In this document: positions 1 through 64,000 of the stretch, piece by piece | How positions within the stretch are numbered: position 1 is the first letter of the stretch | How the letters are laid out: each line of letters opens with the position of its first letter | DNA from: Squalus acanthias | Lineage: Eukaryota | Reading direction: 5' to 3' | DNA: 64,000 nucleotides | NCBI GenBank assembly: GCA_030390025.1 | Contig: CM059432.1 | Coordinates: 18,168,001-18,232,000, forward strand | Program-made: the position numbers and the translations under genes | The notes under the pieces: model-generated | The model's database searches: none | Seen by the model: the letters and a program-made list of their open reading frames with translations, nothing else | What the model was told of the DNA's origin: nothing

Positions 1-201
1 GGGAGCTAAGGGAGCGCGATTTAAAGACGTGAACTTGCAGCTTTTTTCTGTCAGCAAACAATGCTGCCTTGTCACTTTGACAGAAGCAGACAAGCGTTTT
101 GACCCATTTGAGATTTTCCTGCTTGAAGGAGTTTTGCTCCTGACAAAAATTTATCAGGTTCATTTGTCTTACTTTTGATACTGCAACATTTCCAACACTG
201 A

Positions 202-1363
202 ATGGGGGCTGTACTGGCACTGGACCTCATCCTCCAGCGTCACCGTCAGAGGCAGCGGAGGCGGAGAGAGAGAGTGGAAAACGTGGCCAGAGGGAGGAGG
301 GCCAACAGGGCTCTCAACAGGAGGCCTTCCCCTCCCAGGGTATTCCGGGAGCACTTCTCCTACATTCATCTCTCAGAGGAGCAGTGCCTTAGAAGGCTCC
401 GCTTCATCAAGGAGGTGGTCACAGAGCTCTGCCACCTCCTGCAATCAGAGCTCCAGCCTCAGCTCAGGACCAGAACGTCTCTCTCAGTGGCAGTGAAGGT
501 CACAGTCGCTTTCAAATTCTACGCCAGCGGCTCCTACCAAGCTTCAACAGGGGATATTGCAAACATTTCACAGTTCACCATCCATTGCTGCATCCGGGAG
601 GTGACAGATGCACTGTACAGAAGGAGAAGGGAGTACATCTCATTCCCCATGACCAGAGACAAACAGCATGAACGTTTATGTGGCTTTGCCAGGATAACAG
701 GCTTCCCCATGGTTTAGGGCGCCATTGATTGCACCCACGTGGCATTGCGGGCACCTCCTCACAATGCAGAGGTGCTCCGCAACCGCAAAGGCTACCACTC
801 TCTGAGCGTTCAGTTGGTGTGCGACCACAGACAGCGCATCCTCGCCGTCAATGCCCGCTATCCTGGCAGCAGCCACGATGCATTCATCCTGCAACAGTCC
901 CATCACTGTTCCACCCACCACATGAAGCTCGCGGCTGGCTGCTCGGAGCGAAGGGTTATCCACTCGCCACCTGGCTGATGACACCCCTCCGCAACCCCAA
1001 CATTCCTGCTCAGCACGCAATGACAGCCATACCGCCACCAGGAACCAGATCGAACAGACTATCGGGGTGCTGAATCAACGGTTCCGCTGCTTTGACCGCT
1101 CTGGAGGAGCCCTGCAGTACTCCCCTGATTGAGTCTCCCTTTTCATTGTTGTGTGCTGCATGCTGCACAACCTGGCCATTCTGAGGGCTCAGCCACCAGG
1201 GATTGCAGGTCCACCTCAGGAGGAGGAAGAGGGAGAGGAGGAGGACAAGGTGAAAGAGGAGGATGAAGAGGAGGGGGAACAGCACCAACGTAGGAAGGAG
1301 CCACTCAATGTTGCTTCTGCAAGGGCCGTTCGTGATCGCCTTATTACACAGTGCTTCCAATAA
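202..1363 (+). pseudogene. Harbinger (HARBI1-like) DDE transposase, disrupted
   Basis: Motifs GAIDCTHV (after an in-frame TAG at 715-717), NRKGYHSL..Q.VCD, PGSSHDAFIL, KGYPL..WLMTP, CCMLHNL and an acidic tail, spread over several frames. Confidence 0.92.
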
Positions 1364-1661
1364 ATGAGACAGCACATGGCCTTTGCGCAGAACAACCACA
1401 TCATTATAGCCAGCTCGCAGCGCCTATCACCGGGCAAAGGTCAAATGAGAAACATCACAAAATTTACTAGGTCGAAATAAACATTTATTATTCTGCACAA
1501 CTCTCTCATCAAACACAACCAATAATAAACAAACAACAATTTATCAACAAACACAACTGGTTCTTTGCAAATGGAACTATTTTTTACCAAATTGAACAAT
1601 ATATTTACAAACACATCAATTTTTGTACACACACTCCCCCCATTTGCTATTAACATTTTAT

Positions 1662-3251
1662 TTACTGGGCCTTCCTCAATGATTTCCCTCCCCTTTGCAA
1701 TTCCCCCGTCCCAATCTTACTGCTCCTCCGTAATGTGGCCCCAGTGGCTGCAGCAAGGCTGGTGGACGGCTGCTGAGTCTGGGAGCCAGAGACTGCAGAT
1801 GGCCTTGCAGGACGCCCTCGACCAGCTCTGGGCCTGGAAGGCCCGGCTGCAGACTGCACCAACTCAGCATGGGCGGCAGCAGTCTGGGCTGGCTGGGTTA
1901 CAGGCTGCGACAAGTGCAATAGCGGAGTGGCAGTGGTGGGAGCAGGAATGCTGTCATCCTGAGGAAGGGGCGATCGATAGCTCCGAAAGCTTGTGATTTC
2001 AAATAAAACTGTTGGACTATAACCTGGTGTTGTGCGACCTCTCAATTTTGTCCTGAGAGAGGACAGCACCTTCCCACTCGACCGACACACTGCCACTCCC
2101 CCGGGGCAGAACCTCAGCATCCGGAGCAATCTGCTCGAGCACAGATTGCTGGCCTGCTGCGGCACCGTCAGATCCCCGTTGGCAGTGGTCAACCCAGCGA
2201 CGATGGCAGCAGTCAGCGCTTGCGTGGCATCAATCTGAGACTGCATCAGAGCAGTCTGAGATTGGATGTCAGCAACCACTGACTTCATTACAGCACTAAG
2301 CCATTGCGTTGCCTTGGCCTGTGCTGCAATAGCTGCTGCCACCTTAGCTATGGCATGCGGCATGAGGTCTGGGTCCCCACGGTCTCTCTGCGAGTCGACC
2401 ATCCTCTGCAAATGGCCAAGAATGGGCTCGAAGGTTTGCACAGAGATGAGTGCAATGTTGGAGGCAGACTCCTCCACGCTCCTAGCCAGTGCATCCATGC
2501 TCTCGGGCACCCTTGCCATTGCACCCATGAGCTCAGTATGCATGCTCATCACCTGTGTGGTCATCACCTCGACATCGAGGTCCTCATCTGAGTCCTGTGC
2601 CGCAGAACGCGTGTGTGCACTCACCCTCCGGGGAGATGGCCCCCAAGGGGGTCGACCTCTCCGACTGGCACTGCGCCCACGACCTGGGCCGCGATGATGC
2701 TGCGCACTCGCTCCTCCAGCTGTGTAAGGGGGTGCAGCTCCGCCTGACCTCCCGTGCATTGCTGCTCCCTCCTGTTATGAGCAAGCTTGGCCTGCAAGAA
2801 AAAGGACTGCGTGTGAGTGAGTGTGCAGCTATGTGCCTACGATAGTTGAATAGCTGTTAATGTATGCAAGGTGTGAGATGTGGATGTGACTTTTAGTAGG
2901 TGGGCATAGTTGGTGGGTGAGTGTTGGGGATGTGGTGGTTTATACAGTGTGTGCACAGCGTGAGGTTGAGATGGTGGCATGTAGAGGTTTTTGAAGCATC
3001 TACTCACCCTGACCACCCGAGTGAGGTTGTTGAATTTCTTGCGGCAATGGGTGGGAGTCCTGTGGACCACACTTCTGGCCGAGACGTACTGGGCCACCTC
3101 CCTCCACATCCTTCTGAACTCCTGCGGCAATGGCCTCCTGCCAGTGTCTGGGAACAGCACTGCCTGTCGGCGTTCCACAGCCACAACCAGAGCTCCAATG
3201 CCTGGTTGTTGAACCGGCGAGCTCTCTCTCTCTGGGCCTCTGATCAGCCAT
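1662..3251 (-). pseudogene. Harbinger accessory Myb/SANT-like DNA-binding gene, copy 1
   Basis: Exon 1 (3251-3008) encodes WREVA...CRKKFNNLTRVVR, with a GTGAGT donor. Exon 2 starts at 2791 after TTCTTGCAG. C-terminus is homologous to ORFs 15036-15956 and 60837-61964. Carries frameshifts, an internal deletion and an insertion. Confidence 0.85.
1957..2057 (+). mobile_element. Tiny Penelope-type 3'-end insertion inside the Myb-like gene
   Basis: 94-bp interruption relative to the paralog at ~61665, bounded by TCCTGAG (1957-1963 and 2051-2057). Contains CTGAGGA-stem-GAAAGCTT followed by AATAAA...CTGTTGGACTATAACCTGGTGTTGTG. Confidence 0.65.
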
Positions 3252-4169
3252 GAGATTTATGGTTGATGGAAAGCAGCTCCTTGCAGGCCCAGGTCACAAG
3301 CAGCAATGATCAGGGTGAGGCTGTGCAGCATAATTGAACCTCCCCTTTAAGAAGTGGAAGGTGCCAGTCTGTCTGAGTACTTGTAATTGACAGTGCCTGA
3401 GCTTCAGTCGCGCTCTGCGGTAAAGCTTCGCTCCCCGACGTTAGCGTCCTAAGAGAAGTGTGTAGCGCTTGATTTAGCACTCCACTTCCCTCTTGGGGCG
3501 CTAAAACTGAATTTTGCGATCGCTAAAGTTTGCGCCCGGGCTATGTTAGCGCCCCAAAATAGTCGATACCGAATTGTTCCCCCTTCGTGTTTAACAGCAT
3601 CAAAAAATGACTTTTTGAGCTTTATCTGAGATATTTTTCCTGTCAAAGTTGATGTAGCTAACTATTTTCAAGGGGCTGCCAATGATCCCCTCCAACAGTC
3701 AGCACCCTCTTACAGCAGCATGATTTCTGACTCACTACGATCTATGCCATGAGAGATCTGCTACTATTTATATAATACCTTGTCACTTCAAACCATTTCA
3801 AAGTGCTTCACATATAATTGACGTGCAGTGACTGCGGTACATCTTTGTGACAGGTGGACATTTGCCACGCTGAAGATGTATTCTGATCTGCTTGAGAGCA
3901 TCTGGAGAATCGTGCTTGGCTAGGTATACAAGGGAGGGGCCAAGCAAGTCAATTCAGAAGTAAACATCTTGTGGATTTTGTTTATACGTATATACGCTTG
4001 CTTGACATCACTTTTGAGTTCGAGACATATATTTAAATTTGTTTTGTCCCGGTCATTTTTTGAAAAATATTTCTTCGCCTATTTTGTTGAAATTGAGTAG
4101 TCTGTCTGAAGCCAGACAGATAAGGCAGAGTGACTCTGTAGAGCATCAGCAGCAAACTGCCATACCAAG

Positions 4170-4600
4170 ATGTGCAGTTGGTAGCACTCTTGCCTCTGAG
4201 TCAGACAGTTTTGGGTTCAAGTCCCACCCTATAGACTGGAGCACAAACATCTAGGCTGACACTCCAGTGCTGCACTGTCAGAGATGGTGTCTTTTGGATG
4301 ACTTGTTAAACTGAGGCCCCGTCTGCTTTCTCAGGTGGACGTAAAAGACTATTTTGAAGAAGAGCACGGGGAGTTATCCCCGGTGTCCTGGCAACTACTG
4401 ATCCCTCAATCAACATCACTAAAACAGATGATCTGGTCATTATCACATTGCTGTTTGTGGGATAAATTGTGCATAAATTGGCTGCCACGTTCCTACGTTA
4501 CAACAGTGACTACACTTCAAAAGTACTTCATTGTCCGTAAAGCACTTTGGGACGTCCTGTGGTCGTGAAAGGCGCTATAGAAATGCAGGTCTTTCTTTTT
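4170..4600 (+). mobile_element. tRNA-derived Deu-domain SINE (SacSINE1/AmnSINE1-like)
   Basis: Head has a B box (GGTTCAAGTCCC). Central CTCTCAGGTGGACGTAAAAGA...ATCACATTGCTGTTTGTGGGA-like block. L2-type tail AAAGGCGCTATAGAAATGCA. Recognised from memory of the family. Confidence 0.75.
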
Positions 4601-5747
4601 TCTTTTTCAAGGTTAATAATCAGGAACCTAGGCCTTGATTTTCACCTCCCTCCCCCACAATGAGCTGGGGTTGGGGGCGGTGGGGGGAGGGGGGGGGGGG
4701 TGCGTTGCATTAAAATATCAGGATCGGGCAACCCAATCCCAACCCAACCCCATTCCTGCCCCTTTAAACTTTAAAATGCAAGAATCAGGCCATGTTAGAC
4801 ACGGAGGGATAGTTAAGCCTGTTACCATTGTAAGTCTACAGTGTTTAATTGTTTGTGTTCACGTATCAGTTTAATAACTATGTTTTGCAGTTAATAGCCT
4901 AAGCCAAAGTCTAGTGAAGTGTTTATTTACTGTTTCTGAAGTTGAGGAAAATCATATGATGGCATGCAATATAATCAGCAGCCAAAATGCAGGAATTAGG
5001 GTTTTCTGTTCGATCCGTATGCTTACTCCTAGTTACCTAGGTTTTAGGCAGATAAAAGCACACTCTAGGGCACAGGGAATGAGAGCTCGCCGATGTGGGT
5101 GGTCTGAGACTCTGAATCTGAGAAAAATATCTTGTTTAAAAAACCAAAACTGCAACAGTCACTTTCTTTCTTCTCTGCATTGGTTCGCCTCAGTACTGAT
5201 GCTGTGGTTTCATTATGTACTGTTCCTTCATCAGGGCGTTTCCTGGGGTATTGTCCAATTCTTGAAACCGTGGTGCGATATTGGAGAGTCGGTAACACAG
5301 CGGGCTGCCTCTGAGCTGTTCTCCGCAGGCTTTTGCTTGTTCATGAAGGAGCAGTGTAATGTTTCTTGGCAAGGATGGTGTTGAAATTACCAGTGCAGAA
5401 CGGGAATCCATGCAACATGTTCTCTGGTTAATTGAAAGTACAGAAGGCTTATAACCTCTCTGAGAATTCTGAAGCTTCTCCTGATGAACGTTTTAAGTGG
5501 CCAATATTCCTTCTAGGGCTCAATAATTCCCTTGACCTTTTCATTCTATTCATGATTGAAAAGTATTTAAATTGTCTCTTGCTGTTCAAGTTGGGTGAAT
5601 AGAAAGTGCGTTCAAAACTTCACTGATATACCATTCGGGTTTTGACTATGGAAAACCAATTTGCAGCTTGTCTCAATGGAAAAAGTGTTACTTATTAGCC
5701 CCATCTTCAAAGAAATGACAGATTATGTTTGGAGTTTAATGTCTGTA

Positions 5748-6671
5748 GGGGGAAAAATTAAGCTGCGCCCCCTTTGGGGCACTAACTTTGCCGGGGCGCT
5801 ACTTTCCCGAAAAAAGTAGCGCCCCCGCGGCCAAAATTCATCAGTAGCGCCCCAAGAGGGAAGTTGGGTGCTACTAGAAGTGGTGAACCTGTGGAATTCT
5901 CTACCACAGAAGGCAGTTGAGGCCAACTCATTAAATATATTCACGAAGGAGTTAGATATATTTCTTAAGGCTAAAGGGATCAAGGGATATGGGAAAAAAG
6001 CAGGGTCAGGGTTCTGAATTTGGATGATCAGCCATGATCTCATTGAATGGCGAAGCAGGCTCAAGGGGCCGAATGGCCTACTCCTGCTCCTATCTTCTAT
6101 GTTTCTATGTTTCTTGGGGCGTTGCGAGGGAATCTCACGGCGCTACGTGCCGCGGTACTGCAGGACTTCCTCCCCTTCTTAAAGGGGAGGGGCCTTGCGC
6201 AGCGCAACCCGGGACCCAGCTGAGCCACCAGGGATCGGCGTGCCGGCAAAAGAGCCCGGCACTCAAGAGAAGTGCCGGGCTCACGGAGCGCAGCTGGCAC
6301 ACCGCGGGGGGGGGGGGGGGGGCTGGTCAGGAGGCCGGGGACGGCAACGGGGGCAGGTGCTGGCAGGCGGCCAGCAACAAAAATGGCCGCCCGGCACCTT
6401 GCCTTTAATTAGCGCCGCCCTGGCCGCAGGTAGGCCCCCCTGACCCCGTCGGACATAGTATCCGGTGGTAAGTCAGGGGGCGCTACCGAAGATAGCGGCC
6501 GGGGCGCGAGCGGGGCGCTGCGCACGGCGATGACGTCATCGCCGGTGGTGCAGCGCCGCGGGGCGTTAACAGTTACTGCCGCCGCTAACCTCCCGATAAA
6601 TTTCGCGGGAGGCGTTGGTGGCGCTGCGTCCGGGTGCTAACGGGGCGCAAAGCAATTGAATTTTTCCCCCC
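5748..6671 (+). mobile_element. GC-rich Harbinger-type MITE (family A) containing a CR1 3' fragment
   Basis: TIR GGGGGAAAAATT/AATTTTTCCCCC with GTA on both sides. Body matches 31173-31853 (reverse) and 46793-47507. Confidence 0.85.
5878..6112 (+). mobile_element. CR1 LINE extreme 3' fragment nested in the MITE
   Basis: Very similar to 13678-13910 (VVNLWNSLPQKAVEA plus 3' UTR and CTATGTTT tail). Confidence 0.9.
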
Positions 6672-6764
6672 GTAAAGTCTACACGATGTTGGATTATTTT
6701 TCAGAAATGTAGCATTTACATCAATTTTTATTTAGTGATTAATGATTTGCCTAAAATTGATGTA

Positions 6765-7044
6765 CTTGGACGTACATTTGAAGTGCCGTGGACTACAGGG
6801 CTACGGACCAAGAGCTGTAAAGTGGGATTAGGCTTTGTAGCTTTTTTTCAGCCAGCACAGACACGATGGACCGAATGGCCTCCTTCTGCGCTGTAAACTT
6901 CTATGAATCTATAATTTCTATGCCACAGCAAGCAGAGGGCTACGGGGATAGAGCGGGGGAATGGGACTGACTGGATTGCTCTACAGTGAGCCGGCACAGA
7001 CTCGATGGGCCGAATGGCCTCCTTCTGTGCCGTTATGACTCTAT
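6765..7044 (+). mobile_element. Two tandem CR1 3'-tail fragments
   Basis: Each has GGGCTACGG...GGCACAGAC.CGATGG.CCGAATGGCCTCCTTCTG and a short-repeat tail; they match 46685-46790 and 60330-60445. Confidence 0.8.
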
Positions 7045-7886
7045 GGGCTGGATTTTCCAAGCCCCGAGGAGGCGGGCATGGAGGCGGGACAGCCGGTAAA
7101 ATCGGAGAAAGTGGGGGCGGATGGCAAACCCGCCCCCATCCCGCCTCCGTGCCCTTTTGCCAGGAGGCGGGAAGATGTGCAGCTTTGGGTCCCGTCTCCT
7201 GGAGGCGGGAAAGGCATTTAATTCTTTTACCTGCCTGTTAACAGGTAGTTAGCAGGCAGATAAAAGGATTAGTGCCATTTTACCTTCACAGGTGAAGGCT
7301 TCCCGACCTCGGAGAACCCCGCCGGGTTGGAGGAGACGTGGAGGAGGTCTGCGGTGGTCAGGAGGCACCTGGAAGTAAGGTGTAGAGATGAGTGATGGGT
7401 GCAAGTGTGGTAAGTATGTAAGGTGAGTGATAAGTTTAAAAAAGTGTGCACTTACCTTGTTTTCTTTCTACAGCCTTTAGCCGCACTTGATGGGGAGAGC
7501 CGACATTCTCCTTGTCAATTTCACATAATGGCTGTTGGATCCTCCGATTCTACAGACATATGAAATTTACAAAGTTGAAAGGTTTGATGAGTCCTCACCA
7601 CAAAGTCTCATCAAACTACAGAGAATGTCAGTGTTTGACAGCTTCACAGAGCTGTCAAGCGCTGGCATTTCTTCTTTCAAAAAGTCTTGACAGATAGCAC
7701 ATCTGACGTTGACGTGATCTGTCAGTGACTTCCTTCCTAATTGGCCTGCTGAGCCCGCAGGGCGGGCTTAACAGGCTCAATCAGGGGAAAATCCCTCTGA
7801 TTGGTCAGGCGAGGATGGAGGCAGAACATTGACACGACAGGCAGCAGTCCCGCCTCCAACTCGCCTCCATTCACAAAATCCAGCCC
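7045..7886. mobile_element. Harbinger-type MITE (family B)
   Basis: Perfect 12-bp TIR GGGCTGGATTTT/AAAATCCAGCCC; flanks TAT/TTT; interrupts a CR1 tail (TATGACTC repeat). Confidence 0.8.
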
Positions 7887-8419
7887 TTTGACTCTAAGAT
7901 ATCTTTTTATGTCTGGGGCCTGGGTTGAAGCCTAGCCTGGGCTGGTAGAATTAATGTCTCCTTTCCTGCCGGTTGTGAGGAATGTGAGCTACTTCAGGTT
8001 TTGATGTTCATTCCTGAAGTATATTGTCGTAATTAAATTAATCCAATTTGGATTCTCTCGCACAAACTCTGCATGAGGTGGCTTTTATACCAGAATCAAA
8101 GTCATCGAAAATTTGCCTGGATCTGAGGTTGGCAATTTCTAGCTTGGCAGAAGGTTAGTTTGCCAGGCAATACAGATGCTAAACAAGGTGTCATAAGCTT
8201 TGAACAGTCTCATGCTGTACTGATATTGAAACACAAACTTGACAAATAACATCTCGTTATCAGGTTAATGCACACTCTTTGTCAGACTGCCATTCTACAC
8301 CAGCTACTAGAATAAAGCTGGAGGTCTTCAAAAGAGTGTCATCTAAAAACAGATTATAATTTAATCATGTTATGTTCGGGTACCTCTGGTTTTCAAAATG
8401 GTGTGTTCCGTTCCAGATG

Positions 8420-8700
8420 ATAAAATTATTGAAGGGCATTGTCACTGTAGCAAAGTGTTGTGCAAGACTTTTTATTGAATTTGTCTGCACAGAGCAGTGC
8501 AATGACTGATTCGAACAATGCATTGGCATCGTCATGCCTCCTTACAAATGCATTAGTCCTATCCACAATTCTCAATCTCCTGCTGCAGCAGGTATAGTAT
8601 CTGCAGCTGTGCAAACCTTGCTCAACAGTCAACATGGTAGAGCTGCGGCAGGATTTTTAAATTAGGCTCTCCTTGTTGCTGCCTTGCCTCACAACGCAGC
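8420..8700 (-). pseudogene. Very decayed Harbinger transposase fragment
   Basis: Minus-strand peptide RTNAFVRRH..DANAL..V..L aligns loosely with EVTDALYRRRR of the other copies. Weak. Confidence 0.35.
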
Positions 8701-8890
8701 AATACTGCAACATCTCTCCCATCACAAACAGGGCAAGAATTATAGTTCCCAGATTTTTCCCATTTTCAAAACGGCAGCCATTCCGGCATTCACTTAATAA
8801 ACACAAGCAAAATACTGCAGATCTGAAATAAAAACAGAAAATGCTGGAAATGCTCAGCAGGTCAGGCAGCATCTGTGGAGAGAGAAACAG

Positions 8891-8928
8891 AGTTAACGTT
8901 TCAGGTCGATGACCCTTCGTCAGAAACT
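8891..8928 (-). ncRNA. Minimal hammerhead ribozyme motif of the Penelope terminal repeat
   Basis: Minus strand reads AGTTT-CTGACGA-A-GGGTC-ATC-GACCT-GAAA-CGTT-AACT: CUGANGA and GAAA cores, stem II, and a palindromic AACGTT helix III. Confidence 0.65.
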
Positions 8929-9011
8929 GGAAAAAGTTAGAGATGTAACAGGTTTTAAGACAGTCAAGAGGCAGGGAAAGGGGGGAGGGGAGGAAAGATC
9001 AAAAGGGAAGG

Positions 9012-10903
9012 TTTTTTTAATTCGTTTATGGGATGTGGGCGTCGCTGGCAAGGCCAGCATTTATTGTCCATCCCTAATTGCCCTTGAGAAGGTGGTGGTG
9101 AGCCACCTTCTTGAACCGCTGCAGTCCATGTGGTGAAGGTACTCCCACAGTGCTGTTAGGTAGGGAGTTCCAGGATTTTGACCCAGCGACAATGAAGCAT
9201 CGGCCGATATACTTCTAAGTCAGGATGGTGTGTGGCTTGGAGGGGAACTTGGAGGTGGTGGTGTTCCCATGCGCCTGCTGCCCTTGTCCTTCTCAGTGGA
9301 AGAGGTCACGGGTTTGGGAGGTGCTGTCGAAGAAGCCTTGGTGAGTTGCTGCAGCGCATCTTGTAGATGGTGCACACTGCAGCCACGGTACGTCGGTGGT
9401 GGAGGGAGTGAATGTTTAAGGTGGTGGATGGGGGGCCAATCAAGCGGGCTGCTTTGTCCTGGATGGTGTCGAGCTTCTTGAATGTTTTTGGAGCTGCACT
9501 CCTCCTGGCAAGTGGAGAGTATTCCATCACACTCCTTACTTGTGCCTTGTAGATGGTGGAAAGGCTTTGGGGAGTCAGGAGGTGAGACACTAGCCACAGA
9601 ATACCTAGCCTCTGACCTGCTCTTGTTGCCACAGTATTTATGTGGCTGGTCCAGTTAAGTTCCTGGTTAATGGTGACCCCCAGGATGTTGATAGTGGGGG
9701 ATTCGGCGATGGTAATGCCATTGAATGTCAAGGGGAGGTGGTTAGACTCTCACTTGTTGGAGATAGTTATTGCCTGGCACTTCTGTGGTGCGAATGTTAC
9801 CTGCCACTTATCAGCCCAAGCCTGAACGTCGTCCAGGTCTTGTTGTATGCGGGCATGGACTGCTTCATTATCTGAGGAGTTGTGAATGGCGCTGAACACT
9901 GTGCAGTCATCAGCAAACATCCCCATTTCTGACCTTATGTTGGAGGGAAGGTCATTGATGAAGCAGCGGAAGATGGTTGGGCCCAGGACACTGCCCTGAG
10001 GAACTCCTGCAGCGATATCCTGGGGCTGTGATGATTGACCTTCAACCACCACAACCATCCTCCTTTGTGCTAGTTATGACTCCAGCCAGTGGAATGTTTT
10101 CCCCCTGATTCCCATTGACTTCAGTTTTACTAGGGCTCCTTGATGCCACACTCGGTCAAAAGCTGCCTTGATGTCAAGGGCAGTCACTCTCACCGCACCT
10201 CTGGAATTCAGCTCCTTTGTCCATGTTTGGACCAAGGCTGTAATGAGGTGGGAAGCCGAGTGGTCTTGGCGGAACCCAAACTGGGTATCAGTGAGCAAGT
10301 TATTGGTAAGTAAGTGCCACTTGATAGCACTGTCGATGACACCTTCCATCACTTTGCTGATGATTGAGAGTAGACTGATGGGGCAGTAATTGGCCGGGTT
10401 GGATTTGTCCTGCTTTTTGTGGACAGGACATACCCGGGCAGTTTTCCACATTGTCGGATAGATGCCAGTGTTGTAGCTGTACTGGAACAGCTTGGCTAGT
10501 TCTGGAGCACAAGTCTTCAGCACGATAGACGGGATGTTGTCGGGGCCCATAGCCTTTGCTGTATCCAGTGCGCTCAGCCGTTTCTTGATATCACGTGGAG
10601 TGAATCGAATTGGCTGAAGACTGGCTTCTGTGATGGTGGGGACCTCGGGAGTAGGCTGATATGGATCATCCACTCGGCACTTCTGGCTGAAGATGGTTGC
10701 AAACGTTTCAGCCTTGTCTTTTGCACTCATGTGCTGGGCTCCACCATCATTGAGGATGGGGATATTCTTGGAGCCTCCTCCTCCCGTTAGTTGTTTAATG
10801 GTCCACCACCATTCATGACTGGATGTGGCAGGACTGCAGAGCTTTGATCTGATCCGTTGATTGTGGGATCGCTTAGCCCTGTCTATAGCATGCTGCTTCC
10901 GCT
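9012..10903 (-). mobile_element. 5'-truncated copy of the tRNA-headed EN-RT LINE family (CR1/L2 group)
   Basis: RT motifs QFGFR, LDIKAAFDRVWH, GVPQGSVLGP and FADD in ORFs 10074-10730, 9750-10058 and 9306-9731. Poly-A end at ~9012. Colinear with 39001-40890 and 51830-53694. Confidence 0.92.
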
Positions 10904-11580
10904 GTGATAGGATGGAAGGCAGGAGGGATTAAATGACAAAAGGGATGATGGTGTAAGGCAAAAGGGGGTGATAATGGGACAAGATGGGTTTAGAGGAGGT
11001 GTAAATGGTGTAAATCATTAACAACGGCTGCTGTCTGACAAAATGGGGGCAAAGGTTATGATCTGAAATTGTTGAACTCGATGTTGAGTCTGGAACGCTG
11101 TAAATGCCTAATTGAAAGATGAAGTGCTGTTCCTCGAGCTTCTATTCATTTACCTTGCTAAATGTTATGTGAGTTGAGGTTTGTAATTCCCAAATTATAA
11201 CTGTTTTCAAAATAGCAGACATGGATCCATCCCTGTCTCTGAGCGCTGAACAGTGCCATCTTGTGCAGTAATTAGGACATTTCTGACGTCGGCTAGGTTC
11301 AAGGAAAACTGAACACCTTGTTCTGCATTTATATGTCTCTGCAAAGAGGATTTACAGCCAACTGGCAGAGCACATGTGCATCTCATGGATCTGTTATTCA
11401 TCTATTTTAATTTACCAGGGACAATACCTTTTGGGCTAGAAATTCATTATAGCCCAGGAATGGGCGGTATCAGTAGAAAATTTGGTGAATTAACGCCAGG
11501 CGCTAATGCTTTTGACTGCACGCAAAATTCGTGCTCATTGCTCAAAAAAATGATTGGAGTCATAATTCAAGTCTTAAATT

Positions 11581-13910
11581 AATTAGCAATCTTGTTGTAC
11601 GAGGCCCCTTGGGTCAGAGTGATCATAATATGATAGAATTCTTCATTAGGATGGAGAGTGAAGTAGTTGAATCAGAGACTAGGATCCTGAATTTAAATAA
11701 AGGAAACTACGATGGTATGAGGCGCGAATAGGGTAGGATTGATTGGGGAATGTCACTCAAAGGGTTGACGGTGGATAGGCAATGGCAAACATTCAAAGAC
11801 TGCATGGATGAACTACAGAATTTGTTCATCCCAGTGTGGCATAAGAATAAAACAAAAAGGGTGACTCAACCGTGGCTAACAAGGGAAATTAGGGATAGCA
11901 TAAGATCCAAGGAGAGGGCATATAAATTGGCCAGAAAAAGCGGTAACCCTGAGGATTGGGAGCAGTTTAGGATTCAACAAAGGAGGACAAAGGGATTAAT
12001 TAAGAAGGGGAAAATAGAATACGAAAGTAAGCTTGCAGGGAACATAAAAACTGACTGTAAGAGTTTTTATAGATATGTGAAGAGAAAAAGATTAGTGAAA
12101 TCAAGTGTAGGTCCCTTGCAGTCAGAAGCGGGGGAAGTTATAATGCGGAACAAAGAAATGGCAGACCAATTAAATGCATATTTTGGTTCTGTCTTCACAA
12201 AGGAGGACACAAATAACCTCCCAGAGATGTTGGAGAACATACGGTCTGATGAAAGGGAGGAACTGAAAGAAATCAGTATTTGCAGGGAAATGGTGTTAGG
12301 GAAATTGACGGGATTGAAGGCCGATAAATCCCCAGGGCCTGATAATCTACATCCTAGGGTACTTAAGGAAGTGGCCCTAGAAATAGTAGATGCATTGCTG
12401 ATCATCTTCCAACATTCGATGGAATCTGGAACTGTACCCATGGATTGGAGGGTAGCTAATGTTACCCCACTATTCAAAAAGGGTGGTAGAGAGAAAGCGG
12501 GGAATTACAGATCAGTAAGCCTGACATCGGTAGTGGGGAAAATGCTAGAGTCCATTATAAAGGATGTAATAGCTGAGCATTTGAAAAACAGTGACAGGAT
12601 CGGACAAAGTCAACATGGATTTACAAAAGGTAAATCGTGCTTGACTAATCTACTGGAATTTTTTGAGGATGTAACTGGGAAAATAGATAAGGGAGAACCA
12701 GTAGATGTGGTGTATTTGGACTTTCAAAGGGCTTTCGATAAGGTCCCGCATAAGAGATTAGCATGTAAAGTTAAGGTACATGGGATTGGGGGCAAGGTAT
12801 TGACTTGGATAGAGAACTGGTTGGCGGACAGAAAGCAAAGAGTAGGAATTAATGGGTCTTTTTCCGAGTGGCAAGCAGTGACTAGTGGGGTACCGCAGGG
12901 ATCGGTCCTTGGACCCCAGCTATTCACAATATACATTAATGATCTAGATAAGGGAACTAAATGTAATATCTCCAAGTTTGCAGATGACACAAAGCTGGGT
13001 GGGAGTGTGTGCTGCGAGGAGGCTACCGAGAAACTCCAGGATGATTTGGACAGGTTGGGTGAGTGGGCAGAAGCGTGGCAGATGCAATATAACGTGGATA
13101 AATGCGAGGTTATCCACTTTGGTGTCAAAAACAGAAAGGCAGACTATTATCTGAATGGCAATAAATTGGGAGAAGGGGAAGTGCAACGAGACCTGGGTGT
13201 CCTTGTGCACCAGTCGCTGAAGGTAAGCATGCAGGTGCAGCAGGTGGTGAAGAAGGCAAATGGTATGTTGGCCTTCATAGCGAAAGGGTTTGAGTATAGG
13301 AACAGGGATGTCCTGCTGCACTTGTACAGGGCCTTGGTGAGACCACACCTTGAGTATTGTGTGCAGTTTTGGTCGCCTTATCTGAGGAAGGATGTTCTTG
13401 CCATGGAGGGAGTTCAGCGAAGATTCACAAGGCTGATACCTGGGATGGCAGGAATGACATATGAGGAGAGATTGGGTCGATTGGGCTTATACTCGCTGGA
13501 ATATAGAAGAATGAGAGGGGATCTCATCGAAACATATAAAATTCTGACAGGTCTGGACAAACTAGATGCAGGAAGAATGTTCCCGATGGTCGGAGAGTCC
13601 AGAACCAGGGGTCATAATCTAAGGATAAGGGGTAAGCCATTTAGGACAGAAATGAGGAAGAATTTCTTCACCCAGAGAGTGGTGAACCTGTGGAATTCTC
13701 TACCACAGAAGGCAGTTGAGGCCAAGTCATTAAATATATTCAAGAATGAGTTAGATATATTTCTTAAAGCTAAAGGTATCAAGCGATATGGGGAGAAGGC
13801 AGGTACAGGGTACTGAGTTTGGATGATCAGCCATGATCTCATTGAATGGCGGAGCAGGCTCGAGGGGCCGAATGGCCGACTCCTGCTCCTATCTTCTATG
13901 TCTATGTTTC
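11581..13910 (+). mobile_element. CR1 LINE, 5'-truncated, young
   Basis: Endonuclease tail GQSDHNMIEF, a full RT domain, CR1 3' UTR and a CTATGT(TT) tail. Confidence 0.95.
11750..13816 (+). CDS. CR1 ORF2 remnant (reverse transcriptase), 688 aa uninterrupted
   Basis: KSPGPD, QHGF, YLDFQRAFDKVPH, GVPQGSVLGP, KFADD, RPHLEYCVQFWSP. The endonuclease domain is truncated and a TAG lies just upstream at ~11729. Confidence 0.9.
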   Translation: MSLKGLTVDRQWQTFKDCMDELQNLFIPVWHKNKTKRVTQPWLTREIRDSIRSKERAYKLARKSGNPEDWEQFRIQQRRTKGLIKKGKIEYESKLAGNIKTDCKSFYRYVKRKRLVKSSVGPLQSEAGEVIMRNKEMADQLNAYFGSVFTKEDTNNLPEMLENIRSDEREELKEISICREMVLGKLTGLKADKSPGPDNLHPRVLKEVALEIVDALLIIFQHSMESGTVPMDWRVANVTPLFKKGGREKAGNYRSVSLTSVVGKMLESIIKDVIAEHLKNSDRIGQSQHGFTKGKSCLTNLLEFFEDVTGKIDKGEPVDVVYLDFQRAFDKVPHKRLACKVKVHGIGGKVLTWIENWLADRKQRVGINGSFSEWQAVTSGVPQGSVLGPQLFTIYINDLDKGTKCNISKFADDTKLGGSVCCEEATEKLQDDLDRLGEWAEAWQMQYNVDKCEVIHFGVKNRKADYYLNGNKLGEGEVQRDLGVLVHQSLKVSMQVQQVVKKANGMLAFIAKGFEYRNRDVLLHLYRALVRPHLEYCVQFWSPYLRKDVLAMEGVQRRFTRLIPGMAGMTYEERLGRLGLYSLEYRRMRGDLIETYKILTGLDKLDAGRMFPMVGESRTRGHNLRIRGKPFRTEMRKNFFTQRVVNLWNSLPQKAVEAKSLNIFKNELDIFLKAKGIKRYGEKAGTGY

Positions 13911-14122
13911 TAAATCCCAAGCTCATTGGCGCTACACTCAAAGGGTGGACCAATATTGGGTGCATTCTAGTCGCAAGTCATGATTGCCACAGGCTTTTTT
14001 CTTAAAGTGGAGGTTCTTTGATGCTGCAGAACCTCATTCTCAGCATTGCTGGCTGTGCAGCAGCTTCAGCAAGCAGAAGCAGGTCAAGGAGAAGGAGCCG
14101 GAGGACTGAAGCAGCTGTACTC

Positions 14123-15956
14123 ATGGCAGATTCACACTCCAGGGAGAGAGGCCACAGATTCTGCGATCAAGCATTGGAGGCATTGGTGTTCGTTGTGGAG
14201 AGACGGAGGGTGGTGCTCTACCTGGCAAGTGGCAGCAGGACCTCGCCGCAAGTTTTCCGCACCATGTGGAGGGAGGTAGCGCAGCACGTCTCGGGCAGCA
14301 CTGTGGACCCCAGGAAGAAATTTAACGACCTCACTCAGGTGGTCAGGGTGAGTCAATGCTTCAACAAATGTTACATACCACCATCTGAACCGTAGTCTTC
14401 ACACACTGCCTAAAGCACCACACCCCCAGTACTCACCCACCAACAATCTCTACCTACCAACACTCACACGCACATCACCCAAACACATTGCTCCACACTC
14501 ACTCACACACTTTCCTTTCTTTTACAGGCCAAGGTGGCTCACAACAAGAGGGAGCAGGAGCACACAGGCGGGGGACAACCCGATACCCAACCACTGTCTG
14601 TGCTGGAGAATAGAGTGCTGCAGATTATTGGGCGCCAGGTGATGGGCGCCGTGGCCACCGGCAACATTGACCCCCTTGGGGACAACAACGGTATGTTGAT
14701 CCCTACTCCTTCTTCTCACATCCCACTTCCCCCTCACCCCACAAGCATTTTGCACTTTCCCGCTAATCATGCTGTATGCATTCAGTTCTCCCTTCCTGCA
14801 CCCTCCCCTCACCCTAACCCGACTCTTGTACCTTTATGCTTTCAGATAATGAGCGAGCACCTGAGCAGCCTATCCCTGAGGGCACCGCAGAGAGCGAGGG
14901 GGGAGAAGAGGAGGAAGAAGAACACACCGCGTCACTGCATGTCTCACCCGCAGGCACCAGCTCAGATACTGGCACTACGCATTCTTTAGAGGCTAGTACT
15001 GTATAGTAACGGGATCTGCACAGGGTGATGCACCGGTGATGAGTGGGCTGCAGCAAGGCCAGGGAGAAAGGGTAGCTCGGGGGCCAGCTCCACGGAGAGC
15101 GAGTTCGCGCACGAGTTCTGCTGCACAGGACTCAGATGAGGACCTCGATGGGGAGGCCTTTAGAAGAAGGGTGATGGGCATGCACACTGAGATGATAGGT
15201 GCAATGGCAAGGCTGCCCGAGAGCTTCTCGGCAATGGTTAGGAGTGTGGAGGAGTCCGCCTCCAACATTGCACAAGGCTCTGCGCACACCATAGAGCCCA
15301 TCATTTCCAGTCTGCAAAGGATGGCAGACTCCCAGAGAGACTGTGGCGACCCAGACCTGATGCCGCGTGCGATGGGCAATCTGGCAGCTTCCATTGCAGC
15401 GGAAGTGATGCAATGTCTTAGTGCTGTAATGCAGTCTATGCTTGGTGGCATCCAATCTCAAACTGCTCTCATGCAGTCTCAGCTTGATGCCACGCAAGCT
15501 CTGACTGCTCCCATCGTGGCTGGGTCTACCACTGTCGACCGGGGCTTTGACGGTGTCGCAGCAGGCCAGCAATCTGTGCTCCAACAGATTGCTGGGGATG
15601 CTGAGGTGCTGCCCTGGGGGAATGACAGTGGGTCAGTGGAGCAGGGGTCTGCTGTCCTCTCTCAGGATGACAGCATTCCTGCTCCCACCACTGCCACTCT
15701 GCCATTACCCTTGTCGCTGCCTGTCATCCAGCCAGCCCAGACTGTTGCTGCTGAGGTGGTGCAGTCTACAGTCAGGCCTTCCAGGCCCAGAGCTGGTCGA
15801 GGGCATCCTGCAAGGCCATATGAAGTCTCCCACATAGACACTCAGCCGCCTTCCACCAGCCCTGCTGTAGCCATTGGGCCAACACTTCATAGGAGCACTA
15901 GAGTAGGCAAAGGCACAGTAACGACAGGCACTAAGGGATTGCACAAGGGTGAATAG
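14123..15956 (+). pseudogene. Harbinger Myb/SANT-like gene, copy 2 (exons 14123-14347, 14528-14690, 14846-15956)
   Basis: GT-AG introns (GTGAGT..TTTACAG; GTATGT..TTTCAG) with compatible phases. RFCDQALEALV..WREVA..RKKFNDL motif. A frameshift near 15000 creates TAG-TAA. Confidence 0.88.
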
Positions 15957-16121
15957 TTAATATTTTTGTTGTAAATATGTGTTCACTCATTTTTGATAAA
16001 TTTATTAATTCAGTTTGGATTCTTTTGTGGTGTGTCTCATTTCAGCTTTGCTCTGTGATATGGCCTGCGACAGGGATGGAATGATGGGGATGTGGTGAGC
16101 AACGGGGATCTGGGGTTTAAT

Positions 16122-17309
16122 TCATTGGAACCGCAGTCTGATGAGGCGGTCACAAACCGCCCTTCCGGAAGGCCGATTGAGTGACTGCCTCCTCCCTCGC
16201 TCCTGTTCCGCCTCCTCCTCATCCTCCCCGTCGTCGTCCTCATCTTGCTCTTCGTCCTCCTCCTCCTCTCCCTCTTCCTCCTCCTGAGGTGGTCCCGCAA
16301 TCCATGGTGGCAAATATTGGGCCCTCATGATGGCCAAGTTGTGGAGCATGCAGCAGACCACCACAAAATGGGAGACCCTCTCAGCTGAGTACTGGAGGGC
16401 CTCCTCCCGAGCGGTCAAGGCAGCAGAACCGTTGCTTCAGCAGGCCGATGGTCTGCTCAATGAAACTCCTGGTGGCAGCACGGCTGTCATAATATGAGTG
16501 CTGGGCAGGAGTGTTGGGGTTGCGGAGGGGAGTCATGAGCCAGGTGGAGAGCGAATAGCCCTTGTCTCCCAGCAGCCAGCCACGAGCTTGACGTGGTGGC
16601 TGGAAGAGTGTTGGCACAGGATGAAGGCATTGTGGCTGCTGCCAGGATAGCGGGCATTCACATTGAGGATTTGCTGTCTGTGGTCGCACACCAACTGCAG
16701 ATTAAGTGAATGGTAGCCTTTGCGGTTACGGAAGATCTCAGGATTGTTATGCAGTGCCCGCAAAGCCATGTGGCAGCAGTCATTGGCGCCCTGCACCATG
16801 GGGAAACCCGCTATCCTGGCAAAGCCACATGCGCGCTCGTCCTGCTTCTCTCTGGTGATGGGGAAGGACATATAGTCCCTTCTCCTACTGTAGAGAGTCT
16901 CTGTGACATTCCGGATCCAGCGATGAACGGTGAATTATGAGATGTTAGCTATGTCTCCTGTTGTAGACTGGAAGGATCCGCTGGCGAAGAAATTGGAGGC
17001 AACGGTGACCTTGACTGCTACTGTGAGAGCCGTGGTCGCCCTGATCTGAGGCTGGAGGCCTGGTTGCAAGAGGTGGCAGAGTTCTGTGACCACCTCCTTG
17101 GTGAAGCGGAGCCTCCTAATACACTGCTCCTCGTTTAATTGGAGGTAGGAGAAGTGCTCTTGGAATACCCCCGGAGGGTAAAGCCTCCTGTTGAGAGCCC
17201 TGATGGCCCTCCTCCTCCCTCTGGGCACATGTTCCAGTCTTTCTCGCTGCCTCCACTCCCTCCACCATAGATCCTGGAGGGTGAGGTCAACTGCCAGTAC
17301 AGTCCCCAT
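16122..17309 (-). pseudogene. Harbinger DDE transposase, copy 2, frameshifted
   Basis: [52 protein letters not shown] and an acidic tail in successive frames. Confidence 0.92.
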
Positions 17310-17501
17310 TAATGTAACCAAGTGTAGCAGTTTGATTTTTTAAGAATAAATGTAGCTACTTTTAGTTGCCACAACACTCCTGATACAAAATAATCTTGAA
17401 ATTACTGAATAAAACTGTTGGACTATGTGAAACTGACAAGAAACTGCTGAAACTCCACTAACCTTACAGCTGCGAGTAATTACTGCCGATCCCTTTAAAT
17501 A

Positions 17502-20500
17502 CTGTGCGGAAGCTGAACATCAACTCTCCGACACCTCCTCCTACCTCCGCCTGGACCATGACCCCACTAGCAAACATCAAGCCATTGTTTACAAGACTGT
17601 CACTGACCTCATCTCCTCTGGAGATGTTCCCTCCATGGCTGCCAACCTCATAGTCCCCCAACCCCGCACAGCCCGCTTCTACCTCCTTCCCAAGATCTAC
17701 AAACAGGACTGCCCTGGTAGACCCATCGTTTCAGCCTGTTCTTGCCCCACGGAACTTATCTCTTCCTATCTCGACTCTATTTTTTCTCCCCTTGTCCAGT
17801 CTCTTCCCACCTACACTCGCGACTCTTCCGACGCCCTCCGCCACCAGGATGGCCTTAGGGCTCTCTGCTTCTTCCTTGACGAGAGGCCCAACCAGTCCCT
17901 ATCCACCACCACCCTCCTCCGCTTGGCTGAACTTGTTCTCACATTGAACAACTTCTCCTTTGACTCCACTCACTTCCTCTAAATTATAGGTGTTGCTATA
18001 GGAACCCACATGGGCCCTAACTATGCCTGCCTTTTCATGGGATATGTTGAACATTCTTTGTTCCAGTCCTACTCAGGTCCCCTCCCTCACCTCTTTTTCT
18101 GGTAAATCAATGACTGTATTGGTGCCGTTTCCTGCTCTCGACCTGAACTAGAAAAGTTCATTCACTTTACTTCCAATTTCCACCCTTCCTTCACCTTCAC
18201 ATGGTCCCTCTCCGACTCTTCTCTTCCCTTCCTTGACTTCTCTGTCTCCATTTCTGGCGATAGGCTATCGACAAACATCCACTACAAGCCCACTGACTCC
18301 CACAGCTACCTGGACTACACTTCCTCCCACCCTGCTTCCTGTAAGGACTCTATTCCTCCAGTTTCTCCGTCTCCGCCGCATCTGCTCTGACGATACCACC
18401 TTCCATACAAGTACTTCCGACATGTCTTCCTTTTTCCTCAACCGAGGATTCCCCTCTACCATGGTTGACACGGCCCTTGACCGTGTCCGTTCCATTTCCC
18501 GCACTTCTGTTCTCACCCCTTCCCCTCCCTCTGTAGAATTCGCAAATTATCGCGATTTAAAAATAATGAGAAAGAGACATACAGTTTCGTAAAACGGCTT
18601 TATTTCAGCAAAATGCTGTCAGGTTTCAAAACGGACACAAGCAGCCTGTAAAATGGCCACCGCGCCTCGTGGCAGAAGTTTCTAGACTTTTCAGTAGGCA
18701 GACAAGATGGCGTTTCAATAAACATTTCAGCAAGATCGGACAGTACTCAGCATAATGAAATAAAGACAAGACGCGATCGTTTTGCATTTTGTACACCTAA
18801 GAGAATATAAGTGCTGGAATCGGTTTTCCATGCACAAACGAGGGCTATTGTACTGGGCAATCAAGGGCCCATCCAAAGACATTGATACGCAAATTCCCCA
18901 AGGCTCTACGATGAGAGAGCCGTTCGCGGGTACTCACAGCAAGAATTCGGAGGCCCCCAAAACCCCTCCAGGGAGACTCCTAGCCGGTTCCATAATGGGA
19001 GAAATATTAACGGGTACTTAGACAGTTACAAGTATCACCGAAACCCATTAGCAACGAGAACCACCCCATACAAGAAGTTTGAGCGCCAAAACATGACAAA
19101 AGATGAACATTAAGATTGGGCGGGAGATAAAGAATTACAGTACTATAACTGTAGTAAACAAACGTCCATCTTTCTCTTGATTCGACTCCTGGCTATCGTT
19201 TGCGGCCCACCGAGCGCTTGTCCGCTGATCTTCCGGGAGTCAACCTCATGGCTTGCCGCGAAGATCTGTGAAGAGCTGGGCTGCGAAGGCCGGTAAGCGG
19301 GTGCACCATCCCGAGGGTCGGTAAACGGTGTAGGGACCCGAAGGCCCGACGAGACGAAACAAGACAAGAAGAAGAAGAAGACGACTGCACGTGCCGCCGC
19401 GGTCAGTAAACCCCGACCGCGCCCGTAAATATAAAGACCATTTCTGAACTCTACAGGATACTGCATGAACTGGTCAAAAGACTCTTCTTTGAATTCTACC
19501 GGCTAACTGGTGTCGGTCCAGGAAGACTCTTCTTCGAGTTTTATCGGAGTTCCGAGGTCAACACAGATTTTCATGACAGCAGACGGTCCAGCCCGCTAGC
19601 CGGAGCAAAGCGAGTAAACAAGTGGGGTACAGAGACCCCTGATCAACACGTAAATAGTCAGGTGCTGTGGCGAAACCATCCGAGCATCGTTTTAGAATTC
19701 TCCGAGTTATCACGAGTGGTGAGCATGGATCTCGATCCTACAGATCTAGATTAGGACAGGTATTGATAGGGGAGGGTTTTTGTTTTAAGGATAATTATAA
19801 TGTGTGTCCCCTTTTATGATGTGTCATGCGCTCCTCGTTTCCCTAAACCTAGTTGCATAAATGTATGTAAGTTTGTACTGTCATTAATCTGTGCTTATGA
19901 CATGTATTTCATAATCTTGAATAATATGCAATAAAGATTTTCCATTTCGTACTATTCAACCGGGTCTACATGAGTTTTTCTCTGCATTTACTGCTCTCGC
20001 ACCTAAGTCCAGTGTCAGAACCGTAAGGGCGAGTGGGTCGAACCACTCACAGGTGTCTAGTGCTACCAGGCTGGCTGGAGACCAGAACAGGCAACAAGGC
20101 CTAACCCCGCACTAGCACCCAGGCTAAGCACAGAGCCACGCGAACCCCTTACACCTCCCAGACCATGATAGGGTTCCCCTTGTCCTCACCTTTCACCCCA
20201 CCAGCCTCCACATTCAACGGATCATCCTCCGTCATTTCTGCCACCTCCAACTTAATCCCACCACCAAACGCATCTTCCCCTCACCTCCCCTTTCAGCATT
20301 CCAAAGGGACTACTCCCTCCGCGACACCCTGGTCCACTCCTCAATCACCCTTAACAGCCCTTCCCCTTCGCCCGGCACCTTCCCGTGCAAGCGCAGCAGA
20401 TGCAACACCTTCCCTTTTACCTCCTCCCTTCCCACTGTCCAGGGCCCCAAACACCCCTTCCAGGTGAAACAGCGATTTACTTGTACTTCTTGCAATTTAG

Positions 20501-21094
20501 TATACTGTATTCGCAGCTCCTCTACATTGAGGAGACCAAACGTAGATTGCGCGACCGCTTTGCGGAACACCTCCGTTCAGTCCGTAAGGGTGACCCTGAG
20601 CTTCCGGTCGCCTGTCACTTTAATTCTCCGCTTCACTCCGACTCTGATCTCTCTGTCCTCGGCCTCTTACATTGTTCCAATGAAGCTCAACGTAAGCTCG
20701 AGGAACAGCACCTCATCTTTCGATTAGGCACTTTACAGCCTTCTGGGCTCAACACTGAGTTCAACAATTTCAGACTATAACCCCTGCCCCCATTTTTCAG
20801 GCTGTATGATTTTGCCATCCCCATTTGCAACATTTTATCTTTCCTGCCTCCTACCTTAGCACAGAATATTTCTTCAGTTCCTTCCTCTCTTCCCAACGAC
20901 ACCCCCCTTTCCTGCCTCTGCACCTGCTTAAAAATCTGTTACATCTCCAGCTTTTTCCAGTTTTGATAAAGGGTCCCAGACCTGAAACGTTAACTCTGTT
21001 TCTATCTCCACGGATGTTGCCTGGCCTGCTGAGTGTTTCCAGCATTTTCTGTTGTTATTTCAGATTTCCAGCATCCGCAGTATTTTGCTATTGT
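17502..21094 (+). mobile_element. Penelope-like retroelement (RT + GIY-YIG), 5'-truncated, split by a solo LTR
   Basis: PGRPIVS, GVAIGTHMGPNYA, HYKPTD and FTCTS.NLVYCIR/YIEETKRRLRDRFAEH motifs. 13-bp TSD ATCCCTTTAAATA at 17489-17501 and 21095-21107. Confidence 0.92.
18532..20153 (+). mobile_element. Solo LTR copy 1 (1622 bp)
   Basis: TGTA...TACA termini and 4-bp TSD CCTC. Strand inferred from an AAGATGGCG motif near 18705 and AATAAA at 19930. Confidence 0.88.
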
Positions 21095-21507
21095 ATCCCT
21101 TTAAATAATGACCCTGGAGCCGCCTTCCTGCTGTTTCATGCCAGCTCTCCCTGTCGCTGTTTACTCCAGGTGCTAAGGTAGGTGGCAACAATCAATTTCG
21201 CAGATCGGGCGCTCAGTGAGCGTTGCACACTCACTGACGTCACGATCCACCTGGCGTTGAGCCTCTTGGTGATAACTGTTACCGGCGGAGCTACGGGGGT
21301 GGGGGGCGGGATTTGGCGTGCGGTGCTGGATTTGCCTCGCCCTGGTGATAATGCTGTGGCGTCCCGTTAGTGCCTTCTGCTGGCGCTAACGGGAGGTGCT
21401 AAGGGGACGGATGTTTCCCCCTTCATATCCAATGCAGTAGGTAATACAATAAATGTCTCCACAATGTTTTAATTGTACTTGAAATGTATTTTCTCCTTAA
21501 GGATGTA

Positions 21508-21891
21508 TTTTTTTAAAATTCATGCATGGGATGTGGGCGTCGCTGGCAATGCTAGCATTTATTGCCCATCACTAATTGCCCTTGAGAAGGTGGTGGTGAG
21601 CCGCCATTTCAGAGGGCATTTTAGAGTCAACCACATTGCTGTGGGTCTGGAGTCACATATAGGCCAGACCAAGTAAGGACGGCAGATTTCCTTCCCTAAA
21701 GGACATTAGTGAACCAGTTGGGTTTTTAGGACAATCCGGTAGTTTCATGGTCACCATTACTGACACTAGCTTTTTATTCCAGATTTTATTTAATAACTGA
21801 ATTTAAATTCCCCAGCTGTCTTGGTGGGATTTGAACTCATGTCTCCGGATCATTAGTCCACGCTGCTGGATTACAAGTCCATTAACATACC
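21508..21891 (-). mobile_element. SINE-like derivative: tRNA head plus 3' tail of the tRNA-headed LINE
   Basis: 21606-21891 matches the LINE head (B box GAGTTCAAATCCC). 21508-21605 matches the LINE 3' end. Joined at a GCC microhomology. Confidence 0.85.
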
Positions 21892-22071
21892 CTTAATTGG
21901 AGATAACCTCTGGCCAGTATTGCGTTACACCTATGAGTGATTAATGTGTGCTTATGGAAATGACTAAAGTGAGAATATTCCAAAATAATTATTCGGTAAT
22001 ACATAATAAATGGGTGGAAACATTACTGTAGACAGAACAATTGTATTCCTTTATAGTACAGTCTCATTTTA

Positions 22072-24590
22072 ATCTGTGGCAAATGGATTTCAATGTAGGC
22101 AAATGTGAGGTCATCCACTTTGGACCTAAAAAGGAAAGAACAGGGTACTTTCTAAATGGTGAAAAGCTAAAAACAGTGGAGGTCCAAAGAGACTTGGGGG
22201 TCCAGGTATATAGATCATTAAAATGTCATGAACAGATACAGAAAAGAATCAAAAAAGCTAATGGGATGCTGGTCTTTATATCCAGAGGACTAGAATACAA
22301 GGGGGTAGAGGTTATGCTGCAGCGATACAAAATCCTGGTTAGACCACACCTGGAGTACTGTGAGCAGTTCTGGGCACCACACCTTAGGAAGGATATATTG
22401 GCCTTGGAGGGAGTGCAGCGTAGATTTACCAGAATAATACCCGGACTGCAAGGGTTAAGTTACGAGGAGAGATTACACAAATTAGAGTTGTCTTCCTGTA
22501 AGGGGTGAGACCTGTGGCTCTGTGCTTAGCCTGGGTGCTAGTGCGAGGTTAGGCCTTGTTGCCTGTTCTGGTCTCCAGCCAGCCTGGTAACACTAGACCC
22601 CTGTGAGTGGTTCGACCCATTCGCCCTTACGGTTCTGACACTGGACTTAGGTGCGAGAGCAATAATGCAGAGAAAACTCAGGTAGACCCGGTTGAATAGT
22701 GCGAAATGGAAAATCTTTATTGCATATTATTCAAGATTACGAAATACATGTCATAAGCACAGATTAATGACAGTACAATCTTACACGCAGTTATGTAACT
22801 AATTTTAGGGAAACGAGGAGCGCACGACACATCGTAAAAGGGGGCACACATTACAATTATCCTTAAAACTTAAACCCTCCCCTATCAATACCTGTCCTAA
22901 ACTAGATTTGTAGGATCGAGACTCATGCTCACCACTCGTGATAACTCGGAGAATTCCGAAACTCTGCTCGGATGTTGTTCCCGCAGCACCTGACCACCCA
23001 TGTGTTGATCAGGGGTCTCTGTACCCCACTTGTTTACTCGTCTCTGCTCCGGCTAGCAGGCTGGACCGTCTGCTGTCATGAAGATCTGTGTTGTCCTCGG
23101 AGTTCCGACACGACTCAAAAAATAGTCTTCCTGTGCCCTCACCAGTTTGTAAAACTCAAAGAATGGTCTTCCTGGGCAAGGAAGTGTTTATTCGACTTAC
23201 AGGCGCGGTCGGGGCTTACTGACCGTGGCGATACGTATTGTCGTCTTCTTCTCTTCTCATCTCATCTCATCTCATCTCATCTCATCTCATCTCGGGCCTT
23301 CGGTTCCAACACCGTTTACCGACTTCTCGGGATGGTGTGCCCGCTTCAAGGCTTCACAGCCCAGTTCTTCACAGGTCTTCGCGGCAAGCCACGAGGTTGA
23401 TCCTAGCGGATCAGAGTCCAGAGCCGTCAGGCAAGAGAATAAAAGTTCAATAGTCTTCCAGCGAGTCAAAACAGCAAGAGCAGCAAGAGGCAGAGGCACG
23501 AGGCAAGCGGCAAGGAGTCAGGCGGCAAGAGCAAGAGTCAAGAGGCAAGAGACAGATGGACGGTTGTACCTTACAGTTATAGTGCTGTAATTCCTCTTTT
23601 CCCGCCCAATCTTAATGTCTATCTTTTGTCAGGGTTTTGGCGCTCAAACTTCTTGTATAGGGTGATCTCCGTTTTTAATGGGTTTCGGTGATACTTGTAA
23701 CTGCCTGAGTACCCGTTAATACTTCTCCCATTGTGGAACCGGCCAGTATTCTCCCTGGAGGGGTTTTGGGGCTTCCAAATGTTTTCTGTAACTACCCGCA
23801 AACGGCTCTCTCATCGTAGAGTCGTGGGGATTTTGCATATTAATGTCTTTGGATGGGTTCTTGATCGCTCGGTACAATAGCCCTTATTCGCACCTGGGAG
23901 ACCGATTCCAGTATTTATGTGTAAAATGCAAACCCATTATGTCTTGTGAATTATCTCAAATGTGCTGAGTCTTGTCCGATCTCACACAAATGTTTATTGG
24001 AACGCCATCTTGTCTGCTCATTGAAAAGTCTAGAATGTTCTGCCACGAGGCGTGGCGGCCATTTTACAGGCTGTTTGTGTCCACTTTGAAAACCTGACAG
24101 CATTCTGCTGGAATAAAACTGTTTGTACGAAACTTTATGTCTCCTTCTTATTTTATTAAATCGTGATAATTTTGCGAATTCTACATTCCCTAGAATTTAG
24201 AAGGGTAAGGGGTGATCTGATCGAAGTTGTAAAGATATCAAGGGGAACAGATAGGGTAGATAGAGAGAACCTATTTCCGCTGGGTGGGCAGTCTAGGACT
24301 AGGGGGCATAGTCTAAAAATTAGAGCCAGACCTTTCAGGAGTGAAATTAGGAAACACTTCTACACACAAAGGGTGGTAGAAGTTTGGAACTCTCTTCCGC
24401 AAATGGCAATTGATGCTAGATCAATTGTTAATTTTAAATCGGAGTTTGATAGATTTTTGTTAACTGCAGGTATTAAGGGATATGGGCCAAAGGTGGGTAT
24501 ATGGAGTTAGGTCACTGATCAGCCATGATCTCATTGAATGGCGGAACAGGCTCAAGGGGCTCAACGGCCTACTCCCGTTCCTACGTTCCG
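22072..24590 (+). mobile_element. CR1 LINE 3' part, split by solo LTR copy 2
   Basis: WQMDFNVGKCEVIHFG...RPHLEYC up to 22496; resumes SLEFRRVRGDLIE at 24186; CR1 3' UTR follows. Confidence 0.92.
22497..24185 (-). mobile_element. Solo LTR copy 2 (1689 bp)
   Basis: TGTA...TACA termini, TSD TTCC; reverse-complement homolog of 18532-20153; internal (TCTCA)n. Confidence 0.9.
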
Positions 24591-24744
24591 AAAGTTATTT
24601 TTCTCCTCTCCTATTAGCAGTTATGCCCGAGTATACGCTCGGCAGTTGGATAGTCTTTCCCTGGTAGAGCTCTTGTTCTTTCAAATTGACACCAGTTGTC
24701 TGTTGACTGCTTTAACCAGCAAGAGGTTTTGTTCCCTTATTGGA

Positions 24745-25190
24745 GTCCCACTCCCCCGCCATTTCCCCATATCCTTGCAATTTTTTCTCCTTCAACTTTT
24801 AATCCAATTCCCTTTTGAAGGTTACTACAGAATCTGTATCCACCACCCTTTCAGGCAGTGCATTCCAAATCCTAACCACTCGTTGCATAAAAAAGTTTTT
24901 CCTCATGTCGCCTCTGGTTCTTTTGCCAATCAGCTTAAATCTGTGCCCTTCTCGTTATCGACCCTTCAGCCATCGATGGGCTGAATGGCTTCCTTCTGTG
25001 CTGTACTGTTCCCTGACTCTGTGCTTGGCCTGGAGTTTTTTTTTCTGTTTCTTTGCCTCTCCCAGGAGATTACATGGTTGGGGGCGTGGGGGAGGGAGGA
25101 AGTGTCCAGCCATGATGCGCTAGGCCTCATGAGTGTGGGGCAGGCTTGATGGACCAGCAGGTCTTTTCCTGCCCGTCATTTTTCATATGT
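24745..25190. repeat. Short LINE 3'-end fragments (CR1 on -, then tail fragments on +)
   Basis: 24745-24960 is reverse-complement CR1 C-terminal sequence. 24970-25020 and 25050-25190 resemble LINE 3' tails. Confidence 0.6.
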
Positions 25191-26094
25191 CCGGAATGTT
25201 TTTTTTTTCAAACATTACTGTATATATCGACCATTTAAAATTTCACATTGGAAGGGGAAAGCGAGGGGAGGACAAGAGAGCGCCAAATGTGATTTGAGGA
25301 CTTGTTCAGCCAATGAGCAGCAGCGTTTGAAAAATAAACATTCGAATTCCGATGGTTAGTGCCCAATAAAAAAAACGACTCAGATTACAGTGAACAGGTG
25401 GAAGCCGAAACATCAGAGACACAATGAAAGGTAAAAGTGCCCTAAATCCATTGAGAATTGAATTACCCCATCAGTTTGCCAGAGAGGACTGTTTCTGTTC
25501 ACATTTATTTAAAATGCTTTTGCTGTGTGACAGCTACTGCACATGAAGACCGCCTGAAACAGGATCTTATAGAAAATACTCACTGAAATTTTTTTGTTGT
25601 TGACATTTCGTCCTATTCTTTTGATGTGGTGTAGAAATGCTACTATGTTCCTCCAATTCTACAACGGTTGATCGGGACTTCCAGCCAGCTGCTTGTGAGG
25701 AGTCCCATCGGTTTCAGATTGAAATCTATCGTCTACTTCCAGGAGTTCCCGGCTAGAAAGTGGAAAATAGTCCAGGTGCGGGATGGAGATAACACCTCCC
25801 TCCCAGACCCATCCCCTTTAGGGCCATCTTTTCCACTGCAGAGGCTGTCAGTGCTGGCCCAAGAAGCAGGAAAGCGACTTGCTTTCAGCTGTTTGTCAAT
25901 GCCGCTTTCCATTTGGAAGTGCGGAAAAGTGGCTGTGTGTAACTCAGCCTTTGACTTCTCTTCCTTCCTGCCCTGTATTGGAAGTGAGTCAACCAAACCT
26001 TTGCCATTGAGGCAGATAATGGGAACCCAGGGGACACATCATGTTTTCCAGAAGATATACATTAACTGAAATCTGAAGTTATCCATACATACAT

Positions 26095-26277
26095 CTCTAT
26101 CCCAGAGGGCTGTGGATGCTCAGTCGTTAGTATGTTCAAGACTGAGATCGATAGATTTTTGGACACTAAGGGAATCAAGGGATATGGGGATAGGGCGAGA
26201 AAGTAGAGTTGAGGTAGAAGGTCAGCCATGATCTTATTGAATGGCCTACTCCTGCTCCGATTTCTTATGTTCTTATA
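26095..26277 (+). mobile_element. CR1 3' fragment
   Basis: Matches 37056-37270 including the CTTATGTT tail. Confidence 0.85.
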
Positions 26278-26489
26278 AAGGACCAAGTCTTCATTCGCTT
26301 TATGCTTAGTTTAAAATAATTGGGGGAAGATAATCGTCATTATGTGTAACAGCATCATAAATGCATTCTATAATGAATAGTAAATCAGATAGAAATCATT
26401 AGTCATTATTGACCTGAGACCCACCATCACCTAGCACAGTGGAATTGTTTATGTGATGACATTTTTTTCATGTAATTTACTAAGTAGTT

Positions 26490-27660
26490 CTCTTCTTAGG
26501 CAGTTCCTCAGAACCGAGGATGACTTGCTTCCACATTAAAAATTAGTTCTCAGGTGACTGATGAGTCCAATGCGGGACCTACAGTCTCTGTCACAGGTGG
26601 GGCAGACGGTGGTTGAAGGGGCGGGTGGGTGGGGTGCTTGGGTTGACGTGCGCTCCTTCCGCTGTTTGCGCTTGGCTTCCGCTTGCTCCCAGCGAAGAGA
26701 CTCGAGATATTCGGCGCCTTCCCGGATGCTTCTCCTCACTTTGTACGGTCTTGGGCCAAGGATTCCCAGGTGTCGGTGGGGATGTTGCACTTTTTCAAGG
26801 AGGCTTTGAGGGTGTCCTTGAAGCGTTTCCTCTGCCCACCTGGGGCTCTCTTGCCGTGTCGGAGCTCGAGTAGAGCCGTTTGTTTTAGGAGTCTTGTATC
26901 GGGCATGCGGACGATGTGACCCGTCCATCGGAGCTGATCGAGCGTGGTCAAAGCTTCGATGCTGGGGATGTTGGCCTGAGCGAGAACACTGACGTTGGTG
27001 CGCCTATCCTGCCAATGGATTTGCAGGATCTTGCGGAGGCAGCGTTGGTGGTACCTCTCCAGTGCTTTGAGGTGCCTGCTGTACATGGTCCATGTCTCCA
27101 AGGCATACAGCAGGGCGGGTATTATTACTGCTCTGTAGACCATGAGCTTAGTGCCGGGTTTGAGTTCCTGCTCTTCAAACACTCTCTTCCTCAGGCGACC
27201 GAAGGCTGCACTGGCACATTGAAGGCAGTGTTGGACTTCGTCATCGACGTCTGCCCTTGTTGACAGTAGGCTCCCGAGGTATGGAAAGTGGTCCACGTTG
27301 TCCAAGGCCTTGTCATGGATTTTGATAATCGGGGGGCAGTACTGTGTGGCGGGGGCAGGTTGATAGAGGACCTTTGTCTTACGGATGTTTAGTGTAAGGC
27401 CCATGCTCTCGTACGCTTCGGTGAAGGTGTTAACGATGGTTTGGAGTTCGACCTCCGAGTGTGCGCATCAAGATCGAGAAGAGCGTTGGTGCGATGACAC
27501 AGCCTTACTTGACCCCGGTCCGTACGTGAATTGGGTCTGTGGTGGATCCGTTGGTCAGGATCACGGCTTGCATGTCGTCGTGAAGCAGGCGGAGGATGGT
27601 GACAAACTTTTGAGGGCAGCCGAATTTGAGGAGGACACTCCATAATCCCTCACGGTTGAC
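26490..27660 (-). mobile_element. RTE-clade LINE 3' fragment with internal deletions
   Basis: RTGVK*GCVIAPTLF, GLTLNIRKTKV, FPYLGS, QLRWTGHIVRMPD, GGQRKRFKDTLK and C-terminal CPTCDRDCRSRIGLISHLRT zinc finger. Confidence 0.9.
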
Positions 27661-28139
27661 ATGATGTGGATGTGGAATATGCATCAACTCTACTGAGATC
27701 ATCCTAGCAGTGTAACAAAGAGCTGCTGGAAGTTTTGAAACTTTTGTTTACTTTGCACGACACATGCTGCGGTCATACGTAATCAAATTTTGCAAAGGAG
27801 GCCTCAAACAAACTTCTGGTCCCCTATTTGCATATACAATGGGCCTAACGCCTGTTCTAGGCATGCCTACGGAGAAGCTTTAACCTATATGGCGGCCGCG
27901 CATCTCCGACGCAGAATGAATTCGCACATGGCGCCCACCATTTTGGACCCTTAGCTGCCCGTTTTATGCCTGTATAACGGGTGCAGTGCAATCCAATTTC
28001 TAGGCCTACTTATGTAGGTTTCTCAGTAGCTTGATTTGAAAACTCTTTGTGATAGGTATTGATATCGACTGATCAAGAAAAATGAATTTGTTTCAACCTT
28101 GGCAGGAAAGATCTGGTCTTAAGGGCCCTAAGACCTTAA

Positions 28140-29024
28140 GGGGGAGAAATTCAGTATCGCCCCATTTGGGGCGCAATTATCGGCCGGGCGCAAAGATTAG
28201 CGCCTGGCGCTAATTATCGCCACCGAGTGCAAACTTGACTTTTATCGCCCCTGGAGGTGATTGGAGCACTAAATCAGGCGCTTCACACCTGTCTTAAGGC
28301 GCAAAGGCCGAGGAGCGAGGCGCTACCTCAGAGCGCTGGAGAAGCTCATGTGATGTCAGTCAGCAATGGAACACACACACAATGGCACGGGTCAGTTCTT
28401 AAAGGGGATGGTTAATCTTGCTTTCCATCCACATCCTGCTCATTGCAGCCTTGAATCTTGGCCTGGAGAGACCTGCACATCAAATCTGCTGGAAAGAACA
28501 ATGGAGAGTACCAGGGAAAGAGCTCAGAATGCAGCCCCCACAGTCTCTTCTAAATCGATACTAGGAAGGGCAAATCAAAATGAACCTGCAAAGTGCTGCT
28601 CATACCCCAAACTCCTTCACACAGCGTTGAATCTCTCCAGAAGTCTCTCTCTCTCAGAATGCGTGGTTCAAAAATGTCACCAACAATAAAAGGCAGGAAG
28701 CGGTCACCTTTAAATAGCGCTCCCCCAGTCCCTTCATGACTGCAAAACGCTCCCCTCAACCTGTCGTTGCTAGCGGCAGGCGGTAAGGCAGGGGGCGCCA
28801 CTCAATACCCGCTCCGGGGCGATACCGGGACGTTGCACACTCGACTGACGTCACGATCTGCCGGCGCAGGAGATCGTGGCGGTAGTGTTTAGCGCCGCCG
28901 CAAAATGTCTCGTTAATTTCGCGAGCGGCGCAAACATCGCCGCGCCTGGGCGCTAGTTGCTTTGCACCCCATTAGCGCCCTCTTAAGGCGCTAACGGGAG
29001 GCGCAACCAACTGAATTTTCCCCG
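28140..29024 (+). mobile_element. Non-autonomous Harbinger deletion derivative
   Basis: GGGGGAGAAATTC/GAATTTTCCCCG termini with TAA on both sides. Left end is homologous to 3583/58125 and right end to 21100-21421 and 63620-63880. Confidence 0.85.
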
Positions 29025-30054
29025 TAAAATATTTGAAAACTCTTCATATAGCCCATTAAAAAAAAGTTTGCTTTCATTCATTTTTCTTTGCCATTCTATT
29101 TCTTTCTTTATGCCACTTTCTAGGTAGAAACATGGAGAAGAGCTGAGCAATTTGTTTAATTCTAGCCTAGGGAGGAAGGGAGCAATGTTCCAGACTGCGA
29201 TCCAGTCAGTCCCACTGGATAGTGCATGGAAATGCATACTGGCTCGGCTGTGATGCCACCCACAGTTAACTCTTCTGCTGACCCTCACTGCCAAGGCTCA
29301 CAGATGAAAAGCGGTTCTGGGGAAGGTGCCGGAGGACTCCAGGCACCTCTGGAACTGTACCCCAGCCTTCAGCAGAGAAGGGGAGAGAAAGGTGAAAAGA
29401 ACGAGAAGCTATAGAAGACTAAGTGATGTACTTATGGATATAAAGAGCTAAATACTTTACTTTGGTGGAGAATGGCAGGAAAAGGATATTCTCCTGACGT
29501 TTTTGAACGGTGACCGATAGTAGCCTACAGTGCCTCATGTCCCAAGAGTTACTATTGAGTGACACAAAAATGCACTGAATGTTTGTTGTATTTTACCCTT
29601 GGGGTCCAATGTAAAAAGAAATTCTGGCAGCTGTATAAAGAGCTAAGATCTCCAAAGAAAAGAACATTCTCTACGGAGTGCCCGGTCATGGCACAGTGCT
29701 AGGCACCCCTAGGTCAGTGACGAATTAGAATAGGCCAGTGGGAATGGCTGTGATTCAAAAAGCAATGCTCTGTAAATAACAGAATATTCTCGGCAGCGAG
29801 CCTGGCCATGGCACAGTGCTAAGTACCGCTGACTTGCAATGATATGGTTCCCGTCCAAATGATAGCTACATTTTGGGACAGAGTCTTTCTCACCTAACTG
29901 AATTTCAATAGCGCAAGGAATCAGCTTCCTTACACTGCAGTCTTGCAGTTACAATACTGATTCACCCTTAGCCCCCATGTCCTCATCAACACTACAGCTG
30001 TACAGCTCCTCTCACCTGTAATTGGTAACAGTGTTATCTGAGTCTCTGACACTA

Positions 30055-30170
30055 TTGAGTGGGACTAATTGGATTGCTCTTTCCAAGAGCCGGCACAGAC
30101 ACGGTGGATTGAATGGCTTCTATGATTGATTCTATGATTTAATGTTTGATTCTACGATTGATTCTATTGA
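30055..30170 (+). repeat. CR1 3' tail with degenerate (TATGATTC)n
   Basis: GGGACTAATTGGATTGCTCT...GCCGGCACAGAC followed by the repeat. Confidence 0.7.
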
Positions 30171-31172
30171 TCGTGTCAATGAACTCAAGACAACATTGTT
30201 TGTCCAGTTTTGTTCTCTTTTTCCCCTTGGCTGTTCTGAAGGAGATGGCTCAGGCTGGGATACAGTTCAATGAGTGGTCGAAAACTTCCATACTGATTTT
30301 ATTGGAAAAGTCTCAACTCGGAGGCAAAATAAACAAAACGCTTCAAAACTTCCAGCAGCTCTTTCTTAGTCTGCTAGAATTAACTCATGTAGGGTTTATG
30401 CATATTCCACAACCATGCTAAGTAAATGGCATTTTTCAATCACGTAAACAATTCTACTGTGGTGGATCGTGGGTTCAGAATGCCGAGTGGTACTGAGCCA
30501 CACAGTCCAGCAAGGTCCAAGGTTTGATCGCCAGCTTGAGCTAATTGACTTAACCAGAGCAGTGGTTGGGGCACTGCAATTGGCTTCAGTGCCCATGGAC
30601 CACTGGGAAGTGGTAAATCTGACCAGGGGCTAAGCTTCTGATTACAATCCAGCAATTCCTGCTGGAAGATGGACACCAGGTAAGAACAGGACTGGGTTTG
30701 TGTGCATGCTGACCCACCACCCACCCCCCCCCCCCCCACCCCCGACTGTCCGGGCTCAAGTATAAAGAAGAGCCACTTGGCTGAAATGGTGAAGGGCGGC
30801 TGATGCCCATAAAATCATACCCCACTGAGTAAGCACTTTCTGGAGAGGAGCGGAGAAAGTGGGTTTACCGTAGCTTTCTGTCTAGAGAAGGAGACTTCCT
30901 AAAAATTAATTCTCTGGATGTGGGTGTCGCTGGCAAGGCTAATGATGAGTTTAGACCAGGATGAGATCATCAGTGTCATCAATGCCCAAGTATCCACTGA
31001 TCTAACGTGTGCCACAATAACGTGTGCCACGAGGGGTAACATAATACACCAGCTGAGGGGTGTCGAGATCTTAAAGGTGAATGGCTGTATTTCATTGTGC
31101 TATTAGGTAGAAGCTCTTAAGTTTGGATTGGTCTTTTGTCAAAACATTTTTCCTCTTTATTTTCAAGACGTT

Positions 31173-31853
31173 GGGGGAAAAATTTGGTTGCTTTGCACCT
31201 CCCTAAGAGGGCGCTTACGGGGTGCAAAGCAACTAGCGCCTGGGCGCGGCGCCGCCAACGCCTCCCGTGAAATTCAGCGGAAGGTTAGCGGTGGCGGTAA
31301 CCGGTAGCACCCCGCAGCGATGCGCCGCCGGCAATGACGTCATCACCATGCCCCGCGCCCCGCTTGCGTCCCGGCCGCGATCTTCGGGAGCGCCCCCCGC
31401 TATGTCCAATGGGGTCAGGGGGCTTACCTGCGGCCGGGGAGGCGCTATTTAAAGGCGAGGTGCGGGGCGGCCATTTTTGTTGCTGGCCGCCTGCCAGCAC
31501 CTGCCTCCGCTCCCGTCCCCGGCCTCCTTACCTGCCCCCCTGTGGAGTCCCGGCTGCGCTCCATGAGACCGGCACTTCTCTTGAGTGCCGGGCTCTTTTG
31601 CTGGCGCTCCCCGATCCCCGGGGGCCCAGCTGGGCTCCGGGTCACGCTGCGCAAGGCCCCTCCCCTTTAAGAAGGGGAGGAAGCCCTGCCTCCCTCGCAG
31701 CGCCCCAAGAGGGAGGCAGGGCGCTTCCAGTAGCACCCTGCTTCCCTCTTGGGGTGCTACAACTCAATTTCCGTCGCGGGGGTGCTAATTTTTCTGGGGC
31801 GCTAACCCGGCGAAGTTAGCGCCCCAAAAGGGGCGCTACTCAATTTTTAGCCC
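31173..31853 (-). mobile_element. Harbinger-type MITE family A
   Basis: GGGGGAAAAATT/AATTTTTAGCCC termini; reverse-complement homolog of 46793-47507. Confidence 0.85.
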
Positions 31854-32679
31854 TTTGAGTTTCATTTGGAAAACTCCCTCAGGACTATTTGTTGTTTGTG
31901 GAATTTCCGTAAAATGTAGAGGAAGGCGGAAAAATACTTTCCCCCGCGGTGATTCTCCTCTTTGTCATTCATTTGTTGGATGAGGAACAGCAGGCAATCT
32001 GGGAAGCCATGTTCACAGGAGATCCTGACCCTTCTATAGACACCCAAGAGACCCAGAAGATTTTATTTGAATATCTCCCTGGAGTTATGTGTAAGGAGAT
32101 TGTGGTTCAGCTCAGGAGCCCCGAAAGAGCTTTGCTCCATCTTATAGAGAGGTCTGCAAACTTTTGTAAGAAACAGGACAATGCTTACTGTGGCTCAGAA
32201 AGTTACTACTGCGCTTAATGTATTGTCTACTGGTTAATTCCAAGGGTCAGTCACTTTTACATAAGGTAAGTCCTGCTTACCATGGCAGTCCAGTTCATTG
32301 AATTTGGTGCAGGACCAATTGAGTGAGCAGGCCATTCATTTTCATAGGATTGCTGGATTTCCACAAGTGCTTGGAGCTATAGATTGCACTTATGTGGCCA
32401 TAGTAGCCACTGTTGTCTCCCCAGACCATTTTGTCAAGTATACTGATTTCACTCCCTCAATGTCTAATTAGTGTGCGAATACAGACATGCGTTTCTGCAT
32501 TTCAATGCCCAGTACGAAGGGATCAGTGATGATTCATTCATTGTTTGGTAGTCCACTGCCACAGAACTTTTGAAGAATCAAGGGTAAGGCGCTGGCTGGT
32601 TTCCTGGAGACAAGGGGTATCCAACATCACAGTGGCTGCTAACACTATTGAGAAGGGGCGCTAGTGAAGGACTGAAATT

Positions 32680-33515
32680 ATATAGAATTACACAGAAATT
32701 ACAGCACAGAAATAGTCCATTCAGCCCAACTGGTCTATGCCGGTGTTTATGCTCCACACGAGCCTCCTCCCATCTTACTTCATCTAACCCTATCTGTATG
32801 TCCTCTATTCCTTTCTCCCTTATGTGCTTATCTATCTTCCCCTTAAATGCATCTATGCTATTCGCCTCAACTGCCCGTGCTTGCAAACATCGCACCACTA
32901 CACCTACGCCGCAAATATGCAGTCTCCAGAAAGTACAATCGCTACATCAGCAAAGACATGCCGATCCAGGCCGACTTGAACAACCTACCACCAACCCGTC
33001 TCAAATCTAGAAGGCCATTTTGGACCGTCGCCAAAGCCCTTCAGCGATCTCCCCTCAGCCTTGATGACCGATGGCGAAATGGTTGGAAAAACTGTGATGT
33101 ACGGAATGGATTCCTTATAGAGGACCCCATAGTACAACCTGAAGAATCAAACCTTCCTCGCAAACAGTGGACAACCATCAACTGCCTCAGAACCGGTCAT
33201 GGTAGATGCTGCCACCTTCTCCATAGATGGAAGATTAAAGCATCCCCCATCATGTGACTGTGGAGCTCCTGATCAGACCCTGGAGCACATCATTGAGCAC
33301 TGCCCTCAGAGGAAATTCACAGGCAGCCTACAAGATACCCAGGCTGTTACACTGGAAGCTTTGGCCTGGATATCCGACTTAGTTATTGACATCTGATTTG
33401 CTTTGCTACTACCATACGACAGAAGAAGAGCCTCATCTACTCCATGTGGTAGCAGGTTTCACATTCTAACCACTCTCTGGGTAAAGAAGTTTCACTTAAA
33501 TTCCTTATTGGATTT
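32680..33515 (-). mobile_element. CR1 3' fragment, interrupted by a Vingi/Ingi-like LINE
   Basis: Reverse strand encodes AVEANSIDAFKGKIDKHIREKGIE and FFTQRVVRM*N, plus the tail. Confidence 0.75.
32873..33429 (+). mobile_element. Ingi/Vingi-like (I-group) LINE 3' fragment
   Basis: VLANIAPLHLRR, RLKSRRPF, WTTINCLRTGHGRC and CDCG..QTLEHII.HCP zinc knuckle; (GAA)n tail; TSD GCCTCAACT/GCCTCATCT. Confidence 0.7.
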
Positions 33516-33518
33516 ATT

Positions 33519-34277
33519 GGCCCAGATATTCTGATCCCTGCGGGTGTGTACGCGCTGTGTACCCACCCGTAGGGACATCGGAAATGCCGGTTTTAGGCAT
33601 GCACAGCGCATGCGCTGAAAACCGGCATTTCCGATCTATCAACAATGGTCTTGACAGATCCTCCGGCTGCCCTGGAGAAGGGCCTCTGCGGGCGGATAGT
33701 TCCGCTTTTTGGAGACCCTCCGCCCGCAGTAAACCCTTACAATTCTTACGCCTGGTAAAAGCAGGCATGAGGCCTGCTTTTACCAGGATAAGAGTTGAAA
33801 AAAGTAAACAAAGCAGTTTTTTTTCACTGATTTATTATTTAAAAATACTTTATAAAAAGGTAAGTTTATTTTTAGCCCCGTAAAAAACTTTAATTATTTT
33901 TTCAAAAAATTTAATTTTTGTTTAAAATATTGAATTTATTGTAATTTCAACTCATTTTAAAAGTGTGATTTAAAAAAAAATGTATTTAAAGTTTTACTAT
34001 GTTTTGGGGGTGATCGCCATTCATATATTTGACAGGTCTTCCTGTCAAATGCATGAAGGGAGATTCCCTTCTTTGATTGGCTCCCCATGGCCCACGTGAT
34101 CCCAGGGATGCTGCGAACTACCTGCGCCTCTGAGATACGTGGGCCCTGCACACTTGGAGTTTGGTGAGGCCCAGGAGCGGAAGCGTGTGCGTCCCGGGAG
34201 CCCTCAGGTAAGGGCGTAGATTTTTCCAGATCGCAGGCCTCTGCACGCGGGAGGCCTGCGATCGGAAAATACGGGCC
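33519..34277. mobile_element. Harbinger-type MITE family C
   Basis: GGCCCAGATATT/AAAATACGGGCC termini, ATT on both sides, GC-rich arms and AT-rich core; reverse homolog of 55788-56464. Confidence 0.85.
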
Positions 34278-35679
34278 ATTAGTTCTTGAACTCGAGCAGA
34301 CTAGACACCATTCTATGAGCAGTTGAATTATTTCAGTTTCTTCCACATTCCGCTCTTTACCTGGAAAGTTTCCAACAAAGTCTAGGTGCGTGCTGCATGT
34401 TCAGTTACTCACACGCACCTTGCAGGGCAAAGCGGACAATTAAATGTCAACATCTGTGCGTTTCAAACTTCCATCATCTCGGTGCTATTTATCTGCCTGT
34501 AGGAAAAGGCTGCACATAGAGAGCAAATAAGCAATTGAGGATGGTCCTACACTACTGACCTTTCAGTCAATGTGCAAAGGGAACTCAGGTCATAGAGGGT
34601 GTGGGAAACTGTGACAAATTCCATGATCATCTCACTGTCAGGGGAGACAAGAGCAGGACTAGTATTGTGTATAAATATACATGAATAATTTGTGTCCTGT
34701 ATACATTCAAAGTTCGGCAGGGCGAGGCTTAAGGTGGTTGGCTGGCTCCAGTTTGTCTAGGTTTTGGGGAGGTGGCTTTTGTCCTTGATGCTAGGTTGTT
34801 TGTGTGTTTAGGAATGGAAGATATTGTTTTGGAGGCTCCAAGAAGGTGCACATCTGCACCCGAATTAAAATTGAACATGTCATTGGCAAGCTGAAGGGAA
34901 GATTCATGTGCTAGATATGTCAGGGGACGCCTTCCTGTATTCTCCCGATGTTATATTGTGAACTCTGGTGGTCTGGTGTGTTATTCACAATTTTACTCCT
35001 CAGAATGGCTGAGAAATTGAGATTCCTGAGGAGCAGACTGAGTCAGGCACTGAACGCCCAGAGTCAGAGGAATTCGAACATGAGGAGGACACACCAAAGT
35101 CATGGACACCTGCTGGGGGTGACTTGCGAGACAAACGCATCAGAGAAAATTTCACTAATATTTGATCAGTTTATAGCTGTACAACATATGCACTAACCAG
35201 CAAGATCCACATGTACAACCCTTCAAAACACTCCATTAATCATTGAAAGCTGAAGTCCCACAAGGGCCCTCAAGTCCACAAACATCTTATTTCGAACCAG
35301 CGCGAATCTATGTTTTCAACAGAAAAATCATAGACATCATAACAATATTTTTTCAGCTTGCTGACTGCTGGTAATGCTTCAAGAACAGCACAGCTTCAAA
35401 TGCAGCACTTTGGCATTTACAAGTTCTTCCCTTACCCCTCCCTGATCCACAAATGTTACAGGCCTCCCAGGGTAACTCTCCAATTGCTGTGCAGGACATG
35501 CACCCTTGTCCTGCCCTGCAATATTGCAATGAGCCAATCCTGCAATTTCCAACTGGGGTCAGTGTCAGGGGACTTGGTTAGGTGGAAGTCCTGTCTTCCT
35601 GCACTTACACCAGTGAATGTCAGATCTCAAAACTTCCAGTGAACAGGTCGAAAATGCAATGTGACATACGTCAGTGAGT

Positions 35680-37272
35680 ACAAACTAAAAGTCGACAAAT
35701 CCCAAGGATCGGATGACCTACATCCTAGGGTTTTGAAAGAGGTGGCGATTGGAATAGTGGACGCATTGGTTGTCATCTTCCAAAATTCTATAGATTCTGG
35801 AACAGTTCCTGCAGATTGGAAGATAGCAAATGTAACCCCGCAATTTAAGAAAGGAGGGAGAGAGAAAACGGGGAACTACAGACCTGTTAGCCTCACATCA
35901 GTAGTTGGGAAAATGCTGGAATCTATTATAAAGGATGCAATAACTGGGCACTTAGAAACTAATAGTAAGATTGGGCAGAGTCAACATGGATTTATGAAAG
36001 GGAAATCCTGTTTGACAAACCTATTGAAGTTCTTTCAGGATGTAACTAGTGGAGTAGACAAAGGGGAACCAGTAGATGTGGTGTATCTGGATTTTCAGAA
36101 GGCCTTCAATAAGGTCCCACACAAGAGGTTGGTGAACATGGAATTGGGGGTAATATACTAACATGGATTGAGAATTGGTTAACAGACAGAAAAAAAGGGT
36201 AGGGATAAACGGGTCTTTTTCAGGATGGCAGGCTTTGACTAGTGGGGTACCGCAAGAATCAATGCTTGGGCCCCAGCTATTCACAATCTATATCAATGAT
36301 TTGGATGAGGGGACTAAATGTAACATTTCCAAATTTGCTGGTGATACAAAGCTAGGTGGCAGTGTCAGTTGCGAAGAGGATGTGAAGAGGCTTCAAGGGG
36401 ATCTCGACAGGTTCAGTGAGTGGGCGAGAACATGGCAGATGGAATATAATGTGGATAAATGTGAAGTTATCCACTTTGGTAGAAAAAACAGAAAGGCTGT
36501 GTATTTCCTAAATGGTGAAAGATTGGGGAATGCAGATGCTCAAAGGGCCCTGGGTGTCCTTGTACATGAGTCACTGAAAGTGAATGTGCAGGTGCAGCAA
36601 GCCATTAGATAGGCAAATGGTATGCTGGCCTTCATTACAAGAGGATTTGAGTACAGGAGTAAAGAAGTCTTACTCCAATTATATAGGGCCTTGGTGAGAC
36701 CACACCTGGAGTACTGTGTACAATTTTGGTCTCCTTACCTAAGGAAGGATATACTTGCCATAGAGGGAGTGCAACGAAGGTTCACGAGATTGATTCCTGG
36801 GATGGCAGGACTGTCGTATGAGAAGAGATTGAGTAAACTAGGCCTGTATTCTCTTGAATTCAGAAGAATGAGAGGGGATCTCATTGAAGCATACAAAATT
36901 ATTACAGGGTTTGATAGGATGGATGCTGGGAGAATGTTTCCCTTAGCTGGGGAGTCTAGAACCAGGGGCCACAGCCTCAAGATAAAGGGTAGGCCATTCA
37001 GGACTGAGATGAGAAGAAATTTCTTCACACAGAAGGTGGTGAATCTTTGGAATTCTCTACCCCAGAGGGCTGTGGAGGCTCAGTCATTAGGTATATTCAA
37101 AACAGAAGTCGATAGATTTCTGACTAGTAAGGGCATCAAGGGATATGGCGATAGGGCTGGTGAATGGAGTTGAGGCAGAAGATCAGCCATGATCTCATTG
37201 AATGGCGGAGCAGGCTCGAAGGACTGAATGGCCTACTCCTGCTCCTATTTCTTATGTTCTTATGTTCTTATC
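35680..37272 (+). mobile_element. CR1 LINE, 5'-truncated, disrupted RT
   Basis: ORFs 35661-36161, 36175-36612 and 36622-37173 parallel the 688-aa ORF; (CTTATGTT)n tail. Confidence 0.95.
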
Positions 37273-37511
37273 TCTGCTGAGGTCAAAGCGACACAAACAC
37301 TTCAGCACTGTCAAGTCAAACATTTGACTTATGGCCTTTCATGTTCTCATTCTCCAAATTCCCTCTGTTTCCTGTGATTGTGACCAAAACAAAACTCAAT
37401 AACATAGCTAAAAGAGCTAGTGTATTTTAGTCATATTTACCCAAAATGACTTCTAACGCGCATGCACTACACTGGGATTTTTTGTGGAAAATTACAGGTT
37501 GGTTTACCTGG

Positions 37512-37735
37512 GTCTGAAATAAAAACAGAAAATGCTGGAAATACTCAGCAGGTCAGGCAGCATCTGTGGAGAGAGAGACAGAGTTAACGTTTCAGGTCGA
37601 TGACCCTTCGTCATCGACCTGAAACGTTAACTCTGTTTCTTTCTCCGCAGGTGCTGCCTGACCTGCTGAGTATTTCCAGCATTTTCTGTTTTCATTTCAG
37701 ATTTCCAGCATCCGCAGTATTTTGCTTTTGTATTA
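37512..37735. repeat. Palindromic Penelope terminal fragment (~90-bp arms)
   Basis: 37512-37603 is the inverted copy of 37609-37700 around a CCTTC spacer. Sequence matches the Penelope 3' end (20980-21094). Flanked by CTGGGTCTG repeats. Confidence 0.85.
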
Positions 37736-38589
37736 ACTGGGTCTGGTCCACTTGAGTGAGTGATTTACTTTGGTGTTTTATTCATTGTGAGGTCATTTAT
37801 TGCGGCTATCTTTATTTTGTTACTGAGGATGCGAGCTTGCAGTACTGCTAAAAATAACACATATTGCTGCAATCAGGTGATGACTTTAGCAGAAATATTA
37901 CCACAAACAAGATAATCCTGGCCAAAAAGTTATAAAAACTACAGGTTCGGAAGGTGTTCTCTTGGTAAGTACACATCATTGGTACAAATTGCACATTCAC
38001 CGCCCCTCTAAACAGACAAATGGAACAGAACAAAGGTAAACATCTGTTACCATTTAGCTCAACCTTTGTTAGTATCTGAACTACTGGCTTTTCTTATGTT
38101 CTCCTTTTTCTTTAAAGACAGTGACATTAATATCTATGGGTTTTATCCTTAAAATCTGTATTGATTTAGGCCGAGGAGCCTCATTTCCTGTTTTGGCTGC
38201 AATTCAGATTAGAATGATTACTGGCAGGTTTCAGACGGACCCAAATGGAAGGGAGGGACTTTTGTTGGGAACACCCATTTTACCTCCCCAAAAAATTAGC
38301 GTTAAGTCACTGACGGTTCAGTCGCAGTCTCGCATGCCCGTTTCACCAACCGAATTCGCCCGTCACCACTTTAAATCCGGGCTCATTTTAGATGTTCAGC
38401 AGGCCGGCCTGAAGTTGGTAGGCGCCTATTTAAGCAGGCTAATTAGGGGCCTAGGCTTGAAGCCCTTTTCAACAGCTCAGGTATCGGGTTCACCAATTCC
38501 AAATCAGTCACGGAACACATCGCAGTAGCCATTTCTTTCAATATTTAAAAGGGGTCAACAGCTGTTTTAGGTAAATCAGTTTATTTAGA

Positions 38590-39000
38590 CTGGCAACACC
38601 TCAATTTTAAAATTCTCATCCTTGTTTTCAAATCCCTCCATGGCCTCGCCTCTCTCTATCTCTGTAACCTCCTACAGCCCTACACCCCTCCGAGATCTCT
38701 GTGCTCCTCCAATTCTGGCCTCTTGCACCCCCCCGATATACATAGCTCCACAATTGACGGCCGTGCCTTCAGCTGTCTGGGGCCTAAGCTGTGGAATTCC
38801 CTCCTAAAAGCTCTTTGCCTCTTTACTACTATCTCTTCCTTTAAGACGCTCCTTAAAGCCTATCTCTGACCTTTGGTCACCTGTCCTAATATCCCCTTAT
38901 GTGGCTCGGTGTCAAATTTTGTTCGATAATGCTCCTGCAAAGCACCTTGGGATGTTTTACTACGTTAAAGGCGCTATATTAATGCAAGTTATTATTGTTG
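38590..39000 (+). mobile_element. L2 LINE 3' fragment
   Basis: FKILILVFKSLHGLA.LYL..LL, GRAFS..GPKLWNSL and tail AAAGGCGCTATATTAATGCAAG. Confidence 0.8.
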
Positions 39001-42000
39001 TTTTTCTTTATTCGTTCATGTGATGTGGGCGTTGCTGGCAAGGACAGCATTTATTGCCCAACCCTACATGCCCTTGAGAAGGTGGTGGTGAGCCGCCTTC
39101 TTGAACCACTGCAGTCCTTGTGGTGAAGGTACTCCCACAGCGCTGTGAGGGAGTTCCCGGATTTTGACCCAGCGACGATGAAGGAATGGCGATATATTTC
39201 CAAGTCAGGATGGTGTGTAACTTGGAGGGGAAATTGCAGGTGATGGTGTTCCCATGCGCTTGCAGCCCTTGTCCTTCTAGGTGGTATAGGTCGCGGGTTT
39301 GGGAGGTGCTATTGAAGAAGCCTTGGTGAGTTGCTGCAGTGCATCTTGTAGATGGTACACACTGCAGCCACGGTGCACCAGTGATAAAGTGAGTGAATGT
39401 TTAAGGTGGCAGATGGGGTGTCGATCAAGCGGGCTGCTTTGTCCTGGATGGTGTCAAGCTTCTTGAGTGTTGTTGGAGCTGCACTCATCTAGGCAAGTGG
39501 AGAGTATTCCATCACACTCTTGACTTGTGCCTTGTAGATGGTGGAAAGGCTTTGGGGAGTCAGGAGGTGAGACACTCACCGCAGAATACCCAGCCTCTGA
39601 CCTGCTCTTGTTACCACAGTATTTATGTGGCTGGTCTATTTAAGTTTCTGGTCAATGGTGACCCCCCACGATGTTGATGGTGGGGGATTCGGCGATGGTA
39701 ATGCTGTTGCATATCAAGGGGCGGTGGTTAGACTCTCGCTTGTTGGAGCTAGTCATTGCCTAGCACTTGTGTGGCGCAAATGTTACCTGCCACTTATCAG
39801 CCCAAGCCTGAATGTCATCCAAGTCTTGCTGCATGCGGGCATGGACTACTTCATTATCTGAGGAATTGAGAATGGAACTGAAAACTGTGCAATCATCAGC
39901 AAACATCCCCATTTCTGACCTTATGATGGAGAGAAGGTCATTGATGAAGCAGCTGAAGATGGTTGGGCCTAGGACACTCCGTTGAGGAACTCCTGCAGTG
40001 ATGATCTGGGGCAGTGATGATTGACCGCCAACAACCACAACCATTTCCTTTGTGCTAGGTATGACTCCAGCCAGTGGAGAGTTTCCCCCCTGATTCCCAT
40101 TGACTTCAGTTTTACTAGGGCTCCTTGATGCCACACTCGGTCAAATGCTGCCTTGGTGTCAAGGGCAGTCACTCTCACCTCACCTCTGGAATTCAGCTCT
40201 TTTGTCCATGTTTGGACCAAAGCTGTAATGAGGTCTGGAGCCGAGTGGTCCTGGCGGAACCCAAACTGGGCATCGGTGAGCAGGTTATTGGTGCGTAAGT
40301 GCCGCTTGATAGCACTGTCGACGACAGCTTCCATCACTTTGCTGATGATTGAGAGCAGACTGATGGGGCGGTAATTGGCCGGATTGGATTTGTCCTACTT
40401 TTTGTGGACAGGACATACCTGGGCAGTTTTCCACATTGTCAGGTAGATGCCAGTGTTGTAGCTGTACTGGAACAGCTTGGCTAAAGGCGCAGCTAGTTCT
40501 GGAGTACATGTCTTCAGCACGACAGCCGGGATGTTGTCGGGGCCCGTAGCCTTTGCTGTATCCAGTGCGCTCAGGCATTTCTTGATATCACGTGGAGTGA
40601 ATTGGCTGAAGACTGGCTTCTGTGATGGTGGGGACGTCAGGAGGAGGTTGATATGGATCATCCACTCGGCACTTCTGGCTGAAGATGGTTGCAAATGCTT
40701 CAGCCTTGTCTTTTTCACTCATGTGCTGGGCTCCACCAGCGTTGAGGATGGGGATATTCATGGAGCCTCCTCCTCCCGTTAGTTGTTTAATTGTCCACCA
40801 CCATTCATGACTGGATGTGGCAGGACTGCAGAGCTTTGATTTGATCCATTGATTGTGGGATCGCTTAGCCCTGTCTATAGCTTGCAGCTTTTGCTGTTTA
40901 GCATGCATGTAGTCCTGTGTTGCAGCTTTCCCAGGTTTGCACCTCTTTTTTGGGTTCACCTGGTGTTGCTCCTGGCATGCTCTTCTGCACTTCTCATTGA
41001 ACCAGGGTTGGTCCCCTGGCTTGATGGTAATGGTAGAATGAGGGATATGCCAAGCCATGAGGTTACAGATTGTGGTGGAATACAATTCTGCTGCTGCTGA
41101 TGGCCCACAGCGCATCATGGATGCCCAGTTTTGAGCTGCTAGATCTGTTGTGAATCTATCCCATTTAGCACGGTGGTAGTGCCACACAACACGATGGAGG
41201 GTGTCCTCAATGTGAAGATGGGTCTTTGTCTCCACAATGACTGTGTGGTGGTCAGTGCTACTAATGCTGTCATGGACAGATGCATCTGCCACAGGTAGAT
41301 TGGTGAGGACGAGGTCAAGTAGATTTTTCCCTCGTGTTGGTTCTCTCACCACCTGTTGCAGGCCCAGTCTGGCAGCTATATCCTTCAGGACTCTGCCAGC
41401 TCTGTCAGTAGTGGTGCTACTGAGCCACTCTTGGTGATGTACATTGAAGGACCAAGAGTACATTCTGTGCCCTTGCTACCCTTAGTGCTTCTTCCAAGTG
41501 GTGTTCAACATGGAGGAGTACTGATTCATCAGCTGAGGGAGGGCGGTAGGTGGTAATCAGCAGGAGGTTTCCTTGCTTATGCTTGACCTGAAGCCATGAG
41601 ACTTCATGGGGTCCGGGGTCAATGTTGAGGACTCCCAGGGCCACTCTCTCCTGATTGTATACCACTGTGCCACCACCCCTGGTACAGTGATGGAGGCATC
41701 TGGGACATTGGCTGAAAGCTATGACCTGTTAGTATGACTATGTCAGGCTGTTGCATGACTTGTCTATGTAACAGCTCTCCCAATTTTGGCACAAGTCCCC
41801 AGATGTTAGTGAGGAGGACTTTGCAGGGTCGACTGAGCTGGGTGTGCTGTTGTCGCGTCTGAAGTCGATGCCAGGTGGTCCATCCGGTTTTATTCTTATT
41901 ATTGTTGTCTGTCGCGGTTAAGTACAACTGGATGGCTTGCTAGGCCATTTCAGAGGGCAGTTAAAAGTCAACCACATTGCTGTGGGTCTGGATTCACATA

Positions 42001-44070
42001 TAAGCCAGACCGGGTAAGGACAGCAGATTTCCTTCCCTAAAGGACATTAGTGAACCAGATGGGTTTTTACGACAATCCGATAGTTTCATGGTTATCATTA
42101 CTGATACTAGCTTTTTATTCCAGATTTATTTAATGGACGCGACTGCTACTGTAAGGGGTGACCTGCGGCTCTGTGCTTAGCCTAGGTGCTAGTGCGGGGT
42201 TAGGCCTTGTTGCCTGTTCTGGTCTCCAGCCAGCCTGGTAACACTAGACACCTGTGAGTGGTTCGACCCACTCGCCCTTATGGTTCTGACACTGGACTTA
42301 GGTGCGAGAGTAATAATGCAGAGAAAGACTCAGGTGGACCCGGGTGAATAGTGCGAAATGGAAAATCTTTATTGCATATTATTCAAGATTACGAGATACA
42401 TGTCATAAGCACAGATTAACGACAGTACAATCTTACACACAGTTATGAAACTAAATTTTAGGGAAACGAGGAGCGCATGACACATCGTAAAAAAAAAAGG
42501 GACACACATTATAATTATCCTTAAAACTTAAACCCTCCCCTATCAATACCTGTCCTAATCTAGATTTTTAGGATCGAGACTCATGCTCACCACTCGTGAT
42601 AACTCGGAGAATTCCGAAACTCTGCTCGGATGTTTTTCCCGCAGCACCTGACTATCCACGTGTTGATCAGGGGTCTCTGTACCCCACTTGTTTACTCGTT
42701 TCTGCTCCGGCTAGCAGGCTGGACCGTCTGCTGTCATGAAGATCTGTGTTCCGATACTACTCAAAAAAGAGTCTTCCTGTGCCCTACACCAGTTGTCTGT
42801 AGAACTCAAAGAAGGGTCTTCCTAGGCCAGTTGTGGAGTAGCCGATAAAATTCGAAGAAGTGTTTATTCGACTTACAGGCGCGGTCGGGGCTTACTGACC
42901 ATGGCAATGCGTATTGTCGTCTTCTTCTCTTCTCATCTCATCTCATCTCATCTCATCTCTCGGGGCTTCGGTTCCAACACCGTTTACCGACTTCTCGGGA
43001 TGGTGCGCCCGCTTCTAGGCCTCACAGCCCAGTTCTCCACAGATCTTCGCGGCAAGCCACGAGGTTGATCCTAGCGGATCAGAGTCCAGAGCCGTCAGGC
43101 AAGAGAATAAAAGTTCAGCAGCCTTCCAGCGAGTCAAAGCAGCAAGTGCAAGAAGAAGAGAAAGATGGACGGTTGTACCTTACAGTTATAGTGCTGGAAT
43201 TCCTCTTTTCCCGCCCAATCTTAATGTTTATCTTTTGTCAGGGTTTTGGCGCTCAAACTTCTTGTATAGGGTGATCTCCATCTTTAATGGGTTTCGGTGA
43301 TACTTGTAACTGTCTGAGTACCCGTTAATATTTCTCCCATTGTGGAACCGGCTAGTAGTCTCCCTGGAGGGGTTTTGGGGCTTCCAAATGCTTGCTGTAA
43401 GTACCCGCAAACGGCTTTCTCATCGTAGAGTCGTGGGGATTTTGCATATTAATGTCTTTGGATGGGTCCTTGATCGCTCGGTACAATAGCCCTTATTTGC
43501 ACCTGGGAGACCGATTCCAGTATTTATGTTTAAAATGCAAACCCATCATGTCTTGTCAATTATCTCAAATGTGCTGAGTCCTGTACGATCTTGCACAAAT
43601 GTTTATTGGAACGCCATCTTGTCTGCCCACTGAAAGTCTAGAACTTTCTGCCATGAGACGTGGCGGCCATTTTACAGGCTGTTTGTGTCCGTTTTGAAAC
43701 CTGACAGCATTCTGCTGAAATAAAAGCTGTTTGTACGAAACTTTATGTCTCCTTCTTATTTTATAAAATCGCGATAATTTTGCGAATTCTACACTACCAA
43801 CGAACCGGAAGCTGCGTAGAAGCGTTCTTTGCATGCGCGTTTCCGGCTCGTCACGGGAGCCGGCATTTAAAATTTTTTTTTTAAAATGCCGGGGTGGGAG
43901 CGGGCTCCTTGAAAAATGCCGGGGAGGGAGTGGGCTCGTGTAAAAATAACAGAAACATCACAGGGCCGGTTCTAGATTAATGCATAGTATGTTTCTGCCC
44001 AGTTTCCGGTTGTGGGATTTGAACTCATGTCCCTGGATCATTAGTCCCGTAACATAACCACTATGCTACC
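39001..44070 (-). mobile_element. Full-length tRNA-headed EN-RT LINE (head interrupted at 42134-~43997)
   Basis: A box at 44068-44058 and B box at 44024-44016. APE motifs TNIWGL, YRPP, LDLVLTN and DH, then RT. Poly-A end at 39001. Several frameshifts. Confidence 0.9.
42150..43793 (-). mobile_element. Solo LTR copy 3 (1644 bp)
   Basis: TGTA...TACA termini, TSD CTAC; close homolog of 22497-24185. Confidence 0.9.
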
Positions 44071-44254
44071 TTTACCCAATGTTGTTGGTGACTGCTGCTG
44101 TGTTACTTTTAGAGCTTTTCGGGAGTTTTTGCTGCTAGAACCGACAGTAATCATTTGTAAAAGTAATTTGGTGAGTTAGCAGAGGGTTTTTGCCCAGGGA
44201 CTTCTGGCAAACGTCTGATTTGTTTCAATGGGTTTGATGCTGATCCTGCCATTT

Positions 44255-45560
44255 TAGCTGGAAGATTGGTGGAGGAGGAGGAGGAGGAGCAGGCTGGAAT
44301 TCAGGGAAAGGCAGCTGCAGAGCCAAGAAACAGAAGGAGGGAAGCTTGCAGGAGGCCTTGTCCCACACGAGTGTACAGGCCCTGAACTTGCTGCCTGCAG
44401 TTCACTGAGGAGCAGTGTGGGAGGAGGCTCCGCTTTACCGTGGAGACTGCTATAGGTCCTGTCACCTGCTGCAGTACCAACTGCAGTGCAACACAAAAGG
44501 TCGCCGGGTGCCAATGTTTGAACTGGCACTTGCAAGCATAAGAGTGAGTGACGGTGCAAGACTCTTCATCCTCCTCCTCCACTGCCAAAGGCTTCAAGTC
44601 TTCATCAGGACCTGGAAAGAGGGAATAGAGAAGATGTTAGTAGTTCTGAGTGATGGTATATCATTGCAAAACAGTGGTTGCTCAATGAAGCACCATGCTG
44701 TGATGTATATTGTGTGAGGGGGATAGTTAAGTGGGGGCCCCAGAAAAATAGGGGCCAGGTACCCAGCGGCATGCTTCCTCCTGTCTCGGTTTCTGCAACA
44801 GCTCTGGCTCTCTCTCTCTGCCCAGGATATCCATAGCAGCATCTTCAGCAGATGGCAGTATGTGCAAAGATGGAGTCCCACCACCTGTGCAGATCCTCTC
44901 CCTGGCATTGTGTGCTAGTTTTTCCTGCAAGAGCAAAGGGAATGTGTTAGTGAGTGGGATGTTGCAGAGTTCTGAACATCTGTGTGTGAGGTTTGAATAG
45001 TTCGCCTGGTGCCATGAAGAAGCTTCAGCTGTGTTCAAGAGAAGGCATTAATTGTGAGACCAGTGGCAGTGGCAGAGTTTGCAAGTGGCAGCAGGAGGAA
45101 GGGTGTTGCAATGAACGGACGAGAAGAATGTGAAATAAGGGAGGTCAAAGTCTTCATTGATGCTGTTCCAGTAAAGTAGTGCAGGGCTCTGCTGACAATG
45201 ACAAGTCTGTGAATGGGAGTCTTACCTTAGCAGCCCAAGTCAGGTCATTGAACTTCTTCTTGCATTGCTTTCTGGTTCCAGGGCTAAATTACAGGCATTG
45301 ACATGCTCAGCCATCTCAGAACATGCTTCCTTGGCAGTGTGGCGGTGCGTTCTGATCCCACCTGATGGAAATAAAACATTCTTCCTTCTCCTTACTTACT
45401 CCACTGAAGCCTCCAGGGCATTATCTAAAAATCTTGGCACTCTCCCAATCGACATTTTTTGCCTTCCAGTACACAAACAGCCTTCAACTGAGCTCCACAA
45501 TAAGCACTGCCTCTCCCCTTTAAGAGGTGCAGGGCACCAGGAACTGACGTCTCACCCCGA
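44255..45560. pseudogene. Internally deleted old Harbinger: transposase N-terminus (+) and Myb-like exons (-)
   Basis: Plus strand: RVYRP...FTEEQCGRRLRFT at ~44370-44440. Minus strand: FLDNALEASVE, KKFNDL..AK followed by a GTAAG donor at ~45226, and exon 2 EKLAHNARERICTGGG. Confidence 0.7.
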
Positions 45561-45849
45561 TGATGGAGATGTCCAATTACCAGCAAGATCCATGCTGACA
45601 GTTTGCCCATCAAATTAAAAAAAGGCACAAATCTGAAAGGAGTTCGGGACTCGCCCTCACGTCATCGGGCGAGTGTTGCAGTCGCTCCGCCCCTTTTGGG
45701 CACAAGTTGAAAGCTGTTTGTACCCAGTGTTTTTGAGGTTAGTTGATTGTCATTACTTCAGATTTGGGTGGGTGCAGGAAGGAGACCAGTGGTGGGAGTG
45801 GAAAATTACACATATGTGAAATTTAAAGGGCAGGGGAGAAGCTTTTTTT

Positions 45850-46790
45850 GATATATATATAAATGACCTGGATATTGGAATACAGAGTAGAATTTCTAAA
45901 TTTGCCTATGACACCAAACTTGGGGGTGTGGCAAACAGTGAGGATGATACCAATTGACTGCAACAGGACATAGAAAGGCTAGCAGAATGGGCAGACAAGT
46001 GGCAGATGGAATTTAATACAGAGAAGTGTGAGGTGGTGCATTTTGGCAGAAGGAACAGGGAGAGGCAATATACACTTAATAGCACAGTTTTAAAGCGTGT
46101 GCAGGGACAGAGGGACCTGGGAGTTAATGTGCATAGGTCCCTGAAGGTGGCGGGACATATTGAGAGAGTGGTTAGCAAAGCATATGGGATCTTGGGCTTC
46201 ATAAATAGAGTTACTGAGTACAAAAGTAGAGAAGTTATGCTGAACCTTTATAAAGCGCTGGTTAGGCCACAACTGGAGTATTGCGTCCAGTTCTGGTCAC
46301 CACACTTTAGGAATGATGTAGAGGAGATTTACCAGAATGGTTCCGGGGATGGGGGATCTTAGCTACAAGGACTGGTTGGAGAAGCTGGATTTGTTTTCAT
46401 TAGAGCAAAGAAGGTTGTGGGGTGATTTGATAGAGGTGTATAAGATTATGACAGGTTTGGATAGGCTAGACGGGGAAAGGCTGTTCCCACTAGTTGATGG
46501 TACAAGGACTAGGGGACACAGATTTAAGGTTTTGGGCAAGAGATACAGGGGGGATGTGAGGAAAAACATTTTTACGCAGCGAGTGGTGATGACCTGGAAC
46601 TCGCTGCCGACGGAAGTGGTGGAAGCGGAGACACTCAATGTTTTCAAGGGGAGACTGGATAGGTACTGGAGGGAAATAAACTTGCAGGGCTACGGGGATA
46701 GAGCGGGGGAATGGGACTGACTGGATTGCTCCACAGAGAGCCGGCACGGACTCGATGGGCCGAATGGCCTCTTCTGTGCCGTTATGACTG
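45850..46790 (+). mobile_element. CR1 LINE 3' part
   Basis: WQMEFNTEKCEVVHFG, RPQLEYCVQFWSP, GDLIEVYKIM and the 3' UTR. Confidence 0.92.
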
Positions 46791-46792
46791 TT

Positions 46793-47507
46793 GGGCTAAA
46801 AATTGAGTAGCTTCGCCGGGGCGCTACTTTTAGCGCCCGGGAAAAATTAGCACCCCCGCGGCGGAAATTGAGTGGTTGCGCCCCAAGAGGGAAGCGGGGC
46901 ACTACTGGAAGCACCCCGCATCCCTCTTGGGGCGCTGCGAGTCAATATCGCGGCGCTACGTGCCGCGGTATTGCAGGCCTTCCTCCCCTTCTTAAAGGGG
47001 AGGGGCCTTGCGCAGCGCAACCCGAGGCCCAGCTGGGCCCCCGGGGATCGGGAGTGCCGGCAAAAGAGCCCGGCACTCAAGAGAAGTGCCGGGCTCTTGG
47101 AGCGCAGCCGGCACTCCGTGGGGGGGGGGGGGGGGGGGCCCCGTTCAGGAGGCCGGGGACGGGAGCGCAGGCAGGTGCTGGCAGGCGGCCAGCAACAAAA
47201 ACGGCCGCCCCGCACCTCGCCTTTAATTAGCGCCTCCCCAGCTGCAGGTAGGCCCCCCCCTGACCCCGTCGGACATAGCGTCCGGCGGTAAGTCAGGTGG
47301 CGCTCCCGAAGATCGTGGCCAGGGCGCGAGCGGGGCACTGCACACGGCGATGACGTCATCGCCGGCGGCGCAGCGTCGCCGCTAACCTCCCACTGAATTT
47401 CTCGGGAGGTGTGGGCGGCGCCTCGCCCGGGTGCTAGTTGCTTTGCGCCCCTTTAGCGCACTCTTAGGGCGCTAACGGGAGGTGCAAAGCAACCCAATTT
47501 CCCCCCC
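46793..47507 (+). mobile_element. Harbinger-type MITE family A
   Basis: GGGCTAAAAATT/AATTTCCCCCCC termini; inserted in a CR1 (TATGACTC) tail. Confidence 0.85.
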
Positions 47508-49647
47508 TATGACTCTAAGTATGGGGAAGTAACAGAATAGTTTACATGGAATCCAACTAAACAGCGCATAAAGATCAGCACCATTAATTCCCGATCGTCC
47601 GCTGTGTATGCCGGGTTTCTGTGGCTTCCGTTGATCTTCCACCAGAAATTACGGCAGATGATCAGGAGAACTCCTGCGGAAATTCAACCCCAAAACATTT
47701 GGACAGCTCTGGAATAATTCAACAATCAATGTCCCTGGAGGTCCTGCCGAATTTAACGGCAAGACCTGATGAACATTATTTGAACCCGTTTCCCGGCTGC
47801 AGCCAGCCAGATTGCACCAGGTCACAGCCGGGGAGCGGAGAGGAGGGAGGGATGCAGGGAGAGATTGTTGGTTGGACATTGGGGCGGAGCCAGAGAGATC
47901 ATGGGTCGCACATCCAATCGCGGTGGGGGGGGGGCGGGGGGTTGGCCGATCGCTGTGATCCGATTACGAGGGGGAGTGGTCTGATCGTGGGGAGATTAAC
48001 AGCCCCGAGCGGCTTCCCCACTCAGGCCTCGGTTAAAATGGCACCGGGGTCTTTCTGGCGTTACATACCCCCGATTTGCAGAAATTCATGAGGCTCCCAC
48101 CTGCTTTAACTGGGCACCTCGTGCGCCTGCAAAACCCAGCAGGTTAATATCAGAGACGGTGGGAAAGGATCGCATTCCCAACACATAATTAACCTGCTCG
48201 GTTATTTTTCCCACCCGCCCAGTTTCTGCAGGATGGGTTGAATTAAAATCGTTCCCGTGGTATTTTCTTCATAGTGCATTTGTGTTCTGTCTGTTCATTA
48301 ACAGGTAAACAAATAATCCAGTCTGCGTGTTTTGCATTTATTATGCGAGTGATGCTCATTTCCAGAGACAATGTGGCTGGAATTTGGTTTTTATACTGGT
48401 TAATATGAAAAGCTGTATGGGCTGATATCATCAAAAGCCCTTTACGTCATATGGAATGAGGCCTCACTTACAGGAATTGTCTTTGGCATTGAACACAAGA
48501 GAGCTATCTGAGCAGAGCTGTCAACACTGGCTGGGAGTGACACTTTTATATTTAAAAAGTAAAGTGAGGCCATATGAAGTGGTAAGATACATTGACGTAG
48601 GTTACATTTTAAAAGAAAATGAGATATTTGAAAGGTCGTCAAAAAAGGCAAAGTTAACATTTTTTTTAAATGTTAAGGAGATGAATTACACAAATAATTG
48701 CCGATTTGAACCCTCCGATTTTGGACAAGCCTGAGAATGTTAGAAACAGTCTTGTAACTTGCCTGCCGATTTCTCCAAGTTCTGAATTGTTGCCAAGTTT
48801 ACATTAAAGACAGGTGATGAGAGTGTTTCTATTCAACATTTAAACATACTAACAGTATAAGTAGAACTCTTGTCAACACCGTGGTGAAAATATCCAATCT
48901 GCTTAGAATCATAGAATAGAATCATAGAACGATACAGCACAGAAGGAGGCCGTTCGGCCCATCGTGCCTGTGCTGGCTCTTTGGTAGAGCTATCCAATTA
49001 GTCCCACTCCCCTGCTCTTTCCCCATAGCCCAGCAATCTTTTCCTTTTCAAGAATTTATCCAGTTCCCTTTGAAAGGTATTATTGAATTTGCTTCCACCG
49101 CCCTTTCAGTCAGGGCATTCCAGATCATTACAACTCACTGCATAATTTTCCCCCCTCATGTAGCCTCTGGTTCTTTTGCCTATTATCTTAAATCTGTGCC
49201 CTTTGGTTGCCACTCCTTCTGCCACTGGAAACAGTTTCTCCTTATTTCTCAAAACCCTTCATGATTTTGAACACCTCTATCAAATCTCCCCTTAACCTTC
49301 TCTGCTCGAAGGAGAACAACCCCAGTTTCTCTGGTCTCTTAAAGTAACTGAAGTCTTTCATCTCTGGCACCATTCTAGTAAATCTCCTCTGCACCTTCTC
49401 TAAGGCCTTGACATCCTTCCTAAAGTGTGGTGCCCAGAATTGGCTACAATACTCCAGCTGGGACCGAACCAGTGTTTTATAAAGGATTAGCATAACTTCC
49501 TTGTACTCTATTCCTCTATTTGTAAAGCCAAGGTCTGCCTTTTTAACCACCTTCTCAACGTGTCCTGCCACCTCAGAGATTTGTGTATGTACACCCCCAG
49601 GTCTCTCTGTTCCTGCACCCCCTTTAAAATTGCACCATTTTTATATT

Positions 49648-50413
49648 GGGCCAGAAATTCGGCTTTCCGGCTTCCCGCGGGTGCAAGGATCGCACGTGTA
49701 CTTACCTACCGCGCCTGCCGTTGTGCTTCGGGCCCGTGTGGAATTCGGCTCCTGGGCCTCCTGCAGCTGCCGGTGTGCAGTGCTTGCGTATCCCAGGGGC
49801 GCAGTTAGTTCGAAGCGTCCCCTGGGATCACGTGGGCCATGGAGAGCCAATCAGAGCAGGGAATCTCCATTCATAGATTTTGACAGGAAGACCTGTCAAA
49901 TCTATGAATAGAGATCGGCCCGAAAACCTCACTAAAACGTCAGATAAATTTTAAAAAAAACATCACATTTTAAAAATAACTATAAATTACATAAATTAAC
50001 TACTTTAAACAAAAATTAAAATTTTTGAAAAAATTAATTACTCTTTTTAACGGTGCTAAAAATAAACTTACCTTTCTTTAAAGTATGTAAAAAAGATAAA
50101 CCTGTTGAAAAAATGTTTAAATTGTACTTAATTCACCACTTACCTTGTTAAAATCAGGCCTTGCGCCTCCTTTTTTCCTGCGCAGCTTCTCCATACTTAC
50201 ACTCACTCCAAAACCTGTAAAAAAAATGGAAGTTCGCTGCGTGCGCGCTGCCTCTCCGGCGTACGCAGTTGACCCTCGAACCCCTTCTTTCACGAGACCG
50301 GAAGTTCCGGTTTCCCATGCATGCACAGTGCATGCGCGAAACCGGCACTTCCGGTGGCCCTACGGGTGAGTACACAGCGCGTACTCACCCGTGGAGACCC
50401 GAATTTCTGCCCC
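49648..50413. mobile_element. Harbinger-type MITE (family C-related)
   Basis: TIR GGGCCAGAAATTC/GAATTTCTGCCCC; TSD ATT. Confidence 0.88.
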
Positions 50414-50471
50414 ATTGCTTTTCTTCATTCTTCCTACCAAAATGAATCACTTCACACTTATCTGAATTAAA

Positions 50472-50538
50472 TAGCATAGTGGTTATGTTACTGGACTAGT
50501 AACTGGACTAATTATCCGGTAGACGCGAGTTCAAATTC
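50472..50538 (+). promoter_or_regulatory. Type-2 RNA polymerase III internal promoter (A box + B box)
   Basis: TAGCATAGTGG (50472-50482) fits TRGCNNARYGG. GTTCAAATTC at 50529-50538 reads GTTCAAATC in the 44016 and ~21830 copies. Confidence 0.75.
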
Positions 50539-53500
50539 CACCACAGGCAGCTGGGGAATTTAAATTCAGTTAATTAAATAAATCTGGAATAAAAAGCCAG
50601 TATCAGTAATAGTGAACACAAAACTATTGGATTGTCGTAATAAAACCACTAATGTCCTTTAGGGAAGGAAATCAGCCGTCCTGGCCTGGCCTATATGTGA
50701 CTCCAGACCCACAGCAATGTGGTTGACTCTGAAATGGCTGAGCAAGCCACTCAGTTGTAAAAAAACTGCTACGATAAATAATAAGAATAAAACCGGACGG
50801 ACCACTTGGCACCGGCTATGGACATGACAACAGCACACCCTGTCCAGTCGACCCTGCAAAGTCCTCCTCACCAACATCTGGGGACTTGTGCCAAAATTGG
50901 GAGAGCTGTCCCACAGACTAGTCAAGCAGCAGCCTGACATAGTCATACTCACAAAATCATACCTTTCAGCCAATGTCCCAAACTCCTCCATCACCATCCC
51001 TGGGTATGTCCTGTCCCACCGGCAGGACAGACCCACCAGGGGTGGTAGCACAGTGGTATACAGTCGAGAAGGGGTGTCCCTGGGAGTTTTCAACATTGAC
51101 TCTGGACCCCATGAAGTCTCATGGCTTCAGGTCAAGCATGGGCGAGGAAACCTCCTGCTGATTACCACCTACCGCCCTCCCTCAGCTGATGAATCAGTAC
51201 TCCTCCATGTTGAACACCACTTGGAAGAAGCACTGAGAGGAGCAAGGGCACAGAATGTACTCTGGGTGGGGGACTTCAACATCCATCACCAAGAGTGGCT
51301 CAGTAGCACCACTACTGACCGAGCTGGCCGAGTCCTGAAGGGCATAGCTGCCAGACTGGGCCTGTGACAGATGGTGAGAGAACCAACATGAGGGGAAAAA
51401 CCTACTTGACCTCATCCTCACCAATCTACCTGTCGCAGATGCATCTGTCCATGACAGCATTGGTAGCAGTGACCACCGCATAGTCATTGTGGAGACGCAG
51501 TCCCGTCTTTACACTGAGGACACCCTCCATCGTGTTGTGTGGCATTACCACCATGCCAAATGGGAGAGATTCAGAACAGATCTAGCAGCTCAAAACTGGG
51601 CATCCATGAGGCACTGTGGGTCATCAACAGCAGCAGAATTGTATTCCACAATAATCTGTAACATCATGGCCCGGCATATCCCTCACTCTACCATTACCAC
51701 CAAGCCAGGGGACCAACCCTGGATCAATAAGGAGTGTAGAAGGGCATGCCAGGAGCAGCACCAGGCGTACCTAAAAATGAGGTGCCTACCTGGGGAAGCT
51801 GCAACACAGGACTACATGCATGCTAAAAAGCAGAAGCAGCATTCTATAGACAGGGCTAAGCGATCCCACAATCAACGGATCAGATCAAAGCTTTGGTGGT
51901 GGAATATTAAACAACTAATGGGAGGCGGAGGCTCCAGGAATATGCCCATCCTCAAAGATAGTGGAGCTCAGCATTTGAGTGCAAAAGCCAAAGCTGAAGC
52001 GTTTGCAACCATCTTCAGCCAGAAGTGCCGAGTGGATGATCCATATCAGCCTACTCCCGAGGTCCCCACCATCACAGAAGCCAGTCTTCAGCCAATTCGA
52101 TTCACTCCACGTGATATGAAGAAACAGCTGATACACCAAAGGCTATGGGCCCCAACAACATCCCGGCTGTCGTGCTGAAGACTTGTGCTCCAGAACTAGC
52201 CACGCCTCTAGTCAAGCTGTTCCAGTACAGCTATAACACTGGCATCCATCCGACAATGTGGAAAACTGCCCAGGTATGCCCTGTCCACAAAAAGCAGGAC
52301 AAATCCAATCCGGCAAATTACCGCCCCATCAGTCTACTGTCAATCATCAGCAAAGTGATGGAAGGTGTCGTCGACAGTGCTATCAAGCTGCACTTACTCA
52401 CCAATAACTTGCTCAAAGATGCCCAGTTTGGGTTCAGCCACGACCACTCGGCTCCAGACCTCATTACAGCATTGGTCCAAACATGGACAAAAGAGCTGAA
52501 TTCCAGAGGTGAGGTGAGAGTGACGGCCGTTGACATCAAGGCAGCATTTGACCGAGTGTGGCATCAAGGAGCCCTAGTGAAACTGAAGTCAATGGATATC
52601 GGGGGGAAATCTCTCCACTGGCTGGAGTCATACCCAGCACAAAGGAAAATGGTTGTGATGGTTGAAGGTCAATCATCACAGCCCTAGGACATCGCTGCAG
52701 GAGTTCCTCAGGGCAGTGTCCGAGGCCCAACCATCTTCAGCTGCTTCATCAATGACGTTCTCTCCATCATAAGGTCAGAAATGGGGATGTTCGCTGATGA
52801 CTGCACAGTGTTCAGTGCCATTCGCAACTCCTCAGATAATGAAGCAGTCCATGCCCGCATGTAACAAGACTTGGATGACATTCAGGCTTGGGCTGATAAG
52901 TGGCAGGTAACATTTGCACCACACAAGTGCTAGGCAATGACTTTCTCCAACAAGCGAGCGTCTAACCACCACCCCTTGATATGCAACAGCATTACCATTG
53001 CCGAATCCCCTACCATCAATAACCTGGGGGTCACCATTGACCAGAAATTTAACTGGACCAGCCACATAAATACTGTGGCACCAAGAGCAGGTCAGAGGCT
53101 AGGTATTCTGCAGCGAGTGTCTCACCTCCTGACTCCCCAAAGTCTTTCCACCAGCTACAAGGCACAAGTCAGGAGTGTGATGGAATACTCTCCACTTGCC
53201 TGGATGAGTGCAGCTCCAACAACACTCAAGAAGCTCGACACCATCCAGGACAAAGCAGCCCGCTTGATTGGCATCCCATCGACCACCTTGAACATTCACT
53301 TCCTCCACCACCGGTGTACCGTGGCTGCAGTGTGTACCATCTACAAGATGCACTGCAGCAAAATGCCAAGGCTTCTTCGGCAGCACCTCCCAAATGCACA
53401 ACCTCTTCCACCTAGATGGACAAGGGCAGCATGGGAAAATACCACCACCTCCAAGTGCCCCTTCAAGTCACACACCATCCTGATTAGGAAGTATATCGCC

Positions 53501-53694
53501 GATCCTTCACCGTCGCTGGGTCAAAATCCCGGAACTCCCTTCTTTAACAGCACTGTGGGAGTACCTTCACCACACGGACCGCAGCGGTTCAAGAAGGCGG
53601 CTCACCACCACCTTCTCAAAGACAACTAGGGATGGGCAATAAATGCTGGCCTTGCCAGCGATGCCCACATCCCATGAACGAATAAAAAAAAAAA
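50472..53694 (+). mobile_element. Full-length tRNA-headed EN-RT LINE (~3.2 kb, no ORF1)
   Basis: Head, then APE (TNIWGL ~50870, YRPP, GDFN, SDH), then RT (QFGF, AFDRVWH, PQGS, FADD), a short 3' UTR and poly-A. Contains stops and frameshifts. Confidence 0.92.
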
Positions 53695-55564
53695 TTCATC
53701 TACCATGCGTCTGCCCATTTCACCGGTCTGTCTATGTCCGCTTGAAGTCTGTTACTGTCCTCCTCACTGTTTACTACATTTCCAAGTTTCGTGTCATCTG
53801 CAAACTTTGAAATTATGCCGTGAAGACCCAAGTCCAGGTTCATAATATATATCAAAATGAGCAGTGGTCCCAACACCGACCCCTGGGGAACACCACTACA
53901 CACTTTCGTCCTGTCTGAAAAACAACGGTTCACATTCGTCCTGTCTCCTGAAGCCCCCGAGCTTTTGTGAGCATATCAACAAGCAATGCAGAGCAACACC
54001 TACTGCCTCACTGAGCCAGTTAAATTCATCCTATGACTGTAAACTGTGCCACCGAGTGTGGAAACCATGCTTCAGAAGCCCAGATGAACTGTGCCATAGC
54101 AGAGTGTGCACAGTACAAGTGTGGCACTGTGGCTCATGAGGCGACATCCCAAGAGCACGAGAAGTTTAATCCTCATTGATTTTTACCTGGAAATGTAGAC
54201 CAATGGATCTGGGCCTCAAGTGTTGACATGTATGAGAACAATCTTGCCATCACAAGACTGAAGCAGCAATTCCCTTAGGTGTGCTCCATAGTGATCGAAG
54301 AGGCTTAGTGTAATGTATTATCACATGGTTTGTCACATGGTTTGACATGAGCATGCTCAGCTCGCTCTGGCCTAATAAAGCAAGCACATGGACTAGCAAC
54401 TCATCCTGTCTCTGTCCTTCATTTGTTCTACCCACGTATATTACACTTAGTACTTTGTCTTTGTTGGAACTGTTGTATCTGAACACAAATGTCTTCTTCT
54501 GAATAGTCTGCTGCACTTGGATTTGGGTAGAGTTGGCTTGGGCTGAGCTTGGTCTGGTTGTGGGGAACTGGCCACTATAGGGTTGGCTCTGGTGGGAGCC
54601 TGGCCACGACAGGGTCAGGTTGGGCTGGGCAAAGTCTTGGCTAGGTGAGCACGAGTTGGCCAATACAGGGTTTCGTGAGGTGGGGAGCTGGCCACTTTCG
54701 GGTCAGGTGAAGCCAGGTTGTGTTGGATGGGCTGTGCATGTGGTAGGGGGTGCATATTCGAGTGAACTACTTGGCTCATGGTGTACCTGACTAGGAGGAT
54801 TGCTTGATAGCAACGGGCACCAACAGGGAAAAAAGTTCAGTTCCCTCAGCACTGATGCCCCTTTGCTTACTGAAAATAGAAATTCAGATTGAAAGGTATT
54901 TTAAACTCTGGCGCAACGAGGGAAAGAGAGACAGATAATATGGCCTTAAATAAAACCACTGGGAAACTATGTACAGTATGTTAAACATTAATGAGGGGTT
55001 ATGATAAGAGATGCTTTAAAAATTGTTGTAATAAGTTGAAGCTCAGAAAGCTATGATTAAGCTGTTGTATTAAGTGGTTGCACTGTAGCCCAGTGCTCTC
55101 AAATGACATTCCACCATTATCTGAAGTACTGGCACTTAGATTATTGTTCAAACGCTTACTTGATAAAGGGTAAGTTGTTACAAACCACAAGTATGTGCTT
55201 TATTAAACATTACTGGGCAAAATCCATGTCAGTAGCAAAATGATGTTCACTTACTCCTTTATCAGATCAGGGAGCTAGTTATTCCTTGAGGGAAAAGTCA
55301 TGAGAAATTGTTAAACTGTTGGGCAATTTCACCCTCTCTGCTTTGGTATCACTGAAGGCTAACTAAGAGAATCCAGAGAATGTTTTGCAATGGGGTAATG
55401 CAGCTTCGCTGTGCAATCTCCAAGTGCACTGAGTTCCTCGAGAAAGACAAGTTAACCCATTGAGCTCAGTCTCTTTCAGATACATGTTTGGCCTGTTTGG
55501 CTGCAGCGCTGGTTACAGTTTCTACCACCGAACAGCCTTGAAGTGTCCTCGGACGTCTAACCAT

Positions 55565-56867
55565 GGGCTGGAAATTGCGGTCGGAGGCTTCCCGCAGGCG
55601 AATGCCTCCGAATCGCAAGTAAACTCCGCACCCACCTGGTGCCTCTGGACCTTCGAAGACTCACGCTCCTGGGCCTGCGGGCGTAGGCCTGCGTAAAGGC
55701 CCACGTATCCCAGGAGCACAGGCGGTTCACAAGCATTTACATACGGAATCCCCATAAGAATAACAGGAATCCCCTAAAAAACACACTGGCCCGTATTTTC
55801 CGATCACAGGCCGCCCGTGGGCGGAGGCCTGCGATCTGGAAAAATCTACGCCCTTACCTGAGGGCTCCCGGGACGCACACGCTTCCGCTCCTGGGCCATG
55901 ATCACGTGGGCCATGGGGAGCCAATCACAGAAGGGAATCTCCCTTCATACATTTGACAGGAAGACCTGTCAAATATATGAATGAAGATCACCCCAAAAAC
56001 ATAGTAAAACTTTAAATAAATTAAAAAAAAAAATCACATTTTTAAAATGACTTGAAATTGCAATAAATTAAGTATTTTAAACAAAAATTTAATTTTTTGA
56101 AAAAAATAATTAAAGTTTTTTTTACAGGGCTAAAAAGAAACTTACCTTTTTTTTAAAGTTTTTTAAATGATAAATCAGTGAAATTTTAAAAAAAACTTTT
56201 TTGAACTCTTATCCTGGTAAAAGCAGGCCTTACGCTTTTACCAGGCGTAAGAATTGTAAGGGTTTTCTGTGGGCGGAGGGTCTCCAAAAAGCGAACTCTC
56301 CGCCCACAGAGCCCCTTCTCCAGGGCAGCCGGAGGATCTGTCAAGACCATTCTTGACAGATCGGAAATGCCGGTTTTCAGCGCATGCGCTGTGCATGCTG
56401 AAACCGGCATTTCCGATGTTCCTATGGGTGAGTACCCACCCGTAGGGATCGGAATATCTGGGCCATTATCACAGCACTGAAATAAAAATAAATCATCACA
56501 TGGTCAAAATTATTTAAAATACAATTTAATTAAACATTTAAAACAAAAATTTTATTTTTTGAAAAATAAATTTAAACATTTTTCAAGAGGCCAAAAGTAA
56601 CCTAATTTTAAAGGTTTTTGTATGGGTAAATCATTTAACATTTTTTTATTTTATTATTTATTTAAACCCATACACTGGTAAAAGAAGGCCAGGCGTAAGG
56701 GTTTTGTGGGCATTCGCTGGGCAGTAGTTGGGCAAATAGCCCAACCCTGCGCCAGCGAATGTCCATTTCCCGCGGATGAACACGATCTGTCAAGCTGAAA
56801 CTTGACAGATCGCAAGTTCCGGGTTTTCGCGCAGCGTACGTGGTCATAGACCCCGAAAATCTGGACC
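55565..56867. mobile_element. Harbinger-type MITE hosting a nested family C MITE
   Basis: Starts GGGCTGGAAATT and ends AAAATCTGGACC; same GC-arm/AT-core layout as 49648-50413. Confidence 0.65.
55788..56464. mobile_element. Harbinger-type MITE family C (nested)
   Basis: GGCCCGTATTTT/AATATCTGGGCC termini, flanks ACT/ATT; reverse homolog of 33519-34277. Confidence 0.85.
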
Positions 56868-57529
56868 AAGCTGTTTTTTTTCTTCTCAAGATTTAAACTC
56901 TGCAAAATTACAATGGTTTTGTCGGAACGAAATCTATCTGGGGTAAGGGAAAGGCTGAATTTGGAACGTAGATCGCACCCGCCAGTTTTATGTCCCATTT
57001 AAGTTCCATACTAACTTCCACCAGAAGTGAGGGATGGTGTAAGGTACGCTCACCCTAGCTCATGGTACTGTCATGCTAATGATGAGTTTAGGTCCTAAAT
57101 TCCAAAATTTCCACCCGAGCAACCGTCCATATAACAGATGCTGCAACAAAACAAGGGTAACGCTGAGGAAGACTGATATTCGAATGATGAAGGTGACTTG
57201 CTGTGTTTCATTGTGATCACATTATAGTTATTCAACATCTGTAAAACATATTTTACATGTACAACCCTTCAGAACACTATATTCATCATTAAAAGCCAAA
57301 GTCCCATGAAGGCGCCCAAGTCAACCTCATTTCCAGGTCAACTTCAACAGAAAAATCATAAATATCACAACAATATTTCTTACAACAACAATGTATAACG
57401 TTTCTGGATGTTTAGAACTGAACACTCTCCTTGTAATTTTTTGCTTTTTCCTCATTCCTAGTCTAGCATTTCTTCTATGTGCCACCTAAGGGCCTGGATT
57501 TGGGAATGTGATGGCTGTTCTATTACACC

Positions 57530-57915
57530 CTCAACGTCACCATTGATGCCCTTGTCCCGAGTGAAACCCCTCTCCCTTACCCCCTCCACCCTCACCTCCA
57601 ACAACAAGTGCAAGAAGCTCCTCGATCACTTTGTCACTAAGATTGGGAGCGTCCGTTCAGCTGCCTCCGCAGCATCCCTCCCTTCCCCCCCTGCTCTAGC
57701 CCGGAACTGCATCTTTCTCTAGTTTCTCTCCTGCCCTCTCCAAGCTCATCTTGTCCATTAGACCCACTTCCTCTTCTCCCAACGTTATTCCCACTAAATT
57801 GCTGATCTAACACCCCTCTTGGCCCCCATAATAGCTAATATTGCAAATGGTTCTCTCTGCTCAGGTACTGTACCCCTCCTTTTCAAAACTGCCGTCATCA
57901 CCCTCCTTCTCAAAT
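57530..57915 (+). mobile_element. L2 LINE internal fragment
   Basis: C-rich strand encoding HFVTKI, LSKLILSIRPTS and IANIANGSL.SGTVP..FKTAVIT. Confidence 0.65.
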
Positions 57916-58475
57916 AACTCACCCTTCGCCCGGAGATCGTGACGTCATCGTCGTGCGCAGCGCCCCGGTAGCGCCCCGGACCCGAACTTCGGTTCCGCCC
58001 CCTGCAGCATCGCCGGGCAAAAAACACCGGCAGCTGCAGGAGGCGTTCATCGGGAGGCCGGGCGCTTCGGGGGCGATACTTAAAGGCGAGGTGGCCGAGG
58101 TAAGGGAAAAAGATCTGAAACAAAGGTGGAAACATTCGGTATCGACCATTTTGGGGCCGCTACCATCGCCTGGGCGCTAACTTTAGCACCCGGCGCTAAT
58201 TAGCGCGGGTGACCGCGAAATTGAGTTTTAGCGCCCCAAGAGGGAAGTGGAGCGCTAAATCAAGTGCTACCTCTTAGGGCACTAACGTCGCAGAGCGGGG
58301 CGCTACCTTCAGAGCGCTAATCAAGTTCCGGCGCTGTCAATTAGAGAGTCCTCAGACAGACTGGCGCCTTCCAGTTCTAAAGGGGAGGTTTAATCATGCT
58401 GCACAGCCTCACTCTGATCATTGCTGCTTGTGAACTGGGCCTGCAAGGAGCTGCAAGCCTTCATTCAAGCAACTG

Positions 58476-61400
58476 ATGGCTGATCAGAGGCCCAGAGAGA
58501 GCGAGAGCTGGTTCAGCGACCAGGCTTTGCAGGCCCTGGTCGCGGCTGTGGAACGCCGACGGGCAGTGCTCTTCCCGGACACTGGCAAGAGGCATTGCCG
58601 CAGGACTTTAGGAGGATGTGGAGGGAGGTCGCCCAGGACGTGTCGGCCAGAAGTGTGGTCCCCAGAACTCTCACCCAGTGCCGGAGAAATTCAATGACCT
58701 CACTCGGGTGGCCAGGGTGAGTAGATGCTTCAAAAACCTCTACATCCCACCATCTCAACCTCACTCTGTGCACACACTGTATAAATCACCACATCCCCAA
58801 CACTCACCGATCAACTATGCCCACCTACTAAAAGTGACATGCACATCTTAAGGGGGTGGTTAAAAGTGGATAAATCCCCAGGCCCAGACGAGATGTATCC
58901 CAGGCTGCTGTGTGAGGCAAGGGGGGAGATTGCAGGGGCTCTGACACAAATTTTCAGAACCTCTCTGGCCACAGGGGAGGTGCCAGAGGACTGGAGAACA
59001 GCTAACGTTGTACCATTGTTCAAGAAGGGTAGTAGGGATAAACCAGGGAATTACAGGCCAGTGAGCCTAACATCAGTGGTAGGGAAATTATTGGAAAAAA
59101 TTCTGAGGGACAGAATTAGTCTCCACTTGGAGAGGCAAGGATTAATCAAGGATAGTCAGCATGGCTTTGTCAGGGGGAGATCATGTCTGACCAATTTGAT
59201 TGAATTTTTCGAGGGGGTGACTAGGTGTGTGGATGAGGGTAGTGCAGTTGATGTGGTCTACATGGACTTCAGAAAGGCTTTTGACAAAGTCCCGCATGGG
59301 AGACTGGTCAAGAAGGTAAGAGCCCATGGGATCCAGGGCAACTTGGCACATTGGATCCAAAATTGGCTTCGTGGCAGGAGGCAGAGGGTGATGGTCGAAG
59401 GTTGTTTTTGTGACTGGAAGCCTGTGTCCAGTGGTGTACCGCAAGGATTGGTGCTGGGTCCTTTGCTGTTTGTAGTGTACATTAATGATTTAGATATGAA
59501 TGTAGGAGGTATGATCAGTAGGTTCGTAGATGACACGAAAATTGGTGGAGTGGTAAATAGCGAGGAGGGAAGCCTCAGGCTACAGGACGATATAGACGGG
59601 TTGGTCAGATGGGCAGAACAGTGGCAAATGGAATTTAACCCTGAAAAGTGTGAGGTGATGCATTTTGGGAGGACTAACAAGGCAAGGGAATACACAATGA
59701 ATGGTGGGACCCTAGGAAGGACAGAGGATCAGAGGGACCTTGGTGTGCATGTACATAGATCCCTGAAGGCAGCAGGACAGGTAGATAAGGTGGTTAAAAA
59801 GGCATATGGAATACTTGCCTTCATTAGCCGAGGCATAGAATATAAAAGCAGGGAGGTTATGATGGAGCTGTACAAAACGCTAGTTAGGCCACAGCTGGAA
59901 TACTGTGTGCAGTTCTGGTCGCCACACTATAGGAAGGATGTGATTGCATTGGAGAGGGTGCAGAGGAGATTCACCAGGATGTTACCTGGGCTGGAGCACT
60001 TCAGCTATGAAGAGAGACTGGACAGGCTGGGGTTGCTTTCCTTAGAGCAGAGAAAGCTGAGGGGGGACCTGATTGAGGTGTACAAAATTATGAGGGACAT
60101 AGATAGGGTAGATAGAAAGGAACTTTTCCCCTTAGTAGAGGGGTCAATAACCAGGGGGCATAGTTTCAAGGTAAGGGGCAGGAGGTTTAGAGGGGATTTG
60201 AGGAAAAACTTTTTCACCCAGAGGGTGGTTGGAATCTGGAACTCACTGCCTGAAAGGGTGATAGAGGCAGGAACCCTCACAACATTCAAGAAGTATTTAG
60301 ATGTGCACTTGAAACACCATAGCATACAAGGCTACGGACCAAGTGCTGGAAAATGGGATTAGAATAGACAGGGCTTGATGGCCGGCGCTGACACGATGGG
60401 CCGAAGGGCCTCTTTCTGTGCTGTATAACTCTATGACTCGATGACTCTATCTCATGCCTTGCATACATTAACAGCGATTCAACTATGGTAGGCACATCTG
60501 CCAAACACGTGGCTGCACACTCACTCACACGCTTTCCTTTTTCTTGGAGGCCAAGCTTGCTCACAACAGGAGGGAGCAGCTATGAACAGAAGGAGGTGAG
60601 GCGGACCTGGAGGAGCGAGTGGTCCGCATCATTGGGGCCCAGGTCGTGGGCGCTGTGGCCGTTGGAGACTTCGACGCCCTTGGGGAACAACAACGGTATG
60701 TTCATCTCCCTCTTCTCGCATAACACCTCCCCTTCACACCACAAGCCTTTCCCACTTTCCATCTAAGTGTACTGTCTCCATTCCTTGCTCCCTTCCTGCC
60801 CCCCTCCCCTGACCTTAACCCCACTCTTGTGCCTTTATGCTTTCAGATAATCAGCCAACAGCTGGCCAGCCTGTCCCTCAGCCTCCCAGTGGCAGCGACG
60901 CGGGAGAGGAGGATGAAGAACAAGCCAGAGCCTCACTGCCTTTGTCTCCCGAGGGCGAGATGTCCAATAATGGGGCGACACGGTCGCTGGAGGGGAGCCT
61001 AGTAGATGGGTCTGATGTGGGTGAAGCTCCGGGACCCAGCGGGCTGCAGCAATGCCATGGGGAAAGGGAATCTCGGGGGCCATCTCCCCGGAGCGTGAGT
61101 GCGTGCGCGAGTTCTGCTGCACAGGACTCAGATGAGGACCTCGATGTGGAGGCGTTGACCAGACGGGCGATGGGCATGCACACCGAGCTCATGGGAGCAA
61201 TGGCAAGGGTGCCCAAGAGCATGAATGCACTGGCAAGGAGCGTGGAGGAATTCGCCTCTAACATTGCACTCAGCTCTGCTCACACCATCGAGCCCATCCT
61301 TGGCACTTTACAGAGGATGGTCGACTCGCAGAGGGAACATGGGGAACCAGACCTTATGCCGCGTGTCATGGGTGAGGTGGCAGCAGCTATTGCAGCACAG

Positions 61401-61964
61401 GCCGAAGCAACGCAACGGCTTAGTGCTGTAATGGAGTCAGTGGTTGCTGGCATGCAATCTCAGACTGCTCTCATGCAGTCTCAGATTGATGCCACGCAAG
61501 CGCTGACTGCTGCCATCCTCGCTGGGTCAACCACAATCCACCGGGGATCTGACGGTGCCGCAGCAGGTCAGCAATCTGTGTTCGAGCAGATTGCTTCAAA
61601 TGCTGAGGTTCTGCCCCGGGGGAGTGGCAGTGTTTCGGTCGAGCGGGAAGGTGCTGTCCTCTCTCAGGATGACAGCATTCCTGCTCCCACCACTGCCACT
61701 CCGCCATTGCACTTGCCGCAGCCTGTAACCCAGCCAGCCCAGACTGCTGCCGCCCATGCTGAGTTGGTGCAGTCTGCAGCCGGGCCCTCCAGGCCCAGAG
61801 CTGGTCGAGGGCCTCCTGCAAGGCCATCTGCAGTCTCTGGCTCCCAGACTCAGCAGCCTTCCACCAGCCTTGCTGCAGCCACTGGGGCCACATTACGGAG
61901 GAGCAGTAGGGTTGGGAGAGGGGAGCTCAAAAGGGGAGGTAAATCATTAAAGAAGGGGGAGTAA
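58476..61964 (+). pseudogene. Harbinger Myb/SANT-like gene, copy 3 (exons 58476-58716, 60550-60695, 60847-61964)
   Basis: Same splice sites as copy 2. Exon 3 is fully open, exons 1 and 2 carry indels, and a CR1 lies in intron 1. Confidence 0.88.
58856..60450 (+). mobile_element. CR1 LINE, 5'-truncated, with an open ~500-aa RT frame
   Basis: ORF 58839-60362 (KSPGPD...RFVDD...RPQLEYC) and a (TATGACTC) tail. Confidence 0.95.
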
Positions 61965-62297
61965 AGAATACTTTATTAGCAAATGGGGGTAATGTATGTT
62001 AATAAATTGATGTGTTTGTAAATATATTGTTGTGTTTGTGAACAAATAGTTATGCTTGTAAATAAATATTTGTGTTTGGTAACAAATAGTTCCGTTTGAC
62101 AAGAAAGAGTTGTGTTTGTTGATAAATGGTTGTGTTTGTTTATGAATAGTTGTGTTTCATAAGAGAGAGTTGCGTTCAATAATAAATTGTTAATTTGACG
62201 TTGGATATTTTGTGATGTTTCTCATTTGAACTTTGCCCGGTGATAGGGGCTGCGAGCTGGATGTAATGATATGGCTGTGCTGTGCAAACGCCATGTG

Positions 62298-63462
62298 CTA
62301 TATCATTGATTGGAAGCGCTGTCTAATGAGGCGCTCACGCACGGCCCTTGCAGAAGCATGATTGAGTGCCTCCCTCCTCTGTTGCTGCTGCTCCTCCTCC
62401 TCCTCTTCATCCTCCTCCTCCACCTCCTCCTCCTCCTGAGGTGGACCTGTAATCCCTGGTGGCAATGGCTGGGCCCTCAGAATGGCCAGGTTGTGCAGCA
62501 TGCAGCACACAACAATGAAAATGGAGACTCGATCAGAGGAGCACTGCGGGGCTCCTCCAGAGCGATCAAAGCAGCGGAACCATTGCTTTAGCACTCCGTT
62601 AGTGTGTTCGATCAGGTTCCTGGTGGCGCTATGGCTGTCATTGTATGTGTGCTGAGCAGGAGTGTTGGGGTTGTGGAGGGGTGTCATCAGCCAGGTGGCG
62701 AGTGGATAACCCTTGTCCCCGAACAGCCAGCCGTGAGCTTCATGTGGTGGGTGGAACAGTGCTGGGACACCGGTCTGTCGCAGGATGAATGCATCGTGGC
62801 TGCTGCCAGGATAGTGGGCATTGATGGCAAGGATGCGCTGTCTGTGGTCGCACACCAACTGAACGTTCAGAGAGTGGTAGCCTTTGCAGGTTGCGGAGCA
62901 CCTCTGCATTGTGATGAGGTGCCCGTAATGCCACGTGGGTGCAGTCAATGGTGCCCTGAACCATGGGGAAGCCGCTATCCTTGCAAAGCCACATGAGAGT
63001 TCATCCTGTTTCTCTCTGGTCATGGGGAATGAGATGTACTCCCTTCTCCTTCTGTAGAGAATGTCTTTTACCTCCCGGATGCAGCAATGGATAGCAAACT
63101 GCGAAATCTTTGCAATATCTCCTGGAAGAAGCCGTTGGCGTAGAATTTGAAAGAGACTGTGATCTTAACTGCCACTGAGAGAGACATCCTGGTCCTGAGC
63201 TGAGGCTGGAGGTCTGGCTGCAGGAGGTGGCAGAGCTCTGTGACCACCTCTTTGCTGAAGTAGAGCCTTCTAAGGCACTTCTCCTCTGAGAGATGAATGT
63301 AGGAGAAGTGCTCCCGGAAAACCCTGGGAGGGTCAGGCCTCCTGTTGCGACGTCTGTCGGCCCTCTCCTACCCCTGGCCACATTTGGCAATCTCTGTCTC
63401 TGCATCCGCTGCCTCCGACGTAGTTGCCGGGGGGCAAGGTGGAGCGCCAGTACAGCCCCCAT
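62298..63462 (-). pseudogene. Harbinger DDE transposase, copy 3, frameshifted
   Basis: MGAVLAL start as in copy 1; QGTIDCTHV, KGYHSLNVQLVCD, SHDAFIL, GDKGYP, IEHTNGVLK, CCMLHNL. Confidence 0.92.
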
Positions 63463-64000
63463 AAATGAGAGAAAAGAGGACGTAGAAATGTTCAGAGCAA
63501 TACAAGTGAAGAAACTGTTAGAGCAGCAACAAAGCAGAAATGGAGAAAACGTGAACGCAGCTAAAACGCTATCTGGCAAGGCAGCAATGAATCTGACCTC
63601 CCAATGAACTGGTAAGTGATCCCTTTAAATAGCGCCCCATGAGCGGCAATCCCAGGTATCAACGCCTGCTATGTCTGTTGTTCTCAGCGCCAGGCGGTAA
63701 GTCAGGGGAAGCGACTGAATTTCGCATCCGGGGCGCTAACGGGGCATTGCACATTCATTGACGTCATGGTCTGAGTGGCGCTAGAGGGCCAGGCGTTAAG
63801 TGTTTGCGCCGGCGCTAAATGTCGACCAAATTTCGCGGGTGGCGTTGGAATCGTTGCGCTCGGACAATAAGTCCTTAGCGCCCCTACCCCTTTAAAGTCT
63901 TTTTTAATGGTGTGTTTTATGATTTTGCAAATGATTTTTAAAAAAATGATCCTCGCTGAGTCCTGCACTGTATTTTGTGTTCTTTCGATGCATTTTTAGG

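Follow-up and report, generated by a model that had tools for sequence, protein, structure and literature searches.

T-cluster depletion in a tRNA-headed Zenon LINE of sharks and rays and its possible relation to RNA polymerase III

Zenon copies in the window

The window, 64,000 nucleotides of a Squalus acanthias contig (CM059432.1, positions 18,168,001 to 18,232,000), holds long copies and a short form of one LINE family together with fragments of two separate LINEs (Table 1). The original prediction spoke of three long copies of a tRNA-headed LINE. In the window the head is kept in copy A only; copies B and C start downstream of it. The minus-strand fragment is one that we take to be RTE-type from its protein motifs.

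Table 1. Features of the window, in window coordinates
Feature	Position	Strand	Basis
Copy A, near-full-length decayed Zenon LINE without the first 8 consensus bases	50472..53694	+	
A box of tRNA-type internal promoter, copy A	50472..50482	+	sequence; copy conservation
B box of tRNA-type internal promoter, copy A	50527..50537	+	sequence; copy conservation
Broken remnant of endonuclease and reverse transcriptase ORF, copy A	50828..53629	+	
Private T4 run, copy A	51087..51090	+	
AATAAA about 40 nt 5' of tail, copy A; also in consensus	53638..53643	+	
Tail junction, copy A: single T, then oligo(A)	53683..53694	+	
Copy B, consensus base 117 through to the end; lacks the head and its A and B boxes	39001..42134	-	
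Private T4 runs, copy B	41963-41966 and 39881-39884	-	
Copy C, truncated at its 5' end; spans consensus 1411 to end	9012..10905	-	
Private T4 run, copy C	10158-10161	-	
SINE-like short form: head (consensus 22-307) plus tail (3218-3315)	21508..21888	-	
T4 of short form, immediately 5' of A tail	21515-21518	-	
Canonical CR1 ORF2 fragment, separate from element; control with 5 T4+ runs	11732..13816	+	
LINE fragment, presumably RTE-type, separate from element; family is the T-poor control	26536..27467	-	

The decayed copies belong to elasmobranch Zenon, a known shark-and-ray retrotransposon family of the CR1 group. A family consensus of 3,315 nt was built from 49 near-full copies across the genome, and its first 400 nt, compared by eye, are nearly letter for letter those of SquAca_Zenon-1. 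Consensus sequences from other elasmobranch species are about 84% identical (PMC13343379). The consensus has a single ORF, 973 codons from stop to stop, that encodes an APE endonuclease and a reverse transcriptase (Pfam PF14529/PF03372 and PF00078). The 329 nt 5' of this ORF hold no long frame that could represent an ORF1. The first in-frame Met is residue 287, and no in-frame AUG precedes the endonuclease. Nonsense changes at a frequency of at least 10% were found at 0 of 167 sites outside CpG.

A reverse transcriptase tree of 91 homologues, with no named Zenon references among them, placed a crab protein in one near cluster. A 76% copy was considered as a possible older sister family. As a query it returned main-family copies only and is therefore an old decayed copy. 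The family and its short form also occur in sequencing-run contigs of four to seven other organisms; a metagenome scan gave one short match and a viral scan gave none.

The tRNA-type head

The A and B boxes, internal as in a type-2 Pol III transcription unit, lie at consensus positions 9-19 and 72-82. The A box consensus base is kept in 28-33 of 31-34 endonuclease-selected copies at all positions except one variable site, and the B box base at each position in 39-45 of 45-46 copies. All 100 endonuclease-selected copies examined for their 5' starts begin inside the head or the 5' UTR, 25 of them at base 1. The tRNA-type head belongs to the family as its native 5' end. By eye, it is present in all seven published elasmobranch Zenon consensus rows (five species), and the first 400 nt of these seven rows are free of T4; the hagfish and coelacanth rows are headless and contain T4 or longer runs in the same interval.

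The head was not called a tRNA by ARAGORN or Rfam (0 each), and it lacks the cloverleaf of a tRNA gene (fold z -0.99). The terms 'tRNA', 'polymerase III' and 'Pol III' have no match in the main text of PMC13343379, so the head and the T-cluster depletion are undescribed in that text. A search of the literature outside subscription journals and Repbase notes found no paper on a Pol III-transcribed autonomous LINE or on the Zenon head.

Absence of TTTT from the coding strand

Vertebrate Pol III terminates at T4 or longer. Four sense-strand T4 runs, each private to one copy, had been reported for the three long copies, and there are no others in their 8,252 nt. The replacements given for three of these sites are indeed read in other copies (GTCCTC; GTGTTC, or GAACAC on the plus strand; GCATTT, or AAATG on the plus strand). 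For the fourth, TAGAG at 41963, the comparison comes from the short copy located at 21.5-21.9 kb; copy A is deleted there and copy C does not extend to it. The predicted T4-free consensus was confirmed, with 0 T4 and 7 TTT in 3,315 nt, and both counts recur in the old, middle and young sub-groups. The genomic copies contain 64 T4 in 426,809 nt (0.15 per kb).

As had been anticipated, few runs are expected by chance and the support is modest. Between 1.5 and 2.5 T4 are expected, with P from 0.06 to 0.22 according to the null (dinucleotide shuffle 0.22, synonymous permutation 0.12, Phe-neutral 0.06). Against synonymous shuffles, then, the direction is that of depletion but significance is not reached. 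The absence of TTTT alone is weak evidence. A test for selection among source lineages had no power: silent sites at which a change creates T4 reach a frequency of 5% in 0 of 14 cases against 49 of 780 control sites. The split of Phe codons, named beforehand as a check, is not significant (TTT/TTC 3/15, P 0.10). Sense-strand A4+ runs are common, as had been noted (20, 15 and 8 in the three long copies), and the CR1 fragment does contain several T4+ runs (5 at 11750-13816). The contrast between A4 and T4 was set aside as a signal: strand composition mostly explains it (A4 14 observed, 14.25 expected).

Depletion of weaker stop motifs and T-clusters

In vitro work on human Pol III has defined weaker stop motifs (PMC3141230). 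The ORF contains 1 where synonymous permutation predicts 5.6 (P 0.007-0.009), and 0 of the stronger classes against 3.6 expected (P 0.01). The sole survivor is T2CT2, at which termination was about 15% efficient in the human in vitro assay (PMC3141230). Over 3,300 nt the element has 0 T4, 0 stronger non-canonical motifs and 1 weak motif. The observed/expected ratio of stop motifs in the ORF is 0.18, compared with 0.99 +/- 0.11, and never under 0.71, across 76 control LINE ORFs, which are mostly T-rich and come from few hosts. TTT is likewise reduced in the ORF (5 against 11.2 expected, P 0.005), as are T-T codon junctions (8 against 24; ratio 0.33 compared with 0.90 +/- 0.11 in 67 control ORFs) and windows with five T in eight (4 against 14.4). 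The Phe content of 1.9% is under that of each of the 91 homologues, which average 4.6% and go no lower than 2.3%. Among all comparators the element is lowest in TTT, T-T codon junctions and Phe content.

Mirror A motifs of the opposite strand are at no deficit (32 against 30.4 expected), a result that speaks against target avoidance at the level of DNA. Another possibility is that U-clusters are avoided in a Pol II RNA for stability, export, premature 3' processing or endonuclease self-targeting. Low TA (91 against 111.6 expected) and low T-x-T in the element are in keeping with this, as is a milder version in a CR1 of the same genome, CR1a (five T in eight, 38 against 59.6 expected). Pyrimidine tracts (13 against 12.0 expected) and splice-donor-like motifs, however, show no deficit in the element, and we regard this explanation as very improbable. 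Counts of ATTTA and AATAAA are too small to judge.

Comparison with control LINEs

The depletion might instead be inherited: the element would be an ordinary Pol II LINE of a T-poor, Phe-poor Zenon sub-clade that captured the 5' part of a SINE as its UTR and lacks T4 by chance. The low T4 expectation given above is compatible with this. Low T4 also extends to LINEs without a demonstrated head. The RTE of the same genome, with 17.5% T, less than the element, has a single T4 (2.65 expected), at its stop codon, and none within 728 codons; all RTE copies checked are 5'-truncated. The nearest DNA relative, L162, whose 5' end lies outside its contig, has 20.1% T, 2.2% Phe, one T4 (3.9 expected) and a T-T junction ratio of 0.53. 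Since L162 is also T-poor and Phe-poor, the bias seems in part to predate the head, and the closest protein relatives are at 2.3-3.4% Phe. Another comparator, L230, has one T4 in its ORF (8.5 expected) and then T4 runs in its 3' UTR.

The stop motifs behave differently. Synonymous permutation holds protein and codon usage fixed, yet the deficit in the element persists, while L162 (8 against 9.5 expected), L230 (27 against 25.4) and the RTE (6 against 7.5) are near expectation; the RTE is also near it for TTT (11 against 12.1) and T-T junctions (12 against 12.4). Both boxes are, moreover, kept in LINE-linked copies and across sharks and a ray. Inherited composition appears unlikely. The CR1s of the same genome have stop-motif ratios of 0.71-0.81, and with 0.71 as the null ratio the P value for the element is about 0.09 (Poisson arithmetic). 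No A and B box pair was found 5' of 67 homologous ORFs, many of whose contigs lack the 5' end. Neither T4 runs in the consensus nor the same broad depletion in the comparators, the two outcomes named beforehand as telling against read-through, was found outright.

A proposal of Pol III read-through

With a tRNA-type promoter ahead of a coding strand that holds hardly any T-clusters, the element is probably transcribed by RNA polymerase III, an enzyme whose normal products are short non-coding RNAs alone. Source copies would be transcribed end to end over 3.3 kb from base 1, with Pol III stopping at a T run, either that of the tail junction or one in flanking sequence. The RNA would gain its A tail either by polyadenylation of the kind seen in T+ SINEs of mammals (PMC8466645) or from the template. 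T-clusters would be depleted because an internal stop would leave the RNA without its 3' end, which the reverse transcriptase requires. On balance we favour selection for Pol III read-through as the source of the depletion in headed Zenon. The original prediction of such selection gains from the wider stop motifs, TTT and T-T junctions, and not from the T4 count. Against the proposal stand that non-significant count, the T and Phe bias shared with L162 and the low Phe of the closest proteins, the CR1 ratios, the low TA, the missing in-frame AUG ahead of the endonuclease and the failure of ARAGORN and Rfam to call the head a tRNA.

LINE proteins show cis preference, acting on their own coding RNA. 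Pol III might nevertheless make just the template for reverse transcription, with protein coming from capped Pol II transcripts; these would arise by read-through from the host or by Pol II initiating within the head. Such dual use accounts for the head and for the depletion of stop motifs, and also for there being no obvious translation route for an uncapped RNA; Pol II is reportedly able to initiate from Pol III promoters. The absence of nonsense changes at 10% frequency or more outside CpG sites, however, fits a coding RNA that is itself the copied RNA, and a Pol II RNA would likewise have no in-frame AUG. We consider dual use decidedly unlikely. The fuller form of the read-through proposal is that an autonomous protein-coding LINE switched to Pol III via a tRNA-type head and recoded its whole 3-kb frame, including its choice of Phe, so that Pol III stop signals are avoided, and that its uncapped RNA is polyadenylated in the manner of T+ SINEs and translated without an in-frame AUG, a state lasting across sharks and rays. 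Taken jointly, these steps are tentative, and we hold them to be somewhat less probable than their negation.

The 3' end and the short form

A T run followed by an A tail could be parsed in 154 of 183 copy ends. The run is 1-11 long in copies other than copy A, being a single T in 74 of the 154 ends and T4 or longer in 30. At least two T are present in 80 of the 154, compared with 14 of 426 readings at internal sites of T followed by A5. Run length shows no trend with copy age (Spearman P 0.24). Because T runs next to A tails are documented to lengthen after insertion (PMC8466645), the 3' runs were set aside as proof of Pol III termination. The short form fits SINE2, the tRNA-derived SINEs; the long form, at 3.3 kb and coding, falls outside that short, non-coding class.

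Relation to known systems

LINEs are taken as Pol II units and SINEs as Pol III units (PMC5786205). Were a natural Pol III transcript of 3 kb that encodes protein to exist in a vertebrate, it would break this split and offer a test case for the translation of uncapped RNA. It would also give a simple route to SINE birth, the internal deletion of an already-headed LINE.

The element has no structural difference from the elasmobranch Zenon described from SquAca_Zenon-1 and four other species, which is likewise about 3.3 kb with APE and RT, no ORF1 and a poly(A) tail (Stuart et al. 2026, PMC13343379). Lepidopteran Zenon is also a single-ORF element, and its internally deleted form Persaeus joins the 5' and 3' ends as the shark short form does. 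Persaeus reportedly has no tRNA homology or Pol III promoter (PMC6740152), whereas in sharks the A box and the B box are both present in the short form. B2, Dip and Ves, the T+ SINEs of mammals (PMC8466645), share the tRNA-derived head, AATAAA, variable T run and A tail, but they are 150-300 nt and non-coding, while the element is 3.3 kb, encodes its own enzyme and most commonly has a single T as its tail run. In Bov-tA and SINE2-1_ACar (PMC4494074, PMC5786205) a tRNA head is joined to LINE-derived sequence, as here. Those elements are non-autonomous and have lost the coding region, whereas in the shark Zenon the head sits on a full coding element.

The Zenon family and its 5' end

A piece of the Zenon family is present in 9 of 20 arbitrary 10-kb stretches of the 3.7-Gb host genome. 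Copies were collected via the head-ORF junction (39, with two apparent duplicates left out) and with the endonuclease protein alone as query (150 found, 100 of these fetched). The consensus, built from 49 copies having one aligned stretch of more than 2.3 kb, is 3,315 nt long and comprises a tRNA-type head, a 329-nt leader, a single 973-codon frame for endonuclease and reverse transcriptase (RT), AATAAA and an A tail. All 100 endonuclease-selected copies start within bases 1-405 (25 at base 1), and the upstream flanks of the first 40 gave two pairwise matches near 80% and no common sequence; the head is therefore the family's own 5' end. In these LINE-linked copies the A and B boxes, 52 nt apart in the consensus, are conserved. 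A tRNA gene was rejected as the identity of the head, which presumably resembles tRNA-Thr(AGT).

The window element is a member of elasmobranch Zenon. Compared by eye, its consensus matches SquAca_Zenon-1 over the first 400 nt, the portion considered from the PMC13343379 supplement; within that portion the head begins all seven elasmobranch rows, and two hagfish rows and one coelacanth row start without it. No description of the Zenon head or its Pol III transcription was found in the literature searched. In contigs of two other organisms (joints near 5196-8084 of the outside locus L129) the head (~320 nt) is followed directly by the terminal 75-100 nt; the SINE-like short form is thus shared between species. 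Stretches 78% identical to the Zenon ORF occur in two annotated shark proteins, P0001 (Heptranchias, aldo-keto reductase-like) and P0003 (Heterodontus, storkhead-box-like), reflecting either exonisation or a gene-model artefact.

Zenon copies and other features in the window
Feature	Position	Strand	Remarks
Zenon copy A	50472-53694	+	Sole long copy retaining the head
Stem-loops between the boxes	50491-50526	+	Two, similar, in tandem, like a duplicated anticodon arm
AUG at consensus 358	near 50787-50793	+	ATA in copies A and B
Zenon copy B	39001-42134	-	5' start at consensus base 117
Zenon copy C	9012-10905	-	5' start at consensus base 1411
Short Zenon copy	21508-21888	-	Head and tail only
CR1	11750-13816		Five T4+ runs
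Two-ORF repeat, three related copies	202-2647, 14470-17314, 60492-63467		Presumably a Harbinger-type DNA transposon
RT-bearing repeat	17437-20727, 22496-24185, 42149-43793		Presumably Penelope-like; one copy lies directly against copy B at its 5' truncation
Inverted repeat	37513-37701		189 nt, near-perfect (92%); may be a MITE, with relatives at 8812-8985 and 20902-21096

Runs of four T

The original prediction was that the sense strand lacks shared runs of four T (T4) because of selection for Pol III read-through. The four T4 runs it placed in the long copies were confirmed, every one private to a single copy, as were several runs in the CR1. The consensus indeed has none, but this absence by itself is barely beyond chance: 1.85 are expected by synonymous permutation (P 0.12), 3.9 by base shuffle (P 0.018), 1.45 by dinucleotide shuffle (P 0.22) and 2.47 when Phe codons follow the usage of the other NNY codons (P 0.06). 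The Phe codon bias, at TTT/TTC 3/15, is not significant (P 0.10).

Thirteen same-genome CR1 and Penelope-like consensus stretches, which are of low depth, several overlapping, and richer in T than Zenon, have 3-14 T4 each. The fair control, an RTE family poorer in T than Zenon and represented by 30 copies and 728 codons, has one T4, at the stop codon, vs 2.65 expected. The homologous ORFs derive from 80 loci of animal DNA inside bacterial genome bins, of which 67 have at least 500 codons in one frame. Together the 67 have 1,144 T4 vs 1,175 expected, but a few are individually low: L162, the nearest DNA relative (1 vs 3.9), L230 (1 vs 8.5) and L208 (4 vs 11.7). L230:4001-6138 (animal DNA, OZ219981.1) is a 5'-truncated poly(A) LINE of 678 codons with no T5; its 3' UTR has T4 runs and its weaker stop motifs are at normal counts. 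At least 80 animal LINE contigs (L162-L241) lie within bacterial and archaeal bins, as host contamination of MAGs.

Weaker stop motifs and T clusters

According to PMC3141230, human Pol III is stopped by T4 and, at lower efficiency, by TVT3, T3VT, T2VT2, T2VT3 and T3VT2 (V, non-T), and hardly by an isolated T3. This set, whose efficiencies are human, not shark, was adopted prior to counting. The Zenon ORF has one such motif vs 5.6 expected (P 0.007 in one run, 0.009 in another), and none of the stronger classes vs 3.6 (P 0.01). Its ratio of 0.18 is well below the 0.99 +/- 0.11 (minimum 0.71) of 76 controls, mostly T-rich ORFs drawn from few hosts; same-genome CR1 ratios fall to 0.71-0.81, and with that as the null P is ~0.09. 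Counts are 8 vs 9.5 in L162, 27 vs 25.4 in L230 and 6 vs 7.5 in RTE.

Four mutually correlated, not independent, measures also give Zenon the lowest ratio among the sequences compared: TTT (5 vs 11.2), TT (74 vs 90.9), codon junctions with T on both sides (8 vs 24.2) and eight-base windows holding five T (4 vs 14.4). The depletion is short-range, and it is T-specific and one-stranded, because pyrimidine tracts (13 vs 12.0) and mirror A, C and G motifs are at expectation. Phe makes up 1.9% of the protein, below all 91 homologues of at least 800 residues, the nearest relatives being Phe-poor as well; 14 homologues tried, if recoded with Zenon codon usage, would have 9-21 stop motifs each.

Proposed Pol III read-through

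If Pol III made the RNA of Zenon source copies, internal stop signals would be lethal to a lineage; RT requires the RNA 3' end (PMC3747384). The predicted selection for read-through of the coding strand draws its support from the stop-motif and T-cluster depletion and barely any from T4. We favour Pol III transcription of the source copies under such selection, with modest confidence, as the best explanation.

The first in-frame Met of the ORF is residue 287. Consensus 358-501 is a 48-codon frame, +1 to the main ORF, that starts with AUG. The G of this AUG is present in 72 of 94 copies, with ATA in a minority, and by eye the AUG is in the PMC13343379 rows of all five elasmobranch species, except the deleted variant SquAca_Zenon-3. 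It could be a frameshift or re-initiation start. Functional mRNA is reportedly obtainable from Pol III.

3' ends and comparison with SINEs

A T run and A tail were parsed in 154 of 183 Zenon ends, with one T at the tail junction in 74 and at least two in 80 (at least four in 30); internal sites of T before A5 have at least two T in 14 of 426 readings. The parsed ends show no trend of T run with copy age. In T+ SINEs, as PMC8466645 describes them, Pol III stops inside the T run, AATAAA directs polyadenylation, and T runs extend into short A tails after insertion. The Zenon tail run may offer the Pol III model a route to transcript ends; it falls short of proof because of such post-insertion growth. 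The 3' anatomy of Zenon (T run, A tail and AATAAA) is similar to that of these SINEs. As a whole, Zenon most likely works like a giant coding SINE.

Follow-up and report, generated by a model that had tools for sequence, protein, structure and literature searches.

A Zenon LINE of Squalus acanthias with a tRNA-type 5′ head and a terminator-free coding strand, a candidate for Pol III transcription

The window, a 64-kb stretch of the 3.7-Gb Squalus acanthias genome, consists nearly entirely of repeats, among them copies of a tRNA-headed LINE and a short derivative of it (Table 1). Copy 1 differs by 6.0% from the column majority of 19 aligned copies and carries six stops and two frameshifts relative to natural open frames; copy 2 has more. 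Both copies are dead and have lost their autonomy. No intact full-length ORF was found among 144 scored loci, and the family therefore looks inactive in this genome.

Table 1. Features of the LINE copies and the short derivative in the 64-kb window
Feature	Position	Strand	Remarks
Copy 1, near-full-length tRNA-headed Zenon LINE	50472..53694	+	Decayed; without the first 8 family bases
Class II tRNA-derived head (Ser-GCT or Leu-TAA) of copy 1	50472..50550	+	Long extra arm; 10 bases deleted in copy 1
A box (TAGCATAGTGG)	50472..50482	+	Conserved among aligned copies
B box	50529..50538	+	One mismatch, at a conserved C, relative to the family's GTTCAAATCC
5′ UTR body	50551..50786	+	Common to SINE-sized derivatives; not a Deu domain
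Short leader frame	50787..50921	+	44–48 codons; overlaps the start of the EN-RT frame; no ATG start in copy 1
EN (APE)-RT single ORF	50828..53629	+	Broken by stops and frameshifts; Pfam PF03372, PF14529, PF00078
3′ UTR stem-loop and short poly(A) tail	53627..53694	+	Stem-loop contains AATAAA; tail follows
Copy 2, head	44011..44077	-	A box 44068-44058; intact B box 44024-44015
Copy 2, insertion	42135..44010	-	1,876 bases of foreign repeats; ~30 element bases lost
Copy 2, remainder (rest of UTR, EN-RT ORF, tail)	39001..42134	-	ORF broken; 86.6% identity to copy 1
Third copy of the Zenon LINE	9012..10903	-	5′-truncated; 88.9% to copy 1
SINE-sized derivative	21508..21892	-	385 bases; head and UTR joined to the last ~100 LINE bases

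Copy 2 is split: its head ends at 44011 and the element picks up again at 42134, across an insertion that holds a 1.64-kb TG...CA solo-LTR-like repeat (43793-42150) with a 4-bp target duplication, itself nested inside ~230 bases of another sequence. The sequence-only reading had described two full-length copies starting at the same point with a perfect A box and a B box, followed ~390 bp later by an endonuclease motif. Both copies are indeed tRNA-headed LINEs with the A box, but copy 2 is interrupted and copy 1 is short of the 8 bases that should precede its A box, and the B box is intact in copy 2 only, copy 1 carrying one mismatch. The spacing is valid for copy 1 alone (398 bases from A box to motif), because 1,876 bases of other repeats interrupt copy 2. 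For the same pair, a common head–ORF junction had been claimed; what they share is the UTR–ORF junction, the path from head to ORF in copy 2 not being unbroken. That the element leaves no space for an ORF1 was borne out, the endonuclease motif TNIW of copy 1 standing at 50870.

Copies elsewhere in the genome support the view that the tRNA-type head is an integral part of a protein-coding LINE family and forms its fixed 5′ end. Of 26 loci that we checked for full length, 18 can be aligned over the entire element, head included, at 2.8–7.3% from the column majority, and the UTR–ORF junction is identical in all full-length copies. End-to-end alignment of these 18 further copies upholds two earlier claims, namely that the head is no chance SINE neighbour and that it belongs to a SINE-headed, protein-coding retrotransposon, fixed as it is at the 5′ end of an EN-RT LINE. 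The family 5′ end lies 8 bases upstream of the A box (GGGAACGG).

So that the head would play no part in the selection, we further drew 40 loci from the 144 that contain an internal piece of the ORF, 20 for their long open frames and 20 from the top of the list. Seven of these reach the head (six start at bases 1–3 and the seventh has a deletion), and 33 are 5′-truncated between bases 104 and 911. The case that the sequence-only reading had named as speaking against it, longer copies with another 5′ UTR or an ORF1, was looked for and is absent among these 40 copies, which share no alternative 5′ region. When the 1 kb upstream was compared across the same 40 loci and 30 junction-picked ones, eight pairs shared sequence near the break, and these are duplicated loci or other repeats at differing breakpoints. 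In two other organisms, contig ends accumulate at the identical first base (792 and 703 loose ends), and a contig of one further organism spans the UTR into the endonuclease. Convincing target-site duplications were not seen in the 18 full-length copies.

A first look at the whole genome gave at least 2,979 candidates for the UTR–ORF junction and at least 100,413 for the ORF piece. At 40 evenly chosen places, the Zenon family and its short forms occupy 19,961 of 400,000 bases (∼5%). Contigs of the element also fill all 30 bins in eight runs, where to regard the contigs as RNA is a guess.

The first 400 bases of the published SquAca_Zenon-1 match the copies here by eye (PMC13343379), and on this match, not on the RT tree described below, the copies are assigned to the elasmobranch Zenon family of the CR1 group, a 3.3-kb LINE with a published consensus. 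The available part of Stuart et al. 2026 (PMC13343379) reports Zenon elements from five elasmobranchs, coelacanth and hagfish, none of them with an ORF1 and all ending in a poly(A) tail, which only Zenon has among the CR1 group; it states that the elasmobranch elements were never deposited in a repeat library. Since all Zenons in that account are without ORF1, its absence is no novelty but an ordinary and general trait of a family whose consensus was already published. SquAca_Zenon-1/2/3, CarCar, RhiTyp, ScyCan and HypSab_Zenon-1 agree with our copies in their 3.3-kb length, single ORF and poly(A). For the stingray, the supplement of that paper counts 3 of 612 ORF2 as intact. The terms tRNA, Pol III and polymerase III occur nowhere in the main text of PMC13343379, and the head, the absent terminators, the AUG-less ORF and the short derivatives found here are undescribed in the part of it available to us.

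In a quick, unfinished tree of 79 RT domains, which held no labelled Zenon reference, the RT fell among invertebrate-type elements (named neighbours include crab, shrimp and brittle star), far from the genome's CR1s. It is 33% identical to the two CR1 families of the window, from which a long, fully supported branch separates it. Assignment to a canonical vertebrate CR1 (HER1-like) was rejected with the RT outside the vertebrate CR1 clade, and so was an L2 assignment via L2-2_CM, which had rested on a guess of a Deu domain; the published Zenon consensus matches instead. Whole relatives returned by protein searches are only 33–48% identical. On the 5′ side of metagenome relatives, ARAGORN called a tRNA at 0 of 25 loci and the A–B box pattern was present at 0 of 52, counts that say little because identity is 24–44% and many contigs end near the ORF.

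We compared the family heads with three types of the genome's own tRNA genes, Ser, Leu and Arg. Against shuffles, z reached 5.2–9.2 for tRNA-Ser(GCT) and tRNA-Leu(TAA) and −0.5 to 2.7 for tRNA-Arg, and by these scores the source of the head is a class II tRNA (Ser or Leu). Ten Zenon rows of PMC13343379 (seven elasmobranch, two hagfish and one coelacanth) were read by eye over their first 400 bases. All seven elasmobranch rows start with the head, and none contains a run of four T in that stretch. The A box is present in all five species (Squalus, Carcharodon, Rhincodon, Scyliorhinus and Hypanus) and varies only at purine and free (degenerate) positions; the B box reads GTTCRAATCC in four of the five species' consensuses, that of the stingray (Hypanus) having a one-base gap. 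By eye, one lineage has CTGG...CCAG as its extra arm and three others have CCAG...CTGG, with pairing kept. The two hagfish rows and the coelacanth row are headless, with several T-runs in their first 400 bases.

Behind the head, APE endonuclease and RT are combined in one ORF (FADD motif at 52790-52801 in copy 1; natural frames of 828 and 371 amino acids), and in full-length copies the endonuclease motif lies ∼440–460 bases from the 5′ end, with no ORF1. The EN-RT frame opens ∼40 codons ahead of this motif, and an in-frame ATG ahead of the motif is absent in all 16 readable copies; the first 340 bases contain 6–10 ATGs per copy. An ATG opens the leader frame in 10 of 19 copies, being missing in the other nine, and also in the published consensuses of five species. 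Between the leader start and the endonuclease motif, 16 of 19 copies differ in length by multiples of three, although a common 12-base deletion sits between short direct repeats and may simply arise easily. The pattern of ATGs suits internal initiation better than it suits cap-dependent scanning, by a mechanism that we infer.

Two candidates for the start of translation were rejected: an ACG start codon in the EN frame, which is conserved in Squalus acanthias and not in the consensuses of the other four species, and a structured (IRES-like) UTR, the predicted structure of which is unremarkable (z 0.42). At the other end, the 3′ UTR stem-loop folds with z −2.2 and −2.4 in two copies. The 83 listed 3′ ends, one of them a false hit, comprise 65 with at least five A before any T-run, 16 with a T-run first and two with neither.

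Production of the long RNA by Pol III would require a sense strand without terminators, the minimal forms of which are T4 and TVTTT (PMC8466645). In the 3,311 majority columns, T occurs seven times in a run of three and never in one of four or more; runs of four or more number 14 for A, 11 for C and 9 for G. Minimal terminators on the coding strand amount to 0 in the majority columns and 0–4 per copy in 18 natural copies, which carry 16–26 on the opposite strand. As controls, two CR1 families from this genome reach 3.7 and 6.4 minimal terminators per kb, all 52 metagenome control LINE ORFs (550 codons or longer) have at least 2.7 per kb, and none of the 54 control ORFs approaches zero.

How far this exceeds expectation depends on the null model. 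Synonymous shuffles expect 3.2–3.6 minimal terminators (p 0.009–0.015 in four copies and 0.094 in a fifth, the five being one family and hence one datum). For T4 alone, zero occurrences have a probability of 0.006–0.015 under base shuffles, and first-order and codon-preserving nulls expect ∼2 (p 0.11–0.26). Few terminators are expected because the coding strand is T-poor (20% T, with TT at 0.72–0.75 of expectation). TTT is the most depleted CpG-free trinucleotide in four of five copies tested, and runs of A, C and G occur at expectation. The signal is partly generic, since some headless LINEs are also low in TTT (L138, z −4.1; the CR1 L203, z −2.4; for each the terminator deficit has p 0.006), and three of nine codon-shuffled controls fall below their own shuffles (p 0.006–0.016) yet keep 9–18 sites. 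The terminator deficit is real, T-specific and complete, and goes only moderately beyond the generic tendency.

The head is also found on short copies. Among 29 head-picked loci, 15 are short head–tail elements, 12 extend into the ORF and two are fragments. At 19 short loci, the part from the 5′ side stops at bases 297–345 and the part from the 3′ side begins at 3146–3222, always ahead of the ORF stop at 3228, so that the end of the coding frame is kept. These 19 loci give 18 raw junctions, or about ten classes after alignment noise, and contigs of other organisms show additional head–tail junctions. Because the many distinct junctions all keep both LINE ends, the SINE-sized copies are, judged by their structure, repeated internal deletions of the Zenon LINE. 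A Deu domain was rejected for their body, as the UTR differs from the published Deu alignment and lacks four of five short Deu motifs taken from the PMC7245038 supplement, and the short copies are therefore not SacSINE1. Held to the definition of a tRNA-SINE, the Zenon LINE itself has the head with A and B boxes and no internal Pol III terminator in its majority columns; being short and non-coding is a property of the deletion derivatives only, not of the 3.3-kb LINE.

In the textbook division, Pol II makes LINE mRNAs, and SINEs are short transcripts of Pol III that depend on proteins borrowed from LINEs. We lean towards the head as the likely Pol III promoter of the element itself, serving the entire 3.3-kb coding RNA. 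Two sequence features lend new support to Pol III: the lack of a minimal terminator on the coding strand and the conservation of the boxes across sharks and rays. To the fuller proposal we give an even chance: an autonomous, protein-coding LINE would be expressed from a captured tRNA promoter as a terminator-purged 3.3-kb Pol III mRNA, be translated without a cap or an in-frame AUG, have been successful since the shark–ray split, and act as a standing source of SINEs by internal deletion. Counting against a Pol III reading, SINEs span 100–700 bases and the processivity of Pol III is described as weak (PMC10886601).

On this proposal, an ancestral Zenon would have gained the head before the shark–ray split, by switching template to a tRNA or to an earlier SINE. 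TFIIIC would bind the A and B boxes and Pol III would start at base 1, reading the T-run-free body and the A tail until it met a T-run in the flanking DNA. Translation of the uncapped RNA would begin internally, probably at the short leader frame, and then shift into, or restart in, the EN-RT frame. The resulting protein would bind the 3′ stem-loop and the copy be inserted by target-primed reverse transcription, and any internal deletion that retained head and tail would be a working SINE at once.

If true, a LINE carrying a SINE promoter would be a natural kilobase-long Pol III mRNA, with which the reach of Pol III in the absence of terminators, and the translation of such an RNA, become directly testable. 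The route of SINE birth would be reversed relative to the published model, with the head first and the deletion second, many times over, and the mechanism would have been very successful, since the family covers ∼5% of the sampled genome. What seems new here is the head on a LINE, the terminator-free coding strand and the shedding of SINEs by deletion; the family itself is known, though little studied. In the openly accessible literature searched, we found no autonomous LINE with a tRNA head or a Pol III promoter.

The strongest competitor, which we consider somewhat unlikely, makes the head a passenger or helper: Pol II would produce the full-length RNA, capped or not, from an internal 5′ UTR promoter or by read-through, and Pol III would use the head only for the short derivatives. 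The boxes would then stay intact through slow shark evolution and exchange with short copies, and the scarcity of T-runs would reflect a T-poor strand. LINEs are generally transcribed by Pol II (PMC10886601), an AATAAA stands ∼45 bases before the A tail, and between the species rows of PMC13343379 conservation of the UTR behind the boxes is similar to that of the boxes themselves. The T4 deficit alone is likewise non-significant under codon-aware nulls, and TTT-poor headless LINEs exist. Against this stand the 0 of 54 control ORFs that come near zero terminators and, in the rows of PMC13343379 read here, interspecies changes in the boxes that hit degenerate positions. The 6–10 upstream ATGs and the missing in-frame ATG poorly suit a scanned, capped mRNA, and the ancestral promoter region seems to have been replaced, because the 5′ end of the headless relatives in PMC13343379 is different and T-rich. 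Even if Pol II makes the long RNA, we found no prior description, in the openly accessible literature searched, of a head-bearing LINE with a swarm of deletion SINEs.

We hold it improbable that the head acts instead as RNA, either through an RNase P-like 5′ cut that would free a unit-length uncapped RNA from host read-through, or as a structure that recruits ribosomes or stabilises the transcript, in the manner of the R2 and L1Tc ribozymes. The element's 5′ end does fall at about tRNA position 1, the anticodon-like and extra stems of the PMC13343379 rows stay paired between species by eye, and there is precedent in uncapped processed LINE RNAs and in the tRNA-like IRES proposed for L1Tc (PMC3383444). 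The cloverleaf, however, is badly preserved: ARAGORN called a tRNA in one of four full-length copies tested and none in the 64-kb window, Rfam gave no tRNA match on the copy 1 head, and the predicted fold of the head is no better than that of shuffled sequences (z about −1), its acceptor stem being unpaired. Nor would a role as RNA explain the missing T-runs.

Chance or recurrent chimeras, in which independent SINE insertions or template switches put heads on truncated LINEs, could draw on the 1.9 kb between head and ORF in copy 2 and on the abundance of short SINE-like copies sharing the head, but are refuted, and have next to no probability left, by full-length copies that align end to end with one identical UTR–ORF junction (at least 2,979 first-look candidates) and by the same junction in the consensuses of five species (PMC13343379).

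The Pol III-driven coding element that we favour resembles several known systems in part. R2 and L1Tc are likewise autonomous, with RNA thought to be uncapped and translated independently of a cap, but depend on a self-cleaving ribozyme within transcripts of Pol I or Pol II in place of a tRNA-type promoter (PMC3383444). Cassandra, Helenus and Ajax (TRIMp3) are non-SINE retrotransposons with Pol III promoters derived from small RNAs, but are non-coding LTR elements of 311–1,263 bases with no enzymes of their own (PMC10886601). SacSINE1 and the Deu-SINEs of sharks also combine a tRNA head with a CR1-group tail (PMC5499810), whereas the body here is not a Deu domain, a distinction drawn from the published Deu alignment and its motifs. 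Bov-tA and the RTE- and Vingi-derived SINEs join a small-RNA head to LINE 5′ and 3′ parts as well (Kojima 2018, PMC5786205); in the model given there the head joins only once the deletion has occurred, and Pol II still drives the autonomous LINE, whereas here the coding element bears the head. In Lepidoptera, too, a Zenon LINE repeatedly spawns head-plus-tail deletion products with a poly(A) end, the short element Persaeus; Persaeus is described in the available part of PMC6740152 as without tRNA homology or a Pol III promoter, whereas the derivative here inherits the tRNA head.

Among the 3′ ends of Zenon family copies, a run of at least four T precedes the A tail in 16 of 83, which resembles the terminator elongation of T+ SINEs; such a run lies within 30 bases in 24 of the 83, compared with 16.5% of random 30-mers. 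The decay of one head-bearing copy (L230:7208-7963) is unusual, with dozens of small deletions (224 of 978 columns gapped) and few substitutions.

Near the 5′ end, a repeat of ~700 bases terminates 60 bases upstream of copy 1, the decayed near-full-length Zenon LINE on the forward strand, and the same repeat is contained in the LINE 5′ UTR at two other family loci (L072 and L087). Short Deu-type motifs are present in the 400-kb genome sample (L229-L268), where one 10-mer has 19 matches; these motif matches point to a separate Deu-SINE family in the Squalus acanthias genome.

The Zenon family is also present in a hexanchiform shark, since the gene model of a Heptranchias perlo protein annotated as an aldo-keto reductase (P0118) includes, in frame, ~220 residues of the Zenon ORF, reflecting either exonisation or an annotation error.

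The window carries several other transposable elements. Its two CR1 families are younger than the Zenon family; each yields >500,000 first-look candidates in the genome, and both have open ORF2 frames of ~1,000 aa at other genomic loci. A solo-LTR-like repeat of 1.64 kb (TG...CA) occurs three times, its copies being 83–94% alike, and the DDE_Tnp_4 transposase, also multicopy, is presumably of the Harbinger/ISL2EU type.

Repeats and transposable elements in the window
Feature	Window position	Strand	Remarks
1.64-kb solo-LTR-like repeat	18532-20153	+	4-bp target duplication
1.64-kb solo-LTR-like repeat	24185-22496	-	4-bp target duplication
1.64-kb solo-LTR-like repeat	43793-42150	-	4-bp target duplication
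CR1 families (n = 2)	11732-13816 and 58785-60362	+	additional pieces at 35693-37257
DDE_Tnp_4 transposase	62298-63164	-	further related copies: 202-1963, 15996-17314
~700-base repeat	49744-50409 (beside copy 1), 33515-34182, 55900-56468		

Elsewhere in the Squalus acanthias genome, tRNA-Ser(GCT) and tRNA-Arg(TCG) genes lie in long tandem arrays that repeat every ~1,620 bases, located at ~39.0–41.9 Mb of contig C26 (L275 and L276).
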